Shown in pieces: positions 1 to 32,000 of a stretch of 32,000 nt of DNA (positions are counted from its first letter, which is position 1; the number at the start of each line of letters is the position of its first letter). Under the pieces are notes generated by a model. The model searched no databases, was not told the origin of the DNA, and saw nothing but the letters and a program-made list of their open reading frames with translations. The stretch covers positions 27,526-59,525 of the forward strand of contig JBATUR010000045.1 of the NCBI GenBank assembly GCA_049671305.1. Direction: 5' to 3'. Both the position numbers and the translations under genes were made by a program. This DNA comes from Coleofasciculaceae cyanobacterium. Lineage in GTDB: Bacteria > Cyanobacteriota > Cyanobacteriia > Cyanobacteriales > Coleofasciculaceae.

Positions 1-857
1 TGATAGGCATCTGGGAGCTTTTCTATAAAGGCAATGAGAGCCGGATCAATGGCATCCAGGCTGGCTTCGGGAGAGGTGTTGGTGAGCAAAGATGCGATCG
101 CGTCTTCTCTAGTTCTCAATTGACGCCATAATTGAGCTAGACGCAGCAATGCTTCCTGTTCTTGAGGAGTCCCCTTATAATCAGCAGTAACGCCTTGTAC
201 AAACTGTTTGAGGGGAATATCCAACAACAAATCATGGCTAGTGGCAGCGGCAAGTTTTTCCTCAGTCACTAAATAAGCGATCGCTTCTTCAGTCGTATCT
301 AATTGTTGCCAAATTCGTACCGCCTCCAGCATTGCCTCGCGTTGATTGGGCAGCCCTAGGTAGTAATCTGGAATTTGCTGCACAAAACTGAGCAGCGCTG
401 GCTCTAAATCAGCTAAATCTGTGGGTATTACAGCCTTAACATCTTCCCAATCAGCCTGATAAGCTTGTTTGAGCAAGTCCAGTTTACAAGATTCTAAACG
501 GGCAGTTGTGGTATCAGTAGCATCAGGTACATAGCCTTTCGCCACGGCTTCCAGAAACTTGTCACTATAACAACCCTGCCGCGCCTGCCACAAATCTGCA
601 CCAATCCAACCTTGAGCTATTAAACTAGCGGTAAGAGAGCGGATAGCATTAGCGGCATATTGAACTTGTTCAGGAAAAGTATTAACCTGTGCCAGGGAAA
701 CACGATTTGCCGGCGTTATACCCAAGCCAGTTTCTCCGTCAGCACAATTTGGGGAATTGTGTGCTTGATACAATGCTGCCAGAATCGGCTGATGAATGCC
801 TGTTCGTTCAGCCTCTTTGAGGTAATAATAATTACGCTGTTCTAAAGATGTTGCCAT
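1..857 (-). CDS. Partial CDS (C-terminus lies beyond the window edge). Conserved cyanobacterial protein whose N-terminal region resembles proteins usually annotated as peptidoglycan-binding-domain proteins.
   Basis: It is absent from the ORF track because it runs off the window. A reverse-strand ATG at 857-855 opens a frame I translated without stops down to position 1 (MATSLEQRNYYYLKEAERTGIHQPILAALYQAHNSPNCADGETGLGITPANRVSLAQV...). The listed + ORF 660-845 lies antisense inside it. The family assignment is from memory only. Confidence 0.6.
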   Translation of the reverse strand, partial: MATSLEQRNYYYLKEAERTGIHQPILAALYQAHNSPNCADGETGLGITPANRVSLAQVNTFPEQVQYAANAIRSLTASLIAQGWIGADLWQARQGCYSDKFLEAVAKGYVPDATDTTTARLESCKLDLLKQAYQADWEDVKAVIPTDLADLEPALLSFVQQIPDYYLGLPNQREAMLEAVRIWQQLDTTEEAIAYLVTEEKLAAATSHDLLLDIPLKQFVQGVTADYKGTPQEQEALLRLAQLWRQLRTREDAIASLLTNTSPEASLDAIDPALIAFIEKLPDAY

Positions 858-905
858 TGCCAAGTCTAATCAATCAACATACGACACCGAGTTACAGAAT
901 AATCT

Positions 906-1679
906 ATGGCTTTGACACTAATCGATCGCAATCTGAATAATAATTTTTTTAATCTGCGTCTGATTGCCACGGATATGGATGGTACTCTCACTTCTGAGGG
1001 CAAGTTTACTGCCAAATTACTGCAAGCCTTGCAAGAATTAAACGCTGCCAAGATCGCTGTACTTATTGTTACAGGTCGTTCGGCGGGTTGGGTGAGTGGA
1101 TTGGTCAGTTATTTGCCGGTGGTAGGTGCTATCGCTGAAAATGGTGGTATTTTTTACCAAAATAATCAGGCTCTTGCTTTAACATCAATTTCTAACTTGC
1201 TGGAACATCGACAAAAATTAGCTGCAGCTTATCAACAACTCAAGTTAGAATTTAAACTTCAAGAATCTGATGATAACCGTTTTCGCCTTACAGATTGGAC
1301 ATTTGATAATCAGGATTTGACAATAGCTCAATTGCAGCGTTTAGATGAGCTTTGTTCGGCAATGGGTTGGGGTTTTACTTATAGTTCTGTGCAGTGTCAT
1401 ATTAAACCATTGGAGCAGGATAAGGCAGTTGGATTAAGACAGGTGTTGGCTAAATTTTTTCCTGACTATTCACCACAACAAGTTTTGACAGTTGGCGATA
1501 GTCCTAATGATGTTAGTTTATTTAATCCTGAATTATTTCCGCTTTCTGTGGGCGTTGCTAATGTTGTAGATTATATTGATCAAATGAGTTATCAGCCAGC
1601 TTATGTTACGCAAGGGGCAGAAGGTGAGGGTTTTTGTGAGTTGGCGAGGTTGTTGCTTGGTGAAAAGACAGCAGACTAG
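906..1679 (+). CDS. HAD-superfamily hydrolase (Cof / HAD-IIB-like phosphatase)
   Basis: ATG start. HAD motif I DxDGT is present (IATDMDGTLT), with a late GDSPND motif. Size is 257 aa. Confidence 0.85.
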   Translation: MALTLIDRNLNNNFFNLRLIATDMDGTLTSEGKFTAKLLQALQELNAAKIAVLIVTGRSAGWVSGLVSYLPVVGAIAENGGIFYQNNQALALTSISNLLEHRQKLAAAYQQLKLEFKLQESDDNRFRLTDWTFDNQDLTIAQLQRLDELCSAMGWGFTYSSVQCHIKPLEQDKAVGLRQVLAKFFPDYSPQQVLTVGDSPNDVSLFNPELFPLSVGVANVVDYIDQMSYQPAYVTQGAEGEGFCELARLLLGEKTAD

Positions 1680-1740
1680 ATCCCCGACTTCTTGGTTAAA
1701 AACTTGATGCTATGGAGCAATTTGATTAAGTCGGGGATCT
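1678..1740. repeat. Copy of a dispersed palindromic element. It has 13-bp arms AGATCCCCGACTT / AAGTCGGGGATCT separated by a 37-nt loop.
   Basis: Arms read directly at 1678-1690 and 1728-1740. The same arms recur at 21609-21641 with a short loop. The element starts inside the stop codon of the HAD gene. Confidence 0.7.
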
Positions 1741-1770
1741 GCAACTAATCAATACTTTAAAATAATAACT

Positions 1771-3564
1771 ATGAATTTTTTTACTATTGTTTCTCTAACT
1801 TGGCGTCGTCGTTTTAGTCTGGTATTTGCCATATTTTGTGCAGTTACCTTTTCTGGCTGTAGTTTAGCCCAATTTAAAACTGAAGCAGCCAATGTACCGC
1901 AATTAATTGATACAGCACTTGGTGAACCTAAGACCTTTAATTTGCCTTTAAGTCAAGAAGCTAACAGCGTTTTTGGTTTAATTTATGAAGGATTAACCAC
2001 GGAAAATGGCAAAGGTGAAATTCAGCCAGCTTTAGCCGAATCTTGGCAATTTTCACCAGATAAAAAGCGAATTGTTTTTACAATGCGTGAAAATTTAAAA
2101 TGGTCTGATGGTGCGCCACTAACAGTTGATGATGTAGTTTTTACTTATAACGATATTTACTTTAATCCCAAGGTACCGACAGATTATCGAGACATTCTTA
2201 AAATTGGTAAAGATCGGGTTTTACCTACTGTCAAAAAAATTGATCAACGTCGAGTAGAGTTTAGCATTCCCGAACCTTTCGCGCCTTTTTTACGATATGC
2301 AGGCGGCATTACTATTTTACCTGCCCATGCCTTACGTGAGTCGATTAATACTACAGATGCTAGTGGAAATCTCAAGTTTCTATCTACTTGGGGAACCAAT
2401 ACTGACCCCAAAGAAATAGTTTCTAATGGAATGTATAAGCTGGAAAGTTATGCCACCAGTCAACGCATAATTTTGCAAAGAAATCCCTATTATTGGCGCA
2501 AAGATGCTCAAGGAAAACCGCTACCTTATATTGAGCGTGTTGTTTTAGAAATTGTCGAAAATACAGATACAGCTTTTTTGCAATTTCGCTCAGGTGGATT
2601 AGATACGACTTCAGTTGCACCTGATTATTTTTCTTTGTTGAAGAAAGAAGAAGAACGAGGAAAATTTAAAATATATGTTGGAGGTCCTGCTCTAAGTACA
2701 ACTTTTATAACATTTAATTTAAATAAAGCGAAAAACTCACAAGGTCAACCTTTAGTAGATCCCATTAAATCAGGTTGGTTTAATAAAGTTGAGTTTCGTC
2801 AAGCGGTTGCTTATGCGCTCGATCGTCCGAGACTATTGAACAATCTTTACCGTGGTTTAGGAGCTCTACAAAACTCACCAATTTATCAACCAAGTCCCTA
2901 CTACCTTTCTCCCGAACAAGGTTTAAAAGTCTATGATTATAATGTCGAAAAATCTAAAGAGTTACTAAAAAAAGCTGGATTTAAATATAACGCACAAGGA
3001 CAGCTTTTGGATGACAAAGGTAATCGAGTACGCTTTAACTTATTAACAAATGCTGGTAATAAACTACGAGAAGCTATCGGTGCACAAATCAAACAAGACT
3101 TAGAAAAAATTGGAATGCAGGTAGATTTTAATGCAATTCAATTTAATGTTTTAATGGATAAAGTTTCTAATCAACGTAACTGGGATAGCTACGTTGGTAG
3201 TATTGGTGGCGGTGGTGTTGAGCCAAATGGAGGAGCAAATACTTGGATGACAAACGGTGGACTACACTTATTTAATTTAGCAACAAAGCCAGGAGAACAA
3301 CCACTAAAAGGTTGGGAAGCTGCGCCTTGGGAGTTGGAAATTGAACGGTTGTATATTCAAGGTGCGAGTGAATTAGATGAAAAGAAGCGCCGCGATATTT
3401 ATGTACAAACCCAAAAAATTACCCAAGAAAACTTGCCATTTATTTATTTAGTAAATCCTTTGAAAATGGAGGCAGTACGCGATCGCATTCAAGGTATTCA
3501 GTATACTGAACTTGGCGGTGCTTTCTGGAATCTTTACGAACTAAAAGCAGTAGAAAAAAGCTAA
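1771..3564 (+). CDS. ABC transporter substrate-binding lipoprotein, family 5 (peptide/nickel/opine type)
   Basis: 597 aa. Lipobox FSGC after an N-terminal hydrophobic segment. Typical family-5 blocks are present (GLTTENGKGEIQPALAESW, KWSDG, LQRNPYYW, FRQAVAYALDR). Confidence 0.9.
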   Translation: MNFFTIVSLTWRRRFSLVFAIFCAVTFSGCSLAQFKTEAANVPQLIDTALGEPKTFNLPLSQEANSVFGLIYEGLTTENGKGEIQPALAESWQFSPDKKRIVFTMRENLKWSDGAPLTVDDVVFTYNDIYFNPKVPTDYRDILKIGKDRVLPTVKKIDQRRVEFSIPEPFAPFLRYAGGITILPAHALRESINTTDASGNLKFLSTWGTNTDPKEIVSNGMYKLESYATSQRIILQRNPYYWRKDAQGKPLPYIERVVLEIVENTDTAFLQFRSGGLDTTSVAPDYFSLLKKEEERGKFKIYVGGPALSTTFITFNLNKAKNSQGQPLVDPIKSGWFNKVEFRQAVAYALDRPRLLNNLYRGLGALQNSPIYQPSPYYLSPEQGLKVYDYNVEKSKELLKKAGFKYNAQGQLLDDKGNRVRFNLLTNAGNKLREAIGAQIKQDLEKIGMQVDFNAIQFNVLMDKVSNQRNWDSYVGSIGGGGVEPNGGANTWMTNGGLHLFNLATKPGEQPLKGWEAAPWELEIERLYIQGASELDEKKRRDIYVQTQKITQENLPFIYLVNPLKMEAVRDRIQGIQYTELGGAFWNLYELKAVEKS

Positions 3565-3612
3565 TTAACTGTCAGGTTGGAAATGCCAATTAAGTAACAC
3601 TAGCAATAAAAA

Positions 3613-5418
3613 ATGATTGCCGTCTTCTTCAAACTTCGGCGTTGGTTACCAAGGCTACTAAAATTAATCTTGCTTACTACAGCTTTGATTTTGGTAGCTT
3701 GTAACCCCACAACTTTAAACACTGAAACATCAAAATCACAATTAGTCCTCCATAGCCTCAGTGATCCAAAAACCTTTAACTATGCCCTAAAAAGCGAGTT
3801 TCCTAACATTTTTCCCTTCACCTTTGAAGGACTAACTTTTGTCAATGATAGTACAGGAAAGATTGAACCAGCTTTAGCTGAATCTTGGCAAAGCTTTGAT
3901 AATAACAAACGCTATATTTTTACTTTACGAGAGGGCTTAAAATGGTCAGATGGTGTACCTTTAACGGCAGATGATGTCATTTTTACCTATCAAGATATTG
4001 TCTTTAACCCAGCAATTGCCACTGATCAAAAAGATGTCTTAAAAATTGGCAAAAAGGCTGCTTTCCCAAAAATCCGCAAGCTTGATAATCGTCGTATCGA
4101 GTTTATTTTACCCGAACCCTTTGCCCCATTTTTACGCATTACATCGGGCGCACAAGATGGTGTGGTAATTTTGCCAAAACACATCTTATCTGAAGCTGTA
4201 AAAACTAAAGATGCCAAAGGTAATTCTCAATTTGCCTCAACTTGGGGAACTGATACTAAACCAGAAAATATTGTTGTGAATGGTGCATATAAAATTGCCA
4301 GCTACACACCTAGTCAACGCATAATTTTACAACGTAATCCCTATTATTGGCGTAAAGATTCGCAAGGAAATCCTCAACCTTATATAGAAAAAATTATCTG
4401 GCAAGTTGTTGAGTCAACAGAAACAGCCTTACTACAATTTCGCTCTGGAGGATTAGATATTACCGATGGTTGGGGTGCAATGCCTACGGAAAACTTTTCT
4501 TTATTAAAAAGAGAAGAAAAGCGGGGAAAGTTTAAAATTTATACAGATGGCACTAGACCTGGTACTAATTTTATCTCCTTTAATCTTAATCAGGGTAAAA
4601 GAAATGGAACTCCTTTAATTGATCCGGTTAAATCTCGCTGGTTTAATACCTTAGAATTCCGACAAGCTGTTGCTTATGCAATCGATCGTCAAAGCTTGAT
4701 TAATAATATTTTTCGTGGTTTAGGAGAATTACAAAATTCACCAATTTCTGTACAAAGTCCTTATTATCTTTCCCCAAAAGAAGGCTTAAAAGTCTATACT
4801 TATAATCTTGAACGCTCTAAACAATTACTAACAAAAGCCGGATTTACCTATAATACACAAGGGCAATTACTTGATGCTAGTGGTAATCAAGTCCGCTTTA
4901 CTCTCCTTACCAATGCTGAAAATAAAACTCGTGTGGCAATTGGCTCACAAATTAAGCAAAACTTAGCACAAATTGGCATTCAAGTTGATTTCAATCCCTT
5001 AGCATTTAATACAGTTGTTGATAAACTTTCTAATACTCTTGATTGGGAATGTTATCTGTTAGGATTTACAGGCGGTGTAGAACCAAATGATGGGGCAAAT
5101 GTTTGGTCACCTGATGGAGGTTTGCACACTTTTAATCAAAAGCCTCAACAAGGACAAGCACCCCTTGAAAATCGAAAAGTTGCTGATTGGGAAACAGAAA
5201 TTGGTAGATTATATATTGAAGGAGCAAGAGAAATAAATGAGGCAAAACGTAAGGCAATATATGCCGAAACCCAACGCATTACCCAAGAGTATTTGCCGAT
5301 GATTTATTTAATAAATCCGCTTTCTATGTCTGCCGTACGCGATCGCGTTTCTGGTGTTAATTATAACGCCCTCGGCGGTGTTGTCTGGAATATTCATGAA
5401 TTGAAAGTATCTAATTAA
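3613..5418 (+). CDS. ABC transporter substrate-binding lipoprotein, family 5. Tandem paralog of 1771-3564.
   Basis: 601 aa. Lipobox LVAC. Colinear with the upstream paralog along its full length (ALAESWQ, LKWSDG, ILQRNPYYWRKD, FRQAVAYAIDR, AVRDR). Confidence 0.9.
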   Translation: MIAVFFKLRRWLPRLLKLILLTTALILVACNPTTLNTETSKSQLVLHSLSDPKTFNYALKSEFPNIFPFTFEGLTFVNDSTGKIEPALAESWQSFDNNKRYIFTLREGLKWSDGVPLTADDVIFTYQDIVFNPAIATDQKDVLKIGKKAAFPKIRKLDNRRIEFILPEPFAPFLRITSGAQDGVVILPKHILSEAVKTKDAKGNSQFASTWGTDTKPENIVVNGAYKIASYTPSQRIILQRNPYYWRKDSQGNPQPYIEKIIWQVVESTETALLQFRSGGLDITDGWGAMPTENFSLLKREEKRGKFKIYTDGTRPGTNFISFNLNQGKRNGTPLIDPVKSRWFNTLEFRQAVAYAIDRQSLINNIFRGLGELQNSPISVQSPYYLSPKEGLKVYTYNLERSKQLLTKAGFTYNTQGQLLDASGNQVRFTLLTNAENKTRVAIGSQIKQNLAQIGIQVDFNPLAFNTVVDKLSNTLDWECYLLGFTGGVEPNDGANVWSPDGGLHTFNQKPQQGQAPLENRKVADWETEIGRLYIEGAREINEAKRKAIYAETQRITQEYLPMIYLINPLSMSAVRDRVSGVNYNALGGVVWNIHELKVSN

Positions 5419-5498
5419 TACTATAGGCATTACCTCTACTTATAGTCTTAAAAGTTACTAATTGCCTATAATATTCCTTATCTAGACCTAAAACTATT

Positions 5499-6302
5499 GT
5501 GACTCAACCTGAAGCCTTACAATCATTACTGTCCGCCGTTGCCTCCGGTGATCTTAGCCCAGATCATGCACTAGAAAAGCTTAAAAACTTTGCATACGAA
5601 TCAATCGATGAATTCGCTAAAATTGACCATCATCGTAGCTGGAGAACAGGCTTTCCTGAAGTAGTATGGGGACTGGGAAAAACCAGTGAGCAAATTGCTC
5701 AGATTATGTTAGCAATGCAAAAACATAATGCCGAAACCTTAGATACCGTTCCCATTATAGCAACCCGCATTGAGCCAGATGTTTTTGCCAAATTGCAATC
5801 AGAAATTCCCGAACTTCAATATTATCAAACAGCCCGAATTTGTGCAATTATCCCACCCACACAACAAGCAAAACATACAGGCATAATTGGTATAATCTCA
5901 GCCGGAACCTCAGACTTACCAGTAGCAGAAGAAGCGGCAATGACTGCTGAATTATGCGGATTTAAAGTACAGCGCCTTTGGGATGTGGGAGTCGCTGGCA
6001 TTCACCGCTTGCTGAGTAACCGCCAAGTAATTGCCCAAGCTAATGTTTTAATTGTCGTTGCTGGGATGGAGGGCGCATTACCCAGCGTGGTTGCGGGTTT
6101 AGCTGATGTGCCAGTGATTGCGGTTCCCACTAGTATCGGTTATGGTGCAAGTTTTGGTGGTTTTGCGCCGCTCTTGACAATGCTCAACTCTTGTGCTGCA
6201 GGTATTGGTGTGGTTAATATTGATAATGGCTTTGGGGCGGCAATTTTGGCTGGTCAGATTCTCAGGACGGCGCAGAAGTTGCAGTTAGACTCCAAGGATT
6301 AA
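5499..6302 (+). CDS. larB: LarB-type AIR-carboxylase-like protein (nickel-pincer cofactor biosynthesis). Same family as cyanobacterial circadian phase modifier CpmA.
   Basis: GTG start, 267 aa. The N-terminal helical segment plus PurE-like core (GIISAGTSDLPVAEEAA...VVAGMEGALPSVVAGL...VIAVPTS.GYG) is characteristic of LarB/CpmA. Confidence 0.8.
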   Translation: MTQPEALQSLLSAVASGDLSPDHALEKLKNFAYESIDEFAKIDHHRSWRTGFPEVVWGLGKTSEQIAQIMLAMQKHNAETLDTVPIIATRIEPDVFAKLQSEIPELQYYQTARICAIIPPTQQAKHTGIIGIISAGTSDLPVAEEAAMTAELCGFKVQRLWDVGVAGIHRLLSNRQVIAQANVLIVVAGMEGALPSVVAGLADVPVIAVPTSIGYGASFGGFAPLLTMLNSCAAGIGVVNIDNGFGAAILAGQILRTAQKLQLDSKD

Positions 6303-6336
6303 TCAAATTGTCAAGCTCCTTAAAGGATATTGCGGT

Positions 6337-7569
6337 TCAGCCGATACTGTCGGCAATGTGCGTGGCTTTAGTAGACAGCAGATTCTGCAAAAAACTATAA
6401 CCAGCTTGCTCTAAGTCTCCCGATAAAGAAAAAATCAGGCTGCGAATTCGGATGCTGCCAATTCTTATGTCTAAAGGCTCAGATAAAGGCGTTGGGTACA
6501 AAAGAATTGCCTCCTGACACCCTTTAGCTTCGGCATAGGCGACAACTTGAGCAAGATCACTTGATGCAGGTGTAGTTGAGGTTTTGTACTTCGTATCCAA
6601 TACATACCTCGCTGCACCTGTCGCTATATCTAATAGCACCAAGTCGATCTCAAAGTAGAGAGTTTTGCTTTGACCGATATAGATTCTTTCTTGAGACTTG
6701 AGATCTAACCCAAATGATAGTAGGATTTCGCGGTGTGCCACAAGCCATTCTGCCACAAAACGCTCGTATAGTCGCGCCATATCCACCAGGAATGGTAACA
6801 TTGTGCGATCGCCTATTTCGTGACTGGCTCCACTCTGCTCTAAAAAAAATCGACAAAGCGCGTGTAGAGGTCGATAATCTTCGTTGAGGCGGTTATATTG
6901 TCGCCCTACACAGGATTGAGGACTGTAAGGCTGTAGTGTCACTAATCCCTGTAGCAGGTGGAAAGCACGGCGTACTGTCGGCATGACTCGTTCTGTACAG
7001 CCGTTATGGGCAATGCACCAGAGAGTCCAGGCGAGGATCTGATTTTCTTCTACGTCGGCAGTATGTTCCTCATAATGACACTGGACTTTCAGATCCCAAG
7101 GTTTAGCGATCGCCTGTTCTATGTCAATCCGCCCTCGGATATATGGCAAGCGCTCAGTTTTTGGTAAGTAAGCACAATACAATCCCTGGCAACTTCGGTC
7201 GAAAATTCGGCGGGTTAAAATTTCAGCCAATCTTTCATAAAAATCCTCAAAAGTTTGGCAATCAACTAGTCCCTCCAAAAACCGAAAACTCTTAAGCTCG
7301 TATGCATACTCCAGCATCCCTAAAAGATTATCTATCTGTACTTTAGGACGTAATATAACCTGAAAATCAGCAGTTAAGGGAATCTGTCCTACCCATCCTT
7401 GTGCCGTCAGTCGCCATTGCTGATTCGTCTTGGGAGAGGGGAAATCTACAGCTACTTGAGGGCTATAACTACGCCATAAAGCCTTACCCAAAGTTTCGGG
7501 GATGACTTGCTGCGCTAATAGCACTGGACGATATTCTGTTAGCTCTATTCTCCGTGGGGAATTACTCAT
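6337..7569 (-). CDS. mcrC: McrC-like nuclease subunit of an McrBC-type restriction system
   Basis: Its size and its position immediately downstream of the McrB-like GTPase fit McrC. A C-terminal PD-(D/E)xK-like signature is present (FEIDLVLLD...YVLDTKYK). The track starts at a TTG (7575), but I prefer the ATG at 7569-7567, which forms an ATGA overlap with the mcrB stop at 7568-7566. Confidence 0.85.
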   Translation of the reverse strand: MSNSPRRIELTEYRPVLLAQQVIPETLGKALWRSYSPQVAVDFPSPKTNQQWRLTAQGWVGQIPLTADFQVILRPKVQIDNLLGMLEYAYELKSFRFLEGLVDCQTFEDFYERLAEILTRRIFDRSCQGLYCAYLPKTERLPYIRGRIDIEQAIAKPWDLKVQCHYEEHTADVEENQILAWTLWCIAHNGCTERVMPTVRRAFHLLQGLVTLQPYSPQSCVGRQYNRLNEDYRPLHALCRFFLEQSGASHEIGDRTMLPFLVDMARLYERFVAEWLVAHREILLSFGLDLKSQERIYIGQSKTLYFEIDLVLLDIATGAARYVLDTKYKTSTTPASSDLAQVVAYAEAKGCQEAILLYPTPLSEPLDIRIGSIRIRSLIFSLSGDLEQAGYSFLQNLLSTKATHIADSIG

Positions 7570-9134
7570 GAGCAAACCTGTGGCTTTACTTTGTCCCAGC
7601 GAAATTGGTTAACTTTACTCGGTTGGTTAAAGAAATACTCTTCTAAATAAGGTTCTATTTCTAGTCTCCAAATACTTTCTATCTGTTCCTTTAGCTGAGG
7701 TCTTAAAAAAAAACTGATTCCTACTTCATAATGAGGATTGCCGATTTCTTGGTTTAGTTGCTCTAAGATCTGAATCAGCTTATCCACGGGAAAGCCAGTT
7801 GAACTATGATAGTGACGTAGAATTTTGTAGTTGGGGTAAATAGGGATGAAGGCAAAGCGGCGGCGTAGGGCATGATCTACTAAAGCAATTGAGCGATCGG
7901 CAGTGTTCATTGTGCCGATAATCCGCACATTAGCTGGAATACCAAAGACTTTGCCCGCAGCGAGGGGAATTTTGGCGTCGCGGTACTCTAATAGGTACAT
8001 TAATTCCCCAAAGACACGGGCGATGTTGGCGCGGTTGATTTCATCAATTATTAGTATGCAGATATGCTGACGAGTGCCTGCTTGTCGGCAAAATTCGACA
8101 AACCGCCCATCAACTAGGGAATAGTTTAGTTCTCCATTGATTAGTTGTGGACGGATGCCTTGCACGAAGTCCTCATAAGCATATACAGGATGAAACTGCA
8201 CAAGTTCCCAAAAACCGTCACCACCGCCTATTAAATGCTGGGCGAGCTTTTTGGCGATGTAGGTTTTACCAGTACCGGGTGGTCCGTAGAAGATGGCTTG
8301 CTTGGTGCGTGCGATCGCCTGAAGCCAAAATTCCCAGGTTTCTACCTCAATCCCTGTCTCATTTGCCGATTGGGCTAAGGTATATTCTGGTTGCAGTTCA
8401 ATCTCTTTTTGATCATCGGCAGCAATAACTATCGCTTTCGGCTGAAGTTCTTGTGTAGCCAAGTTGTACTTTTTCACAACAACCAACCAGTGACAAAACA
8501 TATCGAATAAATCATTGTCTCTGAGAGCTGGTACGCCCGGTTTGTGTAAGTCTTGAGCTAATTTTTTTAAGAGTTTATGTCCGGTAATATTGATTGTTGG
8601 ATAGTTGGTTAACTTCTCACTATAAGACGTATTGGCAAAGTAGTTGATCGCCTGTGTAGATTTGTTATTAATTAACAGAAACTGATCGGGACGCAAGGCA
8701 TTAAGGATGGGCGTGAGCATTCCCATCTGAAATACTTTGCAGTATGGCAATTCTAAAAATTCAGAGCAAGCGGCGACTAACTGTTGAGGATCGTCATTAC
8801 ATTGACAAACGAAATGGAAAACTGCCTTGGCAATAAGTAAACAATCTTCTGGTTTCGTCCAAACTTTCTGTTCAAACTTAGTGCAGCCAGAATGGTGTAT
8901 CCAAGCTCCATTATGTCGATTGTTTGCAGAATCTGGATGAGGTAATAATTGTAATAAAACTGCCTCTGTTATATCTTCTTTCGCCTCGGTAGTTCTCTTA
9001 ATTGCTTCAAAGTTACGATGTGCTTGCTGACGTTGCTCATCATAAGCTGCTGTATGACGTAATCCAGCAGAGGTATATAGATATGAGTTGACAAATTCTT
9101 GAAATAGCCTCACAAATTCTGCTCTTTTTTTCAC
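7566..9134 (-). CDS. mcrB: McrB-like AAA+ GTPase subunit with an uncharacterised N-terminal region of about 260 aa
   Basis: GTG start preceded by GAGGT. Walker A FYGPPGTGKTY, Walker B plus the McrB signature IIDEINRANIARVFGELMYLLEYR, and the MNTADRS motif are all present. I could not recognise any known DNA-reader fold in residues 1-260. Confidence 0.9.
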   Translation of the reverse strand: MKKRAEFVRLFQEFVNSYLYTSAGLRHTAAYDEQRQQAHRNFEAIKRTTEAKEDITEAVLLQLLPHPDSANNRHNGAWIHHSGCTKFEQKVWTKPEDCLLIAKAVFHFVCQCNDDPQQLVAACSEFLELPYCKVFQMGMLTPILNALRPDQFLLINNKSTQAINYFANTSYSEKLTNYPTINITGHKLLKKLAQDLHKPGVPALRDNDLFDMFCHWLVVVKKYNLATQELQPKAIVIAADDQKEIELQPEYTLAQSANETGIEVETWEFWLQAIARTKQAIFYGPPGTGKTYIAKKLAQHLIGGGDGFWELVQFHPVYAYEDFVQGIRPQLINGELNYSLVDGRFVEFCRQAGTRQHICILIIDEINRANIARVFGELMYLLEYRDAKIPLAAGKVFGIPANVRIIGTMNTADRSIALVDHALRRRFAFIPIYPNYKILRHYHSSTGFPVDKLIQILEQLNQEIGNPHYEVGISFFLRPQLKEQIESIWRLEIEPYLEEYFFNQPSKVNQFRWDKVKPQVCS

Positions 9135-9161
9135 AGAAAGCTTACCTCAGCCCAGAATGTT

Positions 9162-9647
9162 TTAATGTTCCAGTAAAGCTAATTGATATCTTGTTTCTTC
9201 AGTCAAGTTTGATATTCTACATTTTGCTAATGATTCAAGAACACAAACTTCTTGAGGTTTTAAGTAATGATAGCTTTGGGGTGGTCTAAATTCAGACCAT
9301 TGTTCTTTAATGGTTTCTAAATCAATTGGTTTATTAAAAGGAAAACTCTTCTTTAATAAAATTCCATAACCGAGTGTTGCACCTTCGTAATAACTATCGA
9401 AAGTTTTACGATTTATACCTGCTTTATTTTCAACTTTATGCCAAAGTTTACTAGGATTTTCTTCAATAATTCTTTCAACTTCAAACCAACCAAACAAAGC
9501 TTTCTCAGGGCATGAAGCATACACTATAACTATATCATCCTCTCTCAAACGGGGGCGAACTCGCCGAAGTTCAACTGTCTTTGAACCATCAAAAATCTTG
9601 TTGGCGTACTCAGGTTTAATCGATATTAAAAGAATATTGCTTGGCAT
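9162..9647 (-). CDS. Stand-alone ASCH (PUA-like fold) domain protein
   Basis: 161 aa. The N-terminal pattern ISIKPEYANKIFDGSKTVELRR...IVIVYAS.PEKALFGWFEV..I....PSKLW is the classical ASCH/COG4933-type signature. The stop lies 27 nt upstream of the mcrB start. Confidence 0.75.
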   Translation of the reverse strand: MPSNILLISIKPEYANKIFDGSKTVELRRVRPRLREDDIVIVYASCPEKALFGWFEVERIIEENPSKLWHKVENKAGINRKTFDSYYEGATLGYGILLKKSFPFNKPIDLETIKEQWSEFRPPQSYHYLKPQEVCVLESLAKCRISNLTEETRYQLALLEH

Positions 9648-9663
9648 AAGTGTAATGCCTACT

Positions 9664-11802
9664 TTAAGTTTGAACTCCTAAAGCATAAACTTTAGAAAAG
9701 TTTTCTTTAGAGATGTACAAAGTTGTTGGTATTGTCGTTTTATTTTCCAAGATTTCTTGAATTTGAGGTAATGTTACAGGTTTTTTAAACAGCTCAGTAT
9801 CACTAAACTTAATCGCCATAATAACATTATTTGGGTCTTGATCAGCGGCATCAAATATATTTTTTCGTTCAAATATACCTAAATCTCGAAAGCGTCGATA
9901 CAGCTCTTCTGGTTTGCCAATAACAACCTCGTCAAGTCTGGAGCAAGCTCGAATAGCACTAATTCCCCTGTATCCATAACCCTTTTTTTCGTTATCTTGA
10001 CTCACGTACCAGAGAATTCTACCGCATCTACCTGATTTTAATTGTTTTAAACTCTTTTTCGATGTGTAATATACAGCTTCCCTGTTGAGGGCAAGACCTA
10101 TTTTTGTTGCACCGAATAGAGTTTGATTTGCTAATTCTTCATCAAATAATTGTTGTGCCCAGAAGGGTTTAATAGGAATGATGAAAGTTGGTATATCTGC
10201 ATCAATAATCTTTGCCGGGTAGAGAAAACGCTCAATATCAAACATCGTTTGTGTATCTTTAATTGCATCATTTGTATTTAGGTTATTAGCCAGGTGATGA
10301 CAAAAAGTATATTCTTGCCCAAATTTAATCGCTAAATCTTCAAGATGCTGTGAAAGGTTTAGCGCCGTTTCAGCAACTCCTATATTTGCTCTCAACCAAC
10401 CATTTTTAACCTTGATAAAATTATCTTTTTGCATAACTTTAAGAACTTTTTCTTGTATTTTATTATCAGTAATTCTTGTGAATTGTCTATGTTCACGAGC
10501 CGAAGTTAATGCTGCTTGAAAAATTAGATGATGTGTAATAGTTACCGCTAAATGATTATCTCCAACCCTCAACATCGGTATCTCTAGCTCATGTTTTTTG
10601 TGCCTATCATATACCACTAAGACTAGTGGTTGGTTTTCACCCTCTACAATTACAGAACATTCAAATTTATCTGGTTCAGCAAGAAAACGGTGTATTTGCT
10701 GCTGAAAATCAGCTCTATTTTCTCCTTGATTAAAAGACTGAAAGTAGCTGTCTGGGATGGCTTTTTGCCCTATCTGAAGACGTTTTTGCTCTAACTGAGT
10801 ACCCGCTAAACGTACAGGTTGATATTCAGGTTTTTGAAGAAGCTCATCTAATCGAGTAATTAGCTCAACCGGATGAAGAATTGATAATTTGAAGTACTCA
10901 TAAATATCTTCAGCAATATCTAATAAAATACTATTAAAAGTCGTATATATATAAATATTAGCTGCTAAGGTTCTAGCTAGATTGCGGATTTCATATTCGT
11001 CAATTAACGTATTTTTTTCTTGTAGAAATTTCCTTAAATGTTGTTCATTCGTATCTAACTGCTGATGACAAGACAATACAGTAAAATTGTCGGCAAATAG
11101 ACGCATTTCTTTTCTTGCTTTTTCAGTATTTATCTTATCAATTTTATTGAATATTTCACCAGTTATGCACAGTTCTAAATAGGGCTGTAACCAGTCAGCA
11201 ATTAGTAAATGTGCTTCTTCAACTTCCAGTTTACTGTTTATATTTGAGTATAAATGAAAGAAGATTTCCGTATCTACAACTACAAATAGTTTAGATTCAC
11301 GTTGTTGATTGGTAAGAGTAGATAATAAATTAGGATGACCGTAATCGAGCCACCAATAAGTAAGTCTTTTTCCTGGTGTTTTTGCTGGTTTGTCATCTTT
11401 AGCAACAAAACCTAAGCTAGACCAAAAATGCTCTAATTTATAATCTCGACGACAGTTTAGACCAATGCCATTATACTCTTGGGTTATTTCCTTGAGGTGA
11501 TTAAATAAGAGCTTTGCTACTCCTTTTTTGCGCTCTGAAGGATCAACACATAAATGAATAATAGCGATGCGGTTATACTCAGATGAGGGTCTATACAGTA
11601 AATAGCCAACACATTTTGATTGAGGTTCAATAGCTACAATTATTTGGCGAAGTACGGCGTGTCTAAGAAAAGCACCTTCTGGAAAAAAGCCAAGAGTTTT
11701 TTTGTGAGCATCACCTAACTTTATAACTGTTTGTAGGTGAGGAGATTTGTCATCAATTATTTCAATCTTCAACTGTGTCTCTTTAGTCATTTTTTTTTTC
11801 AT
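9664..11802 (-). CDS. Multidomain protein: N-terminal GNAT acetyltransferase, PIN-like segment, unknown central region, C-terminal ASCH/PUA-like domain
   Basis: 712 aa. A GNAT acetyl-CoA motif is present (IHLCVDPSERKKGVAKLLFNHL, then LGF). Residues about 170-320 start like a PIN domain (LFVVVDTEIFFHL). Residues about 535-700 repeat the ASCH-type pattern (FIIPIKPFWAQQLFDE...GRILWYVS...ISAIRA...PEELYRRF). The stop lies 16 nt upstream of the ASCH gene start. Confidence 0.6.
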   Translation of the reverse strand: MKKKMTKETQLKIEIIDDKSPHLQTVIKLGDAHKKTLGFFPEGAFLRHAVLRQIIVAIEPQSKCVGYLLYRPSSEYNRIAIIHLCVDPSERKKGVAKLLFNHLKEITQEYNGIGLNCRRDYKLEHFWSSLGFVAKDDKPAKTPGKRLTYWWLDYGHPNLLSTLTNQQRESKLFVVVDTEIFFHLYSNINSKLEVEEAHLLIADWLQPYLELCITGEIFNKIDKINTEKARKEMRLFADNFTVLSCHQQLDTNEQHLRKFLQEKNTLIDEYEIRNLARTLAANIYIYTTFNSILLDIAEDIYEYFKLSILHPVELITRLDELLQKPEYQPVRLAGTQLEQKRLQIGQKAIPDSYFQSFNQGENRADFQQQIHRFLAEPDKFECSVIVEGENQPLVLVVYDRHKKHELEIPMLRVGDNHLAVTITHHLIFQAALTSAREHRQFTRITDNKIQEKVLKVMQKDNFIKVKNGWLRANIGVAETALNLSQHLEDLAIKFGQEYTFCHHLANNLNTNDAIKDTQTMFDIERFLYPAKIIDADIPTFIIPIKPFWAQQLFDEELANQTLFGATKIGLALNREAVYYTSKKSLKQLKSGRCGRILWYVSQDNEKKGYGYRGISAIRACSRLDEVVIGKPEELYRRFRDLGIFERKNIFDAADQDPNNVIMAIKFSDTELFKKPVTLPQIQEILENKTTIPTTLYISKENFSKVYALGVQT

Positions 11803-11875
11803 AGATTAGATAGCTGGTTCGTTGGTTTTGAATAACGACTTGTCTCTGGTTTAAGTTAAACCACTCAATTGATAC

Positions 11876-12049
11876 TTACCATATATCAACCAGCGTCATC
11901 CTAATATCATGTTCCACTTCTTCAGTACTTTGAATCTGTAAGAGCATTGCTGTCACTTTTCGTCCATTTTTAAAAATCATATTTGATTCATTCTTGCTAA
12001 CTAGCATTTGCAGTAAATCGCCCCCATTACTTATAATTTTCTCTTTCAA
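11876..12049 (-). CDS. Possible mini-ORF. It is 57 aa from the TTG at 12049, or 43 aa from the ATG at 12007. Product unknown.
   Basis: Hand translation: (M)KEKIISNGGDLLQMLVSKNESNMIFKNGRKVTAMLLQIQSTEEVEHDIRMTLVDIW*. It is below the 60-aa track cut-off. It fills most of the otherwise empty gap between two co-directional genes. No clear SD was seen. Confidence 0.25.
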   Translation of the reverse strand: MKEKIISNGGDLLQMLVSKNESNMIFKNGRKVTAMLLQIQSTEEVEHDIRMTLVDIW

Positions 12050-12062
12050 ATAATGCCATTTT

Positions 12063-12578
12063 TTAATCCCACCAGTAGCAAATTACAACGGCATCACAAT
12101 TACGTTGCATATTATCAGCAAGCCCTTCTAACAATCTAGGTCTTAAACCACGCTTAAGCCGCCAAGTATAACTATAATCCTCATTCGTGCTATCACTCAC
12201 ATCTACTGAATCAGCACGCCATTTTTTGCCCAAGTCCATAAGTTGAAAAACCGTTGTATCTTTGTTTTCAGCAAGGATGTATAACGTATCCGCAGGATAG
12301 GGAATGAACCGAATCATACTAGTTTCAGGCATAGGACGATAGTTTGCCATCGCTAGAAGCGTATCGATTACACCGCTAAAACTTAAACCATTTTCATCGG
12401 GTGCAAATATCGGTTTTGTGAATAGAAAGCTAGCCCATAAAGCAGAATGATTAGCAAGATCAGTAATCACTTCTTCGCCATCAAACTCATTAAATTGACG
12501 CTGCCAAACTAGTGCCGCAAAAAGTTCTTGAGGAGAATAAGATTGAGCAATTGATTGAATTTTAGCTAAGTCAAGCAT
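12063..12578 (-). CDS. Hypothetical protein, 171 aa, no recognisable family. First gene of the minus-strand cassette.
   Basis: ATG start preceded by GAGGA. It is co-directional with the 712-aa gene. No motifs I can assign. Confidence 0.6.
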   Translation of the reverse strand: MLDLAKIQSIAQSYSPQELFAALVWQRQFNEFDGEEVITDLANHSALWASFLFTKPIFAPDENGLSFSGVIDTLLAMANYRPMPETSMIRFIPYPADTLYILAENKDTTVFQLMDLGKKWRADSVDVSDSTNEDYSYTWRLKRGLRPRLLEGLADNMQRNCDAVVICYWWD

Positions 12579-12799
12579 CGTTTATTCCTCACTTGTTGGC
12601 AGCTAGCTATTGTGATTATCCAGAGATGAGCAACAGCGATCTGCTTACTGTAGTGCGATCGCTTGAGCAGGAGAGCTGCTGCTCTTCAGATCGCAAAATA
12701 CTGCTCTTAATCCCAATAATTATTTCATCTAGGCATGATGCCGCATAACCTGCCTATGATAGAGAAGACTCGCTTAAGATGATATAACTCCACTCTCGC

Positions 12800-15640
12800 A
12801 TGATTAACATTAGCGAGTTTCAATCATACCTGCAAGAAATCTGCCGCTACTACGAGCAGTGGTGGACTGAGGTTGCTTTAACTGACACGATCGCAAATCA
12901 ACTTGCTCGCTTCTCATTTGAGCAGATGGTGCAAACTGAGGAGAAGGAGAAGACAGAGGAAAAACCGCAGAAAATCTCGCTGCCAATTTTTCAAGGAATA
13001 CAGACTTACCTTCAATCAGAGCATATCTTATTAGTTGGTTCGCCCGGTGTCGGCAAATCAACGGCTCTTTTACGTTGTTTAATTAGCTTTGCTTCATTGG
13101 AACTTGAGAAACCAGAACCTCGAATTCCCGTGCTGATAAAGTTGAAAATGTATGAGGTTCCTCCACCTAACTCTGAAGATCCTTCGGGGATGTTGGCACT
13201 AATTAGAGCTGCTCTTAAGCCACAACTACGACGACTAAAACTGAAAATTCCAGAAATTCCAAAAGTTGAAGAGCTATTGTTTCAGAAACGACTGATTCTG
13301 CTCTTAGACGGCTTGAACGAGATGCCAGCAGACACACGTCGTACAAAATTGCAAGTATTTCGTGACGAGTGCAAAGATTCCGAAATACCTCTTATCTGCA
13401 CAACAAGAGAAGGTGGCGGTACTCTAGGCATCAACAGGCAATTAGAAATTCAACCGCCTAGCTCTTTAGAGATTGATCGCTTTTTACGAGAATGTATGCC
13501 CGCTCAAGGGCAACAAGTGTTGCAATTGTTGAACCGAGATAACCGAGAGTTGAGCCGCACGCCATTTGTTTTATGGATGCTGTATCAATTGTTTCAGGAG
13601 AAAGGCGTTGTTGTAGAGACTTTGGGAGAGGCATTCCGGCAATTTTTTCAGTCTTTCCAAAAATACAAAGAAGATGCACCTGTTAGCGATGAGCGCCGCG
13701 AAGATTGGAATCTTTGGCTGGAATGTTTGGCATTTACAATGCTAAACTCTCCACCAAATGAGTCTAGTTTGGTAATCTCTAAGGAACGAGCAGAAAAAGT
13801 TCTTGCTGAAAGTGAAAGGTTTGGTCATCTTTATGGTGCTTCATCCCGGATTGAAGAGTTACTTAAGTATCACCTTTTGGAGAGAGTTTCTGATAAGGAA
13901 GTTAGTTTTCATCATCAATTGATTCAGGAATATTATGCGGCAGAATGTCTACTTCCTCAGCTATCTGAACTGATTAAAGAGCAATCAGGTCAGAAATATA
14001 CTCGATTTCAGATAGATTATCTCAACTATTTGAAATGGACAGAAGCGATCGCGATTATGCTTGGGCTACCGGAGATTACTGAAAACCAGGCAGAACGATT
14101 AATAAAGTTGGCGTTGGATGTGGATTTGCAGTTGGGAGCAAGGTTGGCGGGGGAAGTCAAACCAGATTTTCAACAGAAAACAGTTAGCATGATTGCTAAA
14201 CAGCAAGTCTGTAAGAAACTTAGAAGTAGGCTGCTAGGTAAAACACGCTCTGAGGCTGCTGTTCCACTGTTAATCGAATTACTTCAGGATGAAAGTTCCT
14301 CTGTACGTTCCGATGTAGTTTATGCATTAGGACAAATTGGTGGTGAAGCAGCAATTTCAGTATTAATCGAGGCATTGAACGATGATAACTATTCTGTGCG
14401 TTCCGGCGTAATTGATGCATTAGATCAGATTGGTGGAGAATTAGTACGTCCTGGTCTTATTAAAGCTTTAGAAGATGAAGATAAGTACTTAAGCAGAAAA
14501 GCACTTTTATTATTAGCAGAAATAGACTTAGGAGACAACTTTGAAATACTAAGTAATGCAATTTTAGACCCTGATACTAGTTTGGTTGCAGCTATTGCGA
14601 TAACTAGAATTGATTCAAAAAAATCTGCTCCAGTCCTGCTCAAAGCAATTAAAAGTTCAAACTTTCGTGTGCAATTTAGTGCAGCGTTTGCACTGGGAAC
14701 GATGGGATTTGAAATTGCAGTACCAGTTTTACAACAAGCAATTGAAATTATAGATTTATCAGATATTCATAGGATGGTAATTCACCTATTAGCAAGAATT
14801 GACTCAGAACAAGCTGTCTCAGCCATGAAAAAACTGATTCAAGATCCAAATCCTGATAAAAGTAATCTAGTAATCAATACTTTACTGTCAATGGACATCG
14901 AAGAGATTGCCCCAGCTCTGCGTAGAGTCATTCAAGACCCAATAAGTGAATATAAAACGAGCTTTGATCGAAAACTCAACATAGTCAATACAGAAGAAAT
15001 ATCTGACTGCCTTCTTCAAGCTACACAGAATATACGTCCTGATGTAGTAAAAAGTGCAGCTTTTCTTTTGAGAAAATATGGAAATCCTGAAATGCTTTCT
15101 ACCCTTTGGCAGCAGCAAATCAGGCTTTTTCAAGAGGATATTGTTGAAACCATCGCTTCCATCCAATCACGCTGCCAATTCTACAATTACGAAATCGCAC
15201 AATCTTCCCGACCCGCAGCGCCAAAGGCAGAATATTCAAACTCACCACAAGGATTTACTATCATGACTGACAAACAACCAATCATCAACTTTAATCAATC
15301 AAATGCGACTGTAGGTGTCAATTATGCCGCTGAAAATAGCAACATCAAATTTCAGCAAAACGTCAAAAACATCTCCGAACAAGACCTTGCCGAAGCTGCA
15401 AAAAAAATTCAATCTCTCTTAAGTCAACTCGCTCAAACCTATTCCCATACCACCGAGTCCCAACAACAGACCTTCATTCAAAAATTTATAGCACAGCTTG
15501 AATCTACTCCTGACCTCATAAAAGTTATCCTCGCAGGTGGTATCGAATGGCTAAAAATTCTCTGTCCTCCTACTGGAATTCCTATTGAAATGTCACGTAG
15601 CCTCTACGAAGCTGTGCAAAAACGTGACAGTCAAGCGTAA
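12800..15640 (+). CDS. NACHT-family STAND NTPase with C-terminal HEAT (PBS-lyase-type) repeats and an extra tail of about 125 aa
   Basis: 946 aa. Walker A LLVGSPGVGKST starts near nt 13037, and Walker B is LILLLDGLNEM. Repeated HEAT units are present (SSVRSDVVYALGQIGGEAAISVLIEALNDDNYSVRSGVIDALDQIGGE...). A short helical N-terminus of about 75 aa precedes the P-loop. Confidence 0.85.
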   Translation: MINISEFQSYLQEICRYYEQWWTEVALTDTIANQLARFSFEQMVQTEEKEKTEEKPQKISLPIFQGIQTYLQSEHILLVGSPGVGKSTALLRCLISFASLELEKPEPRIPVLIKLKMYEVPPPNSEDPSGMLALIRAALKPQLRRLKLKIPEIPKVEELLFQKRLILLLDGLNEMPADTRRTKLQVFRDECKDSEIPLICTTREGGGTLGINRQLEIQPPSSLEIDRFLRECMPAQGQQVLQLLNRDNRELSRTPFVLWMLYQLFQEKGVVVETLGEAFRQFFQSFQKYKEDAPVSDERREDWNLWLECLAFTMLNSPPNESSLVISKERAEKVLAESERFGHLYGASSRIEELLKYHLLERVSDKEVSFHHQLIQEYYAAECLLPQLSELIKEQSGQKYTRFQIDYLNYLKWTEAIAIMLGLPEITENQAERLIKLALDVDLQLGARLAGEVKPDFQQKTVSMIAKQQVCKKLRSRLLGKTRSEAAVPLLIELLQDESSSVRSDVVYALGQIGGEAAISVLIEALNDDNYSVRSGVIDALDQIGGELVRPGLIKALEDEDKYLSRKALLLLAEIDLGDNFEILSNAILDPDTSLVAAIAITRIDSKKSAPVLLKAIKSSNFRVQFSAAFALGTMGFEIAVPVLQQAIEIIDLSDIHRMVIHLLARIDSEQAVSAMKKLIQDPNPDKSNLVINTLLSMDIEEIAPALRRVIQDPISEYKTSFDRKLNIVNTEEISDCLLQATQNIRPDVVKSAAFLLRKYGNPEMLSTLWQQQIRLFQEDIVETIASIQSRCQFYNYEIAQSSRPAAPKAEYSNSPQGFTIMTDKQPIINFNQSNATVGVNYAAENSNIKFQQNVKNISEQDLAEAAKKIQSLLSQLAQTYSHTTESQQQTFIQKFIAQLESTPDLIKVILAGGIEWLKILCPPTGIPIEMSRSLYEAVQKRDSQA

Positions 15641-15795
15641 GACAAGGAGAACAGACCTATTGCAACATATAAGTAACTCTACCCCAACCCTCCTCTTACT
15701 AAGAAGAGGCTTATTTGGGCTTTTGGAAGAGGTCTAATATATCCATGCAAATATACAAAAGCGATCGCGTTACCTCCCAAAGTGTTATCGCCTCA

Positions 15796-17481
15796 TTATC
15801 GCCTCAAACGCCCCGACCTCAAAATACTGACAATCAACCACAACCCAATAAAACTAGCCGCCCCAAACAACACATTACTAATTAACAACAACTGAGGCGT
15901 CCGTGCATTAGTCGAAATAATCGCCGCGCCCATAATCAACGAACCAACTACAATACTAAAGGAAACTCGATTTGCCGAATCATCCATACTACGACGCAAC
16001 GGATCGAGGTCTTTGATTGTAATATTCCATCTCAAAGTTTCCGAAGTAACCCGATCTAATAGCAACTCTAACTGACGCGGAGTTTGCAAGGAAAGACTCT
16101 TAAGATCTAATGCCGTTCTAAGCACTGTCTGCAAAGGATTATCGCCCAATAACTGACGACGAAACAAATCCGTCATCAGCGGTTTTATCTCATTTAAAAG
16201 ATTAATTTCTGGGTCAAAACTACGGGCAACACCTTCTAAATTCGCTAAGGTTTTGGCATACAAGCCCATATTACTAGGAAGCCGCACTTTATTATTTCGT
16301 GAAACTTGCAACACTTCATAAAAAACCTGACTAAAATTGATTTGTGACAGGCTAAGATTATAATATTTACGCAACATCCGGTCGTAATCATTGGAAAGTT
16401 TTGATAAATTTGCCGGATGTGCTGACTCTGCCAAATCTAATGTTAATTGACTACAACGTTGGGCATCTAAATCAACAATTGCCAACAACATTTCTGTTAA
16501 AATCTGCTGGGTGCGCGGGTCTAAACGCCCTACCATGCCACAGTCTAACAGTGCTAGCCGACCATCATTTAAATAAAATAAATTACCAGGATGGGGGTCA
16601 GCATGGAAAAATCCATCAATATAAAGTTGCTGAAAAAAGGAACGGAATAAAAGTGTAGTGATATCTTTGCGTTGAGTATCGGCATCCTTGCCATCTCGCA
16701 AGGCTGGTAACTTTGCTAATAAAATTGGTACACCATCCAACCATTCCATCACCATCAACTTTTTCGAGGTAAAATCCCAGTAAATTTCTGGTACAACTAA
16801 TTGTGTTGGATCAAACCAACGACTTGTTGATAAATTTTGGCGTAGTTGCTGAGTGTAGCCTGCTTCTTGAGTGAAATCGAGTTCCGCTTGTAGCGCCGTT
16901 ACAAACTCTTCTGCCGTCCCGACAATATCAAAATCTTGACCAAAGTTTGTGCGCGAAACCAACTCTGCTAAAGATCTAATTAAACTAATATCTTGAGCGA
17001 CAACCGCATCAATACCAGGACGTTGCACCTTCAGTGCCACTTCTTGACCACTTTTTAGGGTAGCACGGTGGGTTTGGGCAATGGAACCGGCGGCAACGGC
17101 TTGAGGATTAATTGCGGCGAAGGCTTCCTCTAAAGGTATTCTGAGTTGTTGGCGAATTAGAATTTCTACTTCTATCCAGGGTACCGCTGGCACATTTGCT
17201 TGTAAGTCGGTTAGGGCTTCAATATAGTCTCCGGGCAACAAGTCGGGGCGGGTACTGAGGAGTTGCCCCAATTTGACGTAGACGGGTCCCAAATCAATCA
17301 GGATGTTGCGTAAGACTGCGGGAGTCGGGAGATTTGGTTCATCCGTTTTGCCACCCGTCAACAGCCCGCGCATATAGTCCCAGCCATTGCGGAGGACGAC
17401 TTCGATGATTTCCCTTTGTCGGGAAGTGGTTTGAGTTAGGGCAAACATCGCAAGGAAAGCTAAAGGATACAGAAATGGCAA
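15796..17481 (-). CDS. ABC1/UbiB/AarF-family atypical kinase with C-terminal transmembrane segments
   Basis: 561 aa. ABC1 blocks are present (GPVYVKLGQLLSTRPDLLP, AAGSIAQTH, KVQRPG, FHADPHPGNL). The track start is a TTG at 17481. An ATG at 17448 (MFALTQTTSRQ...) is an equally plausible start. Confidence 0.9.
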   Translation of the reverse strand: MPFLYPLAFLAMFALTQTTSRQREIIEVVLRNGWDYMRGLLTGGKTDEPNLPTPAVLRNILIDLGPVYVKLGQLLSTRPDLLPGDYIEALTDLQANVPAVPWIEVEILIRQQLRIPLEEAFAAINPQAVAAGSIAQTHRATLKSGQEVALKVQRPGIDAVVAQDISLIRSLAELVSRTNFGQDFDIVGTAEEFVTALQAELDFTQEAGYTQQLRQNLSTSRWFDPTQLVVPEIYWDFTSKKLMVMEWLDGVPILLAKLPALRDGKDADTQRKDITTLLFRSFFQQLYIDGFFHADPHPGNLFYLNDGRLALLDCGMVGRLDPRTQQILTEMLLAIVDLDAQRCSQLTLDLAESAHPANLSKLSNDYDRMLRKYYNLSLSQINFSQVFYEVLQVSRNNKVRLPSNMGLYAKTLANLEGVARSFDPEINLLNEIKPLMTDLFRRQLLGDNPLQTVLRTALDLKSLSLQTPRQLELLLDRVTSETLRWNITIKDLDPLRRSMDDSANRVSFSIVVGSLIMGAAIISTNARTPQLLLISNVLFGAASFIGLWLIVSILRSGRLRR

Positions 17482-17556
17482 TTATTGTTTGTTGTAGCGT
17501 TGATTGCTAGTGCCTGCCAATGTGTCTGGAGTAGGAGATTAGAGGGGGAAGTCATA

Positions 17557-17846
17557 CTTAAGCCGAAAACCGCCGGGGGTTTAAACCCCCGTCTAATAGC
17601 TAAAGTCCATTGAAATGGACTGAAGAAATAAGAACTCATTAGTCCTCTAAAGAGGACTTGGGCTTTGAGGCAGGGGTTTCAACCCCTGTCGGAATATGGG
17701 TTTCACCTTAAGCCGTTCTCCTTAAGTCCCCGTCTAATAGCTAAAGTCCTCTAAAAAGGACTGAAAAACCACCTTAGTCCTCTAAAGAGGACTTGGGCTT
17801 TGAGGCAGGGGTTTCAACCCCTGTCGGAATATGGGTTTCACTTAAG
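17557..17846. repeat. Two tandem copies (about 150 and 135 bp) of a nested-hairpin, MITE-like small dispersed repeat, each bounded by CTTAAG
   Basis: A 68-nt block, TTAGTCCTCTAAAGAGGACTTGGGCTTTGAGGCAGGGGTTTCAACCCCTGTCGGAATATGGGTTTCAC, is identical at 17639-17706 and 17774-17841. Both units also share CCCGTCTAATAGCTAAAGTCC. Internal hairpins include AGTCCTCTAAAGAGGACT, GGGGTTTCAACCCC and GGGGGTTTAAACCCCC. Confidence 0.85.
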
Positions 17847-18050
17847 TTGACACTACTTTGCAGAGATGCCGACTTTTAATTAGATTTATTTTTATTAAAT
17901 TATTTACCATAAATACTTGCTTTTGTCAAGGAAGTGTGTAATAATAGCATTGTTGCAACGGCAACAGAGACAGAAGCCAGCCCCCGTACCGTCCAAAGTC
18001 GAAAGGCTGGCTCTGGCTCCCATAAACGAGTCAAAGGAGACAAATTTATT

Positions 18051-18233
18051 ATGACTTACAAAGATAGTCTTAAGCCTTGGGCAGTGGTGCGCTTGGGCAA
18101 AAAGTTGCAATGGGTGACTGTCGCCCGTTACAAATCTCGTGCTGATGCTGAAGGGCATCAGTTGTTATTAAAACAGCGTGTGCCTGATATTGAGTTTAAA
18201 GTTGTTTTCGACTTGCCTGATCGTAAGGAATAG
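18051..18233 (+). CDS. Small conserved hypothetical protein (60 aa)
   Basis: The track ORF 17934-18233 is probably over-extended. An internal ATG at 18051 is preceded by AAGGAG at the right spacing. Product: MTYKDSLKPWAVVRLGKKLQWVTVARYKSRADAEGHQLLLKQRVPDIEFKVVFDLPDRKE. Confidence 0.6.
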   Translation: MTYKDSLKPWAVVRLGKKLQWVTVARYKSRADAEGHQLLLKQRVPDIEFKVVFDLPDRKE

Positions 18234-18262
18234 AAAGGACTTAGGCAGAGATGCCATATATG

Positions 18263-18290
18263 GTAGGGGCGCATGGCTGTGCGCCCCTAC
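18263..18290 (+). terminator. 11-bp GC-rich hairpin (GTAGGGGCGCA-TGGCTG-TGCGCCCCTAC) followed by GGGTTTT. It is a dispersed-repeat-type stem-loop and a possible terminator of the 60-aa gene.
   Basis: Arms read at 18263-18273 and 18280-18290. The downstream T-tract is weak. Confidence 0.4.
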
Positions 18291-18372
18291 GGGTTTTCCG
18301 GAATGAGGCGTATTGAGTCGTTATATTGGTGACATATCCTCATATAAACCCGCCGCGCCCCAGGATGACATT

Positions 18373-18792
18373 ATGGAACCGATTTCTTTGACCGCAGGAG
18401 CGATCGCTACTTTAGCCTTTACAAAAGCCGTGGAAAAAGCAGGCGAAAAATTTACCGAAGCAGCACTCAAAAAGATGGATATCTTGCGTAAAAAGATTTG
18501 GGACAAATTGCGGGGCAATGTTAAAGCTGAAACTGCCCTTACTGCTGCGGAAAAAGGCTCAAAATCCGATTTAGATAAAGTTGCTGATTATTTGAAAATC
18601 GTGATGAATGAAGAACCGGAATTTGCCAAAGAGGTTCAGGCGCTTGCTCATGAAATTCGGATTGGCAAAATCCAAGATAACAGCAGCATGACTCAGAATA
18701 ACCACGATAACAGCACAGGCTACCAAACAAAGATTGAGCAAGGTAAAAACTATCTTGGCGGGACTCACAACTATTACGGTAAAGGTGACTGA
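18373..18792 (+). CDS. N-terminal helical module (139 aa from ATG 18373) with a Q/N/G-rich tail, ending at an in-frame TGA. It is probably the detached N-terminal effector/adaptor domain of the downstream NB-ARC-TPR protein.
   Basis: The track ORF starts at TTG 18313. The ATG at 18373 (MEPISLTAGAIATLAFTKAVEKAGEKF...) has AGGA upstream. The stop TGA at 18790-18792 is in the same frame as ORF 18907-20673. Confidence 0.55.
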   Translation: MEPISLTAGAIATLAFTKAVEKAGEKFTEAALKKMDILRKKIWDKLRGNVKAETALTAAEKGSKSDLDKVADYLKIVMNEEPEFAKEVQALAHEIRIGKIQDNSSMTQNNHDNSTGYQTKIEQGKNYLGGTHNYYGKGD

Positions 18793-18906
18793 CTGCCGCC
18801 GCTGGTAGCGGAACCGGTACTGTTAACTCCGCCACAAAATCTTCCCCCTAGCGGCATTTCCCAATTTGTCGGACGAGAAGACGTACTCAAAACTATACAT
18901 CAGCAA

Positions 18907-20673
18907 TTGCAGCAAACACAGACAGTTGCAATTTCTGCCATTGCTGGCATGGGTGGCGTCGGTAAAACCGAACTGGCGCTGCAATACGCCTTGCAATCAT
19001 CACGTGATAAACAATACCCAGGCGGTATTTGCTGGCTAAATGCCCGAAGTTTGAATGTGGGAATTCAAATTGTCAATTTTGCCAGAAAATATTTAAAGTT
19101 GCAGCCTCCCGAAGGTTGGGAATTACTAGATCAGGTAAAGCATTGCTGGCACAATTGGCTGCCGGGAGATGTGCTGATAGTGCTGGATGATCTGACCAAA
19201 TATGAGGATGTGAAGCCTTATTTACCACCAATAGATCTCCGTTTTAAGGTATTGATGACGACGCGGCTACAGTTGGGTGCACCAATTAAACGCTTAGATT
19301 TGGAGGTGCTGACTCCAGAAGCGGCACTGGCTATGTTGAGGTCGTATATTGGGAAAAAACGGGTAGATAGCCAGTTAGATGTTGCTAAAAAACTCTGCAA
19401 ATGGTTGGGTTATTTGCCCTTGGGTTTGGAGTTGGTGGGGCGATATTTGGCTGATGAAGAGGATTTATCCATAGTAGAAATTCAACAACTTTTGGCGCTG
19501 AAATGTGAAGCCTTGGATGAGACTCATCCTGAAATGACAGCAAAGCTAGGTGTTGTGGCTGCCTTTGAGTTGAGTTGGCAGGAATTGGACGAAAATGCCC
19601 AAGTTTTAGGTTATCTGCTTTCTTTGTTTGCCTCTGCGCCCATTCCCTGGTCGTTGGTGGAAAGTGCCACAGACTTTTGGCAAGAATACCAAACCCACCA
19701 GGGAATAAATTCCCTGGCTGATAGCGAAAGTCCGTTAAAACGGACTGAAGACACTGATGCTAGTCGGTTTAAACCGACTTCCGCTATTAGCCCGGAACTT
19801 AAGTTCCGGGCGGGGAAAGCGACTATCCCCGATTTAAAGAAAGCCCGACGCGCTTTGCTAAAGTTCAACCTAATTAAGCGCACCAAGAAAGACACCTACG
19901 AGTTACACCAACTAATTCGAGAATTCTTTTTGGATAAACGGGAAGAGTCCGCCGAGGCAGAGGAACTGAAACTGGCATTTTGTCGGGCAATGGTAGCTGA
20001 GGCAAAGACAATTCCTGCGACACCGACGCTTAAAGATATTGCAGCAGTGAGATTGGCTATTCCTCACATTGGCGAAGCTGCCACTACTCAGAAAGCTTGG
20101 TTGGATGATGAGGATTTAATCAGACCCTTTGTTGGTTTGGGGCGATTCTACGAAGGACAAGGAGACTACAAGCAAGCCGAACCCTGGCGTGAGCAATGCT
20201 TGTCATTAACTAAAGCACGCTTGGGAGAAAACCATCCTGACGTGGCAACCAGTATCAACAATTTGGCAGAACTCTACTATTATCAAGGACGCTACACAGA
20301 AGCAGAACCTTTGTATCTGCAAGCTTTGGAGTGGAGGCAACGGAATCTGGGAGAAAACCATTCTGATGTAGCAGAAAGTCTCAACAATTTGGCAGCACTC
20401 TACTATTCTCAAAGACGCTACACGGAAGCAGAACCATTGTTTCTGCAAGCATTAGAGTTGAGGCAACGTCTGCTGGGAGAAAACCATCCCGATGTAGCAC
20501 TCAGTCTCAACAATTTGGCATATCTCTACTCTTCTCAAGGACGCTACAGTGAAGCTGAACCATTGTTAGAGCAAGCTTTAGAGTTGAGTGAGCGAGTGTT
20601 GGGGCTTAATCATCCTAATACTGTTAGCTACCGTAAGAATCTGCAAAGACTGCGTGCTCAGCAGGTTGATTGA
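18907..20673 (+). CDS. NB-ARC (AP-ATPase-type) STAND NTPase with C-terminal TPR repeats. The 5' boundary is unreliable because homology-like sequence continues upstream to 18793.
   Basis: P-loop AIAGMGGVGKTELALQYA and Walker B VLIVLDDL are present. There are four or more kinesin-light-chain-type TPRs (NNLAELYYYQGRYTEAEPLYLQALE...). The track start is a TTG. The canonical pre-P-loop motif NLPPSGISQFVGREDVL is encoded upstream of it at 18838-18888 in the same frame. Confidence 0.85.
   Translation: MQQTQTVAISAIAGMGGVGKTELALQYALQSSRDKQYPGGICWLNARSLNVGIQIVNFARKYLKLQPPEGWELLDQVKHCWHNWLPGDVLIVLDDLTKYEDVKPYLPPIDLRFKVLMTTRLQLGAPIKRLDLEVLTPEAALAMLRSYIGKKRVDSQLDVAKKLCKWLGYLPLGLELVGRYLADEEDLSIVEIQQLLALKCEALDETHPEMTAKLGVVAAFELSWQELDENAQVLGYLLSLFASAPIPWSLVESATDFWQEYQTHQGINSLADSESPLKRTEDTDASRFKPTSAISPELKFRAGKATIPDLKKARRALLKFNLIKRTKKDTYELHQLIREFFLDKREESAEAEELKLAFCRAMVAEAKTIPATPTLKDIAAVRLAIPHIGEAATTQKAWLDDEDLIRPFVGLGRFYEGQGDYKQAEPWREQCLSLTKARLGENHPDVATSINNLAELYYYQGRYTEAEPLYLQALEWRQRNLGENHSDVAESLNNLAALYYSQRRYTEAEPLFLQALELRQRLLGENHPDVALSLNNLAYLYSSQGRYSEAEPLLEQALELSERVLGLNHPNTVSYRKNLQRLRAQQVD
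19698..19832. repeat. Nested-hairpin small dispersed repeat inserted in frame inside the NB-ARC-TPR coding sequence
   Basis: Five consecutive perfect hairpins were read: CCAGGGAATAAATTCCCTGG, AGTCCGTTAAAACGGACT, AGTCGGTTTAAACCGACT, CCGGAACTTAAGTTCCGG and CGGGGA..TCCCCG. The connector CCGCTATTAGC is the reverse complement of the core of the connector GTCTAATAGCTAAAG in the 17.6-kb repeat. The segment encodes the low-complexity stretch QGINSLADSESPLKRTEDTDASRFKPTSAISPELKFRAGKATIP. Confidence 0.75.
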
Positions 20674-20741
20674 TGACGAGAGAGGAAAGGCGATAATTAA
20701 AATTGAGCAATCAAAATTAAATTTTTTTGGAGACTCCAAGC

Positions 20742-20972
20742 ATGAGTGAAACTGCCCAAAAACTTAAACTCGAACTTTCTCAGCTTTCTGCAAAAGAACG
20801 TGCTGAAATTGCCTATTTTTTAATTCATTCTCTAGATGAGGGTATAGATGATAATCTAGAAGCTGCTTGGGATATGGAACTAAGCCAACGTTTGGAAGAT
20901 ATTAATTGCAAAACGGCTATTGGAGAACCAATGTCTCAAGTTTTTTCTGAGTTACGAGAAAAGTATTCGTGA
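20742..20972 (+). CDS. Type II antitoxin ('putative addiction module component' family that partners ParE/RelE toxins)
   Basis: The ATG at 20742 is preceded by GGAG. MSETAQKLKLELSQLSAKERAEIAYFLIHSLDEG...EAAWDMELSQRLEDI is the typical pattern. The stop overlaps the toxin start (GTGA). Confidence 0.75.
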   Translation: MSETAQKLKLELSQLSAKERAEIAYFLIHSLDEGIDDNLEAAWDMELSQRLEDINCKTAIGEPMSQVFSELREKYS

Positions 20973-21274
20973 AGTTTATTGTTATCCACACTGAAGCCCG
21001 AAAGGAGCTTGATGGTGCGATTTCTTATTATGAATCTCAAAAAGTAGGCTTGGGACTAGACTTATTGTCGGAAGTGGAAAAAGTTCTGCTGAAAATTCAG
21101 CAAAACCCTAATTTAGGAACCCCACACAAGATTGAAGGCATACGTCGTTATGCTATTCAACGCTTTCCCTATCTAATTTTTTATACGGAACTCGAAGAGG
21201 TGATTTGGATTATTGCGATCGCTCATAGTAAGCGTAAACCAAATTATTGGAAACAAAGAAATCTGGAAATTTAA
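20969..21274 (+). CDS. ParE/RelE-family type II toxin
   Basis: 101 aa. GTG start overlapping the antitoxin stop. Family-typical pattern: ...ARKELDGAISYYE...LGLDLLSEVEKVLLKIQQNP.LG......GIRRY.IQRFPYLIFY......IWIIAIAHSKRKPNYW. Confidence 0.8.
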   Translation: MKFIVIHTEARKELDGAISYYESQKVGLGLDLLSEVEKVLLKIQQNPNLGTPHKIEGIRRYAIQRFPYLIFYTELEEVIWIIAIAHSKRKPNYWKQRNLEI

Positions 21275-21281
21275 GATTTTA

Positions 21282-21578
21282 ATGCTTACCATAGACGTAC
21301 AATCAATTTTAAATTCAATTCCCCATCAAGTAAACTGGCAAGACATAATACAGTTTGAGCAACTTGATCAACGTGTCACCATCGCCAATGACCTTTGTGC
21401 CAATATTATTGGTGTAAATGAATCCTCTATCGAATGGTGTCCAAATGAAGAGCCACCAAGTCAGCAGGAAACCTTAGTTTGGTGGTGGGTTGTACGTCCT
21501 GACTTGGGCGCAGCTATAGCCATTGAAGCACCTCAAGAACTTAAAGAAATTATTAGTCAGTATATTTTGCGAAACTAA
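21282..21578 (+). CDS. Hypothetical protein (98 aa from ATG 21282)
   Basis: The track ORF 21213-21578 overlaps the toxin gene. The internal ATG at 21282 lies 8 nt after the toxin stop. No family recognised. Confidence 0.45.
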   Translation: MLTIDVQSILNSIPHQVNWQDIIQFEQLDQRVTIANDLCANIIGVNESSIEWCPNEEPPSQQETLVWWWVVRPDLGAAIAIEAPQELKEIISQYILRN

Positions 21579-21608
21579 GGTTTTGACTAGCGATATTGTC
21601 AGCACTTC

Positions 21609-21641
21609 AGATCCCCGACTTCTTGAAGAAGTCGGGGATCT
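21609..21641. terminator. Near-perfect 33-nt palindrome AGATCCCCGACTTCTTGAAGAAGTCGGGGATCT. It is a dispersed-repeat copy placed as a bidirectional stem-loop terminator between convergent genes.
   Basis: Read directly. It lies between the + gene ending at 21578 and the - gene ending at 21657. The arms are the same as at 1678-1740. Confidence 0.6.
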
Positions 21642-21656
21642 CCCCTTTAAATATAC

Positions 21657-22730
21657 TTAAAGCAAATCTTTAAACTTCGGGTCACCGTCAAGCATCTTCA
21701 CAACTTGCTTAATATCCTGAGTGCGGTCTTTTTTGACAATCAAAGTTACATTGCGATCGCGTACTACCACCACATCTTCTAACCCAATCGTCACAATCAC
21801 CTCATCCTCACCACTAGCATACAAAATTGCACCCTTGGTATCTAGCCCCAGATGAGTTGCTAATTCCACATTATCGGCATCTTTTTTCAGCAAACGTTCG
21901 ATCGCATTCCAATCTCCCAAATCATCCCAACCAAATGATGCAGGTAAAACATAAGCCAGTTTTGTCTTCTCCATCAAGGCATAATCAATACTCTTTTTCT
22001 GTAGTGTTGAATACGCCGCTACGCCTTTTTCTTCTATAGGCTTGATAATTTCTGGGGCATAATTACGCAACTCATTTAAAACCACCCCAGCCTGAAAAAT
22101 AAAGATGCCACTATTCCAACAAAAGCGCCCTGTTTCAATAAATTTTTGTGCAGTTTCACGGTCAGGTTTTTCGGTAAACCGCGTCACTTGATAAACTGGC
22201 AATTCCCCAAAAGTCCCGGTTTGTTCACCTTGTTCAATATAACCATAACCCGTAGACGGAAAACTTGGAGTAATGCCCAGCGTCACAATTGAAGGTGTTG
22301 CTGCTGCCATTTGTGCCGCCGCCTCAATAGTAGCCTGAAACGCAGCCAAATCATCAATCCAAGGATCAGCCGGAAAAAAGCCCACAATGGCATCTTCCCC
22401 ATAAACCTTAGCAATTTCCAGCGTTGCCCAAGCCAATGCTGGTGCCGTATCCCGTCCTTCCGGTTCCAAAAGTAAATTAGATTCTGGTAAATTAGGTAAT
22501 TGTTTGCGAACTCCCTCAGCCAGCAACTCAGAAGTCACAACCCAAACCTTTTCCAGATTACCAGCGGGGTTACTCAGTCGGTCAGCCGTTGCTTGCAAGA
22601 GACTCTTACCACTACCATCTAAGCTTAAAAACTGTTTTGGGTGCTGCTTGCGGCTTAGGGGCCAGAAACGTTCACCTTTACCACCAGCAAGAATCACAGG
22701 AATCAATGACTTATCCATTGCAACGGACAT
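21657..22730 (-). CDS. Mannose-1-phosphate guanylyltransferase (GDP-mannose pyrophosphorylase, short form without a PMI domain)
   Basis: 357 aa. Nucleotidyltransferase signature IPVILAGGKGERFWPLSRKQHPKQFL. The overall layout is typical of ManC/CpsB N-terminal domains. Confidence 0.85.
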   Translation of the reverse strand: MSVAMDKSLIPVILAGGKGERFWPLSRKQHPKQFLSLDGSGKSLLQATADRLSNPAGNLEKVWVVTSELLAEGVRKQLPNLPESNLLLEPEGRDTAPALAWATLEIAKVYGEDAIVGFFPADPWIDDLAAFQATIEAAAQMAAATPSIVTLGITPSFPSTGYGYIEQGEQTGTFGELPVYQVTRFTEKPDRETAQKFIETGRFCWNSGIFIFQAGVVLNELRNYAPEIIKPIEEKGVAAYSTLQKKSIDYALMEKTKLAYVLPASFGWDDLGDWNAIERLLKKDADNVELATHLGLDTKGAILYASGEDEVIVTIGLEDVVVVRDRNVTLIVKKDRTQDIKQVVKMLDGDPKFKDLL

Positions 22731-22905
22731 CCAGATATTTTCTGCTATATCCTAACTTTAACCTTTAGCAGAATAAGTTTTTTTTGACAACAAATTAATT
22801 GATTTAAATTCTAGTTAATTATAAACAGCAAAAATTTAGTTAGTGGCGTTATAATCCTGCTTGAGATTTCAAAAAATTTAACTATATGCGATCGCCTATA
22901 GTTAT

Positions 22906-24318
22906 GTGAGTGAGGTGGTGGTGAAAAAAGATTTCGTGCAGTCCAAAACGGGCTTAGGACATAAAGCTTCAAAAAAATCCAACGGTTCCCAAGCAAATAT
23001 TGACGAACCTCCTAGCTTACCGCCTCATAATAGGAGTAAATCACCAAAACGCCACTATATGCGCTGGTTCTTCTGGAGTGCAGCTTTTGTCCTAACCGCT
23101 ACGATTTCTGCCTCCCTAGGTGCAACTCTTGCCCTCCTGACGCCTTTATCGCCGTTTCTTGCCCCCATACAAGGATTAGGTGCCAAAAATAATTTGTGGA
23201 GTCGTGGTTTTCAATACAAAATCGCTCGACCAATTAACATTTTAGTTATGGGCATCGACCGAGTACCAAATGCCCCCAAAAATTCACGGGAAGTCTTTGC
23301 CGGTCGCAGTGATACAATGTTGCTCTTGCGGCTAGATCCTAGAGATAATACGGTAAAAATGCTCTCAATTCCACGGGATACACAAGTCGAGGTTCCCGGC
23401 GTTGGTGTCGATAAAATCAATGATGCTAATGTAGAAGGTGGTCCTGCAATGGCAGCACGGGTAGTTAGTCGTACTCTAAATGATGTGCCAATTGATCGCT
23501 ATGTGCGAGTTACAACTGAGGCTTTTCGGGAATTGGTAGATATTGTCGGCGGCATTGATGTCTATGTACCCTACCCAATGCAATATGTTGATAATACTCA
23601 AAATCTGAACATTGATTTAGCACAAGGTTGGCAAACCTTAAACGGTGATCAAGCTGAACAATTTGCCCGCTTCCGAAAAGATCAATTTGGTGATATCGGT
23701 CGTGTACAGCGCCAGCAGACGCTACTCAAGGCACTACGACAACGTATCTCTAACCCAACTGTTTTGCCGCGTTTAGCCCAAGCCGTGCGGGTGATGCAAC
23801 AATATATTGATACCAATCTTAGTTTAGAAGAAATGTTAGCGCTGGTGGGATTTGGTCTTAAAATAGAACCAGAAAACTTTAAAATGGTCTTGTTGCCTGG
23901 TCGTTTTAGCACTCCTAATGAATCGGTGGCTAGCTACTGGATCATGGACTCTGCAGGCAAAGACCGTATAATCCGAGAGTATTTTCAACTAAACTCAACC
24001 CTCACTTCATTAGAAGTAGAGAATGATTCAGCTACTCAGGTACGCATTGCTATTCAAAATTCTACGCAAAATCCTGAACTTGCTTATCGTATGGTTGAAT
24101 ATTTAGCAGAAAAAAACTTTCATAATGTTTATGTTATCTCCGACTGGCCCGATCGCCTACGTCAAACTCAAATTATTGATCAGCAAGGTGACCAAAAAGC
24201 GGCGGGTATTCTCAAAAAAATATTGGGAGTCGGTAAAGTAGAAGCATCTTCTACTGGTGATCTTGATTCTGATGTAACAATTAGACTAGGTGAAGATTGG
24301 CTCAATAAACAATTTTAA
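22906..24318 (+). CDS. LytR-CpsA-Psr (LCP) family cell-envelope protein
   Basis: 470 aa with an N-terminal TM segment. LCP core: ILVMGIDR...GRSDTMLLLRLDPRDNTVKMLSIPRDT...DKINDA...GG. The GTG start at 22906 is uncertain. A perfect TATAAT lies at 22850-22855. Confidence 0.8.
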   Translation: MSEVVVKKDFVQSKTGLGHKASKKSNGSQANIDEPPSLPPHNRSKSPKRHYMRWFFWSAAFVLTATISASLGATLALLTPLSPFLAPIQGLGAKNNLWSRGFQYKIARPINILVMGIDRVPNAPKNSREVFAGRSDTMLLLRLDPRDNTVKMLSIPRDTQVEVPGVGVDKINDANVEGGPAMAARVVSRTLNDVPIDRYVRVTTEAFRELVDIVGGIDVYVPYPMQYVDNTQNLNIDLAQGWQTLNGDQAEQFARFRKDQFGDIGRVQRQQTLLKALRQRISNPTVLPRLAQAVRVMQQYIDTNLSLEEMLALVGFGLKIEPENFKMVLLPGRFSTPNESVASYWIMDSAGKDRIIREYFQLNSTLTSLEVENDSATQVRIAIQNSTQNPELAYRMVEYLAEKNFHNVYVISDWPDRLRQTQIIDQQGDQKAAGILKKILGVGKVEASSTGDLDSDVTIRLGEDWLNKQF

Positions 24319-24947
24319 TGATGAATTCTTTTGTTAAAAAGCCAGCGAAAGTTCCCAACTTCTGGAGTGACACCTTGAAAATAATGCAAGAAACCTCAAA
24401 AAGCAGCCAGCTATTTGTCACAAATCAAAGCACAATTTGGCAATGGCATAATTTTCGTCCGTTGCTAAGAGTAGTTTTGGCGATTATTTTGGCTTGCTTG
24501 TGGATTATCTTAACAGCTCGTCCTGTTTATGCTCAAGATAGTGCAATTAATTACACAAATACCGATTTAACCAATCGTGATTTTTCCCACAGCAATTTAG
24601 TCGGTGGCACTTTTGTCTCGGCAGAAATGCGGGGTACAAATTTCCAAGGCTCTGACCTAACTAGCGCTATCCTAACTAAAAGTACAATGTTGGGCGCAAA
24701 TCTGGCTGATGCCAACTTGACGGCGGCGCTGATAGACCGTGTAACCTTGGATAAAGCTAATCTGACTAATGCCAATTTGACTGATGCCATCTTGACAAGC
24801 AGCCGCTTTTATGAAGCTGACATCACGGGGGCTGATTTTAGCAATGCCATTATTGATCGCTATCAGGTTTCACTTTTGTGTAAACGTGCCAGTGGCGTTA
24901 ATTCAACCACGGGCGTCGAGACGCGAGAAAGTTTAGGCTGCCGCTAA
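24318..24947 (+). CDS. Pentapeptide-repeat protein with an N-terminal TM/signal segment (lumenal/periplasmic type)
   Basis: The ATG overlaps the upstream TAA (TAATG). Runs of A(D/N)LxX pentapeptides are present (ANLADANLTAALIDRVTLDKANLTNANLTDAILTSS). Confidence 0.85.
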   Translation: MMNSFVKKPAKVPNFWSDTLKIMQETSKSSQLFVTNQSTIWQWHNFRPLLRVVLAIILACLWIILTARPVYAQDSAINYTNTDLTNRDFSHSNLVGGTFVSAEMRGTNFQGSDLTSAILTKSTMLGANLADANLTAALIDRVTLDKANLTNANLTDAILTSSRFYEADITGADFSNAIIDRYQVSLLCKRASGVNSTTGVETRESLGCR

Positions 24948-25643
24948 ATTGGTGTTAGATAGTTGTTTCAAAGCTTCCCAGTTCAAGACATCTTGCAATA
25001 ATGCCTGATATCCAGCAACATTAGGATGCAACCCATCTTGACACAGATGTTGGTTGCACCAATCATTACCCCGCGAAATCCAGCTATCAAATACGTCTAA
25101 ATAGGGAATTTGTCGCTTTTGGCAGGCAAGGCGGGTTGCTTCTTTATAACGGTATTGGTCGGCGTGGTTATAGTAAAAACAATCCAGAAATGGCATACTA
25201 GCTTCATTAACTGGAACCATGCCGACAAAAAAAACCGGACACAAGCGCTGTGCTTGGTCTAATAAATTTGCTAGTTCTGGTGAGAATGTCTCAAAATCTG
25301 TATAATTTTTGCCATCAGGGCGTCCCAAACGAGCTGAATCATTGACGCCAACAGAGAGGATAATAGCATCAGGGACGCGATTTTTGAGCTCACCGCGATG
25401 GCGAAATTCTTGCTCAACACGTTGCTGGACTTGCTTTACACCGTCGCCTCTCACGCCTAAATTATAAAGTACATGACCAGGACTATCTGGATGCATCCAC
25501 TGGCGTCGCAGTCTCTCTACCCAACCGCCGCCTTCTGGGTCACCAAATCCATAAATCAGACTATCTCCCAATACTACCAGCTTTAGGGGCGATAGTTGGT
25601 TTTGATGAAATGACTGTAAGCTTGGAGCAACAAGTGTTTGCAT
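24933..25643 (-). CDS. SGNH/GDSL-family hydrolase
   Basis: Block I VVLGDSLIYGFGD, block III GVNDS and block V DGLHPN are present. The track start is a TTG at 25649. I prefer the ATG at 25643. Confidence 0.85.
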   Translation of the reverse strand: MQTLVAPSLQSFHQNQLSPLKLVVLGDSLIYGFGDPEGGGWVERLRRQWMHPDSPGHVLYNLGVRGDGVKQVQQRVEQEFRHRGELKNRVPDAIILSVGVNDSARLGRPDGKNYTDFETFSPELANLLDQAQRLCPVFFVGMVPVNEASMPFLDCFYYNHADQYRYKEATRLACQKRQIPYLDVFDSWISRGNDWCNQHLCQDGLHPNVAGYQALLQDVLNWEALKQLSNTNLAAA

Positions 25644-25967
25644 AGACAACAGTACCGGATCAGTTAATTGTTAACAGCTCGAAACATACGCACAGATTTT
25701 ACATCATGGTAGATCATTATGGGCATTATAAGTATATTTGCTGATCTAATCATGGCGGCATCAAGGGTTGAAGTGCCAGATGAGATGGGCTAGACCAGAT
25801 AAATTGTAGCCTTATGTTCAATATTGGCATCTCTTTTTGCTGATCAATTCAAAAGCTCAGTAACTTCATCAACTCTTTAGATGCCGTCTGCTAAACTAAA
25901 AATACCTATAGCTGTCACCAAATGACTAAAGCTTTAGGTAATTCCACACAAACACCTAAAACGACTT

Positions 25968-26198
25968 ATGCTGCACAAGCGTTATCAATTTGATTCTAGC
26001 CAGATTATGCTCCGCGCCGAGGAGCTAGTTAGTGCAGCGTCTAATCGCTATCGGATTACAGTACAAGTAGCAAACCGTGCCAAGCGTCGTCGTTATGAAG
26101 ATTTTGAAAATATTGATGATCCGATGATGAAACCGGTATTACGGGCAATCATTGAAATGTCGGATGAATTAACCCAACCAGAAATTATTGGTGATTAA
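25968..26198 (+). CDS. rpoZ: DNA-directed RNA polymerase subunit omega
   Basis: 76 aa. [60 protein letters not shown] matches the cyanobacterial RpoZ pattern as I remember it. Confidence 0.85.
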
Positions 26199-26842
26199 TG
26201 GCTATCGCTGCTGGTAGAAATATGGCGATCGCCTTTAAACTAATCAAAGTGATCAAAAAAAGCTTACGCCAACCAATGCCCTTAATCTTATTGGCGTTGA
26301 CTAGTGTTTGTCTTTTGGGAACAGATGTTAGATCAGATTTAGTGGGCACACAACCAGCAATTGCCCAAATTTTTACATCATCGGATGCCTGGCGCCAAGT
26401 TTATCAACTACTGCCGAATTTCCCCAAAGAAAATCAGTATGTGAACCAAGAAACGGGCAAGATAGATGAAAATAATACCTTAGCCAGTCGCTTAATTCGC
26501 TATCATGTTTTTGTGAAAAGTCGTCCGCCTGGTTATCGGATGGATTGGAAACTAACTTTGGCTGATTACTTGGGTGTAAATCAGTACTTGGTAGAATCTC
26601 AGTATCCGGGTAGTACTACTTTACGGACAAATCCGATGGAAAGCGATCGCGCCGTCATTAATAAGCTGACTCGTAAACAGCGAGATGACTTAGTTAATGT
26701 CTTAGCCAGCATCTTCAACACTAACCCACCAGAAGCAACAACAACAAAACCAGTTACCACGCCACCGCCAGCAAAACCACCCATTCCCAACAATACAAGA
26801 CCAAAGTTACCACAACCTGGGGCTGCTGAATTATTGCGTTAA
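26198..26842 (+). CDS. Hypothetical exported protein with a Pro/Thr-rich C-terminus
   Basis: The ATG overlaps the rpoZ stop (TAATG). There is a hydrophobic signal-like segment (PLILLALTSVCLLG). The true start may be an internal Met. Confidence 0.55.
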   Translation: MAIAAGRNMAIAFKLIKVIKKSLRQPMPLILLALTSVCLLGTDVRSDLVGTQPAIAQIFTSSDAWRQVYQLLPNFPKENQYVNQETGKIDENNTLASRLIRYHVFVKSRPPGYRMDWKLTLADYLGVNQYLVESQYPGSTTLRTNPMESDRAVINKLTRKQRDDLVNVLASIFNTNPPEATTTKPVTTPPPAKPPIPNNTRPKLPQPGAAELLR

Positions 26843-26889
26843 CATCCAGACATCAAGATTATTCTAGAGATCAATTCTCAACAATCTTA

Positions 26890-27255
26890 ATGGAACGTTT
26901 AATCAAACAAGGTGCAGGTTGGCGTCTGGGATGGAACCCGGAAGCGGTAGAATATCATGGTTTAGTTGGTGGAGATGATTGGGCGATCGAGCTTTCTGGG
27001 GCAGAGTTGGAAGATTTTTGCCGTTTATTGATGCAATTATCTCAAACCATGAGCCAAATGGCAAGTGAGTTGATGGATGAAGAGAAAATTGCTTGTGAAG
27101 CGGAAAGCAACCTACTTTGGATGGAAGTAGAAGGACTACCATCAGCTTATAGCCTGAGTTTTATTTTAAATACAGGGCGACGCTGTGAGGGAAGTTGGCA
27201 TCAAGAGGCGGTTTCTGGTTTAGTGCAAGCGGCGGCATCGCTCAAAGTATTTTAG
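26890..27255 (+). CDS. Conserved cyanobacterial hypothetical protein (I believe DUF1818 family)
   Basis: 121 aa. MERLIKQGAGWRLGWNPEAVEYHGLVGGDDWAIELSGAELEDFCRLL resembles the DUF1818 pattern from memory. Not verified. Confidence 0.55.
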   Translation: MERLIKQGAGWRLGWNPEAVEYHGLVGGDDWAIELSGAELEDFCRLLMQLSQTMSQMASELMDEEKIACEAESNLLWMEVEGLPSAYSLSFILNTGRRCEGSWHQEAVSGLVQAAASLKVF

Positions 27256-27302
27256 ATAGTTTTGTGGTTATCAAATGTTATGATATACTAGATAAGCTTA
27301 TT

Positions 27303-27376
27303 CGGGGCGTAGCGCAGCTTGGTAGCGCACCACTTTGGGGTAGTGGGGGTCGTGGGTTCAAATCCCGCCGCTCCGA
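27303..27376 (+). tRNA. tRNA-Pro, anticodon GGG
   Basis: Hand-folded cloverleaf. Acceptor CGGGGCG/CGCTCCG (one G-U pair). D arm GCGC-AGCTTGGTA-GCGC. Anticodon arm CCACT-TTGGGGT-AGTGG (anticodon GGG with G37). T arm GTGGG-TTCAAAT-CCCGC. Discriminator A. CCA is not encoded. The track ORF 27195-27380 is spurious. Confidence 0.9.
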
Positions 27377-27591
27377 TTGAAAAAAAATTAAAGTTATACA
27401 TCCCTAAATTTTTGCTTAAGATGGCAAATTGTCATATTAAGATTTAATCTTAAAGTTACTACGGTTTATGAGCAGCAAGGCAATCGTTAATTTCCGCTTG
27501 CTAATCACACTGACGCCATACAAAAAACATGACAGCGCTACAGCTAACTGCTAAAGTGCGATCAGATTAGTTGTATCTTTGAAGACGAGCA

Positions 27592-29496
27592 ATGCTAAAG
27601 CGTCTAACCAGTCGCCCTGTTCTTATTGCAGCAGTGATTATCGGCTTTATTGCTCTTGCACCAATCATTGTACTCTTTCCCAAGCCGCCAATCGTGACCT
27701 CTGCTCCTGGGTTGCTAACTGATCCCTTTTTGCAACTGCCGACACAAACATCAGTGCGAGTGGTTTGGTTTACCGAATTTGCAGGCACTAAACATAGCGT
27801 AGCTTATGGACAGGGGCTGACACAAAAAGTGTCCGCGACCAGCATCAAACTAACACGCATACGTGAAGACCAAAATTCCTCAGTTGGCAAACAAATTAAA
27901 GACGCCCAAATCTACAAAAAGCCCACAAAACGGGACATTTGGCGTCATGAAGCAATTATCAGTAAATTAACAGCAGGGCAACGGGTTCCCTACCAAGTTA
28001 CAAGTATACGGGAAGATGGGCAAACTCTCAGTAGTCAGCAATTTACCTTAACATCTGCACCGAAACAACAAGTACCCCTCAAAATCTTACTAACTTCAGA
28101 CCATCAATTAATGCCGATGACAGCAGCAAACCTGCAAAAGGTAGACAAAACAATCGGCAAAGTTGATGCAATCTTTATGGCTGGAGACTTAGTTAATATA
28201 CCTGATCGTGCCTCAGAATGGTTTGATGATAATCGAGGCGGCGCTTTTTTTCCTGTCCTCCAAGGACGTGCCAATTATCAACTAGAACGAGAAGGAATTA
28301 AAACGACATATAAAGGCGCTTCCTTAATTCAATATGCTCCTTTATTTACAGCTACCGGCAACCATGAAGTAATGGGGCGTTTTTCAATGGAAAGCAGTTT
28401 AAATGACCAATTCAACGACGCTTATCCCCGCATAGCTGCCCAGGCAATTTACAAAAAAAATGCCAAAAAATTGAATAGTAAAAATAATGCCAAATTTCGA
28501 GAAAATTGGTTAACAAATAATTCCTTTAATACCGATACATACAACGAAATATTTACCCAACCGCAAGGGAAGAATTATTATGCCATAACTTTTGGCGATA
28601 TTCGCTTAGTAGTTTTGTATGCCACAAATATTTGGAGAACACCCAGTTTAGATGTAGAAGCAAGAGGCAGATATCGTGAACGCAAGCTTGACTTAAATAA
28701 CCCTGTAAAATGGGGTTATGGACAGCATATATTTGAACCTATAGCCAAAGGAAGCGAGCAGTATCAATGGTTACAGACAGAACTAAATAGTTCGCAGTTC
28801 AAACAAGCTAAGTATAAAATCGTGATGTTTCACCATCCGCCCCATACTTTAGGTGACAATATTGTACCAGCTTATACTAATCCCATTCAGCGAATTAATC
28901 GAGATAAAAAAAGAAAAATTAACTCAGTAAGTTATAGATATCCCAAAGCAAATGATTATCTAACTCGTGACGTTGTGCCACTTTTGGAAAAATCTGGAGT
29001 ACAAATGGTATTTTATGGACATTCCCATCTATGGAATCGCTTTCAATCAGCTAATGGCACACACTTTTTAGAATCTTCTAATGTGGGCAATACTTATGGT
29101 GCATATATTGGTAATAAAAAGCGTCCTATACCAACTGGTTATGGCGTAGATTATAGCGCCGTCGGTGATCCTAATGGGTTGAAACCGGTGATGCCAACAA
29201 TTGCACCGTTAATGGGTGAAAATCAGCAAACATTACCCTATATAGCTAGTAATGATATTACGACTTTTAGTATTTTAGACACAGCGACGGGTATGGTAAG
29301 TAGCTATCGATTTGATACACGAGTACCTAATTCGGATGTAGTCAAATTTGATGAGTTTAGAATTGCTCAACCGCTGAATTTAGAACCCAAAACCAATAAT
29401 CTAGTAGCACTTGTGATGATTTCACTTATTGTGGCAACTATCTTGATATCTGCTTGGTTAGTTGGCAATCAAGTTAATATTTTCACGAAAATGTAG
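27592..29496 (+). CDS. Metallophosphoesterase (purple-acid-phosphatase-like) with an N-terminal signal/TM and a C-terminal TM anchor
   Basis: 634 aa. Calcineurin-like motifs are present (LTSDHQ, AGDLVN, TGNHE, MFHHPPH, GHSHLW). An FN3-like PAP N-domain is present (PFLQLPTQTSVRVVWFTEF). Confidence 0.85.
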   Translation: MLKRLTSRPVLIAAVIIGFIALAPIIVLFPKPPIVTSAPGLLTDPFLQLPTQTSVRVVWFTEFAGTKHSVAYGQGLTQKVSATSIKLTRIREDQNSSVGKQIKDAQIYKKPTKRDIWRHEAIISKLTAGQRVPYQVTSIREDGQTLSSQQFTLTSAPKQQVPLKILLTSDHQLMPMTAANLQKVDKTIGKVDAIFMAGDLVNIPDRASEWFDDNRGGAFFPVLQGRANYQLEREGIKTTYKGASLIQYAPLFTATGNHEVMGRFSMESSLNDQFNDAYPRIAAQAIYKKNAKKLNSKNNAKFRENWLTNNSFNTDTYNEIFTQPQGKNYYAITFGDIRLVVLYATNIWRTPSLDVEARGRYRERKLDLNNPVKWGYGQHIFEPIAKGSEQYQWLQTELNSSQFKQAKYKIVMFHHPPHTLGDNIVPAYTNPIQRINRDKKRKINSVSYRYPKANDYLTRDVVPLLEKSGVQMVFYGHSHLWNRFQSANGTHFLESSNVGNTYGAYIGNKKRPIPTGYGVDYSAVGDPNGLKPVMPTIAPLMGENQQTLPYIASNDITTFSILDTATGMVSSYRFDTRVPNSDVVKFDEFRIAQPLNLEPKTNNLVALVMISLIVATILISAWLVGNQVNIFTKM

Positions 29497-29746
29497 CAGC
29501 AAAGCCTGTAGCTTCAAAAGTATGATTAGTTAGCATTAGTTGATTAAAATTTATTGCAAAAGCTTACATTAAGTATATTCTTTCACGAGATATTAAAGAG
29601 CAATTCCTTATCTGGTAAGGGTTCCAGTACTTTTTCTTACTATTGAAAACTCATACTTCATAGGGAATAAGTAATTAGATAGACGTGGAAGCACTGATAT
29701 TTTGCTTTACTGAGAGTAGAGATTAAGTAGTTCGGGAGCATTAAAA

Positions 29747-29920
29747 ATGTCAGATAATAAAGATATAGGCTCCATAATTAGATCCGCTGCCGGAAACATC
29801 TTTTTTGCTTTTTTAACCATTCTTGGTGTCGCTTTCCTTTCTGGCATCCCTGTAGGCAAGGCAGCTCGCGAATTCTCAGACACAATGTTCCCCCCAAATA
29901 ACAGCGTGCAATACAAGTAA
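29747..29920 (+). CDS. Small single-pass membrane protein, 57 aa (below the ORF-track cut-off)
   Basis: The ATG at 29747 is preceded by GGGAG about 9 nt upstream. Product: MSDNKDIGSIIRSAAGNIFFAFLTILGVAFLSGIPVGKAAREFSDTMFPPNNSVQYK*. A strong intrinsic terminator follows about 60 nt downstream on the same strand. Confidence 0.5.
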   Translation: MSDNKDIGSIIRSAAGNIFFAFLTILGVAFLSGIPVGKAAREFSDTMFPPNNSVQYK

Positions 29921-29981
29921 TAATTATCTCTACAGGGAACAATCTTTTTACAGTGCATCTTACTCCCATCATCAGGATGTC

Positions 29982-30008
29982 CCCGCTCAAAATTGAGCGG
30001 GTTTTTTA
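29982..30008 (+). terminator. Rho-independent terminator
   Basis: Stem CCCGCTCA (29982-29989), loop AAAT, stem TGAGCGGG (29994-30001), then TTTTTT (30002-30007). Confidence 0.8.
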
Positions 30009-30543
30009 TCGCCTGCGCTTTTGTGTTAATTTAAATGAGTAAAATTTAGTAATGATTAATTAGCTCAAGTAGAAAATTCTGGATTTTTGGGCATTGGGAA
30101 TAAAGTTAAATGTATCTCCGCCAAATGAGAATTGCTATATAACAATTTTTAATTAATCTCAATAAGAAACGTTAGCATAAACAAGTCAGGAGCTGCTCTA
30201 TATTAAGTAGCTTTCTCTAAGAATTAATTACTAATAAAAATACTAGCTCTAACACAATCCAAAAGATTTGTCAGTGATAGAGAACTATTAGCGCTCAAAA
30301 GCCTTCATTTTTGAGTTTGAGTTAGCATTGAGCAAAAAAATGAGAAATAACCCAGAGCAAATCATTCTTAAAACAAAGTTAATAAAGCCAGTTTTTTCAA
30401 AATCTTCACACAAACAATTATTCTCCTATAGTTGAGTTGAATGATAGTCGCATAGAATCATAGATAAGTCTGGAGGCTTTTTAAAATCTCCTAAGTTTTC
30501 CTCAATAACTTCACTACAAAAAGCCGTTCTCAAGTTCGTTATT

Positions 30544-32000
30544 ATGCTGGAACTCTCACAGATATTTTTTGGTAAAGAAATTATCAACTATGGATATAGC
30601 TATCTGATAAAACTCGGTTTATTGTGGATAACTGTATTGATTAAAATGCTCATTAACTTCATTTGTATTTCAATTGCACCGCTAATAATTTTATACTTAC
30701 ATCAGTATTTAAATCTTTCCTTAAAAAAAATATGCGCGGGGTTGTTTCCTAAATTTGAAACCGAAGCATCATCAAGCCAAAGACTAGCTTTACTGGTTCA
30801 ACAAACCCCGCTAGCAGTAATTGAATGGACTGATGATTTTAAGATAGCTGCCTGGAATCCTGCCGCCGAAAAAATTTTTGGCTACAGTAAAAATGAAGCA
30901 TTAGGATGTCTTGGTATTGAATTAATAGTACCTCAGCAAGAGAGGAAACAAGTTAATCAAATTTGGGAGCAGTTGTTGCAGCAAGAAGGTGGAACACGTA
31001 GCACCAATCAAAATTGTACGAAAGAAGGTAAAACAATTTATTGCGAGTGGTATAACACGCCACTAATTAATAATAAAGGGCAGGTAATTGGTGTTGCTTC
31101 ACTAGTTCAAGATATCAGTGAGCGTAAACTTGCTCAACAAGCCGAGTCACAAGCAAAAGATGACCTAGAAGTGCAAGTAGAAGCACGTACCGCACAATTA
31201 AAGCAAGCCTTAATTGAGCTTAAAGAAGTAATTGCTTACCTAAAACAAGAAATTTCACAACGCCGGGAAGTAGAAGCCGCTTTAGAAGAAAGAGAACAAC
31301 AATATCGCTCAGTTGTTGATAACGTCAAAGAAGTTATTTTCCAAGCTGATATTTATGGTGACTGGACTTTTCTTAATCCTGCCTGGAGTGAAATCACGGG
31401 TTTTGGACTTGCCGACACAATTGGTACTTGTTGTTTAGATTACATTCATCCTAACGACAGACAAAACAATATAGAACAATTTCAATCTTTATTAAAACGC
31501 AAAAAAGAACATTGTCGCCACGAAGTTCGCTATCTCACAGCACAAGGTAATTACCGTTGGATCGAAATATTTGCTCAATTAAGCTTCGATGCCGAAGGCA
31601 CAATTAACGGCACTTGTGGCACTTTATATGACATCACAGAACGACATTTAGGCGAAGCTGCACTTCGGCAAAGTGAAGAAAGATTCCGTTCCTTAGTTGC
31701 CAATATTCCAGGGATAGTCTATCGTCGTGGACACGATCCGGAGTGGACAACATATTTCATCAGTCAAGAAATTGAAAAAATTTCTGGCTATCCAATTGCT
31801 GATTTATTGCATAATCAAGTCTGTAGTTTTGCTAGTTTAATTGAACCACAAGACCGCTTAAGAGTTGAAACAACTATCTCAAACTCTATAGCTCAAAAAC
31901 AACCCTACGTCATTGAATATCGGGCAATTTGTGCTGATAAAAGTGTAAAATACTTATATGAAAAAGGTCAAGGAGTCTTCGACAAAAACGGCAATTTACT
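30544..32000 (+). CDS. Multi-PAS sensory protein, partial (continues beyond the window). It has N-terminal TM segments and at least three PAS domains separated by a coiled coil.
   Basis: It is absent from the track because it has no stop in the window. From ATG 30544 I translated an open frame to the end: MLELSQIFFGKEIINYGYSYLIKLGLLWITVL...LALLVQQTPLAVIEWTDDFKIAAWNPAAEKIFGYSKNEALG...EREQQYRSVVDNVKEVIFQADIYGDWTFLNPAWSEITGF...SEERFRSLVANIPGIVYRR... Confidence 0.8.
   Translation, partial: MLELSQIFFGKEIINYGYSYLIKLGLLWITVLIKMLINFICISIAPLIILYLHQYLNLSLKKICAGLFPKFETEASSSQRLALLVQQTPLAVIEWTDDFKIAAWNPAAEKIFGYSKNEALGCLGIELIVPQQERKQVNQIWEQLLQQEGGTRSTNQNCTKEGKTIYCEWYNTPLINNKGQVIGVASLVQDISERKLAQQAESQAKDDLEVQVEARTAQLKQALIELKEVIAYLKQEISQRREVEAALEEREQQYRSVVDNVKEVIFQADIYGDWTFLNPAWSEITGFGLADTIGTCCLDYIHPNDRQNNIEQFQSLLKRKKEHCRHEVRYLTAQGNYRWIEIFAQLSFDAEGTINGTCGTLYDITERHLGEAALRQSEERFRSLVANIPGIVYRRGHDPEWTTYFISQEIEKISGYPIADLLHNQVCSFASLIEPQDRLRVETTISNSIAQKQPYVIEYRAICADKSVKYLYEKGQGVFDKNGNL

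Follow-up and report, generated by a model that had tools for sequence, protein, structure and literature searches.

The 32,000-nt window analyzed here (the whole stretch of cyanobacterial DNA under study) carries on its minus strand a four-gene operon in which a 712-aa GNAT-PIN-unknown-ASCH-like protein is followed, in this order, by a 161-aa ASCH protein, McrB, and McrC. We give an even chance to the reading that this is a composite defence operon, i.e., a divergent GevTA / PDC-M11-type module functionally integrated with McrBC Type IV restriction. The upstream pair and McrBC are each of known kinds, and it is their fixed fusion that represents a new variant.

Re-reading the window recovered all six minus-strand ORFs proposed by the initial annotation, with identical coordinates and spacings, including intergenic gaps of 73 nt (11803–11875), 16 nt (9648–9663), and 27 nt (9135–9161). 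However, the six-gene cassette that had been drawn from these ORFs reduces to four genes, as a 57-aa mini-ORF is non-coding and a 171-aa gene lies outside the conserved core. The mini-ORF was rejected as a gene: an independent gene caller did not call it on the identical public contig, and its frame is broken in a 98.5%-identical strain and a 95%-identical relative (L088, L090). The 171-aa protein, previously described as an orphan, is by homology a member of a real small family (95 representative homologues, 14 of them below 1e-30). Its gene adjoins the cassette only in near-identical strains, and is absent from 80/80 related genome loci as well as from beside an 83%-identical cassette. Once the mini-ORF is discounted, a non-coding stretch of 260 nt (11803–12062, minus strand) remains 5′ of the 712-aa gene and leaves room for a promoter, so that the tight packing originally claimed holds for the spacings but not for the upstream junction of this gene. 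Judged by position only, this region probably serves the four-gene operon as promoter and 5′ leader; a consensus promoter scan showed no enrichment and placed no site within 11803–12062.

McrB (522 aa; 7566–9134, minus strand) consists of an all-alpha N-terminal domain (aa 1–~225, nt 8460–9134), a linker of ~30 aa, and an AAA+ GTPase core (aa 250–513, nt 7596–8387). This core matched AAA_5, NCBIfam McrB (1.7e-45 over aa 250–510), and E. coli McrB 6hz4 (2.6e-45, with an alignment limited to aa 250–513), and includes the motifs GPPGTGKT, DEINRAN, MNTADRS, and RRRF, which are invariant or nearly so across 51 cassettes; the core is thus as canonical as first reported. McrC (6337–7569, minus strand) matched PF10117 (8e-37) and NCBIfam McrC (2e-27), and its PD-(D/E)xK-type motif (D311 ... 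LDTKYK) is intact and invariant in 51 cassettes. The McrB stop and McrC ATG do overlap as ATGA at 7566–7569, which sets the McrC start at 7569 (410 aa) rather than at the TTG at 7575; an independent gene caller likewise obtained 410 aa.

For the 712-aa protein (9664–11802, minus strand), Pfam, Foldseek, and an AF2 model (pLDDT 79.7) bore out the GNAT, PIN-like, and C-terminal ASCH-like modules that had been proposed. The N-terminal GNAT acetyltransferase domain (aa ~1–155, nt 11338–11802; Pfam GNAT match at aa 54–141) has protein N-terminal acetyltransferases (Ard1/Naa10/Naa50) as its nearest structures in Foldseek. It is followed by a PIN domain whose active site is eroded (D177, E216, N290; aa ~170–325, nt 10828–11295); PIN_3 matches 15/22 members of this protein family, and the same search gave no match for the window copy. 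Next come an alpha/beta domain (aa 333–480, nt 10363–10806), for which Pfam, PDB, and the GNAT profile yielded no match and hence no family assignment, and a helical linker leading to a C-terminal ASCH/PUA-like beta-barrel (aa 527–712, nt 9667–10224). This barrel resembles ZmASCH (Foldseek, 5guq, E 8e-8, TM 0.74–0.80) as well as the profile of the stand-alone ASCH protein (hhalign 88%, E 2.8e-6).

The stand-alone ASCH gene (161 aa; 9162–9647, minus strand) is located between the 712-aa gene and McrB, as annotated, and its product matches Pfam ASCH PF04266 (3e-6). Its family profile aligned with ZmASCH 5gus/5guq over the full length (4e-26), with Y43, K49, and S125 at the positions of ZmASCH Y47/K53/S128; across the family, Y43 and the PPQ of a PPQS motif are invariant, while S125 and K49 are highly conserved. 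A YqfB acyl-cytidine amidohydrolase type was rejected, since the profile search gave a strong hit to ZmASCH but apparently none to any YqfB entry. ZmASCH, the closest characterised ASCH protein, is a single-stranded nucleic-acid binder and weak ssRNA-specific RNase (Kim et al. 2017, PMC5615036), rather than a demonstrated reader of modified dsDNA.

The two upstream genes were initially viewed as part of an undescribed combination; the pair instead belongs to the (PIN)-GNAT-EVE + ASCH family, PADLOC candidate PDC-M11. On the window, PADLOC models PDC-M11B and PDC-M11A matched the 161-aa protein (9e-37) and the 712-aa protein (2.8e-8), respectively, the latter covering the C-terminal part only (aa 506–683). 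The same models correspond to GevA (PDC-M11B, 7e-52) and GevT (PDC-M11A, 2e-133), annotated as “GevT toxin/GevA antitoxin” in phage PhiR47_2 (GenBank PV340567.1, 2025 record), and the 161-aa ASCH family aligned with the phage GevA (hhalign 99.7%, E 1e-26). Judged by these profile matches, the pair is a divergent member of this family and a candidate phage-defence module, and the 712-aa protein is related to GevT / PDC-M11A distantly and with a rearranged architecture. Fusions of GNAT and PUA with a neighbouring ASCH protein were described computationally by Bell 2020 (PMC7641849), with credit to Iyer 2013, in the context of type I RM, CRISPR, AAA_17, and prophages. We found no report in the literature of a GevTA-like pair fused to McrBC, and a 2024 McrBC census (Bell et al., PMC11090510) mentions neither GNAT nor ASCH.

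Across 80 related genome loci, the homologue of the 712-aa gene (GNAT712) is followed by the ASCH gene in 79; in 59, McrB and/or McrC lies downstream of the pair with order and orientation preserved, and all four genes were detected in 55. McrB and/or McrC was also found behind the pair in 21–23 metagenome contigs, and the cassette is present on two plasmids, one from Nostoc and one, mobilisable, from Calothrix. No further neighbour is common to more than 17/80 loci, and those that recur are housekeeping genes. The four-gene arrangement is far beyond chance, and the neighbourhood data strongly favour the conserved linkage and co-directional operon that the initial annotation had proposed. On the GNAT712 tree, McrBC linkage corresponds to one clade, which spans many cyanobacterial genera and several orders, with varied flanks. 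Elsewhere, the same ~700-aa protein and the ASCH protein end an operon after a type IIG RM-methylase, an SMC-like ATPase, and an HNH nuclease in Prevotella, or come after MmeI, a DEAD helicase, and T5orf172 (L074); by their gene order and homology, they form a module ending various restriction operons.

The same loci also bear on a plausible although less probable explanation, i.e., that two autonomous systems are merely co-located and co-transferred: a toxin–antitoxin or abortive-infection pair of GevTA-like type, alongside an McrBC that is self-sufficient in recognising its targets via the N-domain. The pair would then at most stabilise the locus or provide an independent second line of defence. 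It does occur without McrBC in 21/80 loci, often with a convergent gene downstream (one of these, L022, lies on a contig that stops short of McrB). Lambdoid phages carry it as well, with the toxin–antitoxin annotation given above for PhiR47_2; the pair thus has its own function. McrBC with the same N-domain also exists without the pair, so that each half is autonomous elsewhere, and fusions of this N-domain to nucleases are as expected of a DNA-binding module. In addition, GC and GC3 are lower for the GNAT/ASCH genes than for the McrBC genes in 53/55 loci, suggesting different origins, and decayed cassette variants lose parts independently (e.g., L035). However, the linked loci keep a single order and orientation and short gaps (medians 9, 51, and −4 nt) despite several orders and varied flanks, and pairwise-distance correlations are as high between modules (GNAT712 vs McrB, 0.86) as within McrBC (McrB vs McrC, 0.89). 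Together with the McrB and PIN patterns described below, such signals would be unexpected for independent neighbours, though one founding event could mimic them.

McrB architecture was compared across 80 metagenome loci that encode its N-domain, scoring those with a scorable AAA+ core. All of the 21 scorable pair-linked McrBs have a 21–47-aa linker and none has a DUF8426, EVE, or DUF2461-like insert, as is also the case for the window McrB, whereas 34/36 pair-less McrBs carry 150–630 extra residues between N-domain and AAA+ core, consisting of DUF8426, DUF2461-like, or EVE; the exceptions, L107 and L166, are pair-less and also short-linkered. The EVE identity of some inserts was verified against 2ar1, 2eve, and 2gbs, and EVE in cis is confined to pair-less relatives (L128, L163, L164, L170, L175), while DUF8426, to whose fold no assignment could be made, is a candidate reader only. 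From this comparison, the pair-linked McrB has lost the middle modules of its pair-less relatives. That pair-linked McrBs are stripped of the cis modules carried by nearly all pair-less relatives suggests that the two halves cooperate, argues against two autonomous systems, and lends support to the earlier idea of a reader supplied in trans.

In its strict form, this idea held that McrB has no reader at all, that the ASCH proteins bring McrBC to modified phage DNA, and that GNAT and PIN are accessory. This we consider unlikely. The absence of a recognisable reader fold in the McrB N-terminus stands: the N-domain is a confidently modelled all-alpha fold (AF2 pLDDT 89.7, pTM 0.81) that resembles neither PUA-like nor other known reader folds and has no significant PDB match (best E 1.3). 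The restriction of cis EVE to pair-less relatives, the two ASCH-type modules encoded upstream, and the modified-DNA binding inferred for ASCH proteins of such operons, e.g., from an ASCH-HsdS fusion (Bell 2020, PMC7641849), are also consistent with the strict form. Yet the N-domain is strongly conserved, kept in every cassette, and elsewhere fused directly to NmeDI_C-type nuclease domains, which points to a probable nucleic-acid or targeting role; the N-domain may itself bind DNA and may be a self-sufficient DNA-recognition domain, so that McrB need not be reader-less. ZmASCH, moreover, favours single-stranded nucleic acids, and the GNAT acetyl-CoA motif is intact with invariant GNAT residues, which argues for a central and not an accessory role of acetylation.

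An intact PIN D-E-D set is present in 17/21 stand-alone pairs vs 13/58 McrBC-linked pairs (the Fisher tests carry no phylogenetic correction). A catalytic-residue census indicated at least 11 independent changes; based on these alignments, loss of PIN catalytic residues is widespread within the clade linked to McrBC, and this persistent erosion, seen in that clade only, would not be expected of two autonomous systems. As the linkage, the loss of the McrB insert, and the relaxation of the PIN site all fall within what is essentially one clade, a single event in the past may account for all three.

The conserved GNAT could alternatively acetylate a DNA or RNA/tRNA base, with ASCH reading the mark and McrBC cutting DNA with (or without) it. 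McrBC enzymes are modification-dependent, the GNAT shares a polypeptide with a PUA-like reader, and the Calothrix plasmid has the cassette beside an m5C RM system, making it unlikely that this McrBC targets that m5C pattern. DNA-base acetylation was proposed for this protein family by Iyer 2013, as relayed in Bell 2020 (PMC7641849). We nevertheless regard such a system as very improbable, as the closest GNAT structures are protein N-terminal acetyltransferases, the profile search does not place the ASCH protein in the YqfB type, GNAT toxins of known target, as cited in Bell 2020, acetylate aminoacyl-tRNA, and a nucleic-acid substrate is here purely hypothetical.

For the composite operon that we favour, we infer a coupling that goes beyond anatomy and co-occurrence. 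McrB hexamers and McrC would form a GTP-driven translocating nuclease acting as the DNA-cutting effector. The two ASCH-type barrels, one free and one tethered to the GNAT protein, would sense modified bases or single-stranded nucleic acid of the invader. They would take the place of the EVE/DUF8426-type modules that pair-less relatives carry in cis, and would license McrBC or guide it to its target, probably via the all-alpha N-domain. The GNAT, probably still active, could provide a second, toxin-like output by acetylating a cellular or invader target, with the ASCH partner restraining it as the GevT/GevA naming implies, and the PIN nuclease may no longer be needed now that McrC provides nuclease activity.

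Among known systems, GevTA / PDC-M11 shares with the window pair a GNAT and C-terminal PUA-like barrel in one protein, a PIN in many members, a clearly homologous small ZmASCH-type ASCH gene directly downstream on the same strand, and an association with restriction systems. The window protein differs in its ~700-aa GNAT-PIN-unknown-PUA architecture, as opposed to PIN-GNAT-EVE or GNAT-EVE, in its eroded PIN active site, and in its fixed operon with McrBC. ZmASCH (Zymomonas mobilis, PDB 5guq) is a full-length homologue of the 161-aa protein with conserved functional Tyr47/Lys53/Ser128 positions, but was studied in isolation, operon partners and a defence role being outside the scope of that paper (PMC5615036). 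E. coli McrBC (Type IV; PDB 6hz4, 6ut6) has the same AAA+ GTPase core, McrC PD-(D/E)xK motif, and overlapping mcrB-mcrC genes. Its DNA-binding domain, however, is unrelated to the ~225-aa all-alpha N-domain of the window, where the operon also has two extra conserved upstream genes. In other McrBs a PUA-like reader is present in cis, for instance as the YTH-like N-domain of Thermococcus gammatolerans McrB. These enzymes, among them EVE-McrB fusions (Bell 2020), likewise combine the McrB motor with PUA-superfamily modules, and relatives within the window McrB lineage hold EVE between N-domain and AAA+ core, whereas the PUA modules of the window are on separate, upstream-encoded polypeptides, one of them tethered to an acetyltransferase. 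Finally, CoCoNuT-type McrBC systems (Bell et al. 2024, PMC11090510) are similarly McrBC-derived, with conserved accessory genes and predicted extra nucleic-acid targets, but the accessory genes of the window cassette are GNAT and ASCH instead of coiled-coil nuclease tandem components.

The conserved core of the locus is a cassette of four minus-strand genes, which encode a 712-aa protein (9664..11802), a 161-aa ASCH protein (9162..9647), McrB (7566..9134), and McrC (6337..7569; 410 aa from an ATG at 7569, with an ATGA overlap at 7566-7569 between the McrB stop and the McrC start). All six ORFs listed in the initial annotation are present on the minus strand at 6337-12578 with exactly the spacings it described, and its domain calls were matched in family scans: McrC hit PF10117 (8e-37), McrB hit AAA_5 and the NCBIfam McrB model (1.7e-45) across residues 250-510, the 161-aa protein contained an ASCH domain, and Pfam placed a GNAT domain at residues 54-141 of the 712-aa protein. 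Its reading of these ORFs as a six-gene system does not hold, since the two most upstream ORFs, of 171 and 57 aa, have no counterpart in any of the 80 genome loci compared (0/80). Because its frame is broken in both a 98.5%-identical strain and a 95%-identical relative, the 57-aa mini-ORF is non-coding, so that an intergenic stretch of 260 nt (11803-12062) precedes the 712-aa gene; the gene caller of a 15.5-kb public metagenome-assembled contig identical to the window likewise called the 171-, 712-, 161-, 522-, and 410-aa genes and not the mini-ORF. The 171-aa protein (12063-12578, minus strand) had been described as an orphan and instead belongs to a small-protein family of 95 representative homologues (14 below 1e-30, typically 160–176 aa), with no match among the Pfam, PADLOC, or NCBIfam models. 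Its gene is found beside the cassette in near-identical strains alone, an 83%-identical cassette having none, hence our delimitation of the conserved unit to four genes. A consensus scan for internal promoters and terminators gave no more sites than shuffled sequence and was uninformative, and an Rfam scan of the window returned a single tRNA gene (27303-27376, plus strand), away from the cassette. Two STAND-type NTPases flank the region on the plus strand, at 12800-15640 and 18907-20673, and may be further defence or signalling genes. One is a 946-aa NACHT and HEAT-repeat protein with weak PADLOC HEAT-ARM and PDC-M14B matches, and the other a 588-aa NB-ARC and TPR protein; a homologue of the NACHT-HEAT protein (35% identity) lies ~7 kb upstream of the cassette in one other locus (L080) and is not found in the rest.

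Next, we evaluated the linkage of these genes across genomes. Full-length homologues of the 712-aa protein (~700 aa) number in the hundreds, chiefly in filamentous cyanobacteria, and 80 loci fetched from 249 relatives were searched with all window proteins. The linkage that the initial annotation proposed to check through homologue neighbourhoods proved strong: 79/80 loci had an ASCH gene after the 712-aa homologue in the same orientation, McrB and/or McrC came next in the same order in 59/80, and all four genes were detected in 55. Among the 50 loci where each of the four genes is close to full length, the median gaps were 9, 51, and -4 nt. Any other neighbour was common to at most 17 of the 80 loci, and the recurrent ones were housekeeping genes (Ile-tRNA synthetase, sugar kinases, an MFS transporter, phosphoribulokinase). 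For the 712-aa protein and McrB, pairwise-distance matrices correlated (r = 0.86) as strongly as they did within McrBC (McrB and McrC, r = 0.89), and neighbour joining of the 712-aa homologues grouped the McrBC-linked copies in one clade, the sole apparent exception being a contig that ends before McrB. Base composition suggests that the cassette joins two modules of different origin that were fused once, rather than assembled recently in this genome. Across the 55 cassette loci, mean GC was 0.35 for the GNAT gene and 0.34 for the ASCH gene vs 0.39 for McrB and 0.40 for McrC, all below the flanking 0.42, and mean GC3 was 0.25 for GNAT/ASCH vs 0.34 for McrB/McrC. Since this offset is systematic (53/55 loci), we ruled out recent separate acquisition as its source here.

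That the pair formed by the 712-aa and ASCH proteins also closes other restriction-type operons adds to the evidence for coupling: in Prevotella, a ~700-aa protein and an ASCH protein end an operon after a type IIG RM-methylase, an SMC-like ATPase, and an HNH nuclease, and in an Elusimicrobia genome (L074) they end one after MmeI, a DEAD helicase, and a T5orf172 protein. The two-module base composition would suit a reading in which two independent systems merely travel together, and the near-equal distance correlations and the domain losses described below are what such a reading has to accommodate; we consider it a possible explanation, though not a probable one, and under it the cassette would be no more than two defence genes sets stably paired, a finding of modest interest.

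The immediate surroundings of the cassette are varied. RM systems often sit directly beside it or one of its halves (L093, L082, L074, L081), and include an Eco29kI m5C RM pair, an Eco57I/BsuBI fusion, and MmeI-type enzymes. On the mobilisable Calothrix sp. PCC 6303 plasmid pCAL6303.01 (L093), the cassette lies directly downstream of the Eco29kI-type m5C RM pair; because an m5C methyltransferase thus adjoins the cassette, this arrangement suggests that the McrBC encoded there does not attack the adjacent m5C pattern. Some copies are disrupted or decayed. McrB is truncated by an IS21-like insertion on a Nostoc CENA543 plasmid (L095), a 712-aa homologue truncated at residue ~636 abuts McrC after deletion of ASCH and McrB (L035, 10001-13074), and elsewhere one fragment each of GNAT and ASCH persists together with McrB, while McrC is missing (L083/L084, 6077-8344). 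Kilobase-scale insertions also separate the genes of some cassettes, with gaps of up to 3.7 kb between McrB and McrC (L032, L036, L078, L001, L003) and 1.3–1.7 kb between ASCH and McrB (L043, L049).

The restriction half appears intact. The McrB core aligned with E. coli McrB (PDB 6hz4) at 2.6e-45 with all signature motifs, including MNTADRS, and the McrB motifs and the PD-(D/E)xK nuclease motif of McrC (D311...LDTKYK) were invariant or nearly so in 51 cassettes; judged from these alignments, both the AAA+ core and McrC appear fully functional. An all-alpha domain is confidently predicted for residues 1 to ~225 of McrB (pLDDT 89.7, pTM 0.81), for which a structure search of the model gave no significant PDB fold match (best E 1.3), consistent with the earlier remark that this region has no recognisable reader fold. 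An HhH-glycosylase-like fold was considered and rejected, as it had only weak Foldseek matches (E ≥1.3, probability ≤0.25). Relatives of the N-domain occur in other McrBs and in a pair-less split McrB beside an MmeI-type enzyme; others lie next to, or are fused with, an NmeDI_C domain that bears a PD-(D/E)xK-like signature. The combination of N-domain and NmeDI_C (IDVIW...FEVEH) without an AAA+ motor was seen at loci L085, L086, L154, L157-L159, L167, and L171-L174, and in protein P0267. Judged by this distribution, a single undescribed all-alpha domain is common to McrB motors and stand-alone NmeDI-type nucleases, and its behaviour is that expected of a modular targeting domain.

To compare McrBs with and without the pair, we ran the McrB N-domain against metagenome contigs and retained 80 loci of 154 relatives. 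The pair lay upstream in 23 of these, 21 of which included the AAA+ core, and in all 21 the linker between N-domain and AAA+ core measured 21–47 residues. By contrast, 34 of 36 pair-less McrBs carried 150–630 extra residues between the two domains, comprising DUF8426 (25/36), a DUF2461-like region, and/or an EVE domain, none of which was found as an insert in the pair-linked McrBs of the metagenome loci; the remaining two pair-less McrBs had short linkers too. The EVE insert was identified by a profile search whose top PDB matches were 2ar1 (1.6e-4), 2eve (1e-3), and 2gbs (1.2e-3), all deposited as ‘hypothetical proteins’ and all EVE-domain structures. The EVE domain is itself named after 2eve (PMC7641849). 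A PUA-like identity for DUF8426 found no support in a PDB profile search or in hhalign comparisons with ASCH and EVE profiles. The pair-less relatives (within L118-L175) are giant proteins of ~1130 aa (e.g., L143 6317-9715 and L137 6314-9700), laid out as an additional N-terminal domain of ~230 aa (‘Nx’), the N-domain, DUF8426 (WKIAPGE...GW..LGD), a DUF2461-like region, and AAA+. In the window McrB, the 30-aa linker leaves no room for an inserted reader, and tblastn over the 80 genome cassette loci and the 21–23 pair-linked metagenome loci gave no EVE or DUF8426 match, the sole DUF2461-like match being a weak one downstream of McrB in L036. These absences would fit a strict trans-reader arrangement with an McrB devoid of any reader; as the retained N-domain behaves like a targeting domain in other proteins, we think this unlikely.

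The upstream pair was resolved into domains by structure prediction and profile comparison. The AlphaFold model of the 712-aa protein (pLDDT 79.7) has five parts: the GNAT domain (residues ~1–155, also in Pfam), an alpha/beta PIN domain (~170–325, with PIN_3 matches in the family), an alpha/beta domain left unassigned (333–480), a helical linker, and a C-terminal barrel that matches ZmASCH in Foldseek (E 8e-8, TM 0.74–0.80). The 333–480 domain had no Pfam or PDB match; its secondary-structure order is compatible with GNAT, and a second, degenerate GNAT was nonetheless rejected, as hhalign against the N-terminal GNAT was not significant (0.25%). The C-terminal barrel and the stand-alone ASCH protein are distant paralogues (hhalign 88%, E 2.8e-6), and the family of the latter is in turn a full-length homologue of ZmASCH (profile search, 4e-26) with conserved residues at the positions of its functional Tyr47, Lys53, and Ser128. 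ZmASCH is a single-stranded nucleic-acid binder and a weak Mg-dependent ssRNA nuclease (PMC5615036). A YqfB-type N4-acylcytidine amidohydrolase, which would have made the two proteins an acetylation/deacetylation pair, was set aside as the identity of the ASCH protein, given the strong ZmASCH match and no YqfB entry noticed among the matches. In the GNAT domain, H83, C85, R118, D120, and W127 are invariant and the R/Q-x-x-G-x-A motif is largely kept.

To a ‘write and read’ scheme, in which nucleic acid would be acetylated and the mark then recognised, we would give only the slimmest of chances. Hardly less speculative is a ‘write-then-restrict’ or trans-reader Type IV system, in which the GNAT-ASCH protein and the ASCH protein would form a detachable McrBC specificity complex that takes over from the reader domains ordinary McrB proteins carry in cis. 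The complex would recognise invader nucleic acid and perhaps acetylate it, for example at amino-bearing hypermodified bases. Although very unlikely in our estimate, it would, if true, mean that restriction can respond to acetylation, a new kind of chemical input, and that ASCH proteins are exchangeable specificity subunits for McrBC, type I, and type IIG/HNH enzymes.

The PIN domain is where the pair itself differs with linkage. PF13470 (PIN_3) matched 15 of 22 family members (best 3.3e-9) and not the window copy, which has D177, E216, and N290, with T-F-N in place of T-x-D, and thus lacks the full catalytic acidic set. The D177/E216/D290 set was intact in 17/21 stand-alone pairs vs 13/58 McrBC-linked copies. 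Changes at the catalytic site arose at least 11 times independently, and non-canonical states lasting in large subclades were confined to the McrBC-linked clade. Contingency tests were significant (p ~1e-7 and 4e-6) but not phylogenetically independent, because essentially a single clade accounts for the linkage, the loss of the insert, and the relaxed PIN site. The reciprocal loss, of accessory or reader modules in McrB and of the PIN site in the pair, is a signature of the kind pointing to division of labour.

The anatomy, conservation, co-inheritance, and reciprocal losses are what this comparison establishes, and from them we infer an integrated four-gene model to which we assign roughly even chances. 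In this model, McrB and McrC would be the GTP-driven DNA-cleaving effector, and the free ASCH protein and the GNAT-tethered ASCH-like barrel would act as nucleic-acid sensors in place of cis EVE/DUF8426-type modules, licensing or directing McrBC, plausibly via its retained all-alpha N-domain. The GNAT domain may provide a second, toxin-like acetylation output, restrained by the ASCH partner as the toxin and antitoxin names of a homologous phage pair (GevT/GevA, see below) imply, and the PIN nuclease would now be dispensable. The value of the finding lies in the reciprocal domain losses, through which a candidate module becomes a testable accessory, or trans-acting sensor, of a classical restriction enzyme. 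The cyanobacterial lineage offers a natural experiment in which the pair is locked to a well-understood effector in at least several dozen genomes, and it leads to a testable hypothesis: ASCH-type proteins would serve restriction enzymes in trans, as sensors or specificity factors, and acetylation would be the second output.

Finally, we compared the cassette with known systems. The pair had been presented as an unnamed combination; in fact, the 161-aa protein matches the PADLOC model PDC-M11B (9e-37), and the 712-aa protein matches PDC-M11A over its C-terminal ~165 residues only (506–683, 2.8e-8). Bell et al. (2020) describe an operon of this kind, with a (PIN)-GNAT-EVE fusion protein and a neighbouring ASCH protein, often found with restriction systems or prophages, predicted to be toxin-antitoxin-like, and credited to Iyer et al. 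2013 (PMC7641849). A homologous pair is annotated as ‘GevT toxin’ and ‘GevA antitoxin’ in a 2025 lambdoid phage record (PV340567.1; Escherichia phage PhiR47_2, L092, 5404-6832). This GevT matches PDC-M11A at 2e-133 and GevA matches PDC-M11B at 7e-52; GevA aligns with the window ASCH family (hhalign 99.7%, E 1e-26), and GevT aligns only through the C-terminal barrel (169–352 vs 531–712). In lambdoid E. coli phages, the pair sits between cI and kil, and the ASCH homologue appears in eight E. coli phage records as well as in Streptococcus, Oenococcus, and Methanothermobacter phages. Given these matches and the published operon, the pair is a known but uncharacterised candidate module. GNAT-PUA and ASCH pairs of the PDC-M11/GevTA type are widespread, and in the literature we searched they figure only in comparative-genomic work, on a list of candidates, and in a single GenBank annotation, with no experimental study found for PDC-M11, GNAT-EVE, GevT/GevA, or ASCH proteins in anti-phage defence. 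The same search returned no report of McrBC linkage, of which an earlier mention in Iyer 2013 is possible; the EVE census gives other contexts for these modules (PMC7641849), and GNAT, ASCH, and cyanobacteria all go unmentioned in an McrBC census of 2024 (PMC11090510).

What appears new is the fusion of the pair with McrBC: both halves are of already known kinds, and the cassette is not a categorically new system. Its downstream half agrees with Type IV McrBC, with an McrB AAA+ GTPase bearing Walker A/B and signature motifs and McrC directly downstream, in every sequence feature compared, the one exception being the kind of DNA-binding domain expected at the N terminus, and it differs from PUA- or EVE-fused McrBs in that the McrB polypeptide has an all-alpha N-domain and no PUA-superfamily reader. 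Its upstream half shares with GevTA/PDC-M11 a small stand-alone ASCH protein of the GevA/PDC-M11B type and, directly upstream on the same strand, a partner with GNAT and a C-terminal PUA-like domain. However, the cyanobacterial partner has no end-to-end colinear PIN-GNAT-EVE or GNAT-EVE match, and with its GNAT-PIN-X-PUA order and ~700 aa it represents a version distinct from GevT in both domain order and size.

Follow-up and report, generated by a model that had tools for sequence, protein, structure and literature searches.

Which activities does a single cyanobacterial protein combine when acetyltransferase, nuclease-like and ASCH-like segments lie in one chain, and with which partners would it act? 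This question is raised by a large open reading frame in the window, that is, the whole stretch of 32,000 nucleotides analysed here. The first-pass annotation had divided its product into a GNAT acetyltransferase, a PIN-like segment, a stretch of uncertain fold and an ASCH-like C-terminus, and had suggested that it is an effector acting on nucleic acids.

Domain architecture of the 712-aa protein

In the ORF listing of the window the reading frame runs through 712 codons without interruption. Of the candidate proteins scored against its product, 481 matched at E<=1e-3; the best 120 of these 481 (E=0 to 5e-196) are mostly full length, at about 700 aa. The reading frame is therefore a genuine gene, and a chance ORF is excluded. 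A profile search at E<=1e-30 collected 1283 clusters at 50% identity. Because the homologs begin near residue 5 of the window protein (MTKETQ...), and the closest among the 120 best listed is 708 aa long (93% identity), translation may start at the downstream ATG entered in Table 1.

An AF2 model of the whole protein (pLDDT 82) contains four domains, and stretches of low confidence at residues 158-167 and 325-331 form linkers between some of them. Pfam matches, PIN_3 matches in homologs, Foldseek searches together with AF2 models, and hhalign alignments agree with the four-part division made earlier, and the domains are a GNAT, a PIN-like domain, a degenerate GNAT fold and an ASCH-like barrel. 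The three motifs that had been quoted from the protein lie where they were placed, RKKGVAKLL occupying residues 91-99, LFVVVDTEIF residues 172-181 and VLVVYDRHKK...FQAAL residues 394-432. Coordinates of the gene, its domains and the neighbouring genes are collected in Table 1.

Table 1. Features of the locus in window coordinates
Feature	Residues	Coordinates	Strand	Remarks
712-aa GNAT-PIN-GNAT*-ASCH-like protein	1-712	9664..11802	(-)	stop codon 9664-9666; alternative start 11790
Domain 1, GNAT acetyltransferase	10-157	11332..11775	(-)	Pfam; intact acetyl-CoA loop R91-K-K-G94-V-A96
Domain 2, PIN-like	168-324	10831..11301	(-)	acidic positions D177, E216, N290, E313
Domain 3, second GNAT fold (~337-475) and helical tail (480-530)	333-532	10207..10806	(-)	AF2, Foldseek
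Domain 4, ASCH/PUA-like beta-barrel	535-712	9667..10200	(-)	Foldseek, hhalign, PADLOC
161-aa stand-alone ASCH (PDC-M11B), ASCH161		9162..9647	(-)	Pfam ASCH E 3e-6; PADLOC PDC-M11B E 9e-37
McrB-like AAA+ GTPase, 522 aa		7566..9134	(-)	250-aa N-terminal domain, then AAA+ core
McrC endonuclease subunit, 412 aa		6337..7575	(-)	Pfam McrBC PF10117 E 8e-37; NCBIfam McrC E 2e-27

The N-terminal region (residues ~1-165), which had been called a GNAT, matched Pfam Acetyltransf_1, 7 and 10 above their gathering cut-offs (E 4e-8), with 34 bits for PF00583 (cut-off 20.7), 32.7 for PF13508 (27) and 27.9 for PF13673 (23.6). GNAT matches were found in the same region of 41/41 aligned homologs. The Q/R-x-x-G-x-G/A loop that binds the pyrophosphate of acetyl-CoA is present after strand b4, and in 251 members its columns hold R in 79% or Q in 17% (R91), G in 85% (G94) and A in 74% (A96). 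H83, C85, C117, R118, D120 and W127 are 96-99% conserved in these 251 members, and motif A of this domain (GNAT1), together with six putative active-site residues, is invariant across 74 loci. GNAT1 is thus apparently active and a candidate writer. In the Foldseek search with the model of the whole protein, whose output has no query ranges, the nearest GNAT structures were the N-alpha-acetyltransferases Ard1, Naa50 and RimI, and a protein substrate is a possible acceptor.

The PIN-like character of residues 170-320 is supported by relatives of the protein. PIN_3 was matched by 11/41 homologs (best E 2e-6) and PF01850 by 1/41, and hhalign aligned domain 2 with the PIN of Rhodococcus PDC-M11A (residues 7-132) at 92% (E 5e-7); a Pfam PIN match to the window protein itself was absent at E<=1. 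The state of its acidic site is described below, together with the gene neighbourhood.

Residues 340-520 had been guessed, tentatively, to be a degenerate second GNAT, and structure prediction upheld the guess. The AF2 model of domain 3 (alignment A2; pLDDT 84, pTM 0.83) has the canonical GNAT order of secondary structure, b1-a1-a2-b2-b3-b4-a3-b5-a4-b6-b7, and the top 50 structures listed by Foldseek from the PDB were all GNATs (E 6e-5 to 4e-4, TM 0.45-0.64). No Pfam match and no PDB sequence match was found for this domain. In place of the Q/RxxGxG/A motif its loop reads R412-V-G-D-N-H-L-A-V-T421; the T421 position, which is Thr in 84%, is aligned with the motif-A Gly of the GNAT in Rhodococcus PDC-M11A, to which hhalign gave a weak, colinear match (prob 27%, E 7e-4). 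Domain 3 is probably a GNAT fold and not an active acetyltransferase.

The C-terminal segment (residues 535-700) does mirror the ASCH pattern of the neighbouring 161-aa protein, as had been claimed. The top PDB structures found by Foldseek were those of ZmASCH (5guq, 5y6c and 5y6b; E 3e-8, target TM 0.76-0.82), and hhalign matched domain 4 to the family of the neighbouring protein, ASCH161 (95.4%, E 2e-8), and to the C-terminal domain of Rhodococcus PDC-M11A (prob 96%, E 1e-8). The place of the ASCH octapeptide GxKxxExR is interrupted by an insertion of about 20 residues (555-574, after F553-D554); Y578 is aligned with the catalytic Glu, and the octapeptide with its K/E dyad is lacking. G564, K567 and E575 might stand in for the missing residues. 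Six residues of the domain, D554, E575, Y579, R595, W598 and Y599, do not vary across 74 loci.

The ASCH partner and the McrBC cassette

The gene for ASCH161 starts 16 nt beyond the end of the 712-aa gene on the same strand, in the adjacent position of a PDC-M11 B partner. Its product scored 28.2 bits against PF04266 (cut-off 21.2) and has the complete octapeptide G21-S-K23-T-V-E26-L-R28 as well as Y14; among 79 sequences K23, E26 and R28 are 98% and Y14 is 88% conserved. By sequence correspondence, Y14, K23, E26 and R28 are the residues that are catalytic in TthASCH, and the K/E dyad is essential for deacetylation of tRNA ac4C by TthASCH, EOLA1 and TRIP4, an activity shown on RNA and nucleosides rather than DNA, for ASCH subfamilies other than PDC-M11B (bioRxiv 10.64898/2026.02.27.708502). 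ASCH161, with its predicted catalytic set complete, is a clear candidate for an eraser. An ASCH gene lies immediately downstream of the 712-aa homolog in 78/80 genome loci from at least eight phyla, and in one relative on a viral contig the partner is a non-orthologous ASCH with the octapeptide GIKDIENR. The 712-aa protein and the small ASCH form an obligate pair.

Two further genes follow. McrB starts 27 nt after the end of ASCH161, and the McrC gene begins before McrB has ended, with an overlap of 10 nt. The McrB matched Pfam AAA_5 (E 4e-21) and NCBIfam McrB (E 2e-45) and carries GPPGTGKT, DEINR and MNTADRS, while a stretch of McrC, IDLVLLD...VLDTKYK, fits PD-(D/E)xK; together the two proteins identify a type IV McrBC system. 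With EcoKMcrBC and canonical McrBC the cassette McrB shares Walker A, Walker B and an NxxD motif (NTAD), followed by a McrC compatible with PD-(D/E)xK. We also considered the NxD CoCoNuT branch for this McrB and rejected it on account of the NxxD motif. The 250 N-terminal residues of McrB gave no Pfam match and no PDB sequence match, and a recognised reader domain is absent; this N-terminal domain could itself be a reader.

The order 712 / ASCH / McrB / McrC was found in 58/80 genome loci, all of them cyanobacterial, and in at least 17 metagenome loci; it is also present on a Calothrix plasmid, and in the cassette loci McrB is consistently followed by McrC. This conserved operon of the 712-aa gene with ASCH, McrB and McrC, the most informative part of the context, had escaped the first-pass annotation. 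The four-gene cassette with McrBC in cyanobacteria appears to be a new observation. For the four genes, matrices of pairwise identity are correlated with r 0.84-0.91, values that could reflect species phylogeny alone. All 75/75 cassette McrBs are of 582 aa or less and consist of the N-domain and AAA+, whereas an additional insert is present in 14/14 relatives that share the N-domain but come without the pair, and these are 653-1151 aa long; the insert is EVE in one of these (L114) and DUF2461 in three (L101, L121 and L125). Unlike EVE-McrB and YTH-McrB fusions, the cassette McrB lacks a recognised reader, and two ASCH-fold domains are encoded upstream instead.

The 712-aa and ASCH genes have a GC content below that of McrBC in 55/55 cassettes, which might hint at separate histories. 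The distribution of the pair is patchy over many phyla with unrelated flanks; in many phyla it occurs as a two-gene module without McrBC, and it is also found on plasmids beside restriction-modification genes. The GC content of the module is likewise below that of its surroundings. In the RefSeq plasmid copy examined, the label of the big protein is no more than 'GNAT family N-acetyltransferase', and its partner is entered as a 'hypothetical protein'. Near the 712-aa gene of the window lies an unrelated ORF of 171 aa without a family match.

PIN domains have four acidic residues, after b1, after b2, in T-x-D after b3 and after b4, which we placed by motif and alignment rather than by 3D coordinates. 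The conservation of these residues, by which the PIN-like call was to be checked, held in part. D177, E216 and E313 are present in the window protein; the third position (T288-x-D290), which is Asp in 68% of the family, is N290, and across the McrBC-linked clade, to which this gene belongs, degradation of the core is widespread. An intact D177/E216/D290 core was found in 18/19 unlinked loci against 12/55 McrBC-linked loci, a comparison in which kinship is ignored and the linked loci are all cyanobacterial. Core loss in the linked loci involves at least seven different substitutions, and the PIN is the least conserved domain in the McrBC-linked set only. This tracking of PIN loss with McrBC linkage appears to be a new observation. 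Because of N290 and the degradation of the core across the linked clade, the PIN is probably not the working nuclease of the window protein.

Relation to known systems

Computational studies have predicted proteins of the PIN-GNAT-EVE type whose gene adjoins an ASCH gene (Iyer et al. 2013 NAR; Bell et al. 2020 BMC Biol, PMC7641849), and associations with type I R-M or AAA_17 have been described for them. A 493-aa protein of Rhodococcus, which matches PDC-M11A over its full length (E 3e-152), can be aligned colinearly with domains 2, 3 and 4 of the window protein. The PADLOC PDC-M11A profiles matched the window protein only at residues 506-683 (E 3e-8 and 1e-7), and in one homolog (L065) they matched both the PIN and the C-terminal regions. 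Residues 168-712 thus share the PIN-GNAT-PUA-like order, with homologous PIN and C-terminal domains, and the locus has further PDC-M11 traits, namely a two-gene module, a PDC-M11B partner and a mobile, patchy distribution that includes plasmids. From these alignments we take the window protein to represent a large branch of the PIN-GNAT-EVE conflict proteins, and the pair to correspond to the PADLOC candidate PDC-M11. No experimental report on PDC-M11 was found in the literature searched, and it is a candidate system. The architecture had been described as unusual; the four domains stand, but their arrangement is less new than was supposed, as residues 168-712 follow a known order.

What distinguishes the window protein from PDC-M11A is an added N-terminal GNAT and a degenerate internal GNAT in which Thr occupies the position of the motif-A Gly. 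The N-terminal GNAT, as an extra domain and the sole bearer of an intact CoA motif, appears to be a new feature. Compared with PIN-GNAT-EVE proteins, the cyanobacterial branch is tightly linked in an operon to McrBC and not to type I R-M or AAA_17, and domain 4 of the window protein is nearer to ASCH than to EVE, unlike their C-terminal domain.

ASCH161 shares the octapeptide, Y14 and the Pfam ASCH match with the ASCH amidohydrolases (E. coli YqfB; TthASCH, EOLA1 and TRIP4-ASCH of the GKER subgroup). It belongs to another subfamily (PDC-M11B), has a C-terminal extension and is a predicted hydrolase; its gene does not stand alone but beside those for a GNAT-PIN protein and McrBC. DarT-DarG likewise pairs a writer with an eraser: in this phage defence system the mark made by a DNA ADP-ribosyltransferase toxin is taken off by a macrodomain antitoxin. 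We propose a similar logic here, while folds and chemistry are unrelated, and writing and erasing at the present locus are deduced from the genes. BapA-Brig3, an ASCH-like deglucosylase with a 5hmC DNA glycosylase, has in common with the cassette an ASCH-fold enzyme in an operon with an anti-phage effector; the likeness is one of description, and the effector here would be McrBC or PIN and not a glycosylase, with a GNAT writer added.

Readings of the cassette

From the domain architecture, family relationship, gene linkage and conservation or loss of residues observed above, we infer a conflict module built on the writing and erasing of acetyl groups, in which the nuclease output would have shifted from PIN to McrBC. 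This is the best reading, and we put its probability at roughly 0.45. It keeps the earlier idea of a nucleic-acid writer, a nuclease and a reader/eraser, which fits the evidence, and gives up the PIN as the nuclease of this protein and the analogy to TacT/AtaT. The C-terminal ASCH-like barrel would bind nucleic acid and inspect a flipped-out base, and GNAT1 would move an acetyl group from acetyl-CoA onto the nucleic acid, the likeliest acceptor being an exocyclic amine such as cytosine N4. ASCH161 would reverse or edit the mark, serving as an antidote or for self-protection in the way that DarG does for DarT. The response would be executed by a nuclease, the PIN in stand-alone two-gene modules and McrBC in the cyanobacterial four-gene cassette. 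As it lacks a reader domain of its own, the cassette McrB would depend on the two ASCH-fold domains encoded upstream, while the PIN site decays (N290 here). The extra N-terminal GNAT would have become the domain with the intact CoA site, and the ancestral internal GNAT would have decayed to a scaffold.

The absence from cassette McrBs of the EVE or DUF2461 insert of their pair-less relatives is also what would be expected if the 712-aa protein and ASCH161 were readers of modified bases acting in trans for McrBC, with the GNAT acetylating a protein (McrB or McrC, itself, or a phage protein) as a switch. The specificity modules of McrB are most often PUA-like domains (PMC7641849; EcoSal review), and the nearest GNAT structures to the whole protein are protein N-terminal acetyltransferases. 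We nevertheless consider such an adaptor role rather unlikely, as it leaves unexplained both the two-gene modules with an intact PIN and no McrBC in many phyla and the full hydrolase catalytic set of ASCH161, which goes beyond a binding pocket. That catalytic set would be put to use if the ASCH hydrolase stripped acyl or other blocks from hypermodified phage DNA, possibly with help from the ASCH-like domain, and so opened it to McrBC or PIN, McrBC being a modification-dependent nuclease. There is a precedent in BapA, an ASCH-like hydrolase that removes glucose from glucosyl-5hmC and thereby widens the range of a modification-dependent effector in the same operon (bioRxiv 10.64898/2026.02.25.707755). 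The GNAT would then be auxiliary, for example in neutralising amine-bearing hypermodifications, and this strictly conserved, apparently active domain is given no necessary role. The simpler view of one operon that encodes both a writer and an eraser of the same chemistry is that the two oppose each other, and no cyanophage N-acyl DNA modification tied to the 712/ASCH system was found in the literature searched; unmasking of this kind is unlikely.

GNAT and PIN domains are both frequent in toxins, and a toxin-antitoxin-like role with aa-tRNA targets has been proposed for GNAT-EVE proteins (PMC7641849). In such a scheme GNAT1 would acetylate aminoacyl-tRNA, the PIN would cut RNA, the ASCH would be the antitoxin, and McrBC would be nearby through defence-island clustering. 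The resemblance to TacT, AtaT and ItaT, drawn for the first two by the first-pass annotation, goes as far as the GNAT fold and the use of acetyl-CoA. The window protein is multi-domain and has an ASCH partner; neither Pfam nor NCBIfam gave a match to a specific toxin-GNAT family, and no RHH/DUF1778-type or other DNA-binding antitoxin was found among the neighbours of its gene (ASCH, McrB and the 171-aa ORF). The AtaT structures 6gtr and 6ajm are indeed among the top 50 listed neighbours of domain 3, but this similarity is that of a generic GNAT fold, on the degenerate domain, and the closest GNAT structures to the whole protein are the N-alpha-acetyltransferases. Nor does clustering explain a fixed order in 58 genomes, PIN decay confined to McrBC-linked loci and a McrB without a reader, and we hold a classical toxin to be very unlikely. 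Most improbable is a housekeeping pair that would write and erase N4-acetylcytidine, or a similar mark, on cellular tRNA or rRNA without any part in conflict. ASCH proteins do deacetylate tRNA ac4C (bioRxiv 10.64898/2026.02.27.708502), and PUA-like domains are frequent in RNA-modification enzymes (PMC7641849). Against this stand the patchy distribution over many phyla with unrelated flanks, the plasmid copies beside restriction-modification genes, a GC content below the surroundings, the fusion to a PIN nuclease and the operon with McrBC; in addition, the Pfam scan showed no similarity to the TmcA/NAT10 GNAT family.

The preferred reading, of a writer and an eraser with a changing nuclease, can be extended to a mark-and-cut scheme, to which we would give only long odds. 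Here the ASCH-like barrel would guide GNAT1 to an exocyclic amine (for example cytosine N4) of invading DNA, GNAT1 would mark the invader, McrBC would cut it by way of the ASCH-fold domains, and ASCH161 would clear the mark from the host. Were this so, immunity would for the first time be seen to use enzymatic acetylation of DNA bases, and the operon partners would supply a type IV enzyme with the modification that it targets.

Acetylation of nucleic-acid bases by PIN-GNAT-EVE/ASCH systems was predicted more than 10 years ago, and with the branch described here it becomes directly testable. There are three handles: the candidate writer GNAT1 against the candidate eraser ASCH161; a natural experiment, the decay of the fused PIN wherever McrBC joins the operon; and a cassette McrB without a reader insert that can be set against sister McrBs with EVE. 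The cassette suggests a route by which type IV restriction enzymes may gain specificity in trans, and it is a widespread, unannotated candidate for defence in filamentous cyanobacteria.

Domain architecture of the 712-residue protein

The open reading frame runs through 712 codons without interruption and is a real gene, and the motifs cited in the first-pass annotation lie at the residues assigned to them. As homologues start near residue 5, translation may in fact begin at the ATG at 11790. A word-seeded search gave 481 proteins at E ≤ 1e-3 among the candidates scored; the best 120 of the 481 had E-values of 0 to 5e-196 and were mostly full length (~700 aa), and the nearest relative among the matches listed is 708 aa long with 93% identity. 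When the family profile was searched exhaustively, 2905 representative clusters matched at E ≤ 1e-3, of which 1283 reached E ≤ 1e-30, with end-to-end alignment in nearly all of the best 150. PDB chains were searched by sequence with three queries (the whole protein and the profiles of the family and of domain 3), which yielded only marginal GNAT matches or none, and Foldseek against BFVD yielded generic GNAT and small ASCH-like matches only.

Features of the 712-residue protein and of the window around its gene
Feature	Position	Strand	Basis
712-aa gene	window 9664-11802	-	
ASCH161, 161-aa partner gene	window 9162-9647	-	
Domain 1, GNAT (GNAT1)	residues 10-157		three Pfam GNAT models above gathering cut-offs
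Domain 2, PIN-like	residues 168-324		PIN_3 matches in homologues; profile alignment to Rhodococcus PIN region
Domain 3, GNAT fold, CoA loop degenerate	residues 333-532		AF2 model and Foldseek
Domain 4, ASCH-like barrel	residues 535-712		Foldseek and profile alignment
171-aa ORF	window 12063-12578	-	
946-aa NACHT + HEAT-repeat STAND-type NTPase	window 12800-15640	+	weak PADLOC matches HEAT-ARM_XIII and PDC-M14B
588-aa NB-ARC + TPR STAND-type NTPase	window 18907-20673	+	
tRNA gene	window 27303-27376	+	Rfam, 59.7 bits; sole Rfam match in the window, unrelated

The assignment of domain 1 as a GNAT was borne out, Pfam GNAT models also matching all 41 aligned homologues. Its acetyl-CoA loop R91-x-x-G94-x-A96 is kept among 251 full-length members (R 79% or Q 17%, G 85%, A 74%), and H83, C85, C117, R118, D120 and W127 are conserved at 96-99%. 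The segment proposed as PIN on first reading is PIN-like: PIN_3 was matched by 11 of the 41 aligned homologues (best E 2e-6) and a Rhodococcus protein has a PIN region with which the family profile aligned (probability 92%, E 5e-7), but Pfam PIN models did not match the 712-aa query itself.

Neither a Pfam scan nor the PDB sequence search gave a match for domain 3, which had tentatively been called a degenerate second GNAT. That call is correct, judging from the AF2 model (pLDDT 84, pTM 0.83, from an alignment of 22 sequences), whose order of elements, b1-a1-a2-b2-b3-b4-a3-b5-a4-b6-b7, is exactly that of a GNAT, from the 50 best PDB matches listed by Foldseek, all of them GNATs, and from a CoA loop with no G-x-G/A after the invariant R412. 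Alignment of domains 1 and 3 with hhalign gave a probability of 1%, with no significant signal of internal duplication, and the two GNATs are thus not recent duplicates. For domain 4, the PDB structures that score best against the full-length model are those of the Zymomonas ASCH protein (E 3e-8, target TM ~0.8), and the domain profile aligned with that of the ASCH161 family at 95.4% (E 2e-8). The resemblance to the neighbouring ASCH protein noted earlier stands for fold and profile; the ASCH octapeptide as such is absent because an insertion of ~20 residues occupies its place.

Relation to PIN-GNAT-EVE proteins, and the ASCH partner

Two profiles of the PADLOC candidate system PDC-M11 were matched in the window, PDC-M11A weakly by the C-terminal domain of the 712-aa protein (E 3e-8) and PDC-M11B strongly by ASCH161 (E 9e-37). 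A plasmid search with ASCH161 returned many ASCH genes adjoining GNAT or EVE genes. One Rhodococcus protein, 493 aa long, matches PDC-M11A over its full length (E 3e-152), has Pfam PIN_3 and GNAT matches and is paired with a PDC-M11B partner. In profile alignments domain 2 corresponds to its residues 7-132 (92%), domain 3 to 163-294 (27%, E 7e-4) and domain 4 to 336-485 (96%, E 1e-8), and the motif glycine of the Rhodococcus GNAT corresponds to T421 of domain 3, which is 84% conserved. This colinearity identifies the 712-aa protein as an N-terminally extended branch of the PIN-GNAT-EVE class. The added N-terminal GNAT is the one with the intact CoA site, the ancestral internal GNAT having decayed.

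A variant PDC-M11 operon on a Pseudomonas sp. CIP-10 plasmid (L081, 3377-6009) reads AAA_17 ATPase, PDC-M11A, ASCH and a separate GNAT. Its PDC-M11A is a 352-aa protein of GNAT-EVE type with no Pfam GNAT match, and the separate canonical GNAT gene, encoding 198 aa, may be an unfused counterpart of the additional GNAT in the 712-aa protein. We make no claim of descent of the N-terminal GNAT from this gene; hhalign of the two gave a probability of 10%, which is not significant.

The PIN-GNAT-EVE and ASCH arrangement was described purely computationally by Bell et al. 2020 (PMC7641849) and, as cited there, by Iyer et al. 2013. Such modules, none of which had then been characterised, were proposed to acetylate bases and to act in a toxin-antitoxin-like manner (PMC7641849). 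The class is known from comparative genomics only, and the literature searched held no experimental work on it.

ASCH161 has a Pfam ASCH match and carries the complete octapeptide G21-S-K23-T-V-E26-L-R28, plus Y14. Across its family (n = 79), K23, E26 and R28 are 98% conserved and Y14 88%. Removal of N4-acetylcytidine from tRNA has been reported for 19 ASCH proteins, and in the GKER subgroup Y14, K23, E26 and R28 of TthASCH matter, the K/E dyad being essential (bioRxiv 10.64898/2026.02.27.708502). Since ASCH161 keeps these same residues, it looks like a competent N-acyl-cytosine amidohydrolase.

Linkage to McrBC and decay of the PIN core

An ASCH161 homologue lies directly downstream of the 712-aa homologue in 78 of 80 genome loci; of the two others, one is at a contig end and one is an apparent deletion. 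About 60 loci are from filamentous and other cyanobacteria, and the remainder from Verrucomicrobia, Planctomycetes, Ca. Scalindua, Elusimicrobia, Acidobacteria, deltaproteobacteria, Firmicutes and Gallionella. The pair is followed by McrB and then McrC in 58 loci, all cyanobacterial and in the gene order of the window, where ASCH161 starts 16 nt past the end of the 712-aa gene, McrB follows after 27 nt, and McrB and McrC overlap by 10 nt. Pairwise-identity matrices of the four genes correlate with r 0.84-0.91 over 45 complete cassettes, species phylogeny not being controlled, which is compatible with inheritance of the cassette as one unit.

GC content in the four-gene operon of the window (6337-11802) is 0.34 for the 712-aa gene, 0.33 for ASCH161, 0.42 for McrB and 0.455 for McrC, and the 712-aa gene lies below McrB in 55 of 55 cassettes (L001-L071), by a mean of 3.5 points. 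The low GC of the 712-aa and ASCH genes could stem from a separate origin, from bias in codons or amino acids, or from tuning of expression.

Plasmid pCAL6303.01 of Calothrix sp. PCC 6303 carries the same four genes (NC_019727.1, 37113-44817), adjoining a Dcm DNA cytosine methyltransferase and an Eco29kI-family restriction endonuclease. The presence of this cytosine-methylating system beside it implies that its methylation is not a target of that McrBC. At one locus in a Scytonema hyalinum MAG (L033, 8007-11092) the big gene is cut short at about residue 632 and continues straight into McrC, with loss of the ASCH-like end, of ASCH161 and of McrB, through either natural deletion or faulty assembly. 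A scan of viral contigs found a single distant relative, so the family is not phage-borne. This relative (L084, IMG/VR UViG_2517572100_000008, 1-4269), of 680 aa and 32% identity, has a 556-aa P-loop ATPase-like ORF upstream and, downstream, a non-orthologous 143-aa ASCH of a different lineage with GIKDIENR, then transposase-like genes; the viral assignment of the contig looks doubtful.

The window cassette is flanked by two STAND-type NTPases, and a related NACHT-HEAT gene is found near the L071 cassette; a small defence island may be present here. The 171-aa ORF that precedes the 712-aa gene on its strand, across a 260-nt gap, matched nothing in Pfam, NCBIfam or PADLOC and is beside the cassette in none of the 80 loci. 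Promoter and terminator scans gave the same counts as shuffled sequence and were uninformative.

Conservation of the PIN acidic residues among homologues, named as a check in the first-pass annotation, depends on context. The core of D177, E216 and the Asp of T288-x-D290 is fully intact at 18 of 19 loci without McrBC but at only 12 of 55 with it (Fisher's exact p 2e-8, uncorrected for phylogeny). D290 is replaced by N at 18 loci, the window protein included, and by E at seven, K at four, H at two and Y at one; D177A occurs at eight, and E216 becomes K, Q or D. In all, the substitutions are of at least seven different kinds. No domain is less conserved than PIN in the linked set (0.45 against 0.52-0.56), which is not so in the unlinked set. 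Residues H83, C85, C117, R118, D120 and W127 of GNAT1, and D554, E575, Y579, R595, W598 and Y599 of the ASCH-like pocket, are invariant in 74 of 74 sequences. N290 suggests that the PIN domain of the window protein is at best weakened. In a Nostoc/Anabaena sub-clade (L008, L011, L012, L021), D290K is accompanied by G94K in the GNAT1 CoA loop, R-x-x-G becoming Q-x-x-K, and the writer may perhaps also be altered there.

The cassette McrB has a 250-aa N-domain, for which Pfam and PDB sequence searches found no family, directly before an AAA+ GTPase of canonical type, in which Walker A, Walker B and NTAD are all present. NTAD places it in the NxxD branch and rules out CoCoNuT identity (NxD McrB). 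When the N-domain was used as query in a metagenome scan, two McrB classes emerged. Where the pair comes before it (58 genome and 17 metagenome loci), McrB never exceeds 582 aa. Those followed by McrC but without the pair, counted only where at least 2.5 kb was visible upstream, measure 653-1151 aa, in 14 of 14 cases. The extra region of the long proteins lies between the N-domain and the AAA+ core; it matches EVE in L114 (E 2e-11) and DUF2461 in L101, L121 and L125, the others having no family match, and no homology could be detected between it and either ASCH161 or the domains of the 712-aa protein. A literature search on DUF2461 gave nothing useful. Long homologues with this N-domain occur on metagenome contigs L101, L108, L112-L115, L117-L119, L121-L125, L142 and L146; L130 and L141 encode proteins of ~470-530 aa with the N-domain and no AAA+ match. 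The cassette McrB thus has no recognised PUA-like reader fused to it, and two PUA-like ASCH folds are encoded immediately upstream instead. PIN decay and the reader-less McrB are two lines of sequence evidence that point to functional coupling of the pair with McrBC.

A proposed mechanism and its alternatives

The analysis establishes the architecture, the homologies, the linkage of the genes and the residue patterns, and beyond these we infer a substrate, a chemistry, the formation of a complex and a role in defence. The ASCH-like barrel would bind nucleic acid and inspect a flipped base, which GNAT1 would acetylate; ASCH161 would reverse or edit the acetyl mark, giving self-protection or resetting the system; and a nuclease would then act, the PIN domain in stand-alone modules and McrBC in the cassette. 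We hold this scheme as a whole tentatively, at a probability of about 0.45. Its logic is similar to that of DarT-DarG. A parallel logic is found in BapA-Brig3, where a phage DNA modification is edited by an ASCH-like hydrolase for a modification-dependent effector (bioRxiv 10.64898/2026.02.25.707755).

A BapA-like role in unmasking is rather improbable, and slightly more so than a pure reader or adaptor role with a protein as the GNAT substrate, which we also consider unlikely. We give little credence to restriction by acetylation of foreign DNA followed by cleavage at the acetyl marks. The same holds for the likeness to TacT/AtaT toxins raised in the first-pass annotation: an aminoacyl-tRNA toxin fits the context poorly, as no RHH antitoxin and no specific family match (Pfam, NCBIfam) were found. 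Housekeeping acetylation of RNA is very improbable, the module being mobile, patchily distributed and lower in GC than its surroundings.

A census of McrBC systems that includes CoCoNuT does not mention GNAT or PUA partners. Within the literature searched, the GNAT-PIN-GNAT*-ASCH architecture (the asterisk marking the degenerate GNAT), the fixed operon that the big gene forms in many cyanobacteria with an McrBC devoid of a reader, and PIN decay in McrBC-linked operons all appear to be new. Outside the cyanobacterial McrBC-linked clade the pair is found as a two-gene module among unrelated genes; the pair is therefore the core unit, and its linkage to McrBC a cyanobacterial elaboration.

Follow-up and report, generated by a model that had tools for sequence, protein, structure and literature searches.

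The locus lies within a 32,000-nucleotide stretch of a Coleofasciculaceae cyanobacterium genome (contig JBATUR010000045.1, positions 27,526 to 59,525), hereafter the window. On its plus strand, positions 18373 to 20673 form a composite reading frame of 766 codons, a UGA included, that runs through a Bell domain with a BASS-like tail, the UGA, a linker, an NB-ARC domain and TPR repeats. Its two constituent ORFs (18313/18373-18792 and 18907-20673) share one frame and are parted by a single TGA at 18790-18792; the long ORF is closed by a tandem stop, TGA TGA (20671-20676, plus strand). The first-pass annotation had described a STAND NTPase cut off from its N-terminal module by a lone in-frame TGA, and our check of frames and ORFs bears this out. 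The 114 nucleotides past the TGA are open, their 38 codons reading LPPLVAEPVLLTPPQNLPPSGISQFVGREDVLKTIHQQ. No in-frame ATG, GTG or TTG occurs between the TGA and the TTG at 18907, which leaves the NB-ARC part without a usable start, and the first in-frame ATG is indeed the Met of the P-loop GMGGVGKT (18946-18969). An open stretch of 38 codons is by itself only mildly unlikely to arise by chance (on the order of 0.1-0.2). Hence, the window alone is weak evidence, and the argument is carried by comparative data. A promoter and terminator scan found no terminator between the Bell and NB-ARC parts and was otherwise uninformative, and the locus does not stand out as an obvious island in the GC profile.

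The upstream ORF product of 139 aa begins with a Bell-type helical domain (residues 1-100; 18373-18672, plus strand). Its N terminus, MEPISLTAGAIATLAF, contains a hydrophobic helix 1, and position 2 is acidic, in the manner of the "MEPIS" motif described for Bell and Hell domains (10.1101/2024.11.07.622273; 10.1101/2020.01.06.895854). An AF2 model places helices at residues 8-97, with block-mean pLDDT values of about 60-86. Behind the domain lies a disordered N/Q/G-rich tail (18676-18789, plus strand; pLDDT <50, with two short strands at residues 120-127) that carries a BASS-like motif (...QNNHDNSTGYQTKIEQGKNYLGGTHNYYGKGD). The tail reads QNNHDNSTGYQTKIEQGKNYLGGTHNYY and so has the C-terminal, G/N/Q-rich, beta-prone stretch of about 25 aa that typifies Bell-BASS proteins. 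Motifs of the type G[YWF]QT.VE.G.A.IG..H are found both on Bell tails and on partner-NLR N termini in canonical pairs (L019, L041 and P0010). No Pfam, NCBIfam or PADLOC model matched the N-terminal module, an exact-sequence look-up of the window's Bell protein returned no match, and Foldseek of the AF2 model, whose confidence is moderate (mean pLDDT 65), found nothing in the PDB at E<=0.001. Because Foldseek gave no significant match, Bell membership rests on motif, architecture and family context. Homologs number more than 1000, and the best 120 are all 134-151 aa long. For a metagenome scan a four-sequence Bell alignment proved too divergent, while a two-sequence scan yielded only 5 loci. 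We conclude that the N-terminal module is, on motif, architecture and family context, most likely a Bell cell-death domain of the HeLo/Hell/MLKL-4HB-like membrane-targeting type with a BASS-like, putatively amyloid tail, its putative activity being membrane attack. Neither the Bell identity of the module nor its tail had been noticed in the first-pass annotation.

The sensor part consists of an NB-ARC NTPase domain (18877-19458, plus strand; Pfam PF00931, E = 4e-15) and TPR sensor repeats (20128-20595, plus strand; Pfam TPR_12, E = 1.7e-65, and TPR_10, E = 1.2e-52). The two Walker motifs, GMGGVGKT and LIVLDD, are both present in the NB-ARC part, as in NB-ARC/TPR STAND NTPases. The PF00931 match spans residues 29-222 after the TGA and begins upstream of the first canonical in-frame start, the TTG at 18907-18909 (plus strand). 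This TTG belongs to the N-terminal helix of the NB-ARC domain, the P-loop following 13 codons later, and no SD-like sequence lies upstream of it. The stop is joined to the domain by a Pro-rich linker, LPPLVAEPVLLTPPQNLPPSGISQFVGR (18793-18876, plus strand), that runs into the first NB-ARC helix. Divergence by codon position is of the coding type in codons 14-38 after the stop (0.30/0.15/0.44 at positions 1/2/3), and third positions are constrained in codons 1-13 (0.20/0.39/0.22). We relied on this test since dN/dS over the 38 linker codons alone is too noisy (0.12-1.1, and about 1 for the window and its ortholog L027). Ahead of the NB-ARC domain, the window's NLR part has just 25 aa of Pro-rich linker, with neither the BASS motif nor the canonical start of its own that a separate BASS-NLR gene possesses; sensors of this class carry only about 25 linker residues before the NB-ARC and no BASS. 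A BASS motif would reach such a sensor only via read-through.

The same layout recurs at 20 further distinct junctions in at least eight named genera, a count that overstates independence because the junctions share ancestry. Each has a Bell domain and tail, a TGA, nearly always CTA or CTG, an 8-nt spacer, a 5-bp hairpin and a sensor ORF of 300-1300 codons that is itself devoid of an amyloid motif and in most cases lacks a canonical start before the conserved FVGR/P-loop region. Finished genomes with the layout include plasmid gamma of Nostoc/Anabaena sp. PCC 7120 (NC_003267.1, 65522-70384), Anabaena PCC 7108, Richelia sinica, three strains of Acaryochloris, Allocoleopsis PCC 7113 and three Nostoc plasmids. 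The syntenic ortholog of the window locus, L027, is identical in layout. A scan of viral contigs for the junction pattern returned no match.

Could the TGA at 18790-18792 be an error of sequencing or assembly? Nothing beyond its single-codon nature speaks for this. The TGA is also present in the syntenic ortholog, in two independent assemblies (L027 from JGI, L028 from Logan), and other junctions have likewise been seen in two or more independent assemblies (L031/L032, L033/L034, L039/L040 and L001-L004). Since the TGA recurs in many independent assemblies and finished genomes, we exclude an error, the probability of which is negligible.

Nor is the locus at all likely to be a recent nonsense pseudogene of an all-in-one Bell-NLR. 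All-in-one relatives do exist (P0271 and P0283), and decay is evident in some copies: L001 is frameshifted and without a start, L048 retains only 32 codons, and L025 has a TAG and a change of frame. However, the 21 junctions have their TGA at one and the same codon; their Bell domains differ down to about 32-45% pairwise identity, and dS is saturated. The downstream ORFs are intact over 300-1300 codons and under purifying selection (dN/dS 0.1-0.4; 0.38-0.40 for the window's NB-ARC domain versus relatives), and stop context and hairpin are conserved as well. We saw neither a lineage-specific disruption nor relaxed downstream constraint. A stop conserved across lineages with saturated dS, each with an open and constrained downstream ORF, excludes the pseudogene; across the 21 junctions, it is also the pattern expected of recoding. 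For the same reason, the earlier proposal that an ancestral single protein was split by a recent event is unsupported: the stop is an old, selected feature. That annotation had further reasoned that its reading would fail if orthologs were two genes, the second with a genuine start and SD. Instead, the orthologs keep the TGA and have no genuine start. The stop-free relatives P0271 and P0283, both of which lack the post-stop hairpin linker, establish that the fusion is a viable architecture. In two relatives with an uninterrupted linker, the place of the stop is taken by W (P0368) or E (P0259), the W being possibly an artefact of a code-4 gene call.

In the junction alignment (A8), the stop codon is TGA in 21 of 21 cases and the +4 base is C in 19. 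The following codon is CTA or CTG in 18 of the 21, with CCG, ATA and GTG once each; CTA and CTG together make up only 23% of the Leu codons in the window's genes. In the window itself, the CUG at 18793-18795 (plus strand) supplies the C at +4 and the context UGA-CUR, and in the Acaryochloris sites the sequence is UGA CUA G. Of 14 Bell loci lacking the read-through layout, none ends in TGA. A Fisher test on the stop codon in an earlier subset of 17 versus 6 loci, which are not fully independent, gave p = 1e-5. Where a Bell gene is followed by a sensor with a start and a BASS of its own, the Bell gene terminates in TAA or TAG (L018, L019, L037, L041 and L026). A leaky stop context, another mark of recoding, is conserved across the 21 junctions.

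Two other decoding events were considered and rejected. Frameshifting (+1 or -1) and bypassing are out: the downstream ORF continues in the zero frame, residues directly past the stop are conserved as protein, and the pre-stop codon is not conserved. Genome-wide reassignment of TGA is out as well, as further genes in the window also use TGA as their stop and the long ORF closes with TGA TGA.

Eight nucleotides past the UGA lies a hairpin, GCUGG-uagcggaa-CCGGU (18801-18818, plus strand), with 5 bp and an 8-nt purine-rich loop. RNAalifold predicts it independently. In alignment A8, 98.1% of pair cells are paired and 14 cells are compensatory; at control positions reached by sliding the register, the paired share is 13-47%. 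Covariation scores 0.578 versus 0.296 in shuffles, and none of 500 shuffles reaches the observed value. In the conserved register, the hairpin has a dG of -5.2 kcal/mol in the window and of -5 to -9.5 in the other class-B junctions; in PCC 7120 the stem is extended to 7 bp, with an MFE down to -10.8 kcal/mol. The hairpin is absent from class-A controls, was found in 6 of 6 junctions fetched after it had been proposed, and, as part of a covariance model of the site scanned against 265 kb, gave matches only at these junctions. Covarying structure together with reduced synonymous change is a further feature of recoding sites. This conserved hairpin had escaped the first-pass annotation. The literature searched holds no bacterial precedent for a read-through stimulator of this kind.

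Bacterial SECIS elements are located about 8-11 nt after an in-frame UGA. Perhaps the UGA specifies selenocysteine and the hairpin, at that same distance, is a bacterial SECIS? Beyond its position, little recommends this. No Rfam family was found at the junction, whether by gathering score or at E<=10, a SECIS match being absent even at the latter threshold. A search of the window and of 19 loci turned up neither a tRNA-Sec nor a suppressor tRNA. Sec would also have no chemical role to play at this stop, which is placed in a disordered linker, and the sense variants have W or E, not C, at the stop's position. Cyanobacteria are not known to decode Sec. We regard Sec insertion as highly improbable.

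The first-pass annotation had left four explanations standing. Sequencing error and recent pseudogene are disposed of above, programmed read-through is the one we favour, and non-canonical re-initiation is its main rival. By re-initiation, Bell-BASS would end at the UGA, ribosomes would restart on a nearby or non-canonical codon, and the two proteins would act separately. In this scheme, the hairpin with its SD-like loop would be a coupling device opened by terminating ribosomes. The loop is indeed purine-rich and SD-like (GGAG/AGGA/GGGA), and Bell and NLR genes are, as a norm, tightly coupled in canonical pairs. Start codons can also be found. One intact variant, L021, reads TGA GTG, with a canonical start right after the stop; L033 has a TTG 15 codons past the stop, and in-frame TTG or GTG codons occur at codons 29-44 of the window and of about nine relatives and at codon 15 of the kinase locus. 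A TTG is found at about codon 34-42 in the window and several relatives. RefSeq annotates sensors of this class with ATT/ATC/ATA starts. However, those annotated starts are at non-conserved positions, and no start-like codon is conserved among the junctions: Acaryochloris has TTA at the position equivalent to the window's TTG at 18907. The post-stop codons CTA, CCG and ATA are unable to initiate, and no ATG, GTG or TTG lies in any frame 5-12 nt past the loop. The first canonical start is reached only at codon 56 after the stop in Acaryochloris, 83 in PCC 7120, 80 in PCC 7113 and 102 in HT-58-2, and in PCC 7120, PCC 7113, HT-58-2 and the Acaryochloris loci with TGA-CTA it lies inside or past the P-loop; elsewhere in the class it can lie within the NB-ARC helix. 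The conserved FVGR helix, with its coding-type divergence, lies upstream of the first canonical start. A separately made sensor would be without a BASS for signalling to Bell-BASS, and the strict conservation of TGA plus C would be left unexplained. We therefore consider re-initiation unlikely.

We infer from the comparative sequence data that programmed UGA read-through probably yields abundant Bell-BASS and a rare Bell-BASS-NB-ARC-TPR fusion from one gene; the inserted amino acid, the product ratio and the amyloid templating set out here are part of that same inference. The locus would then be an abortive-defence module, with Bell/amyloid-motif and NLR-like parts, encoded as a single recoded ORF. 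Ribosomes starting at the ATG at 18373 would mostly stop at the UGA at 18790 and release the 139-aa Bell-BASS, in which a helical domain with a latent capacity for membrane attack is followed by an amyloid-signalling tail at the C terminus. A minority would decode the UGA, most likely as Trp via near-cognate tRNA-Trp, favoured by the weak UGA-C context and the conserved hairpin 8 nt downstream. These ribosomes would go on through linker, NB-ARC and TPR to make a rare full-length sensor, which would gain its signalling motif and its only workable N terminus through read-through. By analogy to Bell-BASS/NLR pairs, ligand-driven oligomerization of the fusion could cluster the BASS tails and nucleate an amyloid fold. 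That fold could then template the abundant free Bell-BASS, and amplified membrane damage and cell death would follow.

Sensors of more than one kind follow the Bell-TGA-hairpin cassette, namely NB-ARC proteins of several clades and a Ser/Thr kinase. We lean, with somewhat less assurance, towards a broader reading in which the Bell domain, amyloid motif, UGA-CUR, 8-nt spacer and 5-bp hairpin make up a dedicated, mobile recoding cassette of cyanobacteria grafted before diverse sensors, with read-through giving a rare fusion and abundant free effector and the fusion seeding the free pool. Sensors served by it would include several NB-ARC/TPR clades, a Ser/Thr kinase and possibly transmembrane proteins. 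We found no description of such a read-through Bell-sensor system in the literature searched.

Confirmation of read-through would establish that cellular bacterial genes contain a UGA read-through signal assisted by structure and conserved across their phylogeny. Signals of this sort have been well described from viruses and eukaryotes, but scarcely from bacteria. Confirmation would also explain how a large class of cyanobacterial NLR-like sensors, devoid of both amyloid motif and start codon, is expressed and linked to Bell effectors, and the arrangement would by itself set a stoichiometry in which sensors are few and effectors many. If the cassette reading holds, the signal would come with a new wiring of NLR-type immunity. 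Annotation is affected too: RefSeq now gives these sensors ATT/ATC/ATA starts or truncates them at an internal TTG or GTG. The plasmid gamma locus of PCC 7120, which is genetically tractable, offers a model system for direct testing.

Among known systems, the closest are the two-gene Bell-BASS/BASS-NLR pairs for amyloid signalling in filamentous bacteria (Dyrka et al. 2020, 10.1101/2020.01.06.895854) and the Bab/Agp (BASS11) antiphage system (10.1101/2024.11.07.622273). The window shares with such pairs the helical Bell domain of about 100 aa, the MEPIS-type helix 1, the N/Q/G-rich C-terminal motif of about 25 aa, the collinear NB-ARC/TPR gene directly after, and the cyanobacterial, often plasmid-borne, setting; the same Bell family even occurs in canonical pairs (L019, L037 and L041). 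In canonical pairs, however, the Bell gene ends in TAA or TAG or overlaps the NLR start, and the NLR has its own copy of the motif, whereas the window's NLR part lacks both BASS and canonical start and lies in frame behind UGA-CUR and a hairpin. The predicted read-through product has the architecture of all-in-one NLRs (Bell-NLR, fungal HeLo-NLR, plant CC-NLR such as ZAR1, and Avs2/bNACHT with a MEPIS N terminus). Those proteins have no free effector pool alongside, and the stop-free relatives are without the post-stop hairpin linker.

Bacterial SECIS genes likewise have an in-frame UGA closely followed by a hairpin, but the window class differs from them in having no SECIS match, no linked tRNA-Sec, no redox context and no Cys among its sense variants. 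The Escherichia coli prfB recoding site, CUU UGA CUA C, has the same poor termination context, UGA-C(UA). There, an upstream SD and the slippery CUU drive a +1 frameshift; here, the downstream ORF is in the zero frame and there is neither a conserved slippery codon nor an upstream SD.

The established read-through cases are viral and eukaryotic: the UAG of MuLV gag-pol, with its pseudoknot after an 8-nt spacer, the UGA-C of alphaviruses, the human UGA-CUAG genes and the A1 UGA of phage Qbeta. No bacterial chromosomal or plasmid example of this type appeared in the literature searched. Unlike those cases, the window class is a cellular bacterial gene family, and its putative stimulator is only a 5-7-bp hairpin. 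Yet it has in common with them a leaky UGA with C at +4, a structure about 8 nt downstream, suppressed synonymous change past the stop, and interchange of stop and sense codons among relatives. Known read-through yields the extended protein at a fixed low ratio, and by our proposal the window class would do likewise.

In the window, the Bell-BASS ORF (a putative membrane-targeting death domain followed by a bacterial amyloid signalling sequence) reads on the plus strand from the ATG at 18373 to a TGA at 18790-18792, and a second plus-strand ORF in the same frame is open to 20673. ATG, GTG and TTG are all absent from the 38 codons 3' of the TGA. The first canonical start downstream is the TTG at 18907, just 13 codons 5' of the P-loop GMGGVGKT, and the NB-ARC Pfam match starts upstream of it, at residue 29 after the TGA. 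Strong TPR_12/TPR_10 Pfam matches lie C-terminal to NB-ARC. Every fact that the first-pass annotation had given for this locus was correct: the TGA position, the shared frame, the 38 open codons and the lack of an early start. The NB-ARC/TPR part (the sensor, or NLR; 18793-20670) uses TTG and CTG for 38% and 24% of its Leu codons, versus 21% and 9% in the other window genes, and its GC content is slightly higher (45-48% vs ~40-44% in the rest of the window).

The N-terminal product is 139 aa long. Its N-terminus, MEPISLTAGAIATLAF, is a hydrophobic helix 1 of the "MEPIS" type, acidic at position 2, the element that defines Bell/Hell/HeLo-type membrane-targeting death domains (10.1101/2020.01.06.895854; 10.1101/2024.11.07.622273). 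AlphaFold2 with 48 homologs predicted a helical bundle at residues 8-97 and a disordered tail at residues 102-139 containing two short strands. This tail is N/Q/G-rich (QNNHDNSTGYQTKIEQGKNYLGGTHNYY), and the motif type it carries, G[YWF]QT.VE.G.A.IG..H, recurs at NLR N-termini in related gene pairs (protein P0010, loci L019 and L041); a motif common to Bell tail and NLR N-terminus is the signature of BASS described by Dyrka et al. (10.1101/2020.01.06.895854). Because the module matched no curated profile (Pfam, NCBIfam, PADLOC) and no solved structure (Foldseek against PDB), its assignment to Bell relies on the motif, the architecture and the context of its family. That family is large: profile searching returned more than 1000 proteins, the best 120 all of 134-151 aa, and an exhaustive representative search gave 332 clusters at E<=1e-10.

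Comparison loci were gathered by scanning genomes with the NB-ARC part and metagenomes with the Bell part, by tblastn against plasmids with two Bell subfamilies, and by exact look-ups of ten Bell homologs and of the closest NB-ARC relative. Junction scripts split the collected junctions into two clean classes. Class B, to which the window belongs, runs from Bell and tail through TGA and an in-frame linker to a sensor lacking a BASS. It comprises 21 distinct junctions: the window and its syntenic ortholog L027 (which share ABC1-kinase and NTP-transferase neighbours), Potamolinea (L005), Nostoc PCC 7120 plasmid gamma (L016), Anabaena PCC 7108 (L042), Richelia sinica (L039), five Acaryochloris plasmid loci (L006, L020, L021, L023, L024), Allocoleopsis PCC 7113 (L045), Nostoc UHCC 0870 (L043), Nostoc C057 (L047), Nostocales HT-58-2 (L046), several metagenome genomes (L001, L029, L031, L033, L035) and Nostoc sphaeroides plasmid p1 (L048, 2936-3035). 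Downstream ORFs are open for 300-1300 codons except in L048, where just 32 codons stay open behind Bell-TGA-CTA-hairpin and no sensor is annotated, apparently a remnant that has lost it. Class A, by contrast, consists of canonical Dyrka-type pairs (L018, L019, L037, L041, L026), in which the Bell gene stops at TAA or TAG and the NLR starts at an ATG or GTG of its own and carries a separate BASS on an N-terminal extension of ~95 aa. TGA was the Bell stop in none of 14 loci without the read-through layout, and the class forecast from tail type for two further proteins was correct both times. Many class B junctions recur in at least two independent assemblies, which excludes the sequencing error that the first-pass annotation had offered as one explanation; its suggestion of a pseudogene is likewise contradicted by specific results. 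In three of four independent canonical pairs (L018/L019, L041, L026) the NLR start, a GTG or ATG 2-4 codons after TAA, lies in the Bell frame; these cases are too few to tell from chance.

TGA occupies the stop position in 21 of 21 class B junctions, the window's included. CTA or CTG comes next in 18, and CCG, ATA and GTG in one each; CTA and CTG together account for just 23% of Leu codons across the genes of the window, and a conserved Leu ten codons further on is TTA in every case. A hairpin begins 8 nt after the stop, with a 5-bp stem (7 bp in PCC 7120) and an 8-nt purine-rich loop. RNAalifold predicted it independently. Across the 21 junctions 98.1% of pair cells are paired, 14 of them with compensatory double changes; the changed stems include GCUGG/CCGGU in the window and, elsewhere, GCCCG/CGGGC, GCCCA/UGGGC, GUCCG/CGGAC, GCCUG/CAGGU and GUCGG/CCGAC. 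The covariation score was 0.578 versus 0.296 for shuffled alignments (attained in 0/500 shuffles), and sliding the partners by 1-3 columns left pairing in just 13-47% of cells. All six junctions obtained after the hairpin had been proposed fit it. When the 24-nt segment was folded for 15 class B NLR/kinase junctions, 14 gave the hairpin in its conserved register, or an extended form of it, as the minimum-energy structure (-5 to -9.5 kcal/mol for the register, down to -10.8 where the stem is longer); the same test found no comparable fold downstream of class A stops. Third codon positions are unusually conserved over the 13 codons after the stop (0.15-0.22, versus 0.44-0.52 further downstream). 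A covariance model of the site, run over 265 kb of fetched DNA, matched at these junctions only, plus a TAG version in Leptolyngbya boryana. The hairpin is not a SECIS, as Rfam gave no match at the junction, and no suppressor tRNA or tRNA-Sec was found near the window locus or the other loci scanned. For selenocysteine, frameshifting, bypassing and code reassignment alike, there are specific results that contradict the reading.

Where might ribosomes enter the sensor? First canonical in-frame starts in class B fall within NB-ARC helix 1 (codons 29-44), on the P-loop Met (codon 56 in Acaryochloris) or beyond (codons 80, 83 and 102 in PCC 7113, PCC 7120 and HT-58-2), and NB-ARC Pfam matches begin at residues 29-32 after the stop. 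RefSeq/GenBank records (L006, L016, L020, L023, L024, L042, L045) start the NLR at ATT, ATC or ATA at non-conserved positions, or at an internal TTG or GTG that cuts into NB-ARC, a systematic annotation problem for this gene class. The stretch from the stop to the first canonical start shows coding-type divergence (0.30/0.15/0.44 at codon positions 1/2/3), and dN/dS in the NB-ARC region is 0.1-0.4. These patterns argue that the sensor is translated and that ribosomes must enter upstream of every canonical start. Termination followed by reinitiation at or near the UGA is the serious rival to read-through: the hairpin loop is SD-like, the kinase locus L033 offers a TTG at codon 15 and several loci one at about codon 34-42, and in Acaryochloris marina S15 (L021, 3918-3923) TGA GTG replaces TGA CTA, and both the hairpin and the NLR of 835 codons are intact. 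L021 is the sole case of a canonical start directly after the stop. Against reinitiation, no start-like codon is conserved across class B, CTA, CCG and ATA are incapable of initiation, conserved coding sequence precedes the first canonical start, and several loci have none before the P-loop; a separately made sensor would, moreover, be without a BASS.

Stop-free full-length relatives, P0271 (957 aa) and P0283 (967 aa), emerged from the representative search. Their existence indicates that Bell-BASS-NB-ARC-TPR is a viable protein, and since both lack the post-stop hairpin linker, this module goes with the stop and not with protein function. Read-through sites typically switch between stop and sense at a single codon. 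Two other relatives run on through the conserved linker. P0259 has E at the stop position (...PPH-E-LKSSGG...; compare L. boryana ...TSH-TAG-LKSSGG). P0368 has W there (...PKD-W-LNSSERDRTKL...); this may reflect an actual TGG codon, or else gene calling under code 4 on a short ENA contig, and it carries no weight in our argument. On the L. boryana plasmid (L025, 3933-4015) the Bell stop TAG CTG precedes the same hairpin (GUCGG/CCGAC) with a G7 run in its loop, and the NLR resumes in the -1 frame beyond that run, so that L025 is either a decayed copy or expressed by slippage; a second strain, known from its match alone (hit H12), gives an equal score at an identical offset. At L012 (634-1392) and L030 (4412-4834), Bell stops at TGA CTG ACT and the frame stays open behind it for 252 and 140 codons of non-NLR sequence, one with a predicted transmembrane stretch; neither has a Pfam match or the conserved hairpin.

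L027 is 91% identical to the window in Bell and only 68% in NB-ARC, whereas L005 is 32-45% identical in Bell and 75% in NB-ARC. The two modules differ in their histories, which suggests that recombination took place in or close to the conserved junction or that the sensor diversified fast. L033 (650-5953; GCA_000447295.1) has no NLR behind its Bell-TGA-hairpin cassette; the in-frame ORF there codes for a Ser/Thr protein kinase, and a diversity-generating retroelement lies directly upstream (FGE-sulfatase-type target, bAvd, reverse transcriptase). Between the window's NLR and its NTP-transferase gene sits a type II toxin-antitoxin pair (20727-21274; Unstab_antitox then ParE toxin, 4-nt overlap). 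L027 has no room for it (NLR end 6697, next gene start 6825), and the pair looks like an insertion beside the defence locus. A perfect 11-bp inverted repeat at 18263-18290 (GTAGGGGCGCA-tggctg-TGCGCCCCTAC, then GGGTTTT), ~80 nt 5' of the Bell ATG, could be the terminator of an upstream transcript or a regulatory or repeat element; a simple terminator scan did not call it.

The anatomy and its conservation are plain from the loci themselves; from them we infer read-through. The majority of ribosomes would stop at the weak UGA-C signal, yielding Bell-BASS, while a minority would insert an amino acid, presumably Trp, and continue to Bell-BASS-linker-NB-ARC-TPR. Trp is the expected residue, given the known leakiness of UGA in bacteria. 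The hairpin would meet the mRNA entry channel while UGA occupies the A site, and its spacing equals that of viral read-through and frameshift stimulators. Judged by sequence, the fusion would be the only sensor form with both a complete NB-ARC N-terminus and a BASS. Its ligand-driven oligomerisation would nucleate the amyloid fold and draw in the pool of free Bell-BASS, along the lines suggested for canonical pairs (10.1101/2020.01.06.895854; 10.1101/2024.11.07.622273).

Read-through or in-frame stops in Bell/NLR systems are not mentioned in the Bell/BASS papers (10.1101/2020.01.06.895854; 10.1101/2024.11.07.622273), and the topic was likewise absent from the eLife conflict-systems paper, the 2026 STAND survey, a survey of prokaryotic in-frame stops and full-text literature searches. 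Given this literature, we regard the arrangement as a probably new, still putative form of two known kinds of system: Bell-BASS/NLR signalling and programmed read-through.
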